A stretch of DNA of 60,133 bases, the filler included, from Sphacelaria rigidula (taxonomy: Eukaryota), in NCBI GenBank assembly GCA_964200075.2. It is 7 parts of 7 records of this genome, joined end to end, with 100 filler letters (N's around TTAATTAATTAA, not from the genome) between each part and the next. Parts side by side here need not be neighbours in the genome. Positions count along the whole stretch, not along the records: positions 8,606 to 17,110 come from CAXNAA020010946.1; 6 more parts are not named here. One strand, 5' to 3'. Of the stretch, positions 1-60,133 are shown in pieces. Below the pieces are notes generated by a model. The model did not search any database and had not been told where the DNA came from. It saw only the letters and a list, made by a program, of their open reading frames with translations. The first letter of the stretch is position 1; the number at the start of each line of letters is the position of its first letter. The translations under genes were made by a program, and so were the position numbers.

Positions 1-3000
1 AACATGTATATTAGCAGGTAAGCCCCCCCCTCACCCCCCGAAACTTCGAAATATATGGCGGTCAACGTTGACGGCAGAAGCCGACTCATACTGGCGATGA
101 TGATTCAGAGTCACACCAAAAAAAAAAAATCCGTCGAAAATAAAAATTGAACATATGCCGCGCTGTCCCGAACCGCAGTGAATAGGCTACCGTCGACTTT
201 TCGCGCCCTTAACTCGAGAAGATGACCACTTTCGTCGAGAAGGGTTCGTGGAAAGGATCGCAGTAACCTAATCTACTAGTATATTCATAAGCCTTAGCAC
301 TTTCTTTACTGCTGACGTGCCCGTTTCACTTCCATGTATCCCATTTGCGAACTTTTGTCGATCGGAGGCTCATGTGTCATGTTCCACCAACGATCCCGCC
401 GTAATTGAGAACATCCCAAAATACCTCACGGTCAAAACGCTCAATCCTAAGATTATTGGGATTGATTGATTGATTGTCATTATCTAGATCAACTGATCAA
501 TGAGGAATTCAGGGGTGGTCATTATCGATAGGATAGACGTACCCAAGGTCAACAAAAAAAGTAAAGAAGAAACTCGCTACAGGAAACTGGAGGGAGGAAA
601 ATATTAACAAATGAAGTCAAAACAAACGAGGCACACTGAAAAAGAGAAGCGTTTAACTCCCCCTCCCCCCGCCCCCCAGCCAATGGCCAAGCGACTAAGG
701 CAAGCAACAAATGAGTACCTCCCCCCCCCCCCCAACTATTTCCCATGACTCATATTTCGAGGTAATTAGGGTCGCCCGGCAAGAACTGTTTGTCGCCGTG
801 GATTGATGCCCTCTCTCCAACGTCTACAACTACGTCCCCAACAGAAATATTCCCACTCTCACCCCCCCCCCCCCTCCCCTCCCTGCCCACGACACTTTTC
901 CTTTTAGGGTCGGCGTCGTTGCAAACGACGCTGTAAAACACGCCACTCACTGCGGAAGCTTGGCAACCAGCTTACTGTACCGCTTTTTTTTGCTTCCGTT
1001 TTTTTTCGGTAACCGCGATGGTGGCCGAGCTAAACCTATCATTTTTGTGGGTGGGACAAGAAAAGTCACGTAGTGTTTGGATGATCAGATACCCCATGAG
1101 GCAGTGTATAAGCCGTAGTTGTCTCTGGAAGTGCTGAGGTCAGAAAGTAAAACAACTCATTGAAGGTTGTCATCCATCCGCATGTAAGATAATCATTAAA
1201 TTCGGACCGAGCGATCTTAGCAGGATGCATATCACCCCTCGTTCGACCCGCCGAACAAACATGTCACTGCGCTTCGCGCTTGCTGATCGATCGCGGGGCC
1301 TGGTCTGGCGATAACCCGGCATGTGCCGTCCCGGCTTTATAGGGATGCGAGGTCAAACGGCCCCATGAGTACGGCATGCAAAATCATGAGTCCATGAATA
1401 CATCCCACACGACGCTCCCGGTGGCTTCAGCAATAATAGCAATCATATAACGACCCCCCCCCGCCCGACCCCCTTGCCATTTCACACTCGTTCTATACGA
1501 CAAAACACATAGCCCTGGCGGAGTTGTAACGGCGGGGTTAGCCGTTTATGATACCATGCAGTACGTGCGTCCCGATATCTGCACCATTGGGACCGGGCAG
1601 GCAGCATCCATGGGATCGTTGCTGTTGACCGCGGGCGCCCCCGGTATGCGCTTCGTCCTTCCGAACACGAAGGTGAAAAAAAATGGCAGAGGGCAAGAGC
1701 ATCAGGGGAAGGGGGGGTACTCATGATCTTGCATGGGCAGAGAGTTGTAAAACGTGAAGAAGTTTGCTCGTCTGTAGGATGCTTTTATTTCTTGGTTTTT
1801 CTTCGTTCTACTCATCATTTTTTGCCTTTTTGTGCTGTATGTGGTTCGACTCTTTTTTTTTTGGTCCAGATGATGGTATTATAACTGGCAAGCACAAGCA
1901 CAGCCACCGCGTCAGTCAGTTGGCTTTTGCCCTCGAGAAAAGACAATGCAGATAGATTTCAGTAGCGCGCAAGATGTAAGATTATTTGAATTAGTCGGCG
2001 GAGGCAACGACAGCGACAATATGTCTTTGTAATTGTGCGGAGGCCGAACATGGACGCTTTCTTGCGGCATACAGTCGTTTGCCATTTCAATTCGCTGCAC
2101 GTGGTAACGCAGTGGAGTGGAACACAATTTCCCTCTGTATCTGTGTACTTACGGTGTGGTCAATTCTTGAATTTTCATACGGTCCAGTCAATGTCTTGTT
2201 CTGCACCCTTGTTGTAACCTGTTGAACTTTCGCACTATAGACAACAACAAAAATCGGTTGGTTTAATGATTTGGTACAACTGTACTTGAAAGATGTACTG
2301 AGAAACAAAAAAAAGTTTCGAAATGAGCATCATATAATATCTCGCGTGATTTTTTCCATGATGAAAAGACAAAGCTGCTCCGACACGCACGTTTTGTGTT
2401 CGAGCTTTGGTCTAGATCGCGAGGTATTTCACACCCTGTCGAAAAAGGGTACAACACCATCACCTTTTCTCAGCCAACAAGACTTGACTCATCTTGGTAT
2501 CTTGTGTTGGGGACACTTGGACGAACTATTAGACAAAATTGCCGTATGCCACCGTGTAGTCTGAAACTTCGGAGTATTTGATACGAATATCAGGATTTCC
2601 GGTTTCATCACTCGCATTCATTGGTGGGCACGGTGTAAACGACCACCCGGGATCATCGAAATGGTTTTCTAAGCGAGAGATGTATACATGTGTGCGTGTG
2701 TTTGTATACATGTATCATGGCAATGCAGAAACATACCGTTCTTTTTTTTTTTCTCCTTGGCTCGTGGTGTACTGCAAGCTAACTTCCGAATGCCGTCCTG
2801 TCGGCCATATGTTTGCGGTTTGTTTAGTTTTTTTCCCACCTTTAGACTTTTAGCGTGTGCACCCACATGTTTTGTCAAGGTCTCGGCATGTGTGCTATGT
2901 AGCGCTGTTCATGTTGCTCGCTCAAGAGATGACGATGAATCTCGCGGTCTCGTCCGTCCCGATGTCGTTGTGCACTTTGCGGTCCGCCACTAAATAATGA

Positions 3001-4362
3001 CAACACGATGTGAATGAAACGAGCGCGCAGGTTATGTTACATCAGCCGTCCGGCGGTGCAAATGGCATGGCCGCCGATATTGCCATCGCCGCGGAGGAGA
3101 TCATAAAGACGAGATCGCGGTTAAACGACATGTACGCGCAACACACGGGAAGGGTAAGAACGCGCGCCTCTTGTTAATTTATTTTCTGCTGATTGATTGT
3201 CGCACTTTAACTGACCCCCCAGGGATCCCGCGGTGGTCTCATGATACACGTACCCAAGAAAAAAGAAACTGAAACACTCGCTCAAGAAAAGAAGGGACAG
3301 AAAAAACAAGCAAACGAACAGAACGACATAGTAGACCAAGACGTGAAAAAAAAGAAGAATAAAAAACAAGTCTGCTATTAATATTAATCACGTATTTTGC
3401 GCCCTCCTCCTTTTTTTGTAGTCACTGCCTGTAGCTGTGGTTAGTCTAAGGCAATGCGTACAAAAAAGCGGGACGCGTGTACAGACAGACATATTTCTCC
3501 TGAGATCTCTCTCCGCTGACGTCTATGTTCTCGGAACAATTGCGAGTATGTGCTTGACTGATTCGGTAGTTCATCGGCGAATCTAACTGCGACGTCATCA
3601 AAAGTGAGTGGGTACTACACTTGCAATGGTGGGGGGATATTTTGTCCAAACCGTATTGCGGCAAACCTGCCCGTCTGCGCGGGTCTATCGAGAGCAGGTC
3701 TCGTTCTTGTAATTGTCGACGTGGTTGGTCCGTTCTCGAACGTCCGTAGAGTACAAGTCGGTGCGTTTTTGCAAGGATTAGCGCGGCATGTCTCACCCTG
3801 TGACAATGGTCTCCGATGAAGCGCGTGTGGCCCGCCCATTTTGCAAGAAAAAAGAAAAAGAAGAAGAAAAAAGGAATATTGGGCGTGAAACCTCGGTACT
3901 CAAGGTTTGTGTATTCTTCACGTGAATACATTTATCATCACACGTGCGTGTTTCGTTTTTTATCTCTCACCCCCCAAGCAATAAGTAAAACACGGATATG
4001 TACTCGGACAGCAAACATTTGCTCTTTGTTGGCCGTTGTGTCGTTGATATGGGGGGGGAGGGGGAGGGGGGTGGGGGCTTCCCGTAAGATGCGGAACAGA
4101 CTCTCATTTGATGCCTCGCGTTCGTTTCCGATCTCCTTTTTTTCCTGCTCGCCACTTCCTTCCCCTTTGCGCACCGTGATTCGCCGGTCGGTCGTGCGCG
4201 ACGAATGATGGTGATTGGTCATGATGGATCATGACGCAGGATGTAGCGGAGATAGAGAAGGTGATGGACCGCGACTTCTATATGAACGCGGAGGAAGCGA
4301 TCGACTTCGGTGTAGTGGATAAGGTCCTCACCAAGCGCCCACGCGAGGGCGCAGACTCTTGA
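1..4362 (+). CDS. clpP: ATP-dependent Clp protease proteolytic subunit (organellar ClpP), 5'-partial; exons <1..17, 1513..1672, 3031..3153, 4240..4362
   Basis: GT-AG introns with matching phases give [140 protein letters not shown]. The catalytic Ser (AASMG), His (HQP) and Asp (DRD) motifs of ClpP are all present. Not recovered by the ORF track. Confidence 0.95.
460..645 (-). repeat. Dispersed SINE/LINE-3'-like repeat with (CAAT)n tail on the minus strand
   Basis: Shares 'ATTGATTG...GTGGTC...ACGTACCCAAG...AAACTCGCT' plus an A-rich tract with copies at ~3188-3365, ~31561-31700 and ~38340-38465. Confidence 0.6.
681..733 (+). mobile_element. Short 5'-truncated copy of the poly-C-tailed retroposon-like family
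   Basis: CAATGGCCAAGCGACTAAGGCAAGCAACAAATGAGTACC followed by a C-run, and preceded by a C-rich tract. Matches the 3' ends of the copies at 48735, 49121 and 52199. Confidence 0.75.
3188..3365 (-). repeat. Dispersed (CAAT)-tailed repeat copy in ClpP intron 3
   Basis: GATTGATTGTCGCAC...CAGGGATCCCGCGGTGGTC...ACGTACCCAAG...GAAACACTCGCT...GAACAGAACGACATAGT, shared with the 31561 and 38340 copies. Confidence 0.65.
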
Positions 4363-5580
4363 ATATCGTTTTCTTTTGTCCTGTTCCTTACGCAAAGGAA
4401 GAAAAGTAGCTTGTGCATGGTGACAAAAACACCGGGGGGGGGGAAATGCATTTTTTCTTTCTTCAATTTCAACATGTATTATCGTTTCTCGTCCGCCGAT
4501 CGCCTCTGCAATGTTTTTTTTTTTCGCCTACGTTGTACGGTGATGCAGTGCTGCAGAGAAATACCGTGTGTCACTGCGTGTGTTTGGTCATGGAGCGCAA
4601 CTTAACTTATCCACCGGCGGTGGGGGGCATGGAGAGTGGGGCGCGTATTTTGCGTGAGTTACGAAACAGCAGATATATTTGGACAAGATGTTTTCTGTCT
4701 GTACTCGTCGGAGGGGTGTCTTTTGCTGGAGGAAATGCGGGGGTTTCACTGAAGAAGACGAGAACCAGATCCCGTTTCACCGTCGTTTCATGGTTCGACT
4801 CCGCTGTGTGCGTGGGATGCGGCGATGTGTGTCCTCAGGATACCACCGACGTTATTTTTGGGTTGAGACGGTGGTTGCCGGTGCATGTACCTCGTCTTCC
4901 CTCTTTCTCGTTTTTGTCGATACTACAAGGGTGCCGATCTCAAGTCACGTTTTTTTTCCCTTTTGTTTTGAGCGATTCATGTGTCTCGTTCTCGATGCGA
5001 AAACGTGTGATTCTTCCAGGAACCTGGCGAATAGCGCGTACGATTGACCTTCCCGAAAGCTGTGGAGTACGCAGGGAATATTCGACACCGATCACAACCC
5101 AGCCGTGATGCTAATAGCTGCGCCTGCACGCATGCACTTCCGAAATAATGAAGAAATCAAGTGTACAAAACTGCTGGGGGGGTTGCTGTTGAATCGCCTA
5201 ACCCCTCGCTTGCAGATCGAAGCAGATGCTGTCGCCTCGAGTCTGTGCGGTGCAGGCGCACATTTGTGACCGTTTTCAACAGATGGCGAGTCAAACGCGC
5301 ACGTGACCGCCTTCGTCGCTGTGCATGACGCAAAGCATCGCCCGCAGAACTAAGCGCGTGTAAGCAGTCGTCATGGTGGTGAAAGCGACACCTATCATGA
5401 TGTAAAGCAATCTCTTCATTTTTTTAATTCTCCATCATGCCATTGAGTCACCTGACGTTTTTGACTCTCTTCAACGAAGGTGTGTTTGTTTGTGTTACGT
5501 ATCTAACCGTCGCTTTCAATCGAGAATGGTTCGATGTTCGATTCCACTATCACTACGAGACTTCGGGGTTGAGACTCGTG

Positions 5581-6740
5581 CAGGCCCTGGTCGATCAGGG
5601 ACACCGATCAGGCACGCCGAAGGCGTGCCTCAGGCAAATGTACCAGACCCGCCGCGGGCAAAAAAAATGGGGTCAGGAGCAATTCTACGGTAGGGGTTGC
5701 ACTTCTTCAGCGAAATTGTTTCTCGGGGCTGCTCGGGGTGTTGGACGGATCATTTTGAGAATGGGCATCATTTTTACTTGAAAAGTTTGAAAATGATGTC
5801 GACTCACGAAAAGGCCCCTGGGTGTAATCACATGTTTCTGGGAGTCCGGTCCCCGGAGACTTGGGTTGCACAGTAAGCTCCCTCTACTTGAGCTCCTACA
5901 AAAAAGAGACCCGGAAACAAAATGTGCAACCCCCTGCCTGAAGGCAAAAACTGAGGCATGCCCTGTCAGGTTCATGCCTCACGGTTCAAATCCATGCCTG
6001 AGATGCCTTACTTCATAAAACAAGATGCCTTAGACTTGCCTAAGACAATCTCCCCGGTATCCCGAATAATGGGAGTTGGCGTCGCCATATAGAAATGAGC
6101 GCCCGAACTATATTTTGTTCAGCAGGGTTTTTTCTCGCGATTACTGTTCGATAGAACTCGAAAGTGCTAGAGTCCGTAGATTTTGGTGAAATGAACAGAT
6201 CGTCTTCCCCCCCCAGTGCCCAACTTAGTGTTGGGTTTATGGGGCGATACGAGTAGATACTCCGTTTATCAGAAGGGTGTTATTGACCGTGAAACACAAT
6301 TTTTCGGCTCTGTGGTGCAATGAGTGGGTAAAAATATATGTTGTACATTTTTCTACAAATATGATCGGAACTGACTTCATCGACCTAAAATACGGTAGCG
6401 TCAAAATCTAGGCCGAAACGTGTCAGGACCCCGATGACCGGTCAGCCCGTGAGCCACTCAATATTGAGTACATATATTTTTTTTCCTTGGAATTTGAAGC
6501 GGATATAAATATCGTCAGATCCCCCATGTGATGGGCGGTGGCAAGCGAAAGAACCCAAGAAAATCGACAATTACGAAGAAACTTCAAAATGCATAATAGT
6601 TAGGGCACACAGTACTGTAGGCGTGGCTTGCTTCCATTCATTTTTGTGGTAAAAGCGTTCGCCTGGCGCATACAAGGCATCTTAGAGATCAAACACCGTC
6701 TCAAGCAAAAAGCAAGGCATGTCTGATCGGCCAGGGCCTA
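5581..6740. mobile_element. Non-autonomous hAT-like DNA transposon (1160 bp)
   Basis: Termini CAGGCCCTGGTCGATCAG / CTGATCGGCCAGGGCCTA form an 18-bp TIR with 2 mismatches. Flanks GACTCGTG (5573-5580) and CACTTGTG (6741-6748) are a 6/8 degenerate 8-bp TSD. AGGCAT/ATGCCT motifs recur internally. No transposase ORF. Confidence 0.65.
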
Positions 6741-7044
6741 CACTTGTGTCACATGTCACATGTCACACATCACAGCAGACCACCGCACACACCACAGCAC
6801 ACGCGCGCCACCTCAAACGAAGTAGGGCCTCCTGGCCTCAATGGGGAGGGGTGCGCCCGTCCCCACAATGAACGATTAATAACAATGACTGCGGCATCTG
6901 GTGGTGACCGGCGAAAATTAGCACACATTTCGTTCACGCGGGTGCTTCGTCCGTTTTAACCCTCAAACTGCGGTGCGGGTAGTCCATCTGGATCACGGAT
7001 ACTTTTTTCAAGTGAGTATTGATACCGATTCAGCAGGTGACTGT

Positions 7045-7892
7045 CACGGTTTAAGATACAACCAACTAGACTACTGAACAAGTCAGCGCTGACTAGTCAG
7101 TTGTACACCGTCACAAAAGTTAGTTGTGGGGATTTGATCCCCGTCACTTTCACTCCGAGGAGGGCGACTCCCCTTGCCAGCGCTCTTCGACTGTAATCAG
7201 GACCTCTAGTGTTGTCACTCTCACCGTACTCATGAGTTACTCGTCTCCCCCACTAATTTTCAGAGTGTGCACTGGGGTTCTTAGCAGGGCACTCCATACA
7301 TAGCCACCAGGCTATACCCCACCCTTTTCCATTGCGGCCAATTTTTTACAGAGGTTTTCTTTTCTCCCTGGGGCCAATTATTTATCAGAGGTTTTCTCTC
7401 CTCTTCTCACTGGTTAGTAGTCTAGTTGGTTGCCTCTTCAACCGGCACAAAAGTTAGCCGTTGGTTCGATTCCCGTCGGACGCACTTTTTTTGAAGAAAA
7501 AGAGGAGAGAAAACCTCTGGTGAAAAATTGGCCCGAAGGAGAGAAAATATCTGTTAAAAATTGGCCGAAAAAGAGAAAGGCCGGGGTATGGCCAGGTGGC
7601 TATGTTTGGAGTGTACTGCTAAGGACCTCAGTGCACACACTCTGAAAATGAGTGGGGGAGACGAGTAATTCAAGGATACGGTGAGAAGTGACAACACTAG
7701 AGGTTCCTGATTGCAGTCGATAGAGCGCTGGCAAGGGGCGTCGCCCTCCTCGGAGTGAAAGTGACGGGGATCGAACGCCCACGACTACCTTTTGTGACGG
7801 TTCAAGAGACAACCAACTAGACTACTGACCAGTCAGCCAGAGCGCTGCCTAACTGGTCAGTAGTCTAGTTGGTTGTCTCTTGAACCGTCACA
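7045..7892. repeat. Compound inverted-repeat (fold-back) locus built from tRNA-like SINE units
   Basis: About 300-bp imperfect inverted arms at 7107-7407 and ~7500-7801. A perfect 41-bp inverted repeat lies at 7793-7833/7852-7892. The head motif TAGTCTAGTTGGTTG occurs four times in alternating orientation. Confidence 0.85.
7409..7492 (+). ncRNA. tRNA-derived Pol III unit (SINE head or pseudo-tRNA)
   Basis: A-box-like TAGTCTAGTTGG (7418-7429), B-box GGTTCGATTCCC (7463-7474) and a T7 run (7486-7492). I could not build a convincing acceptor stem, so it is not called a tRNA. Confidence 0.5.
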
Positions 7893-8424
7893 TGACCTAC
7901 CCTTGCGGTCAAAGGGTTGGGATATGTTCTTATGTGGCCTGGTTGTCGAAAGATATATATCGATATATCGATATTCTTGTACATCGAATCGAAAGGTGTT
8001 CCGGTTCAATTTGCAACACTACTAGAAGTTTGAATATTGGCGCGAAGCCAAGACATGCTGAAACAAAGTACAAGGTCGGATGAAAGGCAGTCGGTTACAT
8101 GGTGATGCCCAACAACCAGTTAAGCGCGCGTGCCCTCCAAACTAACGCGTACCCCTTGTTACCAATCTACTGCATCTGTTCCCATCCACTCCTTGCCCAA
8201 CGCAACAAAACAAGCAATCCTGTACCTAATGTACGGTACCGCACCGCTATGCTCCATGCGACACAACACACCCACCACACACAATGTGAGAACGTGGGGT
8301 CTGAGCGGACTCAACCCCTCTATCTTTCATTTTTGCGCTCGGATCCAACCCTAAGTCAGACCTTTTACAATCAAGGGACACCGCCAGAATGTGGAGAGCT
8401 GCAAAACACCATCACTGAACACAT

Positions 8425-8505
<81 letters not shown>

Positions 8506-8605
8506 NNNNNNNNNNNNNNNNNNNNNNNNNNNNNNNNNNNNNNNNNNNNTTAATTAATTAANNNNNNNNNNNNNNNNNNNNNNNNNNNNNNNNNNNNNNN
8601 NNNNN
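8506..8605. other. Artificial contig linker (N44-TTAATTAATTAA-N44)
   Basis: 100-bp spacer with stop codons in all six frames. Identical spacers recur every ~8605 bp. Confidence 0.99.
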
Positions 8606-11600
8606 CGGTTTATACAGCATGACTGCTTGCGCGTCATGGCGAGTCGACTCGTATAAATCTTGATTTGTCCCAACCGTGAAGCAATGTGGCACTGGACACG
8701 TTTGCCCGAGCCCAACGGGTACGCCTCGGACTCGTCCCTCATTTTGATATTTTAGTCGTAGGAGTGTCACCAATCACGACTCGATAATCGTCGGAGGACT
8801 GCACGTTCAAAAGCTGCCTCGGGAGATTTTTCCCGCGTTCCTGAATCTGAAGCTATGCAAAGACGATTATCTGAGACCTTTGCCCGCTTCACAGATGGTT
8901 CCGTGAAACTTTTCACTGCTGCCGGTCTTTGTGGAGGATAAACGTCTTGAGAAGTTTGATAGCACGGTACTCTATATCGGCGCGCAAAGTACGTGGACGG
9001 CAAACGCGATGTTCCTCGTGATGTGAACATATCACTTGTACCTGTATCATATTGCGCGCACTTCTGGGCGTGGTGTGCTGTGTTTGCTATTATTAAGCCT
9101 ACAGCAGAGAAAAATGTATTTGCCCATATACCGAGTGATGCGTAGTTTTTCACGTCAGGTCTTTTCCACACACGGGGCAACAGGCAGTCAACACATCCAA
9201 TATAACTGAAGTGTACCCCGTTTGGCATGGCCTACTACAGCTGTTGACCCACCTATTGCCTAGGATGTGAGACGTTTCTCGTCTCTCTTACTTATCCAAC
9301 TTCCTCAAGCGGTTCTACAATGACAATTCAAGACTTGTGCCCTATTCGAAAATGCTCACGTGAGATGTTTGCTTCTGCCGTCCCGTTCGCCGATGATCAT
9401 GTGACGCTTGTGTCGGGTTGAAAGATGCTCAAGCGAAAGCATGCCGTGCACGTGAATGCTCTCGCTAGGTTCAATTTTTCTCAAGGTTTCATTCGGCAAA
9501 CCCGAGATTTGATGGGCTGAATGTTCCCAGAGGACTAAGCATGCTCAGTAGCTGACTATAAAGCAGCACGGCACCCACGTCAGCCCACGCAGAGAATCGT
9601 TCGCGAGCATTTGTGCAAACGACCGTATCTTGATCAAGTAGCCTAACTTGTGCACATCGTCTCAGCAGTTGACCGTTGCGAATCGAGACCCTCGTGCATC
9701 ACATACTGGGTGTGCTGTTGGATGTTATTTTCCGCCCTTAACGGCACACCTTTTGGACCGCGTACACACACGACAAATGGAACCGTGAACGTTGGTGTCT
9801 TGGCTCTCCGTGGATCGAGATTTGTGGTTCTTCATGGGAGAATCTGACCACCGATGATCGCCTGCAGCTGCATTGCCCGCTGAGTGCCTGCGTACCTTTG
9901 CATGTGATTGGCGGGAGCACGGTGAAGGTGGTTCATAGGCGACGGATTTCTCCTCCAACCAAGATAGTGGAAAAGTCACTTTCAATGATATGCCGTGGAA
10001 TCGGATATCGCAGTTACGGCACCCCAACTGCTGGATTTTCAAGCCGTGTAGGCGCAGTGTTGGAAAGTTTGCATCAAGCCCTTGTCATGGCGTTGTGAAC
10101 GCTGCCAGCACAGCACGCCACGCGTAAGGTTTAACAGGAGATCTAGCACATGCTCACTCAGGGACGTATATGTCCGACAAACATTAAAACGCTCTTCGCT
10201 CTCGGAGGTATATGTCCAACACGCGTGGGTTACCTGTTCACTCTACAAGGGCTTCGTCGAATATGTGCAAGTATTCTTTCAGGTTAGAACAACTTCTCGG
10301 AACATCGGCAGATACGTGCTACTTCAGAACAAGGTCGTCCAACTTTCGTAGATATCGATGAGCTTAAAACAACCTTCCTGGACGCTGTCAAACATCTCCC
10401 GGCTTGGAGCAATTTTCTCGAACGTTTTCTACATATTTTTGACGTCAGAGCATGTTTATTCCAGAACACGTCTAGACAGAACGACGTATACAACGACGAC
10501 CATCTCATTGTTCAGGTTATCCGGAATGTCCGCACCTATCGTGTATAGCTATGGTGTATCCATCTACCGGGTTTCAAAGGTAAGTCTTTGTTCCCCTCAT
10601 CCACCTTGTGTCCCGCTCAACTTCTGGCGCTTTTGTGACATGACACTCCGATACGGCGAAGAGGAGCATTTAGTCGCCATGTACATCGTGTAGACACAAT
10701 ACACTCAGTACCCGAATTCCTCAATGAAACCGGCGACACAAATGATGGATACTCACTCTCAGGTCAAGTGGCAACATGAACAGTATAATACTGTAGCTTC
10801 GAACGAAAACCGATTGGTATTAGCTTGTACTTCTTGGAACGAATACGCGCATGCGTAGGGCAGGAACGCGCATGCGAACGGCAGAAAACAACAATCACGC
10901 ATACGGGACGCCATATGCGCGAGTGTGCATTGAGATCCGGCAGCTATTGGTATTCTCTACGCGTGTGCACATATCAGGTTCAACACGAGATTTAAAATAA
11001 CTGGTCTTTCGAGGGTCACGTGGGGCGCTGTTGAGGAAACAGGACACCTCTGCTATTTGTCCGGTTATCACATAGAACGAGAGTGAAGCAGATCAGTAGT
11101 CTTCGAGGTCAGGATGGTTTTCCCAAACGTGTACAGGTGTCTGTGAGTATATAATAACTTTCTCCAGCCTCACCAGGTATTGTGATAGTGCGAAGCAACC
11201 TCCTCAAGAGTTGACAGGTGTTGCGCAAGCCCGCATATCTGTGATTGACCTGTCTCATTCCGCCAGGTCTCATTTTCACGGCCAAGCGCGATTTGGCATT
11301 GGAGTTTCCGCTAGTAAGTGTTTCTGCAACACATATATTTATGTCTGTACTAAACCGGTCCTACAGTTGTTCCCGATGCGTACTGTCGTGGTGTAGAGGA
11401 TATCGTCATCTGCCGAATACCGCTGGGCTTGAGGTATGTATGGGTCAGTATATATGGACGGTCTTGCAATGTCATTGTTTCTGAAAATCAATTGAACTCG
11501 TTGCCAGCTGTAGCTCACGAACAGCTTTCCGGCGTTTGGCGATCGTGCTGCCCGCAGAGGTTGGATCTAGAAGGAGGACGACGCGAAGAGGAAACTAACG

Positions 11601-11619
11601 GCCGACGTCTCAACGATAG

Positions 11620-14600
11620 ATTGCACCAACGAGGGCTGTTCCGCGATATGATTGTACGGTTTGAAAGGCTGCACGGCAAAGTTCTACTCCTAGCACACCA
11701 GGGCGAGATTGGTAGAATGTGGTGAAGTCTGGCGACGAGGGCTGCCTCCAGCATCCATCGAATGGTTTACCAGGAAGCAAGACGAGAAGTTCTGCTCATA
11801 ACACGCCAGGGCGGGAACGATTCAAGTAATGAAACGGTGCGGCGAAGTGGGCTGTCTCAAGCAACAGTCGTATGGTATAGCAGAAATCAGGAAGGCGGAG
11901 TTCTGCTCCGAGCACGCCAGGGTGGGAATGGTGAATGTGAGGAGCAAGGGGTGCGGAGACGAGGGCTGTTTCAGGCAACCGTCGTATGGTGTGTCAGGAA
12001 GCAAGAAGGCGGAGTTCTGCTCTGAGCACGCCAAGGCGGGAATGGTGAATGTGTTGAGCAAGAGATGCGGCTACGAGGCGTGTCTCAAGCAACCGTCGTA
12101 TGGTGCGGCAGGAACCACGAAAGCAGAGTTTTGCTCCGAGCACGCCAGGGCAGGAATGGTAAATGTGATGAAGAAGAGATGCGGCTACGATGGCTGTCTC
12201 AAGCACCGGTCGTACGGTGTAGCAGGAAGCAAGACGACGGAGTTCTGCTCCGAGTACGCAAGGGCGGGAATGGTAAATGTGTTGAGCAAGAGGTGCGGCT
12301 ACAAGGGGTGTCTCAAGCAACCGTCGTATGGTGCGGCAGGAACCAGGGAAGCAGAGTTTTGCTCCGAGCACGCCAGGTGTGATGAAGAAGAGATGCGGCA
12401 ACGAGGGTTGTCTCAAGCACCGGTCGTACCGTGTAGCAGGAAGTAGGACGGCGGAGTTTTGCTCCGAACACGCCAGGGCGGGAATGATGAATGTCATGAA
12501 GAAGAGATGCGGCTACGATGGCTGTCGCAAGCAAGCGTCGTACGGTGTAGCTGGAAGCAGGACGACGGAGTTCTGCTCCGAGCACGCCAGGGCGGGAATG
12601 GTCAACATGGTGAGCAAGAGATGCGGCGACGAGGGCTGTCTGAAGCTACGGTTATATGGCGTAGCTGGAAGCAAGACGGCAGAGTTTTGCTCCGAGCACG
12701 CCAGGGCGGGAATGGTCAATGTTGTGAGCAAGAGATGCGGCTACGATGGCTGCCTCAAGCAACCGTCGTACGGTGTAGCAGGAAGCAAGACGGCGCAGTT
12801 CTGCTCCGAGCACGCCAGGGCGGGAATGGTAAATGTTGTAAAGAAGAGATGCGGCTACGATGGCTGTCTCAAGCACCGGTCGTATGGTGTAGCAGGAAGC
12901 AAGACGGCGGAGTTCTGCTCCGAGCACGCCAGGGCGGGAATGGTGAATGTGTTCAACATGGGGTGCAGAGAGGAGAGCTGTCTCAAGCGAGCGTCGTATG
13001 GCGTAGCAGGAAGCAAGAAAAGGATATTCTGCTCCAAGCACGCCAGAGCGGGAATGGCAAATGTAGTGCACAAGAGCTGCGGTAAGGAGGACTGTCTCAA
13101 GCAACCGTCGTATGGTGTAGTAGGAAACAAGAAGGCGGAGTTCTGCTCCGAGCACGCTAGGGCGGGGATGGTAAATGTAGTGCACAAGAGGTGCGGTAAG
13201 GAGGACTGTCTCAAGCAAGCGTCGTATGGCGTAGCAGGAAGCACGACGGCGCAGTTCTGCTCCGAACACGCCAGGGCGGGAATGGTGAATGTGAGGAACA
13301 TGGGCGGCGTAGACGGGGGCTGTCTCAAGCAAGCGTCGTATGGTGTAGCAGGAAGCAAGACGGCGGAGTCCTGCTCTGAGCACGCTAGGGCGGGAATGGT
13401 GAATGTGTTCAACATGGGGTGCAGAGAGGAGAGCTGTCTCAAGCACCGGTCGTATGGCGTAGCAGGAAGCAAGAAAAGGGTATTCTGCGCCGAGCATACC
13501 AGAGCGGGAATGGTAAATGTAGTGCACAAGAGGTGCGGTAGGGAGGACTGTCTCAAGCAAGCGTCGTATGGCGTAGCAGGAAGCAAGGAGGCGGAGTTCT
13601 GCTCTGAGCACGCCAGGGCAGGAATGGTGAATGTGAGGAACAAGGGCTGCGTAGACGGGGGCTGTCTCAAGCAAGCGTCGTATGGTGTAGCAGGAAGTAA
13701 GAAGGCGGAATTCTGCTCTGAGCACGCCAGGGGGGGAATGGTGAATGTGGTGGACAAGAGATGCGGCTACTGTGGCTGTCTCCAGCACCGGTCGTACGGC
13801 GTAGCAGGAAGCAGGACGGCGGAGTTCTGCTTCGAGCACGCTAGGGCGGGAATGGTCAACGTGATGGACAAGAGATGCGGCGAGGAGGGTTGTCTGAAGC
13901 GACGGTTGTATGGCGTAGCTGGAAGCAAGACGGCAGAGTTCTGCTCCAAGCCTGCCAGGGCGGGAATGGTCTATGTTGTGAAGAAGAGATGCGGCTACGA
14001 TGGCTGTCTTGAGCAAGCGTCGTATGGTGTAGCAGGAAGCAAGACGGCAGAGTTCTGCTCCGAGCACGCCAGGGCGGGAATGGTGAATGTGTTTAACAAG
14101 GGGTGCAGAAGCGAGGGCTGTCTCAAGCAAGCGTCGTATGGCGTAGCAGGAAGCAAGAAGAGGATATTCTGCTCCGAGCACGCTAGGGCGGGGATGGTAC
14201 ATGTAGTACACAAGAGCTGCGGTAAGGAGGACTGTCTCAAGCAACAGTCGTATGGTGTAGCAGGAAACAAGAAAGCAGGAAACAAGAAAGCAGAGTTCTG
14301 CTTCGAGCACGCTAGGGCGGGAATGGTAGGTGTGAGGGACAAGGGCTGCGTAGATGAGGGCTCTCATGCCAACGTCGTATGGTGTGGCAGGAAGCAAGGC
14401 GGAGTTCTGCTCTGAGCACGCCAGGGGGGGAATGGGGAATGTGTTGATCAAGAGATGCGGCTACGAGGGGTGTCTCAAGGAACGGTCGTATGGCGTAGCA
14501 GGAAGCAAGAAGGCGGAGTTCTGCTCCGGGCACGCCAGGGCGGGAATGGTCAATATGGTGAAGAAGATATGCGGCTACGTTGGCTGTCTCAAGCAAGCGT

Positions 14601-15682
14601 CGTATGGTGTAGCAGGAAGCACGGCGGCAGAGTTCTGCTCCGAGCACGCTAGGGCGGGAAAGACGAATATGTTGAACAAAAGATGCGGCGACGATCGCTG
14701 TCTCAAGCAATCGTCGTGTGGTGCAAAAGGAAGCAGGACCGCGGACTTCTGCTTTGACCACGCTGGGGCGGGAATGGTAAATGTGGTGAACAAGAGGTGC
14801 GGCGATGAGGACTGTCTCAAGCAACCGTCGTATAGTGCAGCACAAACCAGGAAGGAAGAGTTTTGCTCTGAGCACGCCAGGGTGGGAATGGTGAGTGTGG
14901 TGAAGAAGATATGCGTCTTCGAAGGTGGTCTCAAGCACCAGTCGTATGGTGTAGCAGGAAGCAGGACGGCGGAGTTCTGCTCCGAGCACGCCAGGGCGGG
15001 CATGATGAGCAAAGAACATGAGAAATCTGGCACGAAACGATGCTTCGAGCTGGGTATCTTCCAGAGGCACAACCTTCACGAGGCGCAATTCTTCCGACAG
15101 CATGCCACCACACACAACACAGCAGCAGTGCGCAACACCGCAGAAGTCAACGCTAGGGAGATCAACTCCGGCCTTAGCCCGGCGGAGGATGGTCGAGGAG
15201 GCGTTCCTGATGTACTTGAAACAAAACGCAAACGCCCAGCATGCTTGGGCTCTGGTTCAAGGCCCGTGATCGGTACTTGTCGTAGTGTCTGCCCCAATCC
15301 CAGGCGAGATGGCACAGCAGTACCATTACTCTCCGTACAGATACCCTCAGGATCTGATGGTAGGGTGTCGTTAGAGGCAAAGGCAGTGTCAGGAATAAAG
15401 GTAGAGCCGGCAGTCCCATTTTCACCGCACTGTGTCCCTACGGCCGGAGGGCGTAAAGAACAGGCTCCCAGTTCAAGTGGGACGGGTGGCGTAAGTTGTT
15501 GTGGTAGCTCCAGTTGCAGTGGTGCCGGTATGAGAACGGGATGGCTCGATGAGTCGTCAGCAGAGGTGTCTGGTTGCCTTGGCGTGTTCGATAATATGCC
15601 AGATGAAGATGCAGGGGAGAATTCGAGCGTGAAGTTTGAGCTAGGAGTGTCGAGTATCCCTCTTTGGACGTCCGGCAGTTGA
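11620..15682 (+). pseudogene. EsV-1-7 cysteine-rich tandem-repeat protein gene (~30 x 38 aa), frameshifted; unique Ser/Gly-rich C-terminal tail
   Basis: The 114-bp unit encodes KRCGYDGCLKQPSYGVAGSKTAEFCSEHARAGMVNV (C-X4-C-X16-C-X2-H), which matches the EsV-1-7 motif as I recall it. The gene is split over ORFs 11829.., 12328.. and 14354..15682 by a 14-nt deletion at 12377/12378 and a 2-nt deletion near 14360. Two degenerate units with stops lie upstream (~11620-11828). No introns within the array. Confidence 0.88.
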
Positions 15683-16261
15683 TGCATAATGTACCGTTTA
15701 TGATTTTGACCCTGTAGATTGGGTGCAGAGTATGCGGGCATGTGCTGGCGTGCACTATCGACACTTTTAGACCACGAGCGGTTGATCAAGGTGATTATTT
15801 TCTGTCGCTGCAAAGGTGTTCGTGAGGGATCAAGGTTTTCTTTTTCGACGATGCAAAGGTGTTCGTGAGGTTGTCGGGACCTGATATCTGAAAGCAACGT
15901 TTCATCAAGATCTCGTCGACGTGGATAAAGGCACTATGTCTACATGTTGCATGGGCGGGTCAAAAGTAGATGTACTGGAGTGGTCGGTCCCCTGATCAAC
16001 CGTAACGCTACTGGTGGACCTTCTATCCGTACCGCGATCTTGTCCACGTTTCCCTCATGGTGAAGTGAGTATTTCCTACGCTCTCATGTATAATGTACGA
16101 GGATGGAGACGTGAAGATCGAGGAGGGTCTGGCATCGGTCGCATTCATTTATCTGATGCCAGCATCCGTGCCCTCAATCAAGAGCACATTAATTGTTATG
16201 CATTGGTTGGTTTTCGCGAGAAAGTGATTACCACACCCTGGACAAAACAGTATGTTTCAAA

Positions 16262-16487
16262 GAGTGATGCTGCGATAGGGTCTGCACTTTTGGGGCCAAA
16301 ACCGGCCTGAGAGCCACGAGAGTAATGTNNNNNNNNNNCCTCAGACTGGAATTATCTCATGGGTCATGGACGCATGTTTCACCCTGAGGCTATAAAAACT
16401 GTGGTGAGAGTCAAAGGTGATTCGAGATGCCTAAATCCCGATTTCCTCTCAGGCCGCAACAGCGCAGACCCTATCGCAGCATCACTC
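16262..16487. mobile_element. MITE-like element with 24-bp perfect TIRs (contains a 10-N gap)
   Basis: GAGTGATGCTGCGATAGGGTCTGC at 16262-16285 and its reverse complement at 16464-16487. No clear TSD. Confidence 0.6.
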
Positions 16488-16489
16488 CG

Positions 16490-16770
16490 AATATCTATTA
16501 GTCGATCATATTGTAATTTTGCGATATATTGCCGGTGTAATATATAGTGGTACCCTTTGACTGCACATGTATTGCGTGCCCAATATATATTCATGTCGTG
16601 GGACTGCGTACATATTGCCCGCCCAATATATACTGGTACTATTGGGTTCAACACATATTGTTCCATCAATATATATTGGGACAGCGTGGGCGACAACATA
16701 TTGCCCGACCAAAATATATTAGGGTCGCATTGATGAGAACATATTGACCGGTCAATATCAATTGAGTCTG
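16490..16770. repeat. Degenerate AT-rich repeat cluster (ACATATTG...CAATAT units)
   Basis: Repeated ACATATTGCCCG(C/A)CCAA(T/A)ATAT-like units, for example near 16610, 16697 and 16739. Confidence 0.5.
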
Positions 16771-17110
16771 CGTGCACACGTGGACAGATAGCACCCTGTG
16801 GGGCGCACTGTGCAGGGTCCATACAGGGTCCTCCACAGTGTTTGTGAAAAAACCCTGACAGTGAAATGCAAAATCTGTACCCATCGCAGCGTTTTGATAG
16901 GGTTTTCCCCAGGGTTGGATTTGCAGCGCTGTGTAGGCACGTCGGCAAAGCCCTGCACAGTCATGTGGTAGTGTTTTGGTGAAAAAACCTCCAGTGTTTT
17001 TTTTTCGAAAATTCCAAATATTTTGGTACAAAATCTGTAAATTTATATATCTTCAATACCTTGTCCTCCTGTCCGAGGTAAATTCCTCTTCACCCGATTT
17101 GAGTCGAGCG

Positions 17111-17210
17111 NNNNNNNNNNNNNNNNNNNNNNNNNNNNNNNNNNNNNNNNNNNNTTAATTAATTAANNNNNNNNNNNNNNNNNNNNNNNNNNNNNNNNNN
17201 NNNNNNNNNN
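17111..17210. other. Artificial contig linker
   Basis: N44-TTAATTAATTAA-N44. Confidence 0.99.
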
Positions 17211-17242
17211 ACCAGGGGGGGGGGGGAGGGAGGGGGGTGGGT

Positions 17243-17279
<37 letters not shown>

Positions 17280-18497
17280 GATTCCATCAAGAAAAAGGGC
17301 CCAAAATGCTTCAGACTATCAAACACACTCGCAATGCGCTTGTATTTCGGTAAAAACGATATCAAGCAACATGAGCGAGCGTCATTCATCGGTGCCAAGC
17401 GCGTTCGAACAACAGTTGCTGCTTTCAACGACGATATGAAGTGGATGTTTGTGGAGGAAGTGGCCCAGAATACCCACCCACCCCCTCCCCCCCTCTCGTA
17501 GCATGACGAGTCTCCGTTTTGTTTCTTTTGTTTCGCATCAACTTACTTTTCTACGGCCTCCCCACCGGAAGTCGTGCGGCAGTGGCCTGCCAATCCTTCA
17601 TTTCTTTTTCTGACGTTCTCCCTCACGAGACAGGTGGTTCATCTCAGCCTGGCGCTTTCTCTTCTCTCTTCCTCATTTTTACGAACAGGCTTGTTCAGGG
17701 TGAAAGTCCAAACTTTATTATCCGACCAGGTACAGAACGCAAAACTGACCTGAGAGAAACATATTTGGTATCGTAGTAACCCCCACGAGCGAGCGAGCAG
17801 TGTGACATGGCCAGCTCATCCTTTGCATCCTTTACCGTGGAGCTGGTGGTGAGTGTGTTTCTCGGCCAATCAGCGGCCTTCAAATTGTCCTAAAATTTAA
17901 AAATGTGAACTCCCCTCTCAACTTGTACCCAATCTTATCATAAATCAAACCTTAGTAACCACCATCAGCTAGGGAATCTAACGCAAAGAACAGATTTAAA
18001 AATGGTTTGAATGGGATTGAGTTAATAACCCAGAACGTGGTGTTCCGGTGATGTGGGGTTTTGGCGCCGTAAGATTTCCACTGATGATATGCCACCGAAG
18101 ACCCAGAAAGCCTCTTGACGTCTTCCCTTGGAAATTTCTTATGAAAGCTCCCATCATCCTTAAACTCGGCAGTTTAGTAGGTATGGATGTTACGAACAAG
18201 AAAAAAAACTGTTGGACAATATTTCAAAGTTTATCGCCTCGCTACATGCTTCCGGGGGTCCTAGCGTGAAGACCCCCAGAAGCGCGTACAGATTGCTTCA
18301 CGATGGAAAATTTATATATTTGACTCGTTCCGGGGGTACTCCAAGGAATCGTTGTACAATTTTTCGTTGCGTAACTCGAGAAGCTGATCACAAACGGTTG
18401 ATTTAAGATCAAGCCCACACGCAAAACGTCGGTAGCATACTAAAATCAATTAGGGGGGCTCCACGTACATCTGTATACTTCAACGCACAAACGGCCA

Positions 18498-20383
18498 ATT
18501 GCTCACGCCGTTTCATGGAGTTTGACCCGAAACTTTTGCACAGGTCGGACGAGTCATTACTCGTTTAGACGAGTGCACTCGTGGGTGTTTTTTCAAAGCA
18601 CAACGAGCAGTGACTCGAGTGCTTGCCCTATTAGTTGTTTCCACAACGAGCAATACCTCGAATGCTTGCCCCATTCATTTGTTTCCACAACGAGCAGTGA
18701 CTCGAGTGCTTGCCCAATTATTTTTTTCCCCGAACAAGCAATGACTCGAGTGCTTGCCCTATTATTTTGTTGCCACAACGAGCAATGACTCGAGTGCTCG
18801 CCCTATATTTTTTTTCCCACAATGAGCAGTGACTCCAGTGCTCGTGCTCGAGTCATTTCCTTCTTCACGTGGTATGACCCGCTTGCTTGTGTCTTTTCTG
18901 GACAATCCAAGAACCAATCATAAATCACTGAAGTAATGGACGAGTGTGGCACGAGACATAGTGCAAGCCTAGTGAACCAAGGGTACGATTTGGTAATATT
19001 GTGACCACTACAAATCGTACTACCCCCTTTGAATGGTATGCTTGTGGCACTCTTCCACACCATCGTGTGTTCGCGGGAGAAATGATCAATAAGGCCCCTA
19101 CAGCATCATTTTTACGAAAAAATAGCACAAATGGGCAACTACCGCAAACACACGATCGTGGGGAGATGGGTCTCAAGCGGAATACGTACCCCTTTTCGAA
19201 TCGATCATTGCTCTGTAAGAAAAATGGGGGCGCAGAGACCTACCTGGACTAGACAACCGTGGCTCCGTCCACCACAATACCATTCAGTAAAATAAGCACC
19301 AACGGATATCTGTCAAGGTGTCTATATCTTGGCTTTTTCTACACCCGCCCCGGCCCCTGGGGTGTCCGCCTCTGACGGAACTACATTTCTCTCGTCTTTG
19401 GCCCCCGCGACCATGTAGAAATCCAAGTCGTCGAGTTCCACCAGGCACGCAGGCAAGTTCATGAACACCTGTTTTTGCGGTTGACACTTGTACATGTGCA
19501 GATATGCGTATGAACTTCAAGATTCTTGGTTCAAGATCGTCAAAGAACTCATCATAATTATGAGCTCGCCGGATTGCTGACTCCTCGACTGAAGTCGTTC
19601 ATCACGAGCAATGGCTCGAGTGCTCGCCCTATTTATTTGTTTCCCCAACGAGCAAAGGCTCGAGTGCTCGCCCTATTCATTTGTTTCTCCAACGAGCAGC
19701 CCAACGAGTGCGAGTGCCACGAGTCACACTCGTGCTCGTCCGACGTATGAAATTTTGCATACGGATGTTCTGAGATATTTATAGGGGCCTTATGAATACG
19801 GTCTTTCCATCCATTAATTTATTTTTTCGCCAGATATCTGGGGTCCCGCGCGGGCACGTCTCACACTGCCTCCTGGGACCCCGAATATCTGGCAACAAAA
19901 ATGGAAGTCGAAATGTGGGAACCACCACATAGAAGGGACATCTTCCCACCAGTGTGTGTCCAGGAATCACCCCTTCACCTTGGCGACACCATGAGCTAGC
20001 TCGAACGCTTCACGCACAGAAGGCCCCGGGTTCAAATCTCCGATCTTCCCAACATGGTGGGAGCCAAAACGAATGGTGGATATCCTCTGAAAATCTCCTG
20101 CGATGATTGTTGGCCGGATCTTTTAACACACGTAGAATATATATGACTTGAAAGGCAACGTTCCAACCGCAAAGGTTACTTCTACGAACCCTCCAAGAGT
20201 TCCATGAAGGGTGGGCGCGAGTGACGCGGAAACCACCCCACAGACGGGACAACTTCCCTCAAGTGTCTGTCAAGGAATCACCTCTTTACAAAAAAGCCCT
20301 ATTCATACAGCTCTTTTAAATATCTCAGAGAGCACACGTTTGCGAAATTTCAGGGTCTAACTCAAAACAACGGCGTGAGGAAT
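18498..20383. mobile_element. Outer MITE with ~90-bp imperfect TIRs; the left TIR is split by a nested hAT-like element
   Basis: Joining 18498-18538 to 19758-19807 rebuilds CTCACGCCGTT...GAGTTTGACCCGAAACTTTTG-CATACGGATGTTCTGAGATATTTATAGGGGCCTTATGAATACGG. This is similar to the reverse complement of ~20292-20383. Confidence 0.7.
18539..19749. mobile_element. Non-autonomous hAT-like element with subterminal tandem repeats
   Basis: TIR CACAGGTCGGACGAG versus (reverse complement) CATACGTCGGACGAG, 13/15 match. 8-bp TSD AACTTTTG / AAATTTTG, 7/8 match. About 6 units of a ~43-bp repeat (ACAACGAGCARTGACTCGAGTGCTYGCCC + T-rich linker) at 18600-18858, and 2-3 more at 19602-19700. Confidence 0.8.
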
Positions 20384-20949
20384 CACTGGGGAGTCAATTC
20401 CGGTCGTTCATGCCTCCCCTGTCTTCATATCTCCCCTTCTTTCAATTCTTCAATGCTTTCCCTTTTATCGAGCTCCTCAAGCGACTGTTACGTCAATTAC
20501 CGCGGGTACGTCCGCCTCGCGACCACGGCTAGATGTGGAGGGGATCATGTGATATGTAACAACCAATCACTCCAAGCGGAGGCGACCGGGCGTCAGCCGA
20601 GCAAAGAGGGCTGCTCACGTCGGCTTCACCGACACTACCAAGACTCGTCATCTGATAACAACAAAAACCCGCAGGTTTTCTCTTGTTCGAGATCTGACCC
20701 TTGACACAACTTTCGGAGAAGAGAGATGGTCACGCCTTTCGTTCGCATTTGCATCAAATACAGGGCCATCGAAACGTGTGTGTGCTCTGTTCGTGTGCCC
20801 GCGAGATTCGGCACAAAATAAAGAAATGCTATTCCATATTCTTATTTTTCTCGTTCTCAGGTCAGAACTTTTATCTTTTCCGTCCTTCCTTGCATTTTCT
20901 CCATTGGTCGAGTTTCTTGAGCGACGGTTTCCGCTCCCTCGCCTGTGGT

Positions 20950-22800
20950 ACGTGAATGTTTTTACCCCGGCTGGATCGGCATATAGCGGATCCATTGGTG
21001 CGCTATGTGCGGCAGTTAATCCATCAGTAAACCAGTCAGTCGATGCAATAGGTGAAAAAATTGCGGTGGCATCTGACGCGAAAATCGGCATCATGACTTT
21101 TGCACAATTTCATACCATCATGGACAAATTGACATTCGGTGGGAGCATTGGGGCGAGGGACAGAGGGACTACCCTTACCTCGGAGTTGATGTAAGCCAAA
21201 CCGCGCTCATCCATAAGGCTACTCTGCTTCCAAGCCAGGCGCATGCGCTGCCCGATATCTCCCGTGTTTTTGTTGCCCGGCTTTGTCTTGGCAAGGCGAG
21301 CCGCCTCTAGCGTATTGTGGAAGTAGCTCACGCAGGGCGAGAAGCTGTCCACCGGAATGACGCCTGTTTCCACGATGTTTCGCGCGTGTGCGGCACATGG
21401 GCATGGATCGGGGCGGTGAGGCTCTGCCTGCCTGTGTATGTGTATGTGTGTGTGTGTGTGTGTGTGTCCTTCATCCACGCTCTCGACCTCGGTTGTTCTT
21501 CTCCAGGTACACAAATACGAACTGCACTGGGTATGCCGAGCTCACCAAAAGAATGTCGCCGTGTGCCTCATGGCAACATCGTGCATGACAACGAAGTGGG
21601 GGTACGAGGGGAAGCAGAAGAACATGCATTCCGAGCATGCGACGTAGGAAGACGTCGCGGTTCTGCCACAGCCTTGTGCCGAGCACAAAACACCCTTTGT
21701 TGAGCTTGGCAATTTTCGCTCTCCATTCATCACCAGACCGTGCTGTACGATCTCTTTCGGAAACTCGCAAACATGACTTGGCGACACACATACATCCAAA
21801 CATATGAAAACAAACAACGGGTGACTGGAGATACGTGCACAGAGCAAAGAAAACTGTACCAGCCGATTGAGGCTTTTCCAGTCCATCCAATTGTTGCTAT
21901 CATGTATACCTCTCACCAAGCAGGATGGCGCTCTCATAGATGCGGGTGATGCACCAGTCGTCTTCGACGTCAGCGGGGACAGATGCACCCGCTGGGAACT
22001 CATCCGAGGTCGGGGGTGCCTTCGTGGCCTTGCGCAGGAGGTCAGTGCGCAGCATGGCGTGGGGGGTGGCCTTGAGGAGAGGTGACGCCGCCATCACAAC
22101 GTTGAGGATTCCTAACGTTTGGGACAGATCTGAAGAATCGATAAAGTCGAAACTGTCACAGATATTGAAGAAATAGAAACAGGAGGGGGTGGGGTGGGGG
22201 TGTGGGGTGCGGGGTGCGGGGGGAGTGAAGCGGGAAAGTGCATGATTAAAAAATGAGGGGAACAGGCAACACTGGGTTGTTTCGGAGACGCTGGACACAG
22301 CGAGGGACGTGTCCCGTGTCTGTTCGGATACAGTGGGTAATGAGGAAAACATGGTGGAGTGTGTTCCCAATCAACGACGGTTGAATTTTCATGTTGTGCC
22401 GTGCCCAGGATGCGTACTTGTAGTGTAACTATTGCTTCGTCATGCAACAGAGGCCAAAAACATACTTCGTATATGGTGATGAGGAATACATCACCTAAAA
22501 CTTTGATCAAGCAACCGCACTATTTGAACACATCGGAGAGTTTCGTGGGCTAGTCGTGCACGCAGAGGACAGTAAAAAACATGTAGAACAAAATTCGATT
22601 GGTACTAGGAATTACTTCGACACCACCTGTGGAATTCGTAGAACACGAAAGCAGTCGAACCTTCAGTGCCAACTTCGAACGTGGTGGATGGGCAAAATGT
22701 ATGCTGCGGTCTTCGGTACAATCCCCACGCGAGAAAAACACGAGTGCTATGCAGTAGTGCAGTGGCGGACGTTACTGCAGTGAAAAACGGATGTGTATAC
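20950..22800 (-). pseudogene. Probable fragment/pseudogene of a DUF4470/MYND-finger-associated protein; exons ~22800..22495, 22152..21917, ~21423..~20950
   Basis: The exon 22152..21917 has AG/GT borders and encodes FDFIDSSDLSQTLGILNVVMAASPLLKATPHAMLRTDLL, which resembles the F-D-x-I-D-T-S-N-L...L-G-L-L-N-L-L...S-P-L-L motif of that family (from memory). The upstream exon (..EFHRWCRS..) is phase-compatible. In-frame stops at 22605-22607 and 21110-21112. Confidence 0.4.
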
Positions 22801-23345
22801 ACGAGTGATCAACATCGTGTCCGTGAAGGGGTGGGGGGAAGGTAAACGCGACATACCTGCTGCTCCATCCCAGAATGTTTGAGCGCCGCAGTGTTGTTTC
22901 AAACAAAGTAAGGATAGTCAGGATCCCTCTCATTTTCAGGGAGTAAGTAATACTCAGGCGTTTTGGGCCGTTGATACCACAACACCGCGGGGGTATCAAT
23001 TACAAAGGTACGCCTTGAGTCGGTTAGGGCGAGAGGTTGCGGGTTCGCATCTCAACGGATAGCGTTTATTTTCGGAATAATCTGTTTTCCGTCGATGAAA
23101 GAGTGAGCACGTGAGAAGCAAAGAAATACATGGCAAGCATGGACGCGGTGCCGGACTGTTGGTACGTTCGACGACCCGAAAGTTAAGGCACGTACCAGGA
23201 TAGAGACGAGTTGGTCCCTTGAAATAAGGGACTCGACCGGAGGAAGGGAATGGGGTGTACGAATTACGAGAAAAATAGTAAAAGTCTTATACTTTACAGA
23301 GTGGTGCGGCCTCTCACGCGCATACCTCATCGTACAACATGCTGA

Positions 23346-23648
23346 GACATGTTTCGACAGACTTGACGCCACGATACCCTGACGTCTGGAGCGTGTACCT
23401 GAGCGCATTGTGCCAGCTGTACGGTATGAGTCATGTTTATCGAAAAAATTGACGGGGGTCAGAAACAAGCACAATGAGAAGAACTCTAACGTGGGTTCCT
23501 AATCGTACGACAGACAGACATATTTCGACAGACGTCACGCCACGATACCCTGCCGTCTGGAGCATGTACCTGAGGGCATCGTGCCAACTGTGCAGTAGGA
23601 GTCATGTTCACGAAAACTATTGGCGGGAAGTCAGAAAAAAAACAAAAA
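23346..23648 (+). repeat. Diverged direct duplication of ~130 bp (period ~171 bp)
   Basis: TTTCGACAGAC..ACGCCACGATACCCTG.CGTCTGGAGC.TGTACCTGAG occurs at ~23350 and ~23522. Confidence 0.85.
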
Positions 23649-25558
23649 AAATGAAAAGACAGTCCACAAAAATCTGCTTCGGTGTTGCACGCAGCGTGGG
23701 ATTCCAATTTTAGCAACACGCATGGAATTCGATTGTTTAAGCAACGCGCATGGAGGTCCCCGGTTCAAGCAGCACGCATTCAGGTCACGATTGATATAGC
23801 ACGGGCCACATGCTGTTCGAAACCTCTATCTGTACTCACATCAGGCTTCGTTTCCCATCCTGCCACTTCGCTTGTGTTGTGTCGGCAAAAATGTTGAAAA
23901 AAAAAACCCTACTTGTTCGGTGATATTGCGATAAGGGGTGTCAAAGTCAAGAGAGACAAGAGGTAGATGAAAACACGAACACAGCAAATGAGAACACCAT
24001 TCAACGAGTGGACACCTTTGGCTGCTGAAGGGTTGTTAAAACGGTCTCGGTCGGGGGTGTCCACTGGTGGACGTAGCACCATTCTTCACTTTAAAAAGGA
24101 CTGAAATTGACGCCGACTCAACGAAGGGATTCCTCCAGTGGTCACGGGGTCAAAACACCCACTCTGAACTCGAGATAAGAGAGACAGGTGACAGCAACCA
24201 GAACCACCCGAGGCAAAAAAAAAAAGCCGGCAGTGCAAAACGAAGTAAACACGAAATAATGATCTGTTGGGGCTCGAGAGTAAAAATTGATGGCCTGCCA
24301 GCAGTCCAGAAATAACAATTGCTGAATCTTGAAGAGAGATAAATAAAACACCTGTTGTGTGTGTATGTGGCGCGCGCGCCTGAGTACATAGTATGCATAT
24401 TGGATGCATTTTTCTACGTAAAACATTCTCGAATTTGAAGTGTGGGATATATTGCCCCGGTCAGTAGTGTGTACCACTTGGTCGATGAGAAAATTCCCGG
24501 AATATTATTACTTGATTTGAGAGTAAACACCGATATTCGGATCTTTATCGGGGCCAACAGCCCCAACCGCTCCTCGCGTACGCAAAACGCGTTTCGTCGA
24601 AATCGGCGCCTGCGGCGCCATTTCGAGGTCTGCCAACGCCACACTTTGCCTAGGGAACGCTTCACACCCCCCTCGCCCGAGGATTCTCGGCATGCCTTCG
24701 GTTGGGGTTTGGGTTAGGTCGGGTTAGCGTTGTTTCGAAAAAGATGTTTCCAAGAATTTATTTCATCGACCAAGAGGTGAACACACCTCCGCCAAGCCCC
24801 CCTCCGCCCCCCCCCCCACCACACACACATACACACACCTGCACGGGCCATCGAGATCGCGGCGTTCCATGGAACAAGGTGTGATGCCCATATTCGGCAT
24901 GTAGGCGTGTATAACACCCTGCATATTCCACCAAGGGCGCGCAAACAGGGGAAAACATAGGAGCGGGGTGGAGAGGGCAGGAGAAGGGTACCCACCGTCA
25001 GCACAGCACAGTGCAACATGAGGCAAGTAGGGACGATTGATTGCAGCACAGGAAGAGAAAGCCCGGAAGTGCGTAAATGGATCGTTGTGTACATGTCACA
25101 AGACCGAGAAACAAAACAGGAAGCGGAAGCATGGAAAAGGATTAATCTTCCTTCAGGCACGACCGGCACTCTTTCGTCGCTTCCGGGGTGTACCCGTGAT
25201 AATGGGTCCCGAAAATCTGTGGAGATCGCCGTAGATGTTGTTGCACACGGATTTTTGTTCAGCGGTCGCTCTCGAGACCTTGGAGCCAAGCGAATCTGAA
25301 AAGTGGGCTAGGCTCCTCTCTGTGGGGTGATGCAAAGTGTCCAAGACGTGTGTCGGCCATTTTCCGTGTTTGGGGGTCAAAACGTGGCTCAAACGCCATA
25401 AAAGTGAACAATCCGTGGGCCGAAAATCTGTGTGCCATAACATTCGGCCTAAGACCCACTTTTATGGCAAGCACGAATCTCGATGTTTTCAAATCGTGTG
25501 GACAAACAATCGGGGAACGCATTTCATGGACACCGATTTGGACCAAATCGGGTCCGAA

Positions 25559-25654
25559 AAAATCGGGGGGTCACTATCTCGGAACGGTTTTCCCCGATTG
25601 TTCGAAAAAATCGGGGGAAAACCATTCCGAGATCGTGACTCCCCCGAAATTTTT
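25559..25654. repeat. Imperfect palindrome/hairpin
   Basis: TCGGGGGGTCACTATCTCGGAACGGTTTTCCCCGATT pairs with AATCGGGGGAAAACCATTCCGAGATCGTGACTCCCCCGA. Confidence 0.75.
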
Positions 25655-25715
25655 GAGGTGACGTACGTGCATTGACGTACACTCCCAGAGTACGACGCGT
25701 TTGATATTTTTGCAA

Positions 25716-25815
25716 NNNNNNNNNNNNNNNNNNNNNNNNNNNNNNNNNNNNNNNNNNNNTTAATTAATTAANNNNNNNNNNNNNNNNNNNNNNNNNNNNN
25801 NNNNNNNNNNNNNNN
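25716..25815. other. Artificial contig linker
   Basis: N44-TTAATTAATTAA-N44. Confidence 0.99.
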
Positions 25816-26540
25816 CGGAGACCAATCCCAAAATAGATGTACTGTCTGGAGTGCTGTTCAAAGAGATGATCTACAGAGCCTGCGCACCGGAGACTGAACA
25901 ACGCTAGATAGGAAGATCCAAAAAAGCAAGAACAAAAAAGGACAACCTGATGGTAACGAGGAGGGAAAGCGGGGAACTATGACCTTCCTCGGGTTCCAGT
26001 CAAGTAGCATCGTCATGGAAGCACAACAGACAGGGCATGTCTAGCCTACACACGGCGTATAGCGCTATCAGCAAAAAACAGAATCTACGCTAATTCGGAG
26101 GTTATCCGCGTATTCCTACATCTGGGTATGTCAGGAGAAGGGTGGGAGAGGCCTATGTTGTTCAGTCTTCCGTGCTGTCTTTGATTTAGGCCAAGTACCT
26201 CCGGACGTTCAGAGATGGCCCTAACCAAACACAGTGGAGATTACCTTCGCATAACAACCCAATTGGTGTACTCGCACGCTACTCTTAGCACAGTTGGAAA
26301 CACACGGCGAACGGGGAAAACACTATTTTTTCGTGGTTCAGGACATGTGCGTTTGTGAGTGTGGGTGTGTTTGGGGAGGGGGGGGGGGGGGGTTCGCACA
26401 CAGTTTTTGTCCCTGGAGCCATTTTGCGGGGGGCGATAATTTCATCTTTTTTTTTTTTTTCAANNNNNNNNNNGCAAAAGGCGCGGAAGGGGGGAACAAC
26501 TGTGTTTTTTGGGGGGGGGGGGGGGGGGTGTGGGGGGGGT

Positions 26541-26573
<33 letters not shown>

Positions 26574-28813
26574 TTCGCACACAGTTTTTGTCCCTGAAGC
26601 CATATTGCAGGGGTCGATAATTTCATCATTTTCTTTATTTTCAAATCATACTTTCATCGTGTCCGGTTTGTTCTTGTTCTTTCTTCTCCTCCCCTTTACT
26701 TTTTTTTCGTTTCGTCTCTGGTATATATTGTCTGGTTCACCTCCATGCGTTCGAAGTTTTATTTTCCCCTTCTTGACGTCTATGTTGACGGAGCGGTTCT
26801 GTTCTGTTTACCTTATGGACGCCCATCTCGTGAACACGATTGGATCTCTCATGAATAAGTTAATATGTGATTATCATTCATTCACTCAATCAATCAGGTT
26901 ATGCTGTGTGTTATAGGATGTCAGCTACTATTCAAATAAAAAATGATGAAAACAACGAAGAAAACTCATCACCCGGTATTACGCATAAATCTGGTATTTT
27001 GTATATTGTTTCTACAATGCAAACAATAAATGCTCGTTCGTTGACCCTCTTGAAAAAATCGTAAAAACAAGTTGTTCAATTGGTATTATAAAAATAGATA
27101 TTGAAAACTCAAGTACAAAATTATGCAGCTACAGTAAGAGGGGATCACGATTGGAAGGGAAAATCTACCGGGTGAAGTCAGCCATTACGAGCAATGGCCA
27201 TTGATATAACCAATCAGGCAATTAAAACTCGTCTGCTCACTCTACTGTTTTGCAAAAGCTAACTGGTGTGTTCAACAGTGGCTAGGTGAATAAAACAGCG
27301 CGGTTCGGAACAAAAACACTTGCAGGATGTTTGCGATTCCAAGACAGTGATCAAAGACTGAACGGGGGAGTGTCTGCATAGAAAAAACATCAATCAAAAT
27401 CGAAATATACAAACTAGCAGGGCGCTGAGACTCGCACGTTGCCTTGAATCGCAACCAAACTGCTCTAAAAATCTGGAGCCTCCACGAAGACTCACCTGAT
27501 GCCTCAAAAAAAAAAATGTATGGAGTTTAATCAAAACACACACTGTGAGAGCCTCCCACGATCGTGAGGGTGCGGCAGAATACTGCGAGATGCAAACAAA
27601 TACTTCAAGTGCGAGGAAATGCAGCATCGCGTACAGGCACCCACAACAGGATACGCGCGCACAGACAGGTAGCCGGAGCCTGCTATAGGATACAAAGTGT
27701 GTGACCGAGTACGCATGGTTTCTGTACTGGGTGAGCATCAGCAAAACGTGGGTGTGAGATTCCGTAGCCTTCCCGTTTTCACCATATGGAACTTTGACAC
27801 CTTTTGTGTTATGCAGCCTTTCCAAAACATTCGTTGCAGCGCCATTTCTTTTCGAATCGAAGCCAATGCGAGCCACGTCACATGCGGCGGATCCTGAACT
27901 ACCATGAGAGCAATGAACCAATGTTAGAGAGTGGGTGTAACTTTCTTGGTCGGCGTTTGACTCGCTAGGCCCCGGTGTGCTTTGTTGGGTGTTGGTCACT
28001 ATGGGTCCGTATCGCATACGTATCAGACGCATTTTTTTCCCGCTGCCGATGCGGAATCTAACGGCAACGTGAAGGACACAAAAGCGAAACGTAAATTACG
28101 ATTTTGATTTCGGTTGTAAGTTGTATCGATACGCGCCCTGAACGTCTATGCTGATTTTTCGCCCCTTCTCTCATCACAATGCATGAGGTGACCACGCAGA
28201 GCTAGTAACCTACGCAGAAAGTGCGCATTAATAGATATCTCCGGTGGCACCGAAGAGCCAACCACGAACGAAACTGTACGGCCACGTGAAATAGGACGGG
28301 ACATCACCCACCATCTGCATCGGCTTCGCCTTGCCTGTCGTATTGATAACCTTGGCCGCACTCAATGAATCATGCTAACGGCGACAACAACAGCGACAGC
28401 AACAGCAACAACAACGACGACGACGACGACAAGCAGCGAGCGGCAAAGGTGAGGGACAAAGGAAACGATGTCACTAGCAAAAATGTCGCGCATGGCACGA
28501 TATACCCACATACACATTCGCGGCTCCAACTTCTCCCTTTCCTCAGAACGATTCCGTGGTCTGGACGCGTTGTTCATGTTTTTTCAATCACTCCTGCTGC
28601 TAACGCAGCTTTTCACAGAGGCCTTCATGCTGACCTATTGCTGGTGTTCGGTGAGTGTGTCAAACTAGTTCTAGAATTTAAATTAATGCGGAAGAGAATG
28701 GGGCGGGGCAGGGACTGAGAGATGTGCCGGCCCCCAGTCAGACTGTGAGATAACAGAATGCGTTCATCTTCATGAGTGCGAAATGTTTCATGTCATGATT
28801 TGATGAAGAGTAC

Positions 28814-31800
28814 CATCGTTAAACCTTGCCCCTGCTTGACAAGGACCAGTCGGGTGTCGCCGAAGATGATGATGATGTCGCCGATGGACGCATGCGATTC
28901 GTACTTCCCGCCCTTCCCGTCTCCTTCGTTCACGCCTCTCTCGATCAACGCCTGCAATAATAATACACACGTAGTATTTCAATCGTAAATTTAGGCGGCA
29001 CAGCATCACCATTTGTCTCCTATTTCCAACCTTTCATACGTGGATCGTAAGCATACAATGGAGGCAGGGTTGCCGCTCTTCCACCGCAACGTCACATGTG
29101 TCAAGAACGTGAAACTTGCGGCGAACAGCCTAAGGATGACGAGACGCACCAGAGCCAGGGCAACTTTCTCATGTGTCAACATATTTTATATAAAAAACGT
29201 GCTGTATTCATTGGATGTATGTATTCATGAGCGTTCCACCACCTTCGTGCGCCGTTCATGTCATGCACCATTCAACGCCTCCAACACCGGCCATATGTGA
29301 GCATAATCTGAGGCACATTTCGACACACGAGGTTGAGAAATGCATAACTGCCGGCCAACCCAAGTAGAGTACAATAAGTATTTCTTGAATTGTTCACTAC
29401 AACGAGGGTACACGTCAAAAGGTGAAAACGCCACCTACCTACGTCCTGTGCTGTTTGAAATTAAAAACGCGTTTAGGCGTTTAGGGTTTTGGCTTCTACG
29501 TTTAATAACTTGCTCCTATTCACAGTACCCTGGAGTACGCAGGTGTGGATTTTCTTTTGTTCGGGCACTCTCGGTACAAAATGTGTTGTTCTTCTTATGT
29601 CAAGGCCGTGCCCACTATATCCACGTAAACATACGCTCCAAGAGCCCTGTGTCATCCTCTTCAAATCCACGATGCACTAGGTAGAGTGTTACATTATACA
29701 GCCACAGAAACGACGACGTCTTACAACAGACCTCCTGAACGTACAGCACATCTAGACCGCAGTGACGGAGCAAGTGCGAGGGGCTGCAATGACCTGTCGG
29801 TCCAACGAAACTTAGCTATATTTTGCAAAAATCTGCTACAGTTCGTGTGGCAAGAGGTCAATGTCTACAGCAGTATTCCTCCACATGTACTCCAAGATAT
29901 ATATAGAGAGAGCATTGAAATCAAGCATAGAGCTAACCACCGTCAACAACTGCTGGTCGCGGGTCTGGGGCTTTTTAGACCGTTCATAACGCCGTGGAAG
30001 AATATCACGTCCATCAACCTCTTGGCCACGACCGCTTTCATCCATCATTTGTCTCACTCGCAAATCAGCACTATTTTCACGCATCTACCCATCAAGTATA
30101 ATCACGCGTCGGTGAAAAAGGAGGGATCAAACTGACCTGAGCCTCCGCGGCCTCCATGGACAAGGTGTCGAGGAGCAAGTATTCCGTATAGGTGTCCCTG
30201 GTAAGTGCACGCGGTGGTCTGAGCTGCTGCTGCCATTGCTCGTCGTTTGACTCGTCCGAGATCCCCTGTGACGACCAACGGCATCAACCAGAAACAGGGG
30301 GGGATGGATTGTCAGGGTAAGATCGAGACATCCCGTGAAGATTCGACCACACCAGAACAAGCAAACAGCTGAGTATGTCGGGATCACCTGGAAAGTCTGG
30401 CGACTAAGACGGTGACTGGCATTATACGTCAAAGCAGTAATCGTTCGAGATTGCCCGTTGCACTCAACAACACCGCCTAGACTAGAACCGGAACTCGCAC
30501 AGCATCTGAGAATTATTGTTCGGGAGAAATACTACGGCGGCATCGCGCAGGAGTGATGGTTCTGGGTGTCATGATAGCTATAGCGTGGAGACAAACAAAA
30601 ACATGTAATCAAGAGTCGTCTATCCTGCCCATGATGAACTACCGACACGATAGCTCGAGGATGTTTTGTGAGCGAAGGAGGACAGAAAGTCAACGCCAAA
30701 ACATTTGCATCATTTATCCTGATCGCACATGCAGCAACGGCACCCACTACAAATATTTTATCGCCATCACAGAGTACGTACGTTATGCGTATGTGAGACA
30801 TCGCAATGGGTTTTGCCACGACATTTTGTACACGTCGGACAACTCCACTCACATAGCTCATGTTCGTAGAACTCAGCTGCTGAGTCATACTGTAAAGCTC
30901 AGCGGTGCCTTTCTTCACTTGATGGGATATACCACAAACTGAGTTAACGCGTGTTGTCTGAGGTGTAAAATCTTGAGCTCCCACCGTGAGTTCGAGTGTA
31001 CAGTCGAGCGGGGAGGGGGAAATGGGCGCGATTACTCGGAAGCACGGACTCATCCCCTGGAAGGGGGGGATTCGAAGCTGTGACAAAAAATAAGGAAAAG
31101 AGACGTATCGAGGGAGTGTCCAATTACAGCTGGTACGAAAATCGAAGTCCAACGTCGAAGCACGCCAAGCACACACCTGCGCGACTGAAACGGCGGCGTC
31201 AGAAACACCCACGACCGGCTTCACTACAGCTCCCACGAGTCCCCGCCCCATGCCCAGGACGAACCCTCCCACGCCGGAGGTTTTGCCGCCCTCAACGGGG
31301 GCGGTGACGATGCCGCCGACACCGGAGGCGAACCCACCCACGATATGTTTGCCCCCCTGAAGCAAACGGTTTTCGGGGAGCCGATCCAACCGAGAGGGAA
31401 GACGGGATTAGGATCGTTGCGCGGATGACAATGACAGTAGTAGCAAAAGTAACAGAAGCAGTACCCTCGGTATAACCATAGCAACAGGAGCAGCAGAAGC
31501 AACCCCATACATACTACCACCACCACTATCGACGACACATTCCCACTGTTTTGACTTAATCGCTGATTGATTAAGTGATCAAGTGGTTGTCGCACATCGA
31601 CGTATCCCTCAGGGATCTAGCCGTGGTCATTTCACAGACGTACCCGAGATAAACAAACGGAAACACTCGCTGAAGAACGGAACAGGTAAAACAAAATAAT
31701 ACCTGCTTGAGACCCTGCTTGATGCCACCCTGCCGTGACCTTGCCTTGTTCTTGTCCATATCTCGTTTAGTCCGGTACTCGTCGTCAAAGGTGAGCTTCG

Positions 31801-33939
31801 ACACGGTGTCGCTCCAGGCGCCTGTTACACCCGCAACGGAGCCAAACACCCCGTGTGCGGTACCTGGGAGGAACAGCGCACACCATGAGGCCCCACAAGT
31901 AACTGCGATAAGATATCTTTGAAACTAACAACTTGACAAATATGCCAACCATCGAAAAATGACGTTCTGATTGCTGCTAACAAACTCACAAAACTACAGT
32001 AGCAGCCAACATACACCGGAACATCACGTCGGAAACTAAGGAACTCTATTAACACGATCGGAAAAACAAAACAAATATCCACTAATACACAACAAGACGC
32101 CTGAAAGGAGAGCATGACGACGCGAAATCAAGAGGACACAAAACAGAAACCTCAAGAAGCATTGCACGGGGTGAGGCGAAGTCATTTTCGTTTCTAAGCG
32201 AACCGTAGGAAGGCCTTCACAGAATCTTAAAAAGAAGAGCACTCGTGAAATGATGTAATGCGTGGAGGGATCGAGTGCTGTTTGGACCGCATGGGAATTC
32301 GAACACCCCAGGATCGATGTTTGTCAAGACCGCTCGGGCAAGTCCCTGCAGGGACCGCGCCCCTAACCCTAACCCTAACCCTAGCCATAAAGGTGTCTGC
32401 GGTCCAAAAAGCACGCGGTCCTCCCACACATTACAATGAGCTCGGTATGACCAAGACACATGAAGGGAAACGTGTTGAACATCATCCAACCGTCTTGACC
32501 TTTCAGGATAATGAGTTTATCTCGACGCGTGATATTACGACAATCATTTGCTGCTTACTCAGACTGATATTACTCACCCTTGACGAAGGACTGGGTGCCG
32601 TGACTAACCCCGTCGAAGAACTCTGACGGTCCTTGGACCAGTCCTTGCGCCGGTGCGTATACAAGCGCCTTGGCTCCCACACCGACGTTGCTGATGAGGT
32701 CTGCGGGGCTGCCCAAATCGCGGACGGAGCCCACCAGGCGCAACACCTGAAAAATAAAAATAAAAGTGAAGATGAACCACTTCAGTTACCGGAGGCTGGA
32801 AATCAGAATTGACAGGCATATTGACCCCCTTGTAACCCTCGCATTCCATTCACGAGCCAGACGCCTAAGTACATACAGACACCCATGGTGGCGGAAGAAG
32901 TACAGCGAATAGATCAATGATGAGTGCGATGCGCATACACGGCAGGCACCCCTGCTGTGCTCGGTGCAGGGTCATCCAATCGCAGCACGTTCCGGGTGAA
33001 GCGTGCCCAATCGAGATCATGTAGTAGTATTGACATTTGCAATAGTCATCCCCCATCGTTCGAACCGTCAGTTCCAATGTCTCCAGTCCCCCAGTGCAGC
33101 ACACCGCCCTTGTGTACGACTTACCACGTTCACGTCATATACCATAGCATGCAAAACTGCAAAACCGCACTTCGCACTATTTGTACTCCACTGTGCACAG
33201 TGCGTGGGCGACAATGACCACGTGAGCAAGCGTTCCGATCTCCGAGCTTCCAAAGCTCGAAAATAACGCTCTGCTGCGCTGTGACTTGTCGTCACATCTC
33301 AATGAGCGGCGAACGGCGCCAATGTAGTCTGTCTCTGCCTCCGTCTCTCTGCGTCTGTGTCACTTTGCCGCTCTGTCTCTGTATTTCTTTTTTCCGCCCG
33401 ATGGATTTAGTTTGGATGTTTCTCGGCGAAGTATCTGAGTTCCGTCCTTGGAAACGTGAAGACGTGATTAGCAAGAACAGCATTTTTTTTCTTGCTGAGT
33501 TTGTTCGACGGGAGTCGACGTTTTGCAGGAGTGCTGACCCAATCCACGGTACCAGAACGTAAGGTAAGTGCCGGGCGAGGGGTGGGTTGATCCTCGTCCG
33601 TCCCGGGGAAGAGGAGGAGTCAGAAGTGCGACGAAAACAGAAAGGGAGGGGCGCAATTCGAGACTGCAACACCCCCAACTCCCAACAACAGATCCAGGGC
33701 GTAGGATCTCCTACCCACGAGGGCTGTACAGCAAAAACTCATGAAAACAACCATTTTCAATGCGGCGCACATGACGCAAAAGCGTAAATTTCGTCCGCAT
33801 CGTGTCTTGACCAACCTGGCGCATGGCTGCGGCCTTGTAGTGCCGCCTGACGTTCTCGGAGCCCTCCTGAACGGTCCCGAAAGCATCTTCGACGAGGTAC
33901 GAGGCGAGATTCACGTTGGTGTTCACAAGGGTGGGGATT
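28814..33939 (-). CDS. VPS13: VPS13-family lipid transfer protein, C-terminal part (ATG2_C-like and PH-like region); exons 33939..33816, 32746..32578, 31863..31703, 31356..31177, 30265..30137, 28951..~28814; partial
   Basis: Phase-consistent GT-AG exons encode IPTLVNTNVNLASYLVEDAFG...RRHYKAAAMRQ-VLRLVGSVRDLGSPADLISNVGVGAKALVYAPAQGLVQGPSEFFDGVSHGTQSFVKG-TAHGVFGSVAGVTGAWSDTVSKLTFDDEY...-GGKHIVGGFASGVGGIVTAPVEGGKTSGVGGFVLGMGRGLVGAVVKPVVGVSD...-GISDESNDEQWQQQLRPPRAL...-ALIERG...YESHASIGDIIIIFGDTRLVLVK. This is the typical Gly-rich VPS13 C-terminus with the RPPR motif. The donor of the last exon is uncertain (28825 or 28814). Confidence 0.92.
31561..31700 (-). repeat. Dispersed (CAAT)-tailed repeat copy in a VPS13 intron
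   Basis: GATTGATT...GTCGCAC...CAGGGATCTAGCCGTGGTC...ACGTACCCGAG...GAAACACTCGCT, as in the 3188 copy. Confidence 0.6.
32254..32435. mobile_element. MITE with TGT...ACA TIRs, 4-bp TSD (ATGA) and an internal (CCCTAA)n tract; Ginger-like termini
   Basis: TGTAATGCGTGGAGGGATCGAGTGCTGTTTGGACCGC ... GCGGTCCAAAAAGCACGCGGTCCTCCCACACATTACA, with ATGA on both sides. CCCTAA x3 at ~32360-32380. A homologous copy lies at 41812. Confidence 0.8.
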
Positions 33940-34320
33940 CTGCAGATGCTGGGTGTTGCGACCGCCTCCAATAGTTCCTGGTTTTCATCGTGTGAGACAC
34001 AAGTAGGAACGTCAGACACTAATAAACAGCTCCCCGGTTTTTCGCCTTGACGGGAATTGTGAAGGGCAACTGCAGCCATGCTGACGCCATTACAGTACGC
34101 AGCTCCTGAATATCTCTTGGTCGAAAATAGTGGGCAAGACGGAGATGGGGAATAATATAAACGGTATCTCGACGGGAAGATGTTATTATTTCGCACTCTA
34201 CGGGACCAATGAAATATAACTTGGAGTGGAATTTCGATCCCTCTTCCTATTTTGTACATCAAGGAGAAACAAGTCCTGGATATGGTATTTTCCACCAGGG
34301 GGGGGGGGGGGGGAACTCAT

Positions 34321-34420
34321 NNNNNNNNNNNNNNNNNNNNNNNNNNNNNNNNNNNNNNNNNNNNTTAATTAATTAANNNNNNNNNNNNNNNNNNNNNNNN
34401 NNNNNNNNNNNNNNNNNNNN
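34321..34420. other. Artificial contig linker
   Basis: N44-TTAATTAATTAA-N44. Confidence 0.99.
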
Positions 34421-34885
34421 CCCCCCCTCCCCCTTTGTATTTCAGTCCGATGCGATGACATTTCCCTGCATATCTTCAGGTCGTACACGTGTGTTTTACG
34501 CCGTTCTGTCATCGTCTGCGCCCCCCCTCGCTTCAAATTTTCCCTCGCTTTTCTTCGGCCCCTAGAATTGGACGGTTCCTTATACCTTCATTCTCTACCC
34601 CTCATCTCGAAAAATAGAAGGGCACCACACAGTATTCTGCCCGGAACATGCTGCGTTTTGGTGCAAACATTCTGTATGAAGTGTGACGAATGTTCCAATG
34701 TGCTTTCTCACGACCGTTTTGCTGCAAAGACGGTATTCGGAGAATTGTCTCTTCCGACACCGCAGGAGGTGTCAAGGCATATATCGAGTTACTTTTCGCC
34801 CTTCGAGGGTTTCTGTCATGAGCCGGGACGCCATAACAAGTACGTGAGTAACTGATTCCCTGAATATCCATTCATGTTGCTTCAG

Positions 34886-37613
34886 TGGTGCATATGACTT
34901 CTGCTCGTCGTTGCTGGCGATCACCACGTCTGGCAGGGGATACGCGGAGCGCCAAAAAGTTATGGCAGTACTTGTGGAAGAGCAATTTGTGGAATTCTTC
35001 CTGTCTCCCCTCACAGTCGGAGGAGGTGAGTCCCTGCTCTCCCACGCGATGTGCACGCACTCACGGCATTCTTGAGCCAGACACCGCCCGCGATGAGTTG
35101 CGCACCGCGGGGGGCCTAAGACACTCGGCTATCTTGCTTTCTTATTCGAGCAATCTGCTCGGGAGGCCTTTTCGTATCCCGGCCGAGAGTAAGAGATGAG
35201 TTGTTACGGCATTCCTCGTAGCCAACAACCCCCGAGAATACTGACATTCGCGCCCTGAGGCCGTCGTTGCTCGCCGCTGTGCAGTGAGCAATCTTATTTG
35301 CACTTCAATCCACCTCGCGCTTACCCGATTATTCGACTTGCACTGCACCGGCGACACACCAGCTTACATCGATGAGCTGTATCTGCAACTCGACAACTGT
35401 GTTGGAGAAAATAAGAACCACATCGTGCTGGGATACCTCGGATGTCTTGTGGCCCGTGGGACAATCGGCCGTGTGGAGATTAATTTCATGATGGTGGGAC
35501 ATACCCACATCATGATAGACCGGGTCTTTTCGAGGTGCGTCGGGATTATCCTTGCAGACAACAGTGACGAGTGGAGGAAATCATGTAGCTTTGTGTCACG
35601 GGAAAAATTTGTCGTTCCTTATACGAACCGTAGTGAATCCAATCAAGACGTTGATTTTATCCAGTACACGAACGGACCCACCCATCACAAGGCCCGGTGA
35701 TGGTTACATCATCTACCCGCAACCCCGCTGTTCCTCCCCGTGACCACGTCAAACTATATTGTAATTTATCCGCGAATCCGACGGGGGGCAAGGAGACACC
35801 ATCCCCACCGGACTGGAAGGGATGAACGAAATCGTTCGCTTTCTACTGTGATACTGCAGGCGTGAAACCGCACCCATCACTCAATACTCCCGCCATATTT
35901 TGGTATATTTTTTTCGGACGAGATCTGTCACTGCACGAGTACCTCTGCTGTTGTTGACACGGGTCGCACAAGTCATGCGTTGCCTCCACAGACGCGGTGG
36001 GCAAAAGCCTAAGAGCAGATGAAATACCGCCTCCGGCACCGATATTCCACGCCGACACGGTGTCTAAATATATGCGATTTCGAAGCGCCGTAGGTGGACT
36101 GGGCGTGAATCCACGATGATCCACAGCACACGTACTTACGCTCCTAAATACCATAATGACATGGGTCGAACAAACCGGCCTGATTTCGTACTGGCATATT
36201 CAGGGATATGTTTTATGCGTACAGCGAGGTGGCGATGAGAAGAAATTCATATGTATATAGCAAAAACCGACGACAAAAGCATTGGAATTTTTTACCAGGA
36301 TTTCCATTCACTGCAAGCGAGTTTGACTGTTCACAAGAAGGCAGCAGGCGGAAGCTTTTCGCAAGGCATACAAGGCACTAGAGGTGTCCACGACCACTCT
36401 TCGCTCCTTCGGCAACTTCAAAGGAGCTGTCGGTGGAGGTGGCTGTGTGCTGCCCATTCGTGGCGTGACTCAGCCCCGTTCATTCGAAATCCGCCAAGCG
36501 GGGACGGAGCAGGTGACCGTCGGCATGAAGAAGCACATGCATGCTACAGTCTTCACCGGAACGACGGCCGCCGGGATCTACGAGGGAGCCCCTCACCCGC
36601 TCTTCCGCATGGGTGTTCCAGATCTGGAGTGCCCACCTCCATTCGACCTGAAGGAGGTGGATGCCGCACAGCGAGATAACATACTGGCTCGCTACAACGC
36701 CGTCCACCGTCGGCTAGCTGCCCTCTACCCCCTCGGTGCGTTGCACCTCCAAGCACCCCAAGTGGTGACACTGTATCCTGATCGCTGTATACTCTATTTT
36801 TTGTTTTCGCTGCGGACGGTGGATCCAAGTTTCTCACCCTTATTTCTCATATCATCTTCCCCACCGCAGGAGCGCATCCGAGCCCTGAATACCTCAGATG
36901 CACTGCCTCCACCCTCTCGTGCGACGCGCAGATTTCGACACACAGCAGGCCATCAAGGACGACATGGCGACGCCCCACCGACTTCTGGCCGCGAAAGGCT
37001 CAGTACCGTGGAACCTTCCGTGTCATTGCTTCAAGCGTAATGGCGTGCAGTCATCTGGAGGGTCACGGGAAGAGAAAGCGGGGGCAGATGGGGATGTTGA
37101 AGTAGTCGAGGGGTCTGTGGGGGGACGGAAGCCGCCTGTCGGTGAGGATCCGGGAAAAGGTGGTGTCGATAACTTAGTGCTAGGTAGCTGGGTCGACGGA
37201 GATGGCCATCCAGCCGGGTATATTCCCTCGTTCGACAAGGGACATTTTGTTTTCTTACTCGGTGACAAAGCTCCATTTTTGGTGGGTAGGGTTACGGACA
37301 AAAGCGCGAGGGGACCGATGGCGAAGCAGAAGTTCAGGTGCGCTGGTGGTCGCCGGCCACCTCCGCTATTCGAAACAACGCTTCTGCCTACAACATCGGC
37401 GATTACGGCAAGGGAAAAATCACAGCAGATTACAAGACAGTGGCAAACAGTGATGGGTGTACAATGGGCAGTAAGAGCAAGAGGCGAAAGTTAGTGCCGG
37501 ACGTAGAGTGGATGCAAGCAGAGCTGGTTGTCGCTTCGTGCGAGAAGCTAAACGTTGGTGACAGGATTCCCAAGCCAGTATTAGATACAATGGAGAAGAG
37601 GGCCAGGGGTTGA
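34886..37613 (+). pseudogene. Decayed intron-containing DNA-transposon transposase (Sola/DUF7869-like); core exon 35285..35534
   Basis: LYLQLDNCVGENKNHIVLGYLGCLVARG...INFMMVGHTHIMIDRVFS matches the DNC-x2-(E/Q)NKN...F-x2-(V)GHTH-x3-D-x2-F signature. A phase-compatible upstream exon lies at 34886..35025. Downstream coding-like segments (36384-37613) switch frames, and assigning them to the same gene is inference. Confidence 0.65.
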
Positions 37614-39499
37614 TGCGTAGCGTTCCTGTCTTTTCCTCATCGCATCAGTCGCGGAAGATTGGGGGCTTCGACTATCGTCGTGATGTCGTGATTCAGCACG
37701 TGAGGCCTCGAGTTGCCCGGGTGGATCCCTAGGTGATATGTTGAAGTGCGACCAGAATAATCAAGGGCCCATGCACCCGTGACGAGGTTGATCAATTTCT
37801 TGCCAAGAGTTCCTCTCACACTATCGCCCGTCGTAGGGCTGCTGTTGTGTCGAGTGGTCACCATTGCAGCAGCATGTATGCTTGAACCTGGTAAAATCCG
37901 CACGGATATTAGATATCATTGCCTTCTTTAGAACGCGTTGTCACAATATTCCATGATATTCCATTTTTATATCCTGATTTGATATGTGCTCGTCTCCGGG
38001 ATAGTGGAAAGCTACTTCTCTCCTCATGCCCGTCAGTGACAATCAGCTTGACGCCGTATATTTTCTGCTGAACACGGGCTCGAGGCACCGCAGTGAGAAC
38101 ATCATGGACAATCAATCGCTCTCCCATGGACAAATTGTTGACATGGTTCCCGCTTTTTCTTCTGACCATGGTGAAGTTTGACGCCGTCCGTCGCCCGCAG
38201 CTAATCAGGGATGGGCGGCATGTGAAACCACGGACGCACTTCCTACTCCTCTTAAAACCTGCGCATCAGCAGCGTCGTGCGGTACTCCTGAGGGCTTTTC
38301 GTCATTCAACGGCTAGGATCTTCAAACCCCATTTAATTGATGAACCTCATTTTATAGAATCCCCTGTTATATGATAGACGTATCGGAAACAAACAAACTG
38401 AAACACTCGCTGAAAAAAAGGGATAGAAAAAGTCGAACAGAACGACATAGTGGGGTAAAACGTAAATACCACTACCACTACTACTACTAACAATAACAAT
38501 AACAATGACAATAACAACAATAATAATACCAATGAAAACAAAAATCAACAAAAACGAAGAACAGAAAGAAATGACCAATCTAAAACAAAAAAGGAAAAAA
38601 AAGAAGAACGAAAATATAGGAGGAAAAAAACGAAGAAAAAGAAGGGGAAAATCACAAGGGATTGAGGGCAGCAAAGTAGATACAGATACACACCAGTGGG
38701 CACCGCAGAGCCACTGACTAAGGACATGATCAACAAGCACTATGAGCAGACAGGATTCTTCGATTGGCGGCCCTCGACGCAGCAGCCTCTCGCTTGTGAG
38801 GGCGATCTGACTCTCGTTTATCCGCTCTTCGCCACGTGTCCTCAAGCTTTTCCGCTCCTTTTTCGACTCCATTATGTCATTTCCCTATGTTCTTCGCCGC
38901 AGTGACCCAATCGTACGCATCGTTAACCTCTACACCGTAGACGAACCATTTCCGTCGGGCTCCTTTGTGCAGGACAGCCCCTAGTGCACTTATAGTCTCC
39001 TGGAGGTTATCCTCCCACTGCTTGGGGGGGCGGCCGGCCTTCTTGGACCCTCGTGTGCTTATGTAGTATTCACATTTTATTTTCGTAATCCTAATGCTCC
39101 CACAACGTTTTTGAAAACTGATCTCAACAAGCATTGCAGTAATCAGCCTGTTCGCCGAGAATACAAGAAGCATCTACGCCATCTTCGGGACCTCCTTTCA
39201 GAGGTGTCTCTGGTCTCTGTCTCAAGTACACCTGACTTGCAAAGCAGCCGATGCTGTTTCGAGCGCGTGTGTGACGACCTGCAGCCTCTTTGCTGTTGTG
39301 TACAATGTGCGCACCGCGAACTCGGTTCGAATCGTTGGTACTCGGATGTGCACGAGCACAATAGTGCTCGGGTGTCCATGAACTCGGCCCCTTCACCTCT
39401 AGACGTTTATCACCAATTCGTGACATTATCACAACCCCCGTTCGTAAGTTGGGTCAATTGAAAAACGGCGCAGTCTCTCTTGATATGCCCTCTCGGCTC

Positions 39500-40508
39500 A
39501 CGCAGGGGCATTCGATGCCGTTCGTTCTACTGCGGTCACTTTCCCCGCTTGCCAGCATGGTATCGCGACGGCCTGCGACCAAGTTTGGGGCGTTCGGGCG
39601 GGGGAGGTAGTCGACGTACGTGGTGCTGACCATGTGCCGAATATCAGCCAAATTAAGATCGCGTTGAGAGATCCTACGATAGCCTTCCCCCAAAAGAGTC
39701 CCAACAATGTTACGAAGAAAAGCGTTATGTAGCGTATGAAAGCTAGCTTTAGATTGCATGAAGCGCCTCATGTGGGCGATAATGGCGGAAGCGATCGCAA
39801 GTCTGGGAGTTCCCAGCCGGTCGATGCGCCCGACGTTTGTCATTTTGATTCTCATGTTGATTTTGCCTCCTCAAACCAACCTCTTTTCCGGGAGGGCTAT
39901 CGCGGCATCACCCCGTTTCTCGCAGCCAAAAATATGGGCCCCCTCACATTCGGCAGGAAGGGTCCGGGGAGAAAAACCCTCGTATTTTCATCAGGCGCTG
40001 ACAGACCCTTTTTGTCGATACGGTCGCGGTAGCCGTCCATGATGTAGAAAAAGTCGCCCGGATCATCTCCGCACTGCATCGCAGTCGCGTGCAACGTCTC
40101 GTGGCACTCCCTACTTGTCTCTTGGCGTTGCTTTTGTATCTCTGTTGCAATGCTGCCCACCCCGCTTGTCCGTTGCCTACTCCATCCTCGCTAATCTTGC
40201 CCATGCGTCGCTTGACGGTGTTGCGTGCCGATAGCTCTGTACTGAAGAAGAGTTTACTGAACAAGTCAGGATTAGGACGGTCACATGCCTTCGGGCCTAT
40301 CGCATCACTGAGCGGCGTGTTATCGCCGATCGGGGTGGTCTTGGGCTTCGGCTGGCTCCGTAAGACATCGTTGACCGCCTTCTGGTGAAGTGCAAGTAAG
40401 TGTAACCCGGAGTTTGTCTTTGTATCCCCTGAAACTGGTTTTGTCTGTGCCGTTGAATCGCGGGCAGAGGTTCAGCACCCCTTGGGTGTTCTTATCGCTG
40501 TTCGCCAC
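39500..40508 (-). mobile_element. Ty1/copia gag remnant (frameshifted), no pol or LTRs recognised
   Basis: Segments LFSKLFFST...GNGQAGWAALQQRY, RECHETLHATAMQCGDDPGDFFYIMDGYRDRI and LADIRHMVSTTYVD in different frames resemble copia-type gag. Confidence 0.65.
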
Positions 40509-41144
40509 GGAAACGCCGTTCCACTTGAAGCAAAAAGGAACGCGATTGGTATCCTCCGCCGAGGTAGCGGCTTATCCGACACCGCTTAAATTCAAAATCA
40601 CGGAGGGAGAAAAAACAGGAATAGAAAATGAGCACTGCCACTTTACACACGGTCCTCCACCTCAGTAGTAGCGGCTTCGCTCACCGACGCTTTACTTGAA
40701 ACAACGGTCAGGATCTGGTGATATCGAACTTATTACAAGTGTTACGGCATGGTCACGACTGTGCACTTCAGTAGTGGACGCAGACAGGTGTAATCTCGCC
40801 TACCAAGGAATCATGAACGCTGCTTCGCGGACAAGTTCTAGGGCTCGACACGTCCAGATGTGGAGCCCCCCCCCCCATCCCCTAGCATGAATCACGCACA
40901 CCACTTCCTTCAGGTAAGGACGCGCTGCTTAAGTGCCAGATGCGCACAGATATATGTCGTCCTCCTACAAATTACGCATCCTTCTTCATTTCAGGTCGTA
41001 CTGCCGTAGTGTTAGGCGCGTACTCTTGCTGCATTGCCTGGAAAAAATAGGCTATCTACTACGTTCAGGCCGCGACGCACCAAGAGGGGATCCTGAAGAA
41101 CGGCGACGAACTTTATCTACAGAGAGCATCTGAGCCATGGTGGT

Positions 41145-41800
41145 GTGATTAACTCTTTCAGTGCCACTGTTACCATTTGGGTGGCAGATGCTCGTGACGA
41201 TTTTGCGGACGCCCAGGAGCTCCTACAATTCGTCAGAAGGACCCCAGCAAAAATGCTGACCGCTGCCAGAGAGGAGCCGTCTCGGACAACCATAGTGCTG
41301 AATACAGTCGTGAATGAGAGTATCGGCGGTTCCTGCGACTGCGAAATCCCCAGCGGTTACGGCGTACACTGACACGTGGCGACTGAATCGGTCGGTAAAG
41401 AGTAAATATAGGTGTTTCCACGATCCGCGGTCGGTAAAGGACCGAAGTAGTCCAAAGATACGAGGGTGCCAGGGGCATTGGGGAGTTCCATGGACATGAC
41501 CGGCCAGCGTACCATCTGCTGAGAAGTGTTATGAGGCTAGCGCTTGAAGTATCGCCGAATCCAAAAACGCGTGGAGGCTTCCGTGCCAACCCACCCGTCA
41601 AGCGTTGAAGTAGCGCAAAGGTGCGCGTGGCACCAAGTGGTATGGCAAGGCAGTGTCGCAACCTTCCATGATCCAACAAGGACGTATGAACAGTGGAGCG
41701 TGTATGTATGTGGGTTCGTCATCGAACATTTGCGCGTGGCGTTTGTATATCTCAGAGATGTTTGGGGGTGGCAGTGTGCCAACCGGGAACAGAAGGTCAA
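41145..41800 (+). pseudogene. Possible Ulp1/C48-like protease remnant
   Basis: IVLNTVVN...GVH*HVA (HW, if TGG>TGA), then FHDP, then EQ...CGFV. The order resembles the His/Asp/Gln-Cys motifs, but the match is weak. Confidence 0.25.
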
Positions 41801-41811
41801 ATGGACAAGGG

Positions 41812-42034
41812 TGTAATGCGTGAGAGGATCGCGTGCTTAGAGGACCGCGCCGTAGTTCAAAACACCTCAAGATCGAGGTTTTTCAAAACCAATCGGGTCA
41901 GTCCCTGGAGATACCACGCCCCTGACCATAACCCTAACACTAACCATAACCCTAACCCTAACCCTAACCATAACCATAGGGATGTTCAAATTCCGATGCG
42001 GTCCTCTAAGCACGCGGTCCTCTCAAGCATTACA
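41812..42034. mobile_element. Second copy of the telomere-repeat-carrying TGT...ACA MITE
   Basis: 37-bp TIR TGTAATGCGTGAGAGGATCGCGTGCTTAGAGGACCGC / GCGGTCCTCTAAGCACGCGGTCCTCTCAAGCATTACA with 2 mismatches. Internal CCCTAA/CCATAA tract at ~41925-41978. Flanks AGGG/AAGG (3/4). Confidence 0.8.
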
Positions 42035-42147
42035 AAGGCACCGGACAACCAAGCTGTATGTATCTCCTGGCTGCGCGGCATGATGGTTCCCGCTTGTTGT
42101 TCGCGAGCCCAATTGCGACGGGAGTAGTTGGCGAGAAACTCGCGTAG

Positions 42148-42786
42148 TTAGCCTTCCGCCGCAGATCCAACTAAGCATGGTGGAGCAGGCAACGGTAGAA
42201 TAGGCGAAGGGGCAAACATATTAGCGTCACTAACCACATCGAGATCAGAGTCCTGATCGTCCACTCCATTCTCGGAAGGGGTTGGTGTTGGTGGCACCGT
42301 AGGAGGCGGCGTTGTAGTTGTGACACGCGACAGAGATCGCACTCGACGCTTGTTGCACTTATTGCGGATTGTAGTTGTCGTGGGATATTGCGTGCGTCTT
42401 TGTGGGGTCGGTTCTGTGCGGCTCGCGAAGTTAGTCGGGGTTGTCGGTGGTGGCGGGGCACGCGGGGGATCGATGCGGGCAGCAGACCAAGAGTGCATAT
42501 CGTCGGAAATTAGGTGAATGGCCGGCAGTTGTGGCGTGAAGAGCTTCGCGCGAGGACCAAAAGAGTGAAAATGGACGAAATCGGCGATCGTCAACTTTAG
42601 CCCACCCAAAACGGCATCATACGCAAGATAGCGAGGGCATCGTATGTGCATACCCGTTTCTTGACACTGAAGGTCGACGGCGTAGACGGGTATAAGCCCC
42701 TGCTTCATCGGGTTCAGTGAGTCGGCAAGCTGGACTGGAATCAGCTGCCGTTTGGGGCAGGGTGAGTCGGGAGAGAAGAGCAGCAT
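42148..42786 (-). CDS. Hypothetical ORF (212 aa, Pro/Thr-rich C-terminal half)
   Basis: Open frame only; no recognised motif. Confidence 0.2.
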   Translation of the reverse strand: MLLFSPDSPCPKRQLIPVQLADSLNPMKQGLIPVYAVDLQCQETGMHIRCPRYLAYDAVLGGLKLTIADFVHFHSFGPRAKLFTPQLPAIHLISDDMHSWSAARIDPPRAPPPPTTPTNFASRTEPTPQRRTQYPTTTTIRNKCNKRRVRSLSRVTTTTPPPTVPPTPTPSENGVDDQDSDLDVVSDANMFAPSPILPLPAPPCLVGSAAEG

Positions 42787-42925
42787 CCCCGTTGGTTTTA
42801 TCTGAATGATGCTTTATGGTACACTGGTAAGCTGTTAGGAATTCTAACCAGCAGTCATAAAACAGTGTTTTCGTGAGATTGAGAGTAGATGATACGATTG
42901 AGAGTGAAAAGCGGTCAATCAGTGA

Positions 42926-43025
42926 NNNNNNNNNNNNNNNNNNNNNNNNNNNNNNNNNNNNNNNNNNNNTTAATTAATTAANNNNNNNNNNNNNNNNNNN
43001 NNNNNNNNNNNNNNNNNNNNNNNNN
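42926..43025. other. Artificial contig linker
   Basis: N44-TTAATTAATTAA-N44. Confidence 0.99.
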
Positions 43026-43258
43026 TCTAATCTCAGAAATTATTTATGTACCCCTACCGTAGCATCACTCACGTGAGTTGACGCGGTGCGGGAGTGCTGA
43101 CCTGATCCGCGAGACCAAAATGCAAGGCGTGTACACGGGGAGAGATGAGTTGATTCCTTGAGACCACGGACTCATTCCGAGGAACGGGAGGGGTTCAAAG
43201 TTCGACAAATAAATAAATAAATAAAATAATTGCAAAAAATCGCTGTTTTTTGCCACAG

Positions 43259-46200
43259 GACCCTGAGGGTACTGAATCCCTTCAGTGGTCCAACTCGTTG
43301 TTCAACGAACTGTTCGACGAGGAGCTGGATCTTTGCCCCGAGGTAGTGGCAGAAATTTACGGTACCCTGGAGGAAGGGGTGGTATCGCTCGAGAGCCTGC
43401 AATCTCCGCTTTGCGGAGATTGGCTGTCGTTCGGAGACAGCTGCTACGCCAAGAGCACGTACTTGGATCTAGCCGTCGGCTGGGAACATGCCGCGACTAG
43501 GTAAAAGCCCATGGGCTAGCTCCCATGTAGAGGATAAAAGCTGTATGCGTGTGTGCATGGTTTGTCGTGAGGATGATGACTTGAACCCGGCGACGCGGCA
43601 TCGCTCGTGGGTGTGATGTAGGTTGCCATCAAACGATGCAAATGTATCCTCCGATGATGGTAGTTTTCACCTCGGACGCGGAAAGCGCAAGTGTGTCTAT
43701 TTACCGGTATAAAATGTGATTTCACGTCCATCGCGCTCACATGTGCATGCTTCATCAGGTGTGAACTCTCTACTGACTCTACCTGCGGGTGGCCAACTGG
43801 TCCCTCTTTAGTTGCAATATTTGCACAGCAGTTAGTCGTGTCTTCACAACACATTACACGGGCGAGCGTCGTGTGTTCAATCTTCGGTCTGTTAGCTGGC
43901 GTAGGTAAATAAAGCCTCTGTCCATACCTTGAGTGTTTCAATGTTCTTACCCGACAAGACAAAAGAGGGCAACACAGGAGCACCCGACATATTTTTGCAC
44001 CCTCCTCCAGATGCAAAGAGTTAGGGGCAAGACTTGTGAGCGTGGAAAGCGAAGAGGAGAACGAGTTCGTGTTGCTGAATCTCCTGTGGATCGGATTTTT
44101 GGGGGAATCGTATATGGGTGAGAAATGCTGCATACATATAACCTAATTTCAACTTGAATAAGGGTGCTGATCATGTTCGTGGGTACGGAGATCGAGACGA
44201 TTGCTTCGCGTGTTTGAATGACTCGATAGCCTCTTGTACAACTGCCGCGCAGTGTAGTACGGGACAAGATGAAAATGATTCAAGATACACACATATTATT
44301 AAACGCACCCGCAAACGCTTGCAGGTCGTCTTCCCAGAAGAGAGATGTATAGACTATCAGGAAGTAGAGGAGAGAAGAGGAGAGAGAGCGTTGGGTACCA
44401 TAAACGGATCCCCTAGCCCAAAATATATCCCCTCCTACAATACATACAGGTGTAGGCCTGTGTACCGTGAAGAATGTTCCTGAGAAAATGAAGGTCTACC
44501 TAATAGGCTGATATCTTTGGCCAATACCCATAGATATGAGAATTACCAACTCAAGCGTCCCACACCCTCCCTTGGTCCTGCTCCGTATCAACGAAATGGC
44601 CAACGGTTCACAACTATATTACCAAGAACTAAGTAAGAAAATCCGGTCCCGCCGAGAAGAAAACTTACTCAGCCGCGCACAGGCGCCGCAAAATCACCTT
44701 CAAAGCAATAAAAAAGAATAAGAGTCGGAATCCTGTCCTCAAAACGTCACGCATGTTAGCCCTTTCGCGTAGAAGAATGTTTGCGCGGTTCAGTACAAAA
44801 CAAATTACCTCTCCCAAAAATCGACAAAAATGAAGCAGCTAACACGGATGTAAACTACTTAGCCTTCTTGATATTCATAACGAAATCCCTGTGGTACTCG
44901 AAACTCAGTTTAGCCAAAGCCTTGGTCATCATGCCCTCATGTTCTTCTGACCGTATGTATTCGAACCGAATTTTACCATCACTAACTAGTCCACGCAGAA
45001 AATGATGGCGTACATCAATATGTTTACTCTGAACACTACTCAACGGGTTGTTGGCCAGTTGAATGGCACCCTGGTTATCTTCAAACACCGTAGTGCTCAT
45101 CTCCTCGACATCCGGCTGACTGAATCTGAAAATACCCCGCACCAACAGCACCTCTTTGGCCACCTCGCCAGCTGCTACGTATTCTGGTTCACTACTGGAC
45201 AATGAGACATCGCCCTGGGTTCTCGATACACCTACCACAATCGCACCACCAAACAGCAAAACACCCCCTGTTACAGAACGCCGTTCCTCCGAATTAGCAT
45301 AGTCCGCATCGGCGTACGCCACTAGTCTCTCTTGCCTACCACGTTCGTACGTGATACCTAAATCGCGTGTGCAATTTACGTACTCCAGGATGCGTACCAC
45401 CCTCAGCCAGTCATGATGTGTGCAATCATGACTGTGTCGCAACACTTCCCTCACAGGGTCCGCGATGTCGGGGCGAGTGTTATTTATTGGCCAGCCGCAT
45501 TAACGCTCCCACCGTCTGCCTATACGGCACATCCACCTCAGATTCCCCCTTTTTTACCTGTGTCTTCTTTGTTGTTGAGACAAATACGGGGGTATGGGCT
45601 GTGCGCGTGATATCAAACTTGTCCATGATTTTCTCGACAAATGCAGACTGAGAAATCTTGATTGTACAATTTTCCCAGTTGCGCTCGTACGCACGACCCC
45701 CGTAAAAAGCCAGTTCTCCCGGATCCTTTGTTGGAAACTTCGTTGCCAAAGCCTCGTTGGTCTTGTTACATTGTTTCTTGTTACACACGATAAGAAGTCA
45801 CCAACGTGCACGGTGAGTAGTGCCTTCAAGTCATTTCCCTCCGTCAACCTGGAAGTGCATGGTTCGGTCATGCACTGCTCAAACCCGTATTCCTTGAGAT
45901 CTGTCACAAGCTCAGCGTGTCAAGCTTCACCTTCTTTTATGAGGCCATAAAGAACCTTCAAGACTTTCACGAATCGTCCAGACAAATCTCCACAGTCGTC
46001 AGTTGAACGTACGTATATCTCCTCCTCAAGGGGTGGCTGTATGCATGCTCGCTCTACATGCAAGTGGTGCATCTTGAGGTTATTTTGGCAAGCATACACA
46101 GTAAGGACTGATGGTGTGAGACTGAGACTAGGTGGAGTCATGGCAAAAGTGTATTCAAAATCAAAATACCAGGTTGTTGTAGGTTACACAGACACACGAA

Positions 46201-49200
46201 CCTCGCCTTGGGCTTGGTCACAAACCCGTTCTGATCTGTCTTCCAACTGAAAAGACATTTCGTACCAATGGCTTTACGACCCCCCGGAAGCTTATCTACC
46301 AGTTCAAAAGTATCTTTTTCTAGTCGACCTGTGAACTCACTGCGCATTGCGTGCTCCCACCGTATTCGCCTCTTTGACTTTACTAGTTGACGTCGCGTTT
46401 TCGGTGCCGGCTCTATATCTGTTAAATGTATCCGTTTCATTCCATCTCCCCGCCTTTGCCACGAAGGTTACACATGAACTGGCGAAGTAGATGCTGCCAT
46501 GTAGACCCGCCAGTCGTGCCAACAAGCTGCCCTCTAAAGCTCGGCTTTGCTGTCGAGTGCGTCCAAGTACACGCGGTTCAGGGTCAGGGGAGTTCATCCC
46601 CGCCTCGCTAATGTTGATGTTGTCCAGCTGACCGCCTTCCATTATCGGTGATGCTTGCTGTTGCTGAACGCGAGTTTGTTGCCGGGGGCGACCGAGTGCA
46701 CGCGGTGCTTGATCACTCGTCTAGCGGAAGGTGGTGTCCCGTGCAGCATCAGGTTCACCATCCTCACCCTCCCCGCTTGATGATTCATCACCCGAGGATG
46801 GCTTTACCAGGGATGTTTGTATACTGCCCTCCCTGATCGAGGATGTATATTCTTCGGTGGGATCAACATCGCTGGTATCTTCCCTAACTCCGTCGTCGGA
46901 GTTGACCTCTCCGCTTGTACCCAGCGAAGTACCCCTCCCTCCCAGGGAAGGAGAAACTTCTTGCTGCATGGATACAGAAAGTTGTTTCCATGTCACATTA
47001 CGTATCGTGATTACGTAACGACTCTTTGTTAGCACGCGCATGGAATCACGAGGATGATCTTGGGGGGGGTCCAAGATGAACACATTTTTGTGCCTTGGCT
47101 ATAGATTCCGAAGTACGTTGCTGTTTGCAGTATCCCGGCTTGAAAAACGGCAATAACGTGAGTTTGGAAACTACTCCGTGAAACATCTCGTTCGGTAACT
47201 GCATCCCAGGGTTAGCAGTCGTTGCAGCTCGGTTCAGGGCGTCGGCGGCAAAATTAATAGATTCAGCCCACATCGATCCCGGGACGTCAACGCTGTACAA
47301 ACGGCCAGCATCTATCCTAGCCGCCATTGCGATTGTCTCGAACATCTCAATTATACGTTCTGCCACTCCATTGTATTGCGGGCTGTCCGTTGGAGTGAAC
47401 AAATGCTTGATACATCGTTCCCTGCATAGGTCACTAAAACCTCCCTCGAACTCCCCACCGGAATCGCTGCGTGCACATTCCACAATTGAGGGAATACCAT
47501 CTGCTCTAACATCTGCCAAAAACAGCTTGAAAAGTGCTGTTGTATCTGTCTTCTGGCGTGCAAAGTACACCCAAAATCTTCGCGAGAAATCGTATGGGAT
47601 CAACATGAAGTACCTTCTACCACCCAGACTCTGTACACTCTTGGGTCCACACTGATCAACAAACACACGTTGTAGTCTCTTCACTGCACGCGTGGTCGTC
47701 TCCCTTGGAATCGGCCGTCGTAGGCCCTTCGCCAGCGAACACCCATGGCATGGCTCCAGCTCTCCCTCAAGCACCACACCAATAGCCTCAGCCGTTTCTA
47801 GAAACAGTACCTCGTTCAGGTGACCGTACTATTGGTGGAACAAATTAATGTTGACGGGGCCATTGACGGGTAAAAAGCCAAGGGCTAGCACAGCATTGGC
47901 AAACTCGTTTTCGGGTGAATCAAACTCACCGTCCAACGAGCTTGGGGACGACGAGAGGCGAGTAAAACGGATTGCGTTCATGTTCCCTTCGCAAGGGAAA
48001 ATCAAGTCCTGCCCATTATTCATGGGTACACGTACTCCTGACGTATGTACCAGTGGTGGGTGGTCATTGTCAGCCGCCACCATGATGGGAAAAAGGTTGA
48101 AATCTAGCATAGGTACATGTGCTACTTTTCCGACATGTAATCGGAACTTAGAACCGCCAATCTGGAAAAGTAAAGCAAAGCTTCCATACCCCTCGATGGG
48201 AATTGTCGCACCATTTGCGATGGTCAACCCGACGTTACCGTTTGCAATGGTCAACCTGACGTTACTGTCGGTCTTGACATCATCGGACATACCCTCCTTC
48301 ACAGTAGTAGTCATACACGACGACCCACCGTCCGCTATCCATATTTCACCCCCCTCATGCTTTGCTTGTACCAACATAGCCTTTTCCCTGGACCCAATCA
48401 ACGATACAATCTCGCCTGATGCTTCTTGTGCAATGAACATCCCGCTGATGTGGTTGAATCGCACGTCTTGTACTACCAGGGCTGATGTCTCCGGTCTAGG
48501 ACAGTCATTCGCAACATGACCAAGCTGGTCACACTTGTCACACTTCGCCTTCGGATAGTAGCGGCTTGTGTGTCCAGGTTCATCACAGCGCCAACACTTT
48601 CGAGTTTCCAATCTTGACGCAGGCGGTACAGAACTCCCTGGTTTCGGTGCCGTCGTCGGAGCAGAAGTCGATGTCGGCTCGTTGTTGTTGTTATTGGTCC
48701 GGCCGGAGTGATTCGCTCGCCCCCTGCCGTTGCCGAATTGTTGTTGATTGTTGTTGAGAAGGAACGTAATGAGCGCCAGAATGTTGGAGGTGTCTCTATT
48801 AGGAGTAGGAACGGTGCTCCGTCTCGAAAGGGATGCGTGGTCAATGGTCAAACGACTAAGGCAAGCAACACATGAGAACGCCCCCCCCCTGCCGTTGCCA
48901 CCACCACGCTTGCCCCGACCAGTACCGCGGCCGGTCGCGGCGAACAGAGCACTGCTGCTGCCTCCCTTCCCGGTCGGTTTCAGCGACAAGTATTTGCCTC
49001 TGACAGCCGCTCTCATTTGCGCCGAGGCACTTTCGTGCCATTCTTCCGCCCTGTCTCCTGGTCGAACACCGCCAGAGCGTGTTCGGCCACCGAGGTCAAA
49101 GCCAACTCCCCTGGTCGTTGCTCCGTCTCGAAAGGGATGCGTGGTCAATGATCACACGACTAAGGCAAGCAATAAATGAGCACGCCCCACCCCGCCCCCC

Positions 49201-51529
49201 CCCCTAGTCGTTGAACTACGTGCAGCCCTGCTGCGTACGGGCCTAGCAACAGTTACTACAGCTGGGTCTACGCCTTCGTGCTCTCCAGCAGCAGCTTCCT
49301 CCTCATCTCCGATAGCACCAGCGTCCCCACGACGCCGCTGTTCTTCAAGCTCATCCCGTTTCCTCGTGTCCTCTCTCATGGATACGATGCTTAGCTGTAA
49401 AGATTTGACTAGCTTCATCAATCGCTTACGGTCTTCAATCTCTTCATGCAATTGCTCTCTCAGAGCAGTAGCATTGGACTCTTCGTCAAATCTTGTCATA
49501 CTAGCGGATCAATCAATTGAGCGCTAGCTAGCGTGTTTGAATGACTCGATAGCCTCTTGTACAACTGCCGCGCAGTGTAGTACAGGACGGGATGAAAATG
49601 ATTAAAGACACACATATTATTAAACGCACCCGCAAACGCTTGCAGGTCGTCTTTCCAAAAAGGAGATGGGTAGCCTATCAGGAAGTAGAGGAGAGAAGAG
49701 GAGGGAGAGCGTTGGGTACCATAAACGTATCCCCTAGCCCGAAATATATCCCTTCCTACAATACATACAGGTGAAGGCTTGTGTACTATGAAGAATGTTT
49801 CTGAGAAAATGAAGCTCTACTAAACAGCCTGATATCTTTGGCCAATACCCGTAGATATGAGAATGACCAACTCAAACATCTCACATCGCGTACCGTGCAC
49901 CTCCTTGAAACGTGGGCTCCCATGCCCGTCGGACGAGCGGAAATACGCGCGTAGTCACCCTGTAATGCAAACACGACCTACAAAGGGCCATGTAGCAGCG
50001 TTAACCTTGGCCACACGACAATCGTCGGGCCTCGGATCCACTCCCCATCGATCGGGTACATGTACCGCGGTTGAATTTTTCACTCGATCAGGTACGCGTA
50101 CTACTTTCGTTCTTCTGCCACCATGCAGAGACCCTCCACGCCGTTCTTGGTTCCAGTGCTTGGCCGAGTGAAAACATCTGGTCGGAAGACGAATCATTCC
50201 CCAGACCGCGCACATCTCAAGCTGCCCTGTCAGATGTAAAAGCGACACATTTTCACCACTAGAGTATTTATTTCACGTCTTTACAGAACCCCCATGATTC
50301 ACCACCATGATCATCAAGCTGGCGGTTGCTGTGTTGATTTTTTGTTGCTCTGCGCCCCAGGTTTGTTGTAGAGAACACCTGATATTATGGTATGCAGGAC
50401 GAACCGGCAAGCATGGAAAAGTCGTTTCAAAATCTTGTCTCTTGGCTACCAAGCGTTATTTTCGCGCGTAAGTCCAGCTTCCCCTTCCGTAGCGGGTGAT
50501 AATGGTTACGTGTATTCAACAATAGCTGCCCATCTGTAAACAACTGATGATAAACGTGCGCATGCGCGCCGCTGCATCCTCCCCATCTCAAAACGTCTTC
50601 GCGCTCGCAAGGCCTCCGCAAGGAAACAGGCGACGGCAACTGGATTTGGTCCGACACGCTGCCGGGTTTCTCGCCGCAAGCATTCGATCCATCGACTAGC
50701 TTTCAGGATTGGGGTGACGGAATCGACGCGTCTTCCTCCTACAGCAGTTCTGGACCGTCGTGCTTGGAGGTTATGCCTTATATGCCTAAGTATTGGAACC
50801 CGTTCTCATGTGAGGTGAGAAGAAAAGCGAACACAGGCTTTTAAGATTACGGAGATGCAAAATTATCTCGTCCAGTGACGGTTATTATTTTGTGGACCAC
50901 CAAAAGCCCACAGACTGGTGCTAAATTTTTTTCCGTGTCGCCATATCCCCCCCCCTCCCCTTGCCTGATGTCCGCCCCCTCCCTAATTGGCAGACCAAGG
51001 CAGATTATAGTGATACAAGGGCGAGTGATCGAACGACCACAGCGTGCGCGGCCAAACAGCCAATTACCGTACAGATGTTTAGGATCAAATGTTTCTTCAC
51101 AACGCCAATTTTTTCTGAGAAAACTGAGTCCGCCTAGTTTGTCTTAGGAATCGACTGCCATCGAAATCATTATCCTCTCTTTGCTGTTCCACGAACAACG
51201 TATTCGTCGTTATCTTGTCATGGTCTTGCTGGAAAAGGTCAATAAGCAGTACGTGTGCGAGAAACCAGCATCCTCGGTCCAGGCCCCACCTTCGCCCTCG
51301 CCCCTGGTTGAAGCGACCCCGACATACTCTCCTATACCCTTCCCGACTCCATCCCCGGTAACCCCCCCTATGTCATCTCCAATACTGCCTTCTACTTCGG
51401 CCCCTGTGGTGCCCCCTACTCTACCCCCGGCGCCCCCCCCTTCATCACCCCCGGCATCATCCTATACTTTAGCCCCAGAGGTACCCCCTACTCCATCCCT
51501 ATTACCCCCCACTACATCGTCTCCACTAT
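43259..51529 (+). CDS. C-type lectin-like domain protein with Pro/Ser/Thr-rich stalk, partial at both ends; exons 43259..43500, 44011..44117, 50612..50814, 51238..>51529
   Basis: Spliced in phase: ...CGDWLSFGDSCYAKSTYLDLAVGWEHAATR-CKELGARLVSVESEEENEFVLLNLLWIGFLGESYMG-LRKETGDGNWIWSD...FQDWGDG...SCLEVMPYMPKYWNPFSCE-VNKQYVCEK-PASSVQAPPSPSP... This has the full CTLD cysteine/tryptophan pattern. Confidence 0.88.
44211..44564 (-). repeat. 3' LTR
   Basis: 354 bp; about 30 substitutions and one 2-bp indel versus the 5' LTR by manual count. Confidence 0.95.
48735..48884 (+). mobile_element. Poly-C-tailed retroposon-like insertion (150 bp) with perfect 15-bp TSD
   Basis: CCCCCTGCCGTTGCC at both 48720-48734 and 48885-48899. 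The insert ends ...GCAAGCAACACATGAGAACGCCCC. Confidence 0.85.
49121..49200 (+). mobile_element. Poly-C-tailed retroposon-like insertion (80 bp) with 13-bp TSD
   Basis: CCCCTGGTCGTTG (49108-49120) and CCCCTAGTCGTTG (49201-49213). The insert is CTCCGTCTCGAAAGGGATGCGTGGTCAATG...ATGAGCACG plus a C-rich tail. Confidence 0.85.
49534..49885 (-). repeat. 5' LTR
   Basis: 352 bp direct repeat of 44211-44564, followed by the TSD TCGCG. Confidence 0.95.
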
Positions 51530-51629
51530 NNNNNNNNNNNNNNNNNNNNNNNNNNNNNNNNNNNNNNNNNNNNTTAATTAATTAANNNNNNNNNNNNNNN
51601 NNNNNNNNNNNNNNNNNNNNNNNNNNNNN
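51530..51629. other. Artificial contig linker
   Basis: N44-TTAATTAATTAA-N44. Confidence 0.99.
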
Positions 51630-52198
51630 AAATGACGAAGGCAAGAAAAAAAGGGGTACCCCCCCCCCCCCCCCAGCGCATGTGCATGCATGTTTGGGTG
51701 ATGAGTAATAATATCGAAATGTCTTGGCATCGACAACGTTTGCCGCTTCGCCACGGCGGTCTAATGGTGCTATAACTTCATCATAAGGTCGGAGAACTAG
51801 GGCCGCAGCTTATAAGAACAAGGCGGCGAGTGTACTGCGTCAGTTGACAGGGGAATCTAGCGGGTTCAATCCCCACACTACCTTGAGCGAAGCCTTCCGA
51901 ACGCTCAAGGCGCCTACCCCACATGACTGCCGCGAGGCGGTCTAGCCGAGCCTCCAGGTAACCGGCACACGAACACACTTACTCGCGGGGTAAGGGTTGG
52001 GTCAGGTTTCCTCCTTCGTTCACGAAAAAATAGAAATCTAAAAGATGGTCGGAGGAAGGTAGGTTTAATCCCCGGCAGACGCGTTTGGCTTTTCCCCCTT
52101 AAACGCGTATAATTTTTGTCGTCAAAAACATGAGAAGGTGAGAAGCAAAAGAGTACAATTTGACGAGAGTCAACCATACCAAAATGCAAAACGCATGC

Positions 52199-52276
52199 CG
52201 GGGGGGAGGGGGGGTACTCATTTGTTGCTTGCTTTCGTCGTTTGACCGTTGACCACGCATCCCTTTCGATACGGAG
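52199..52276 (-). mobile_element. Poly-C-tailed retroposon-like copy
   Basis: The minus strand reads CCCCCCCG-CTCCGTATCGAAAGGGATGCGTGGTCAACGGTCAAACGACGAAAGCAAGCAACAAATGAGTA-CCCCCCCTCCCCCCG. Confidence 0.8.
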
Positions 52277-52764
52277 CGGGGGGGGCGAGGAGAGAGACGG
52301 GTCGATCCCCTGAGACCACGAGCTAGTCCGGAGGAAGAACAGCGTCTTGTCAAGTATGACCAAAAGTAAATGTGCGACCGATATTGCAGCCCAGGGGTCT
52401 CTACATCGTGAGCATAGCGCTTGAGCTGAATATATGCACTCTGTTGACCGTACGTCTACATCTACATCTCGGTACCCATTTTTCGGATTGCTTCCGACGC
52501 ACGTTTGACGCCCAAGATGTTTCAACCTCCCCCCACTAAAAGTATCCAAAATGAGGAAGCCTGCTCCGTATACTCGCCACGGGATACTCGTCCGAATTCC
52601 AAAACTCACAAAACCGGCAACTAGCATCCACTCCATTCAACTACCGTGAAGGAGTCAAGCATTGTCAGAGACGCTGACCCTTACGTTGATCCCCACACTA
52701 GCGGCGAACACAAAGGCCGCATACCGGCAGTCCACGCATGAATCAGCCCACAACCCGCACGTAC

Positions 52765-55700
52765 CGTGTTGCATATGGGCCACGTTTAGAAGAGAAGATG
52801 CCTGCAGACTTTCCACCACATACGCGGTGAACGCATCGACTTCGTCAACCGAAAATAGGCTTTTCTCCTCGCTTTTGGCCACCCGTCGCTCCTCGCCATC
52901 CTCATCCTCGGAACCACCGGCCATGATATCCAGCGCAAAGCCTTCCTCTGGTTCTGCTCCTATTTTTGTCGTAGATGCAGGTGGCATTGACGTCGCAAAT
53001 GCGTCATCACCTCCGACGGCAGCAGAGCCATCTGCGCCCCTCCAGTTTTCTGTTTTTTTTCGTCCTCCTTTACTCAGGATAGTGTGAGCACTGCGCTCCT
53101 TCTTGAAAGCCTGGCCCAACTCCTCAAGGTCGATCTAAACGCACACACGCCCACATGCACATACACCACCGCATCATGGCCGAGGGCCGGTCGAACAGAT
53201 GTAATGGGAGATTTCAGTTCTCCGTGTCATCACTTTGGCATATATGCACATGATTCGGCATGAGAAAGCCATAGGACAACGGGAAACGAAAAACGAACCA
53301 CTAAAGAGCACCAACCAACAGTATATGTCCCACGCTGTCCCAAAACCGACATCCGCCGTAAGCCAGCGTGCGCCCCCGCGGTCAAGCTGAACGAGAGGGG
53401 CATACGCATAGCCGCTTGTTGACAGCTTTCCCGTGTCGACCAAGATATGATGAAAGGGCCCGAACTACTCGGCAACGAAAGAGCACAGCTTCTGCCCCGT
53501 ATCCTCCCGCTTGCACTACTTCTCGGAGTTCAGTAGTACTGGTGATTGAGCACCCTGGGGCACTCACATTTCCATCTTTGTTGGGGCCGAGAAAGTCGAT
53601 AACAGTCTCGAGCTGCTCTTTTGATAAGCCAAGCGTTTGCATTACTTCTCGGACTCCAGTTGGTATTGGTGATTGAGCACCCTGCGGCACTCACATTTCC
53701 ATCTTTGTTGGGGTCGAGAAAGTCGATAACAGTGTCGAGCTGCTCTTTTGATAAGCCGAACGCCTTGCCAGCCTCCGCTCTGCAACGAGCGAAACAAGTT
53801 TTTAACGGAAATATAACTGTTTCTCAGCGCGAGCGACTGACACCGGCGGATGCTGCTGTATAGATATCACCGTAGGATTCGGTGTGCCCACTACCCCTTC
53901 TTGTTCTCTATTTCCTCGTGGTCGATGGCTTTTTAACGATTGAACGTATCACCTCGGGAGTTTTGTTCGAGTTCATGGGTACGGAAGTATGACGGTGGTT
54001 ACCTCGGGTGAAAGATTGTTGATATTTAGGCTGCAGCGGGTAGATATATGAATTGGACAAATCCCCGCGGTGCGCACTGAGTAACCACCGGGCATGTCGC
54101 ACAGCACCCCGGCTCTCCGGCAATAGTTTAACAGCAGTTTTCACATGTGGAAGCATGTACTTTATCATGTATTTACTGTCCCAAACGAGGAAATCTCTCC
54201 CTTTTCCATCCTCCCTGGAGCACGAAATTGTTATCCTGTATGTTATCTCTATTGGGCAGTTGTACTTATCACAACAATGGGAGACAGAGACACGCCTCGC
54301 CAAAATTCGATGGTGATACAGTAGTACGCGTCATTGACAAGTTTTAAGCAAGCCCTATGCCCCCATGCAGTTACTTCCCAATGCTACATCCGAGCATATG
54401 GAACTGCCACACGGCTTAGAGACGGTCATGAGTTTATGACGGGAACAAAAAGGATTATGTAACAGTTTCATATATCCTTCTAAGACTCGTACCTCCTAAC
54501 CCCCGAGGTAGTAACGTCTCGGTATCGTTCATAATGTGTGGTCTCCACTTGGCACACATCCCATCCCCTTCCCGCTCACTGTTGAGCACTTCCCCACCTA
54601 GCAAATTGTAATCAGCCAGGTTTTACACGGGACAGAGCACTGAACGGGAGAACAAAACTGCCAAACAACGTAAATCCGGGGTTTCTTCTCTGACATATAC
54701 ATGTGTACCACCTCCCGAGAACTTTTCGGAAGAGGAGGCTGGAGGGGCTCAGCCTCTGTACACTGGCGTCGATGGTGGGGGTGGAAATCCAGGGGGGACA
54801 GCTACTTTACAGTACGAGCTGGGCCAGCTGAAAGTGATTTTTGAATGTTTCCGGGCCCGGCTGTGGGTAATTCGAGAAGTTGGATTCTGAAATTTTAACA
54901 CGATATTTTTATCACCAAGACGCACAACCTTCCGGGGGATGAAAAGAATGAAAAAAATTAATAAATAGAGAGCTAGAGCAATTTGGAGTTTCTGAAAAAA
55001 ACTGGGAAAAGGCTATAACTTCGTGAAAATCAAGAAATACGTCGGCATCCCTCGGGTTGTTGTGCGTACTTGTGTGCAGGATATCCTAGTGCGATTTCGG
55101 CCAAAACTGCTTCAATTTGGGCGCAGCAGGGCACTTCTTGTGTGCCACGGCTGCGCGCCTTTGATCCAAGCGATGCAGGAGACTCTAATTATGGAAGTCA
55201 CGAGTTCGAATCCCGACGGATTTCTTGTTTTGTTTTCGTCGGTAAAATTACACATCGTGCGGCACATTGTTTTTCAATTTTTTCGTTATTCAGCGGCGGT
55301 GCCGTGCGTTACCAGGTTAGTCTGCAGGTCACACCGATATACTCATGTCAGCTTGATTCGGTAAACTTGAGAAGCTGTGGTGTGACATGCCAATGCGGCA
55401 TTTACTGCTGGCCCAGCTCGTATAACGAAGCCGCGGCATTTGCACATGGGTTTGTATATGGGCATTACACGCGGGGGATAAATGATGCCCAGGTGTTGCA
55501 TAGATCTCTACGTTTCTCAGCATGATGAGGTTCAAGGGGCACTCCTGCTGGAGGCAGAAATGCAGAAATTTAGATAAGTTGTGTTCTTCAGGGTATACCG
55601 ACTGAAATCCGGGTATTCTTCACCACACAAGTATAAATAAAAGACGCAATTTCTCGATAAACACCTTTCGGAATCATATCGGATTTCTCGGAACAAGGCT

Positions 55701-58062
55701 CGATACCCTGCCGGACCATCCCTGAATATTCGGTACACATTTGGGTATGGTTTAGCATGCCAACCAAGAATCTCTCATTTCCGGGTATACCCTAAAGAAA
55801 ACACGATTTGTAAGTTTCGGGTACATCCTGAGGCACAAATAATTCACACGTCACACGGATCATGATCTGTCAGAGAAAAACTGTAAAAAAAGACTCTCGA
55901 ATCTGTTGGTCCAAAACCACACAGGATGTCACCGCGGAATCAGAAAAGCCTCAGCGCAGACTCTGCCCTTCTGGGCGTGCTCGGCGTCCGACGCTGTAAG
56001 GAGCAAACATGAGAAAAGGGGGACCAGCTGATCCGGGTCATGATCCGGATCAACATACTGAGAAAAAGCGATTTGCAGACAGATCATGATCTGTCCGACG
56101 TGTCAAGTAATTCCCCGTAAACAGCGCCCACAACCAATTCGAAACTTCCAGTGGTTGGGCAGTGTGATCTACTACCAATGAACCCCGCGACACTCCAAGG
56201 CTTTTGCACCGAAGCACAAGCGTATTAAGCATGTGCACTCGATACGACGGCGGGGAGAAGCGTATGCACGGACGCCCATTATTGTCGACAACTGTTTCCC
56301 CCCCCGGACATCTGCGGAAGTTTCGGTACTGGCAAGGTACCTGATGACCTCGAATGCTTGCGAGTGCCACGGCGTATACACAAGGCAGCCAAATAGCTCT
56401 CCAAAGTGCCGCGATGCAGTCCGACTGTTTTTCGGGCTTCTCCAAAAAAATGGAGCTTCGGAGAAAAAATCAAGCCGCTTCGTTTTCGGAGAAGTCCGAA
56501 CGCAGAGTCCGCAAAGTCCGAAAAATTCTGACATATCCGAGAAAACAGTGTCCATAACTATGCGCGTAAGACCAACCGTATGTGTAACATGTACGTATTC
56601 TGCTGCCGCTAGGAAGCACCATTAGGGTCCTTTTCCTGGTAGCAGGGTTTTGCGCGAAGATCCCGAAGTCTGGAAATTTGGGCGGAAATCGAAGGGCCAT
56701 AACTTCGCATATTCTGTCGACCCCAGGGGTGAAATGTGAATTTGTTCGGAAGCGTCATCACAACTTTTGTTTTACCATGGAAACGTTGCATCGAGCCCAG
56801 TATTCCCTGCGCGCTTCCCCTACCGCAGCGAGAGCTATGGGTTGCCTCGACACTCGTTATCGTTAGACGACATCACATTAATCCTACAGATGCCTAATTT
56901 TTTCGGAGTGCGGACGAGTCGTTTTGTACTGCCTCTACGGTACCGCTGGGCAGCTCCAGGAAACTTCACTGCGGGTGGCGGGTATTTGAGAGGTACTAGT
57001 TCTAGGTGTATTGAGCACACCGTGCCCAGCACGCGTCAGTGACGAATGCGAGGGCTCCGCGCCCGAAGCATCCGTGGTCATGTTCGGCGCGGCTACGTCC
57101 AGTGCTTGCACCCCAAACGGCACGGTCAAAGTCTATGATCCGTTTGAATATTAGGGAGACGTATCTGCAGGCAGGGCGGAGCCCCCGGCTCAACGCAACC
57201 TCGACGAATTTGGGGCACCGGCGTCATTTATGCGGCGCTCCTACGAAGAAAGCAAAGCGTGCCACGGCTTTTCGCACTGGTGGCAAATGTGTGCTGGGTA
57301 CGGTTAGTGCGTTCGATACACCTGTGTTTGGCTCGCGAGGCTAAGCCCTGTAAGCGCAAAAGACACTCACGTCTTTCTTGCGAAAGGTTTGCACCCCATA
57401 AATACACAGATTTCCAAGTTTTCCGTTGAAATATTCTACGGCCAGGAGCGATTCCAAGGGTCGTGCGAGTATGCAGAGATCAGAACAGATTGAAACTTAC
57501 CAGGAACGCGCCGGTGTATAGATTTAGTGCACGACATACTCCGGAGCTATGTACTCCGAACCCCCGGTCTAGATATTTTATCATGGGCGACTTAACCCAA
57601 TGACTACCAATTATGAGCTCGTCATTGATGGCACCAACCTCTTCGCCGCCTCCAACAGCTTGTTGTTCTCGACCCGCGCTTGCCGTCGTTTACGCTCGAT
57701 TGCCCACCGACCGTACTTCTCCGCTATTTTTCTGAGAGCTGGGAGCGAGAACTGCATTTGCCGAGAAGAAGCGGCCAGGTATTACGGTTGGGGCTTTTAT
57801 TACACATTTCGATCATCGCGTTCGATGAAAGAACAATGCGTCCTGCAGGCTCGCCACTCTTCATCGTTTGCCTGAATTATTTCCCCTCTACAGTGGAAAG
57901 CAGGAAAACAGCTATCGACGTTTGGGAATCGCACGCCTGCGCGGCGGTGTTTTCCATCCCCCAGCGAGGGTTCCTGTGCGTGCGAAGGCTACATATGCAC
58001 ACATTACAGTACGCTTAAGCGTCGCGGCAGCATAGGCTTGGAAGGGGCATACGGATATCGTT

Positions 58063-58103
<41 letters not shown>

Positions 58104-58765
58104 TGACCCGACAAACCCCCCGCGCCGACCCCACCCNNNNNNNNNNGTACGCCTAAGCGGCGGGGCAGCATAGGCGTGGGAGGGGCATACGGATATTTTT
58201 CTGCCCCCCCCCCCCCCCCCTCCCCCACCCCCAGATTCAGGTTAGAAAACGACAGTGCTACCTTAGCGTAGCCCTCGAGGTATAGATAGCTGATGAGGTC
58301 TTGGATAGCTACTTCATTCAGAGTGTGGCCCTGATCGCTGTCAGCATCGCAAAATGCTGCGAGAGCCGCGGAGAGTGCGTAGAGCGGGTATTTCGGGACG
58401 GGGCCATCCGACTTCAGATTTTCTGAGGCGCTGCCTCCCCCTGTTGTCCCTGCTTTTTGGCATATCTGTTCTTTTCCAGTCGATGCTGTGTCTATGTGCA
58501 GACCAGGAATTGACGGTGCCGCTGCCAAGTCGGTGTCGCTTTGTAAATCTGTCGTAGTTGATCCTTCTGATACAGCTGAGGTCGTTTCGACTGTTGTGGC
58601 GTTGTCTTCCATGCCTCGCAAAAAATGGTCCAGGAATACCCATACGTCACCGCTTTCGCATAGAAAGCCCAGCGTTTCTTCTGCTCCCCCTGTTGGAACG
58701 CCGGTGCCTGTGCGGCCTGTTATTTGCTCCAGTGCAATGCGGTATTGCTCCACGGTCACGCGGCT
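52765..58765 (-). CDS. EF-hand-containing hypothetical protein, partial; best-supported exons 53779..53695 and 53134..~52765; probable upstream exons ~58765..58262 and ~57871..57640
   Basis: Splicing AEAGKAFGLSKEQLDTVIDFLDPNKDGN to IDLEELGQAFKKER gives the canonical EF loop DPNKDGNIDLEE. The upstream ORF has an EF-like CDADSDQGHTLNEVAI and ends at a GT donor. Linking all exons into one gene is inferred. Confidence 0.55.
53520..53770 (-). repeat. Tandem duplication (period 126-127 bp) spanning an exon end and splice donor
   Basis: GGTGATTGAGCACCCTG.GGCACTCACATTTCCATCTTTGTTGGGG.CGAGAAAGTCGATAACAGT.TCGAGCTGCTCTTTTGATAAGCC is present twice. Confidence 0.9.
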
Positions 58766-60133
58766 GGCGATGGGGGGGTGGGGGGAGGCGAGGGGAGAGG
58801 AAAAACATTATCGGGTACTGCTCAAGCGCGGAGATGTGCCACCCAAACATTAAGTGTCGAACGAGTTTTTTCAAGTTGTGGTATGCTCGGTGCTGCGAAG
58901 TCCGGAGTTTTTTTATCTTTGAGTCACTGCCGGCGAAATCGTCTATTCCAAGAGAGAGTGCCAGAGGACGTATCGAACATGCCAGCACAGGAGAGCACGG
59001 GTTTACTGCTTAAAGGTCGCACACTACCTGGTCGGTCACGAATCCGCCCGTCGTCACAACATACCTGAATGTATCCAAGGTGAATAGACCACACTTGCTG
59101 AGGAAACTCGAGAAAGGAAAAACATAGACAATAAATTGAAGACAAACAAGGTAAGCATGTAAACTTGAAAATAGTGAGAGGAAGGAGAAGGAAGGCAAAA
59201 AAAAACAAAGGAAGGAAGAAGCCAAGGTAAAGTCTAGCCCCGATCCCGAGGAGAAAAAATCCCTGACATACCCCTGTTGCATGAATTGTCGTGAGGAGGT
59301 CGTACAAAACAAAATAAAGCGACACGAACAAAGCCGCGGGTGCAGGTTGTGACTCGGCTGTCTAGGGCTCACACGATTCGGGCAGGAACTCTCACCCAAA
59401 GAGCTCTGCATGAGAGAGATACAAACATTGATGCAACGTTCAGATCCGAAGAACAACGCAAGAACGGAAACAGAAAATGGAAAGAAAGAAGTGAATGAAA
59501 GCGAAGACGCGAAGGAACACGTACAACAGAAAAAAAATAAGAAGACGGCATGAGAGATGACGATCAGAAGGAAGAAATAAGGCCCAAGAGCAATGTTCAT
59601 TTCTCCTCAAAACTCCCCTAAATACACGAAAAAATGAAAAAAACGAAAGGCAACCCCGAAAGAGCTGTGTTTTTTTATTTCATCATGCACTAGCGGTTCT
59701 CCATACCACATTTCATAGCACAACTCTCACAAACTAAGAGGCGATATCCAGATCTAGATAATCTAGTGCCTCTGCTCGTAATATACTGATTTTAGTGTGG
59801 AACCTTATGTGCGCCATATCTCGAGATAGATAACAAATTAGGTGAAGGTGAGGGTTTCTATCGTCTCCCCGTGCTCCAGGAAAGGTCCAAACCAAAAGTC
59901 GTCATCATCCGCTGAATCGATCGTTCGGGTTTTCATATAGATTTTAGTTTGGACGCTATCTCCGCTAGGTATAGGAATTACTAGGCATGAGGTTTAATCA
60001 ACGAGAAGAAATTGGCCCAGATCTTTGAGCAGATGGGCACCTTCCCCTTGATAAGGCGATTAATACGATATGCGGATCACGGCCCAACTCGTCGGTGCGT
60101 TGAGATATCGCTGTACGAGCTTCAATCCGCTTT

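Follow-up and report, generated by a model that had tools for sequence, protein, structure and literature searches.

In brown algae the EsV-1-7 family is greatly expanded, to 95-335 genes per species that often lie in tandem gene clusters, and the available part of the literature on this expansion describes the EsV-1-7 domain as possibly a new class of zinc finger, gives its biochemical function as unknown and names no ligand for it. The expansion is among the largest of any gene family in these algae, and its members (PF19114) include the Ectocarpus developmental regulator IMMEDIATE UPRIGHT (IMM), alongside gene 7 of the virus EsV-1. Polydactyl C2H2 arrays grow by unit and block duplication and combine a conserved zinc scaffold with replacement hot spots and degenerate fingers, each finger following the pattern C-X2-4-C-X12-H-X3-5-H in a beta-beta-alpha fold. 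TALE repeats (33-35 residues, two helices, variation at positions 12 and 13) form a superhelix, PPR motifs are 35-residue helical hairpins, and in both of these metal-free helical solenoids variation is essentially confined to the code residues. An initial annotation had read an EsV-1-7 array of Sphacelaria rigidula as a possible TALE/PPR-like modular code, and here we compare that array with each of these systems.

A 30-unit EsV-1-7 array in Sphacelaria rigidula

The 60-kb window (the whole stretch of DNA that was analysed, 60,133 nucleotides with filler) carries 30 head-to-tail units of 114 nt or 38 amino acids (U01-U30) at 11622-15025 on the + strand, as delimited by Tandem Repeats Finder (TRF), an nhmmer unit map, the unit alignment and Pfam. 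TRF reported a period of 114 nt and 28.8 copies at 11731-15008 (score 3288), and an nhmmer profile made from 16 in-frame units of the array placed 30 units one after another on the + strand, from 11623 to 15020, with just four weak matches (E 0.7-6.2) in the rest of the window. The Pfam model PF19114 (EsV_1_7_cys) matched ORF1, ORF2 and ORF3, the three open reading frames of the array, with E values of 3e-71, 5e-251 and 1e-64, scores of 235, 811 and 214 bits (gathering score, 25 bits) and 5, 17 and 6 matching stretches, respectively. The ligand pattern C-X4-C-X16-C-X2-H is complete in 23 of the 28 units U03-U30, a zinc ligand being lost in the other five (U06, H to Y; U16, C1 to G; U21, H to P; U25, C6 lost; U30, C6 to G). 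Basic residues outnumber acidic ones, 169 K+R against 95 D+E over 1064 residues (net charge +74, or +2.6 per unit). On these points the initial annotation holds: it had given about 30 head-to-tail 38-residue units, an EsV-1-7 identity and a basic composition, and its list of the residue pair at unit positions 9 and 10 is exact for U03-U30 when each unit is translated in its own frame.

Judged from its sequence, the array is a member of the known EsV-1-7 family, and an unusually long one. It has the motif and ligand spacing of the family, its brown-algal setting and its 38-residue period, 38 being also the modal unit spacing in homologues (367 of the spacings tallied); it differs from them in its broken frame, in its 30 units against at most 11 in the 125 database homologues examined, and in the presence of arginine at position 10 in 8 of 28 units against 10 of 707. 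Among the 211 array homologues found, the best has 62% identity. The gene also shares with two S. rigidula family members a non-repeat C-terminal tail of about 220 residues (15020-15682, + strand), which contains KRKR and two psi-K-x-E motifs (IKVE and VKFE) and is homologous by BLASTP to the tails of the 484-residue EsV-1-7 proteins P0003 (36% identity, E 5e-17) and P0006 (34% identity, E 3e-22). A search with the tail by itself gave no match at E <=0.001 in a database of 5.8 billion proteins and no usable match in the ESM Atlas. The best explanation of the feature is a nuclear brown-algal EsV-1-7 gene, apparently closest to the S. rigidula proteins. The 23 other ORFs of at least 150 residues in the window had no Pfam match except a copia-like gag, and nothing viral was seen among them, which is a weak test of a virus context; a search of Rfam gave 0 matches. 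Scans for further EsV-1-7 arrays in DNA found three loci in a metagenome and 0 and 1 in viral sequences, and their yield of 23 units was too small and too distant for dN/dS.

The closest pairs of units lie at fixed offsets, of 10 for U12/U22, U13/U23 and U14/U24 and of 3 for U15/U18 and U16/U19, and U24 contains a 15-nt in-frame duplication (14259-14293, + strand; GNKKA twice) that emerged from the unit alignment and from TRF (period 15, 2.3 copies). The account that we consider, on balance, probable is that of a block-duplicated and recently broken EsV-1-7 array gene whose hot spots are a putative ligand-facing surface. An N-terminal array of putative zinc-binding CCCH modules would have grown to 30 units by multi-unit block duplications, in a gene that carries the C-terminal tail of its subfamily with an NLS-like KRKR; its reading frame is now broken twice and its 5' units are dead. 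The hot spots may mark the ligand-facing surface of each finger, which, by analogy with the contact residues of polydactyl C2H2 arrays (KRAB-ZNF, PRDM9), would be either unconstrained or under diversifying selection, and the apparently small residue alphabet would reflect mutational accessibility from an ancestral Q-P (CAA-CCG) together with the copying of unit types, not a two-residue code. The array resembles KRAB-ZNF and PRDM9 C2H2 arrays in being a minisatellite-like coding array with unit and block duplication, a preserved zinc scaffold, few hot positions and degenerate fingers; it differs from them in its ligands and spacing (CCCH, 38 residues), and its structural model has no recognition helix.

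Replacement hot spots and purifying selection

The variable positions of the array are 3, 4, 9, 10, 35 and 36, and positions 9 and 10 are those most often changed between its closest sister units: in 11 independent sister pairs the amino acid differed 7 times at position 10, 6 times at position 9 and 5 times at position 36. Non-synonymous divergence at 9-10 (pN 0.337) exceeded the synonymous divergence of the whole unit (pS 0.151; Fisher p 0.007, computed on rounded counts) and the pN of all other positions (about 0.076; Fisher p 1e-6). Scaffold dN/dS was 0.33 when computed over the 11 sister pairs and 0.21 when every one of the 378 pairs was used; that of the linker was about 0.8-1.0. We conclude from the scaffold ratios, and from the absence of in-frame stops in the 28 good units, that the zinc scaffold diverged under purifying selection. 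The pair that the initial annotation had singled out, while allowing that it might vary no more than other sites, does change faster between sister units than any other position, but it is not an exclusive variable site: positions 3, 35 and 36 match or surpass position 10 in entropy, variation in the linker (35-38) and the knuckle loop (2-5) comes close to that at 9-10, and the difference between 9-10 and the linker is not significant (p 0.06).

The hot stretch recurs in the family with a different fine structure. Among 80 pairs of sister units drawn from 49 homologues, change was most frequent at positions 36 (0.54), 11 (0.50), 9 (0.44), 35 (0.44) and 7 (0.38), so that database homologues peak at 7/9/11 and 35/36. 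Mean within-array entropy peaks at position 9 (1.80 bits), which takes 19 residue types across 120 homologues (707 units); P, A or S (490, 146 and 33) occupy position 10 in 669 of these units. Replacement hot spots are the residues that follow the second Cys, 9-10 in this array and 7/9/11 across the family, and the linker residues 35-36. Since position 10 is conserved in the family, its variability in this array could signal relaxed constraint in a dying copy.

Positive selection at 9-10 falls short of being established, because a count made once per hexamer (our own tally) finds differences in 8 of the 11 sister pairs, near the prediction of full neutrality (which we ourselves estimate at roughly 0.9 changes for a 6-nt stretch with pS 0.151); codons 9-10 moreover have an unexpectedly small pS (0.029), so that their local dN/dS is overstated. 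The same hexamer count would fit pure drift. On that reading no constraint would act on the surface residues at 9-10 or in the loop and linker; neutral mutation, duplication of blocks and short tracts of gene conversion would shape them, and they would play no part in ligand recognition. The near-neutral linker points the same way, as do the near-complete set of amino acids within one nucleotide step (5 of the 6 for either codon) and the recurrence of one hexamer, CACCGG, in 5 units; this hexamer and the 3 nt that separate U13 from U17 are multi-nucleotide changes that may be single conversion events. Pure drift nevertheless seems doubtful to us: it has to accommodate a pN at 9-10 above whole-unit pS, the fact that none of the 11 sister pairs has a synonymous-only change at codons 9-10, and a stretch that is hot in 49 other proteins, at alternate residues (7/9/11) whose periodicity fits one exposed face of a strand. 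We prefer to read the hot spots as a hint of a binding surface; the family-wide hot spot, comprising the stretch after the second Cys and the linker, is then a testable guess at the recognition surface and points to residues to mutate or swap.

Predicted fold and putative ligand

AlphaFold2 models, built without metal, had a pLDDT of 90.3 for a single unit and of 82.9 for five units (190 residues), the latter with a pTM of 0.44 that fits separately folded beads. Both models contain beta elements only, with no helix of at least 4 residues in the five-unit model, and this model gives no confident solenoid of the kind in which the variable pair had been envisaged to line a superhelical groove over 4-6 repeats. 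A sequence search of the PDB with five units returned 0 matches at E <=10, and Foldseek found nothing in the PDB at E <=0.001 with either model. A wide VIA-align search returned one row for five units (Z 2.3) and six rows for one unit (Z 2.0-3.0), values too weak to assign a fold; the one-unit neighbours, all weak (Z <=3.0), were the MEX-3C RING, IDOL, BIRC7, the TRIM5 B-box and the nsp13 zinc-binding domain, with the MEX-3C RING as the best match (Z 3.0, rmsd 2.7, 38 residues aligned), far below the noise level of the tool (Z under 8). Proteins with zinc modules of the types matched in this weak manner (RING, B-box, nsp13) are mostly protein binders.

We infer that the ligand of the array is more likely nucleic acid, which we put at somewhat short of an even chance, than protein, which appears possible and no better than that. 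If the array were a scaffold for protein-protein interactions, made of RING/B-box-like zinc modules and not a reader of nucleic acid, its sole structural neighbours would be of the expected kind, and so would the homologue model P0121, in which 11 units are joined to UCH, DUSP and zf-MYND domains. Yet every one of those fold matches lies below the noise level, a RING needs eight ligands and two zinc ions in its cross-brace against the four conserved ligands of the EsV-1-7 unit, and P0121 may be a chimeric gene model. Basic charge and a tandem short-linker layout typically fit nucleic-acid binders, and the charge of +2.6 per unit and the layout of this array suit such binders better, leaving the scaffold as a tentative reading that we do not expect to hold.

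Frame breaks and the modular-code reading

The array has no single open frame: its 5' units carry stops and a frameshift, and the remainder is split into the three ORFs. In a correction to the initial annotation, U01 and U02 (11622-11837, + strand) are degenerate by sequence, three-frame translation and tblastn, with in-frame stops at 11649-11651 (TGA), 11691-11693 (TAG) and 11799-11801 (TAA) and a 1-nt deletion in U02; a tblastn comparison of the N-terminal 120 residues of P0003 and of P0006 with 11300-11960 showed no ATG in the U01-U02 region at the start position of P0003. ORF1 (11829-12446, + strand, 205 residues; ORF calling, Pfam and translation) starts at the first ATG past the last 5' stop, covers U03-U06 and a truncated U07 and then leaves the array frame at the first break (12377-12378, + strand), where unit alignment and sequence place U07 14 nt short of the unit consensus. 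ORF2 (12328-14415, + strand, 695 residues; ORF calling and Pfam), whose array frame begins at 12394, covers U08-U24 and the start of U25, and ORF3 (14354-15682, + strand, 442 residues; ORF calling, Pfam and translation) covers what remains of U25, then U26-U30 and the C-terminal tail. The second break, between these two, is a 2-nt deletion in U25 (14362-14363, + strand) that removes its second Cys, as read from the unit alignment and the assembly sequence only; the same sources place a 3-nt in-frame deletion in U25 near 14398/14399. A single frameshifted unit had been noted initially, and that break in U25 stands, but the body of the array has two breaks, the 14-nt deletion in U07 having been missed.

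Contigs of the sequencing runs X1, X4 and X6 reproduce 12349-12525, the 14-nt deletion included, without a single difference or gap. These runs come from two studies and may include the source sample. Of the contig pieces listed, none is seen to cross the second break, and no indel came up among them. Joints seen among the run contigs were considered as splicing and rejected: they had unrelated letters between their sides or joined different units, and we take them for de Bruijn contigs in which paralogues or units were cross-joined. The 28 good units contain 0 in-frame stops, whereas 2000 simulations without constraint averaged 16.6 and never gave fewer than 4. Because about 17 stops would be expected without constraint, the damage looks recent, and the gene copy in this genome has probably been recently inactivated or truncated.

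It could be argued instead that the gene is intact and encodes a 30-finger protein of about 1,280 residues, the breaks being either faults of the assembly or alleles that only the sequenced individual carries. Each of the three pieces stays open in the frame of the array (205, 695 and 442 codons), the 28 good units are free of stops, the tail ORF stays open to 15682, the second break is seen in the assembly alone and, given such long open pieces, the gene could be whole in other individuals. An intact gene is nonetheless unlikely in view of the exact match of three runs' contigs to the first break, the three stops and missing ancestral start in U01-U02, and the five units that have lost a zinc ligand.

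On the favoured account of a broken array gene, a broader extension can be formulated, namely that EsV-1-7 arrays form a third class of modular and evolvable readers of nucleic acid, in which each zinc module would present one beta-strand face (7/9/11, here 9/10) and the neighbouring linker residues 35/36 to a few bases and whose specificity brown algae and their giant viruses would diversify through the shuffling and mutation of units, with the broken 30-unit array as a recently discarded product; we regard this as speculative and improbable. As for the code first proposed, in which each unit reads one DNA or RNA base through 9-10 as the analogue of the TALE specificity pair, the array does share with TALE and PPR proteins tandem modules of about 34-38 residues with a localised variable site; the pair is rich in Q, H and R within a basic array, it is the top replacement site between sister units, and three of its types, QA, QP and HR, fill 19 of the 28 hexamers (8 CAAGCG, 6 CAACCG and 5 CACCGG) on differing loop backgrounds. 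Such a code is very improbable, since variation extends to the loop and linker in four variable patches of a predicted beta-rich zinc module with no confident superhelix, a single nucleotide step from CAA-CCG reaches each residue found at 9 and 10, so that the small alphabet once taken for a code equals the mutational neighbourhood of these two codons, family units keep P, A or S at position 10 and have their hot spots elsewhere than at 9/10, and the array is frame-broken. For the last reason, and because the two-residue code is unsupported, the array is of limited use as the programmable recognition system that had been suggested.

Comparison with individual motif classes led us to set aside the TALE repeat (no helix of at least 4 residues, variable positions other than 12/13 and no TAL-effector Pfam match at E <=0.01), the PPR motif (no PPR Pfam match, and beta elements in the model) and the C2H2 zinc finger (different ligand spacing, and no Pfam zf-C2H2 match in the three ORFs). 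Zf_WRKY19 (PF24906) likewise had no match at E <=0.01 in the three ORFs of the window. Three homologues, P0014, P0096 and P0121, match PF24906 as whole proteins (34-42 bits, cut-off 27) with no individually significant stretch, and these matches lie on the C-X4-C half of their EsV-1-7 units.

Array anatomy and history

Tandem Repeats Finder returned a 114-nt unit in 28.8 copies (11731-15008, score 3288), and a nucleotide-level profile of 16 in-frame units mapped 30 consecutive units (U01-U30) to the + strand at 11623-15020, bearing out the repeat array described in the initial annotation; outside the array, this profile gave just four weak matches in the 60,133-base window (E 0.7-6.2). The repeat is real and far exceeds chance. 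Its assignment to EsV-1-7 was confirmed with the Pfam model of this cysteine-rich motif (PF19114), which matched all three array-covering ORFs (E 3.2e-71, 5.1e-251 and 1.2e-64).

ORF calls, translation and unit alignment revealed that the array is not a single open reading frame. U01-U02 (11622-11837, + strand) are decayed: a 1-nt deletion is present, and in-frame stops fall at 11649, 11691 and 11799. P0003, the closest homologue (484 aa, Sphacelaria rigidula), aligns with its N-terminus from ~11607; at the P0003 start point the window has no ATG, and the first ATG past the last 5' stop lies at 11829. In U07, 14 nt are missing at 12377/12378 (+), after which the array reads in the ORF2 frame (12328-14415) instead of the ORF1 frame (11829-12446), and in U25, 2 nt are missing at 14362/14363 (+), a loss that abolishes the second Cys of the unit and puts the array in the ORF3 frame (14354-15682). 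U24 carries an in-frame 15-nt duplication (14259-14293, +), and per-unit translation showed one zinc ligand to be missing in five of the 28 good units. A non-repeat tail of ~220 aa (15020-15682, +) with a KRKR motif and two psi-K-x-E motifs follows U30. The 599-aa antisense ORF at 12652-14451 (-) and other long alternative-frame ORFs across the array arise because the repeat unit has no stops in those frames, and are not evidence of further genes.

Contigs from sequencing runs X1, X4 and X6 cover 12349-12525 with no differences and no gaps, so the 14-nt deletion is not an assembly slip, although the source sample may be among these runs; 72-76% of sampled words were present in eight runs of one organism. 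The same contigs are identical to the window from 11556 on and differ before it, an 18-nt piece of the differing letters being found nowhere in the window, and the metagenome run X9 stays collinear with the window across 11556. A splice to a distant exon, an allele differing in structure or a branching of the graph could each account for this divergence.

The units differ from one another by 4-31% at the nucleotide level, and closest pairs fall at fixed offsets of 10 (U12/22, U13/23, U14/24), 3 (U15/18, U16/19) and 2 (U05/07), indicating that the array grew by multi-unit block duplication. At a mean divergence of 12.5% from the unit consensus, 28 units contain no in-frame stop, compared to a mean of 16.6 (minimum 4) in 2000 simulations of unconstrained substitution at the observed divergence from consensus, and scaffold dN/dS is 0.33 (11 independent sister pairs) or 0.21 (all 378 pairs). 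The units therefore diverged with their frame under selection, which makes the frame breaks recent events, provided that they are genuine. We conclude that the locus is a new, unusually long member of the known EsV-1-7 family, of which this array copy has probably been recently inactivated.

An array-plus-tail subfamily

ORF2 matched 211 database proteins. Unnamed Sphacelaria rigidula proteins rank first (at most 62% identity); next come entries from Ectocarpus, Pylaiella and Ascophyllum, together with many of metagenome or virus-like origin. The protein encoded by the window itself was absent from the protein database searched with ORF2. The tail aligns with those of P0003 (36% identity, E 5e-17) and of P0006, another 484-aa Sphacelaria rigidula homologue (34%, E 3e-22), with KRKR and both K-x-E motifs aligned, which places the locus in a subfamily built as array plus tail. 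Judged by consensus patterns, KRKR may be a nuclear localisation signal and the psi-K-x-E motifs SUMO sites. The maximum was 11 units both among 120 near-length homologues (the best 120 of 211) and among five longer ones, making the 30-unit array of the window the longest in this comparison.

Three other homologues (P0014, P0096 and P0121) have whole-protein matches to Zf_WRKY19 (PF24906; 34-42 bits, cut-off 27) that cover the C-X4-C half of EsV-1-7 units, with no single stretch significant. P0121 (2055 aa) combines 11 units with UCH, DUSP and zf-MYND domains and may be a chimeric gene model. In the sections consulted of the relevant literature (10.64898/2026.04.27.720984; 10.1101/2024.02.19.579948; PMC12993054; PMC7457493), IMM is the sole genetically characterised EsV-1-7 member, the biochemical function is given as unknown, and no ligand or specificity residues are named; long or pseudogenised members may stand in bioRxiv supplements, e.g. 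Table S17 of the 2024 preprint.

The variable residue pair

The initial annotation listed the two residues after CLK (unit positions 9-10), a list reproduced exactly for U03-U30 when each unit was translated in its own frame, and proposed that they form a TALE/PPR-like code. Over U03-U30, the six top amino-acid entropies were 2.46 bits at position 3, 2.38 at 36, 2.24 at 35, 2.21 at 10, 1.82 at 4 and 1.70 at 9; the pair is variable, yet not uniquely so. Among 11 independent closest unit pairs, a comparison that tracks recent change, the pair stood out and changed most often (position 10 in 7/11, position 9 in 6/11), followed by position 36 (5/11) and positions 19, 35, 37 and 38 (4/11 each), and none showed a synonymous-only change at position 9 or 10. 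In these sister pairs the Nei-Gojobori method gave pN 0.337 and pS 0.029 for the pair, and dN/dS of 0.58 for loop 2-5, 0.40 for 17-21 and 0.78 for linker 35-38, compared to 0.33 for the scaffold. The pair pN is 2.2 times the whole-unit pS of 0.151 (Fisher p 0.007, rounded counts) and does not differ significantly from linker pN (p 0.06).

Several pair changes span two or three adjacent nucleotides, and the hexamer CACCGG (H-R) recurs in five units of differing loop type, so short conversion tracts could inflate the pair count; tallied as one event per hexamer, 8/11 sister pairs differ, near the expectation under complete neutrality. The 'small alphabet' of the pair follows from its codons, all within one step of CAA at position 9 (CAC, CGA, CTA, CCA, GAA) or CCG at position 10 (GCG, CGG, CAG, ACG, TCG), with five of the six accessible replacement amino acids present at each.

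In 707 units from the best 120 of 211 homologues, mean within-array entropy peaks at position 9 (1.80 bits), followed by 35 (1.57), 36 (1.49) and 7 (1.47), and is low at position 10 (0.75). At position 9 there are 19 residue types, most often Q (169), R (159) and H (64); position 10 is mostly P (490 units) or A (146), with S in 33 units and R in 10/707 versus 8/28 in the window. Across 80 sister pairs from 49 proteins, change was most frequent at positions 36 (0.54), 11 (0.50), 9 (0.44), 35 (0.44) and 7 (0.38), with positions 8 and 10 altered in just 0.16-0.17 of pairs. Replacement just past the second Cys forms a real hot spot that is, in modified form, family-wide, and the 7/9/11 alternation may mark an extended strand with one face exposed. 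In four arrays of near-identical units, from a viral contig and metagenome contigs, most differences likewise sit directly behind the second Cys or within the linker; these arrays are too few for statistics. At two array-bearing loci on metagenome and viral contigs (L002:58-513, L004:2025-2582), nearly identical units (CIHPNCK..P.YNVEGETK..) differ mainly at positions 8-9 (VQ, TR, VR, II) and 35-36.

Array-unit queries found no solved structure by sequence and none significant by fold, the top rows (Z <=3.0) being RING, B-box and nsp13 zinc modules. A five-unit model (U10-U14; mean pLDDT 82.9, pTM 0.44) has short strands spanning unit positions 12-14 and 31-33 and lacks any helix of at least four residues, and its low pTM weakly favours beads on a string over a rigid TALE- or PPR-like solenoid. 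In a single-unit model (pLDDT 90.3), the residue preceding Cys1 and position 9 each form an isolated beta-bridge; if these two pair with each other, the variable linker end would adjoin position 9. A TALE/PPR-like two-residue code is not supported, as the pair is not uniquely variable, its alphabet is a codon neighbourhood and position 10 is conserved in the family. The closest working analogy is to polydactyl zinc-finger arrays with fast-evolving contact residues, the ligand here being only presumed.

Surroundings of the array

Pfam matched just one of the 23 other ORFs of at least 150 aa in the window, and no viral genes were seen among them. That one, a 439-aa ORF (47829-49148, - strand), resembles a copia/Ty1-like gag-pol fragment (zf-CCHC, E 2.8e-8), and its Pol_BBD match is weak (23.1 bits, under the 27-bit cut-off). 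The array coding strand is purine-rich, with strong strand asymmetry over 12001-16000 (GC skew +0.30 and +0.23, AT skew +0.19 and +0.08); skews outside this interval are mostly smaller (GC skew magnitude <=0.16). An interstitial telomere-like repeat lies at 41920-41975 (18-nt unit CCCTAACCATAACCCTAA, 3.1 copies), long homopolymers occur at 17215-17278 (G x64), 26511-26572 (G x62) and 8459-8505 (A x47), and two nearby arrays of 44-nt period, at 18599-18842 (5.6 copies) and 19604-19711 (2.2 copies), have units that look similar.

Follow-up and report, generated by a model that had tools for sequence, protein, structure and literature searches.

The insertions and their host

In Sphacelaria rigidula, the gag gene of a copia element is interrupted by two segments that end alike and are each followed by a run of C, which raises the question of what kind of element carries such an end and is found at such sites. 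We analyzed a window of 60,133 nucleotides made of seven joined parts of the genome assembly, and all positions given here refer to this window. The host copia element lies on the minus strand (44208-49885) with LTRs at 44208-44564 and 49531-49885 that are 91% identical over 357 nt. Its gag has a zinc knuckle, and an ORF at 47829-49151 gives zf-CCHC and Pol_BBD matches.

Direct reading of the sequence confirmed the two plus-strand inserts that the initial annotation had placed in gag, with their common 3' end and C-run. Insert 1 (48735-48884) is 150 nt long and lies between perfect 15-nt copies of CCCCCTGCCGTTGCC at 48720-48734 and 48885-48899, a target site duplication (TSD) that corresponds to a duplicated peptide GNGRG in the gag frame. 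Insert 2 (49121-49200) is 80 nt long and its flanks, CCCCTGGTCGTTG at 49108-49120 and CCCCTAGTCGTTG at 49201-49213, agree at 12 of 13 positions. Both TSDs start with CCCC, in agreement with the duplications of 15 and 13 bp described earlier. The 3' end of both inserts reads ATGAG(A/C)ACG and is followed by extra C-rich bases, which are four C in insert 1 (48881-48884; nine C at 48881-48889 versus five C in the 5' TSD copy) and 16 nt in insert 2 (49185-49200). Since these extra bases are missing from the 5' TSD copies, the C-rich tail belongs to the element itself.

Insert 1 had been described as a 150-bp copy of the family, of which about 126 nt are indeed family-derived while the first 24 nt (48735-48758), a GTT-rich stretch at the 5' junction, match no family sequence. 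Family homology begins at approximately 48755-48763, and public contigs leave the window sequence upstream of 48758 and continue along a LINE ORF instead. We count this filler against the explanation favored below.

An empty site for insert 1, also predicted by the initial annotation, was found at the protein level. The gag homolog P0106 aligns in one HSP with a 56-residue gap exactly over the insert and its TSD, and P0185 matches the sequence to the left and right of insert 1 in separate HSPs. The gag homologs end short of insert 2. At the DNA level, there was no clean skip of either insert among the 15 joints listed, out of 174, from the public runs. A search for near-length gag homologs gave eight matches covering 8-13% of the query, all of them readings of the tail that say nothing about the empty site; P0106 came from an exhaustive search. 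Among the 150 best database matches of the interrupted gag ORF, 136 by our own count are predicted "proteins" of short length that read the LINE tail. A C-tailed LINE explains such spurious pieces in brown-algal gene models.

The parent LINE

Extension of the shared core in the 5' direction had been suggested as a way to a parent with reverse transcriptase (RT), and metagenome contigs led to one, a LINE with an RT ORF. A metagenome collection scanned with a 21-nt core pattern yielded four loci (L001-L004). A scan of viral contigs had 0 matches. The tail spans 126-135 nt at 87-95% nucleotide identity in three of the four loci; L003 shares 22 nt only and was set aside as a probable chance match. 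In L001, L002 and L004 the tail closes an ORF and is followed by a C-run, at unrelated sites, and the 3' end of L001 is 95% identical to insert 1 at the nucleotide level.

The common "3' core" consists of the last ~40 codons and the stop codon of this LINE ORF, with TGA 5 nt ahead of the C-tail. It is coding sequence plus stop codon because the ORF reaches within 5 nt of the 3' end. Based on translation and on identity to L001, the LINE-derived part of insert 1 (48759-48880) comprises the final ~38 codons of this EN-RT ORF, the stop and 5 nt. Its translation terminates in GAPSRKGCVVNGQTTKASNT with the stop TGA at 48873-48875, and this C-terminus matches those of P0001 and P0002. The LINE-derived core of insert 2 (49121-49184) represents the last ~64 nt of the element, is 91-92% identical to insert 1 and gives a profile match at 49116-49187 (E = 3.7e-19).

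The ORF of L001, P0001, has 683 aa and matches RVT_1 at E = 2.9e-33, and L001 stops inside the RT region. P0002 (1360 aa) is 90% identical over the entire P0001 and contains Exo_endo_phos followed by RVT_1; P0003 (1328 aa, 77% identity) also has Exo_endo_phos N-terminal to RVT_1. P0004, which comes from an Ectocarpus genome, shares the C-terminus of the parent ORF and insert 1. Identity of P0004 and P0003 to the lineage closest to the window is only 71-77%, so the window may hold a sister family or represent another species.

The proposed non-LTR origin is borne out by a core that is the 3' end of an RT-domain ORF and by full-length relatives in which an AP-endonuclease precedes the RT. The parent is a LINE with one long ORF, an AP-type endonuclease followed by RT, which ends 5 nt from the 3' end of an element terminating in a C-run. 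The endonuclease is assigned through relatives of the window copies, not along one DNA molecule, and it marks the parent as an APE-type LINE rather than a Penelope-like element. A Penelope-like element was rejected given the N-terminal AP-type endonuclease of the relatives and no hammerhead or other Rfam match. When the LINE ORF was compared with the window by tblastn, only tails were returned and the LINE body was not found. Taken together, both gag segments and the copies in other contigs are very probably 5'-truncated copies of an autonomous brown-algal LINE of the RTE-X kind. Placement in RTE-X follows published labels (PMC12477816) together with shared sequence features, namely a single EN-RT ORF, a (C)n 3' end and a C-rich TSD, and should be read as a likely assignment.

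Copies in the window and in public contigs

A 16-nt core occurs five times in the window with up to 3 mismatches, versus 0.43 expected, and five occurrences were reached in 0 of 100 shuffles. Further copies had been noted beside C-runs in other segments, and at least three were recovered by BLAST, alignment and profile search. One is on the minus strand at 52200-52285, with the core at 52277-52215, the tail at 52214-52200 and an upstream C-run (G on the plus strand) at 52278-52285 (E = 1.7e-15); C-runs on both flanks of 52200-52277 leave no delimitable TSD. Another, on the plus strand at 659-733, has its core at 680-718 and its tail at 719-733 after a C-rich stretch at 659-677 (E = 7.8e-06). 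The third, a degenerate plus-strand copy at a contig start (51630-51674), ends in C16 and was recovered weakly, by 3 mismatches in the 16-nt core, by alignment and by a profile match of E = 9.2. Putative short ends at ~1709-1731 and 34298-34320 have only 7-8 nt of core beside a C/G-run, and one of them is cut by a contig end. TSDs could be delimited for both copies in unique sequence (15/15 and 12/13); the remaining two good copies sit inside C-runs.

We also compared the window with 31132, 3052, 15911 and 9315 contigs from four public runs, which come from four studies and three organisms. The tail is present in thousands of contig pieces, often in tandem and between C-runs, and word depth, summed over the element, amounts to 1-2 million in X2 versus 31-403 in copia-only bins. 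Long C-runs stand behind 48889 and before ~48815 in these contigs. The loose ends before 48815/48817 are poly-C (309 records in X2, 56+32 in X6 and 86 in X12), and "goes back" joints of 53-85 indicate tandem units.

The claim of variable 5' truncation holds in part. The four good copies share one 3' end and differ in family-derived length (~126, 64, 63 and 39 nt), but two of the four begin within 3 nt of each other, at ~48815-48817. Because hundreds of public contigs also begin there, the 5' ends are not simply random; a common 5' end in so many copies is not predicted by simple random truncation. One alternative is that the short copies, such as insert 2, the one at 52200-52277 and the many public contigs from ~48815, are full-length non-autonomous elements of ~65 nt, a "micro-SINE" or an RTEX-N-like derivative, mobilized by the LINE in trans and not randomly truncated. 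The coinciding starts, the poly-C before them in the public records and the tandem joints would all fit, and non-autonomous RTEX-N families that share just the 3' 60-100 bp have been described (PMC12477816). However, these published elements are 188-607 bp long with heads of their own, insert 1 and L001, L002 and L004 have LINE coding sequence upstream of ~48815, and the short unit is without a known promoter or separate transcript. A pause site of the RT would also look identical. We therefore consider this alternative rather unlikely and prefer to read the short copies as truncated LINE copies.

C-runs as tail and target

The family had been suggested as the source of many of the long C/G tracts. 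Five of the 25 tracts of at least 8 nt follow a family end, including one where only 7 nt of core are visible before the contig end, and one further tract is the upstream flank of a copy; four more follow two other repeated C-tailed units. The suggestion thus stands for a part of the tracts, and a C-tailed LINE explains part of the assembly breakage at C/G runs. The abundance of such tracts in 60 kb, and the position of all copies at or in a C-run, could also mean that the C-run is purely a target and that a tailless element was captured, independently of its endonuclease, where fragile G/C tracts had broken. This is improbable in view of the clean 13-15-nt TSDs on both inserts in unique sequence, the additional C-rich bases (4 in insert 1, 16 in insert 2) not present in the 5' TSD copies, and the C-runs that end L001, L002 and L004 at unrelated sites.

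As long as only a common end beside a G-run on the minus strand was known, the first alternative was a retro-copied abundant cellular RNA (snRNA, spliced leader or rRNA end) with the G's at its capped 5' end on the opposite strand. The entire window has 0 Rfam matches at gathering score, and the three matches over 48650-49300 with E up to 10 are at chance level (E >= 0.15), so a cellular RNA or ribozyme was no longer considered. The orientation of the ORF refutes a cellular-RNA origin, since the core ends an RT ORF on the sense strand and the stop codon of this ORF stands just before the C-run, which makes the C-run the 3' end; we give this origin hardly any credence. A SINE, which would have a head derived from tRNA, 5S or 7SL RNA and a Pol III promoter, was likewise rejected, as there was no match to any Rfam family and insert 1, L001, L002 and L004 all have LINE coding sequence 5' of the core. 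The last 75 nt fold into a closed three-helix shape with a z-score of -0.76 (equalled by 48 of 200 shuffles), and compensatory changes at 0 of 21 pairs among six copies give no support for a conserved 3' structure. An assembly or sequencing artefact at homopolymers, suggested by contig breaks at C/G runs and by N10 gaps after some of them, is extremely unlikely given that the unit is found in independent metagenome assemblies as well as in four runs from four studies, that TSDs lie within unique coding sequence, and that there is a protein-level empty site.

The truncated-LINE explanation suggests the following course of insertion. By analogy with human L1, the endonuclease would cut at the border of a G-run on the bottom strand, just 5' of CCCC on the top strand. 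We infer an RNA ending in oligo-C that anneals to the nicked G-run, whose exposed 3'-OH would prime reverse transcription; the C tail could alternatively arise during reverse transcription. Copying would usually stop early and leave 5'-truncated copies, and a further, top-strand nick 13-15 nt downstream would give TSDs starting with the C-run. Each insertion would leave a new C-run reusable as a target, which would explain units in tandem and between C-runs.

A more far-reaching and tentative possibility is that G/C homopolymers are at once the target and the product of the C-tailed LINE, with each insertion seeding a landing site and leading to tandem arrays, and that together with sister C-tailed families it is the main generator of long G/C tracts in brown algae. 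The ~65-nt tail unit with its fixed 5' end might then be a minimal trans-mobilized retroposon, and the C-tail might be made by the RT through slippage on the G-run primer instead of being encoded in the transcript. If true, this tail-only unit would be among the smallest known retroposons.

Comparison with known systems

In target-primed reverse transcription of human L1, a homopolymer tail pairs with a complementary run exposed by the endonuclease nick (poly-A tail, T-run primer). Its TSDs (~7-20 bp) begin with that homopolymer, copies are often 5'-truncated, and filler and microhomology occur at 5' junctions. The A tail of L1 comes from polyadenylation and the element has two ORFs and a 3' UTR, whereas the LINE in the window has a C tail and a single ORF ending 5 nt before it. 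A C-run is not known to result from canonical polyadenylation. Other LINEs with simple-repeat tails exist, and a very short 3' UTR is a trait of the RTE group.

The closest descriptions come from the Ectocarpus TE library (Genome Biol 2025, PMC12477816, Supplementary Material 3), where RTE-X LINEs are entered with "(C)n 3'" and "C-rich" TSDs, along with non-autonomous derivatives in tandem. Because these features are already in a curated library, our finding confirms known biology and the C-tailed LINE kind is not a new system. RTEX-1_Ec32 is described as "single EN-RT ORF; (C)n 3'" with a "C-rich" TSD, RTEX-2_Ec32 as having "(C)n termini/TSD", and RTEX-N1_Ec32 "can be present in tandem" (PMC12477816). 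Beyond this source, we found nothing relevant in the literature on poly-C or C-rich-tailed LINEs, and the RTE-X passages of PMC9942856 and 10.1101/2024.02.27.582245 do not mention tails. Compared by published descriptions, RTEX-1_Ec32 and RTEX-2_Ec32 resemble the LINE in the window in their brown-algal host, single EN-RT ORF, (C)n 3' end, C-rich TSDs and thousands of mostly truncated copies. The Ectocarpus protein model P0004 and the window insert also have the same C-terminal motif. RTEX-N1_Ec32 (604-607 bp) and RTEX-N2_Ec32 (188 bp) share the last 60-100 bp of the LINE and C-rich TSDs, with tandem joints also seen in the public runs, but have unrelated 5' heads of their own, whereas insert 1 reads on into the coding part of the LINE. 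Copies of ~65 nt are too short for assignment to either.

RTE-1/2_Ec32 and CRE-1_Ec32, with (CAA)n and (CA)n 3' ends respectively (PMC12477816), are like the LINE in the window in ending with a simple repeat and not with poly-A. In contrast to these, the repeat unit of the LINE in the window is a single C and both tail and target are homopolymers, a combination unusual among retrotransposons that offers a natural test of the extent to which pairing of tail and target by itself directs integration.

Two C-tailed insertions in a copia gag

The window was built from seven ~8.5-kb pieces with N/TTAATTAATTAA spacers between them. It contains a minus-strand copia element, with LTRs at 44208-44564 and 49531-49885 that are 91% identical and a gag with a zinc knuckle. 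Elsewhere in the window (11802-15682), EsV-1-7 cysteine-rich repeats pack three overlapping or adjacent ORFs, with as many as 17 stretches (E = 8e-251); the region is G-skewed and has 57% GC. Proliferation of the EsV-1-7 family in brown algae is reported in PMC12477816. The window looks brown-algal on account of these repeats, of the Ectocarpus homologue of the LINE treated below and of the algal labels on the public sequencing runs that match it best.

Two inserts interrupt the copia gag. Insert 1 (48735-48884) is flanked by perfect 15-nt repeats CCCCCTGCCGTTGCC and insert 2 (49121-49200) by 13-nt repeats with one base different. Both end in ...ATGAG(A/C)ACG and then a C-rich stretch, 4 nt in insert 1 and 16 nt in insert 2. 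Since these C-rich bases are missing from the upstream repeat copy, the C tail was brought in by the element. The initial annotation had described two gag insertions sharing one 3' end and a C tail, with target-site duplications (TSDs) of 15 and 13 bp, and reading of the sequence confirms it: the common end, the C tail and the TSDs are real.

Insert 1 opens with 24 GTT-rich nt (48735-48758) that separate its 5' TSD from the LINE-derived sequence. Upstream of 48758, contigs from public sequencing runs depart from the window sequence and continue along the LINE ORF, so that these 24 nt are junction filler and not family sequence. Translated in the gag frame, the filler reads LNNNQQQF, similar to an N-run of the gag itself at a distance of 35 nt, and may be the product of a template switch.

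The 15-nt TSD reads as the peptide GNGRG in the gag frame and places a copy of it on each side of 50 foreign residues. When proteins were searched exhaustively with the interrupted ORF, a related gag fragment, P0106, was recovered; its single HSP against residues 39-230 of the window ORF contains a 56-residue gap that coincides exactly with insert 1 and its TSD. The empty site of insert 1 expected in related host sequences is therefore present at the protein level. The alignment of a further gag homologue, P0185, covers both sides of insert 1 as separate HSPs. Insert 2 is located close to where these homologues begin. No empty site at the DNA level was seen among the 15 joints listed of 174 in public contigs. 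Insert 1 and its TSD comprise 165 nt free of stop codons in the gag frame and are spanned by a 440-aa stop-to-stop ORF, a read-through that could mislead gene callers. When the ORF at 47829-49151 (minus strand) was compared with a library of 1.84 billion proteins, 136 of the 150 best hits were, by our own count, short predicted proteins matching only the antisense LINE tail (residues ~35-161). Spurious ORFs derived from this tail repeat are therefore numerous in public protein sets.

The parent LINE

Scanning public metagenome contigs with a 21-nt pattern of the core, the common 3' end of the inserts, identified four loci. In three of these the match to the tail extends over 126-135 nt at 87-95% identity, and the fourth shares 22 nt only. 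The tail of each of the three good loci forms the terminus of a long ORF with its stop codon a few bases before the C-run. The ORF of one of them (P0001, locus L001) is open-ended, 683 aa long and contains an RVT_1 domain (E = 2.9e-33) and a C-terminal Cys/His motif, ending ...GAPSRKGCVVNGQMTKASNK. Read on the plus strand, insert 1 ends ...GAPSRKGCVVNGQTTKASNT, with TGA at 48873-48875. Because insert 1 and the L001 ORF share a C-terminus and stop, the core is coding sequence of a LINE, and the C-run must mark the genuine 3' end. The mirror reading, in which the run would be the G-capped 5' end of some RNA, is ruled out by this coding end.

A search for longer relatives gave 93 proteins out of 3899 candidates. 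P0002 (1360 aa) matches the whole length of P0001 at 90% identity, and P0003 (1328 aa) is 77% identical; in both of these full-length relatives an AP-type endonuclease domain (~residues 142-392) precedes RVT_1. The non-LTR origin proposed in the initial annotation is borne out, the endonuclease being linked to the window copies through relatives. The same C-terminal motif also stands at the end of P0004, a chimeric gene model from an Ectocarpus genome.

Further copies and C/G tracts in the window

At no more than 3 mismatches, the 16-nt core occurs five times in the window versus 0.43 times expected, and none of 100 shuffles reached five. The initial annotation had listed more copies elsewhere, and BLAST, alignment and a profile built on outside copies confirm those at 680-733 (plus) and 52200-52277 (minus); the same three methods hint at a copy at 51630-51674. 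The two putative "short ends" of the initial annotation show only 7-8 nt of core. An additional degenerate relic of the tail at 1328-1390 (profile E = 5.7e-05) carries an internal deletion and is not followed by a C-run.

Merging 27 C or G runs gave 25 tracts of at least 8 nt in the window. Five follow the end of the LINE family, one of them with only 7 nt visible before a contig end, and a sixth flanks a copy on its upstream side. Four come after two further repeated units with long terminal C-runs, two tracts for each unit, and 15 tracts have no recognisable unit in the window. The suggestion that the family is the source of many such tracts therefore holds as a real contribution, only a partial one on this sample. 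The first of the further units (26373-26644, minus) is present as two ~90-nt copies that are 90% similar, spaced 181 nt apart and separated by an N10 gap, each ending ...CTGTGTGCGAA and a C-run of 15-60 nt; its sequence is unrelated to the LINE tail. The second (58009-58232, plus) consists of two 86-nt copies, also 90% similar, at a spacing of 138 nt and again with an N10 gap in between, each ending ...GGCATACGGATAT..TTCTG and C38 or C17. No recognisable repeat unit lies beside the contig end at 8427-8505 (G32, then a long A-run) or the contig start at 17215-17278 (G12...G36).

Abundance and arrangement in public runs

Contigs of the runs X2 and X6 (organism A), X10 (B) and X12 (C) were matched to 47000-50000 at 85% likeness or more, giving 31132, 3052, 15911 and 9315 contigs, respectively. 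All 30 bins of this interval were covered in X2; coverage in X6, X10 and X12 was essentially of the element only (9, 5 and 7 bins). Summed word depth in X2, which is not copy number, was 1.0-2.1 million over 48717-48918 versus 31-403 in copia-only bins, a marked difference. A long C-run is the consensus behind 48889 in the public contigs. Hundreds of contig records begin at ~48815-48817, straight after a long C-run, and several joints go back 53-85 nt; together these indicate units in tandem with C-runs between them, as is expected if the tails of existing copies are the targets of later insertions. The preferred 5' end lies near GTGCTCC (48815-48817; also 49121 and 52277); of the four good copies in the window, two begin within 3 nt of this sequence. 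It could be a pause site or mark a discrete ~65-nt tail-only unit.

Proposed mechanism of insertion

The family combines an AP-endonuclease/RT parent with 5' truncation, a shared 3' end and C tails borne by the element, and its 13-15-nt TSDs begin with a C-run. The remaining steps can be modeled on target-primed insertion of L1. By this analogy, the bottom strand would be nicked at the edge of a G-run, the G-run 3'-OH would pair with a putative oligo-C end of the RNA and prime cDNA synthesis, and a second nick 13-15 nt away would generate the TSD. Alternatively, the C-run may arise during integration. The last 75 nt are predicted to fold no better than shuffled sequences, the fold had no covariation, and we claim no recognition hairpin.

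Comparison with known elements

Our literature search found no further poly-C-tailed LINEs beyond those of Ectocarpus, and tails are unmentioned in the RTE-X passages available of a ciliate paper (PMC9942856) and a Chlorella preprint (10.1101/2024.02.27.582245). For Ectocarpus, the notes in Supplementary Material 3 of PMC12477816 (Genome Biol 2025) describe RTEX-1_Ec32 as "single EN-RT ORF; (C)n 3'" with a "C-rich" TSD and RTEX-2_Ec32 as having "(C)n termini/TSD". RTEX-N1_Ec32 (~605 bp) "can be present in tandem" and has its last 60 bp in common with these LINEs, and RTEX-N2_Ec32 is 188 bp long. Other Ectocarpus LINEs and PLEs end in (CAA)n, (CA)n or (A)n. The main-text passages available of PMC12477816 hold no discussion of C tails. 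The putative RTE-X label for the window element is based on these notes and the Ectocarpus homologue. Compared by description, the window element fits the published RTEX_Ec32 entries feature by feature. The interpretation in the initial annotation is supported, but this kind of element is already catalogued.
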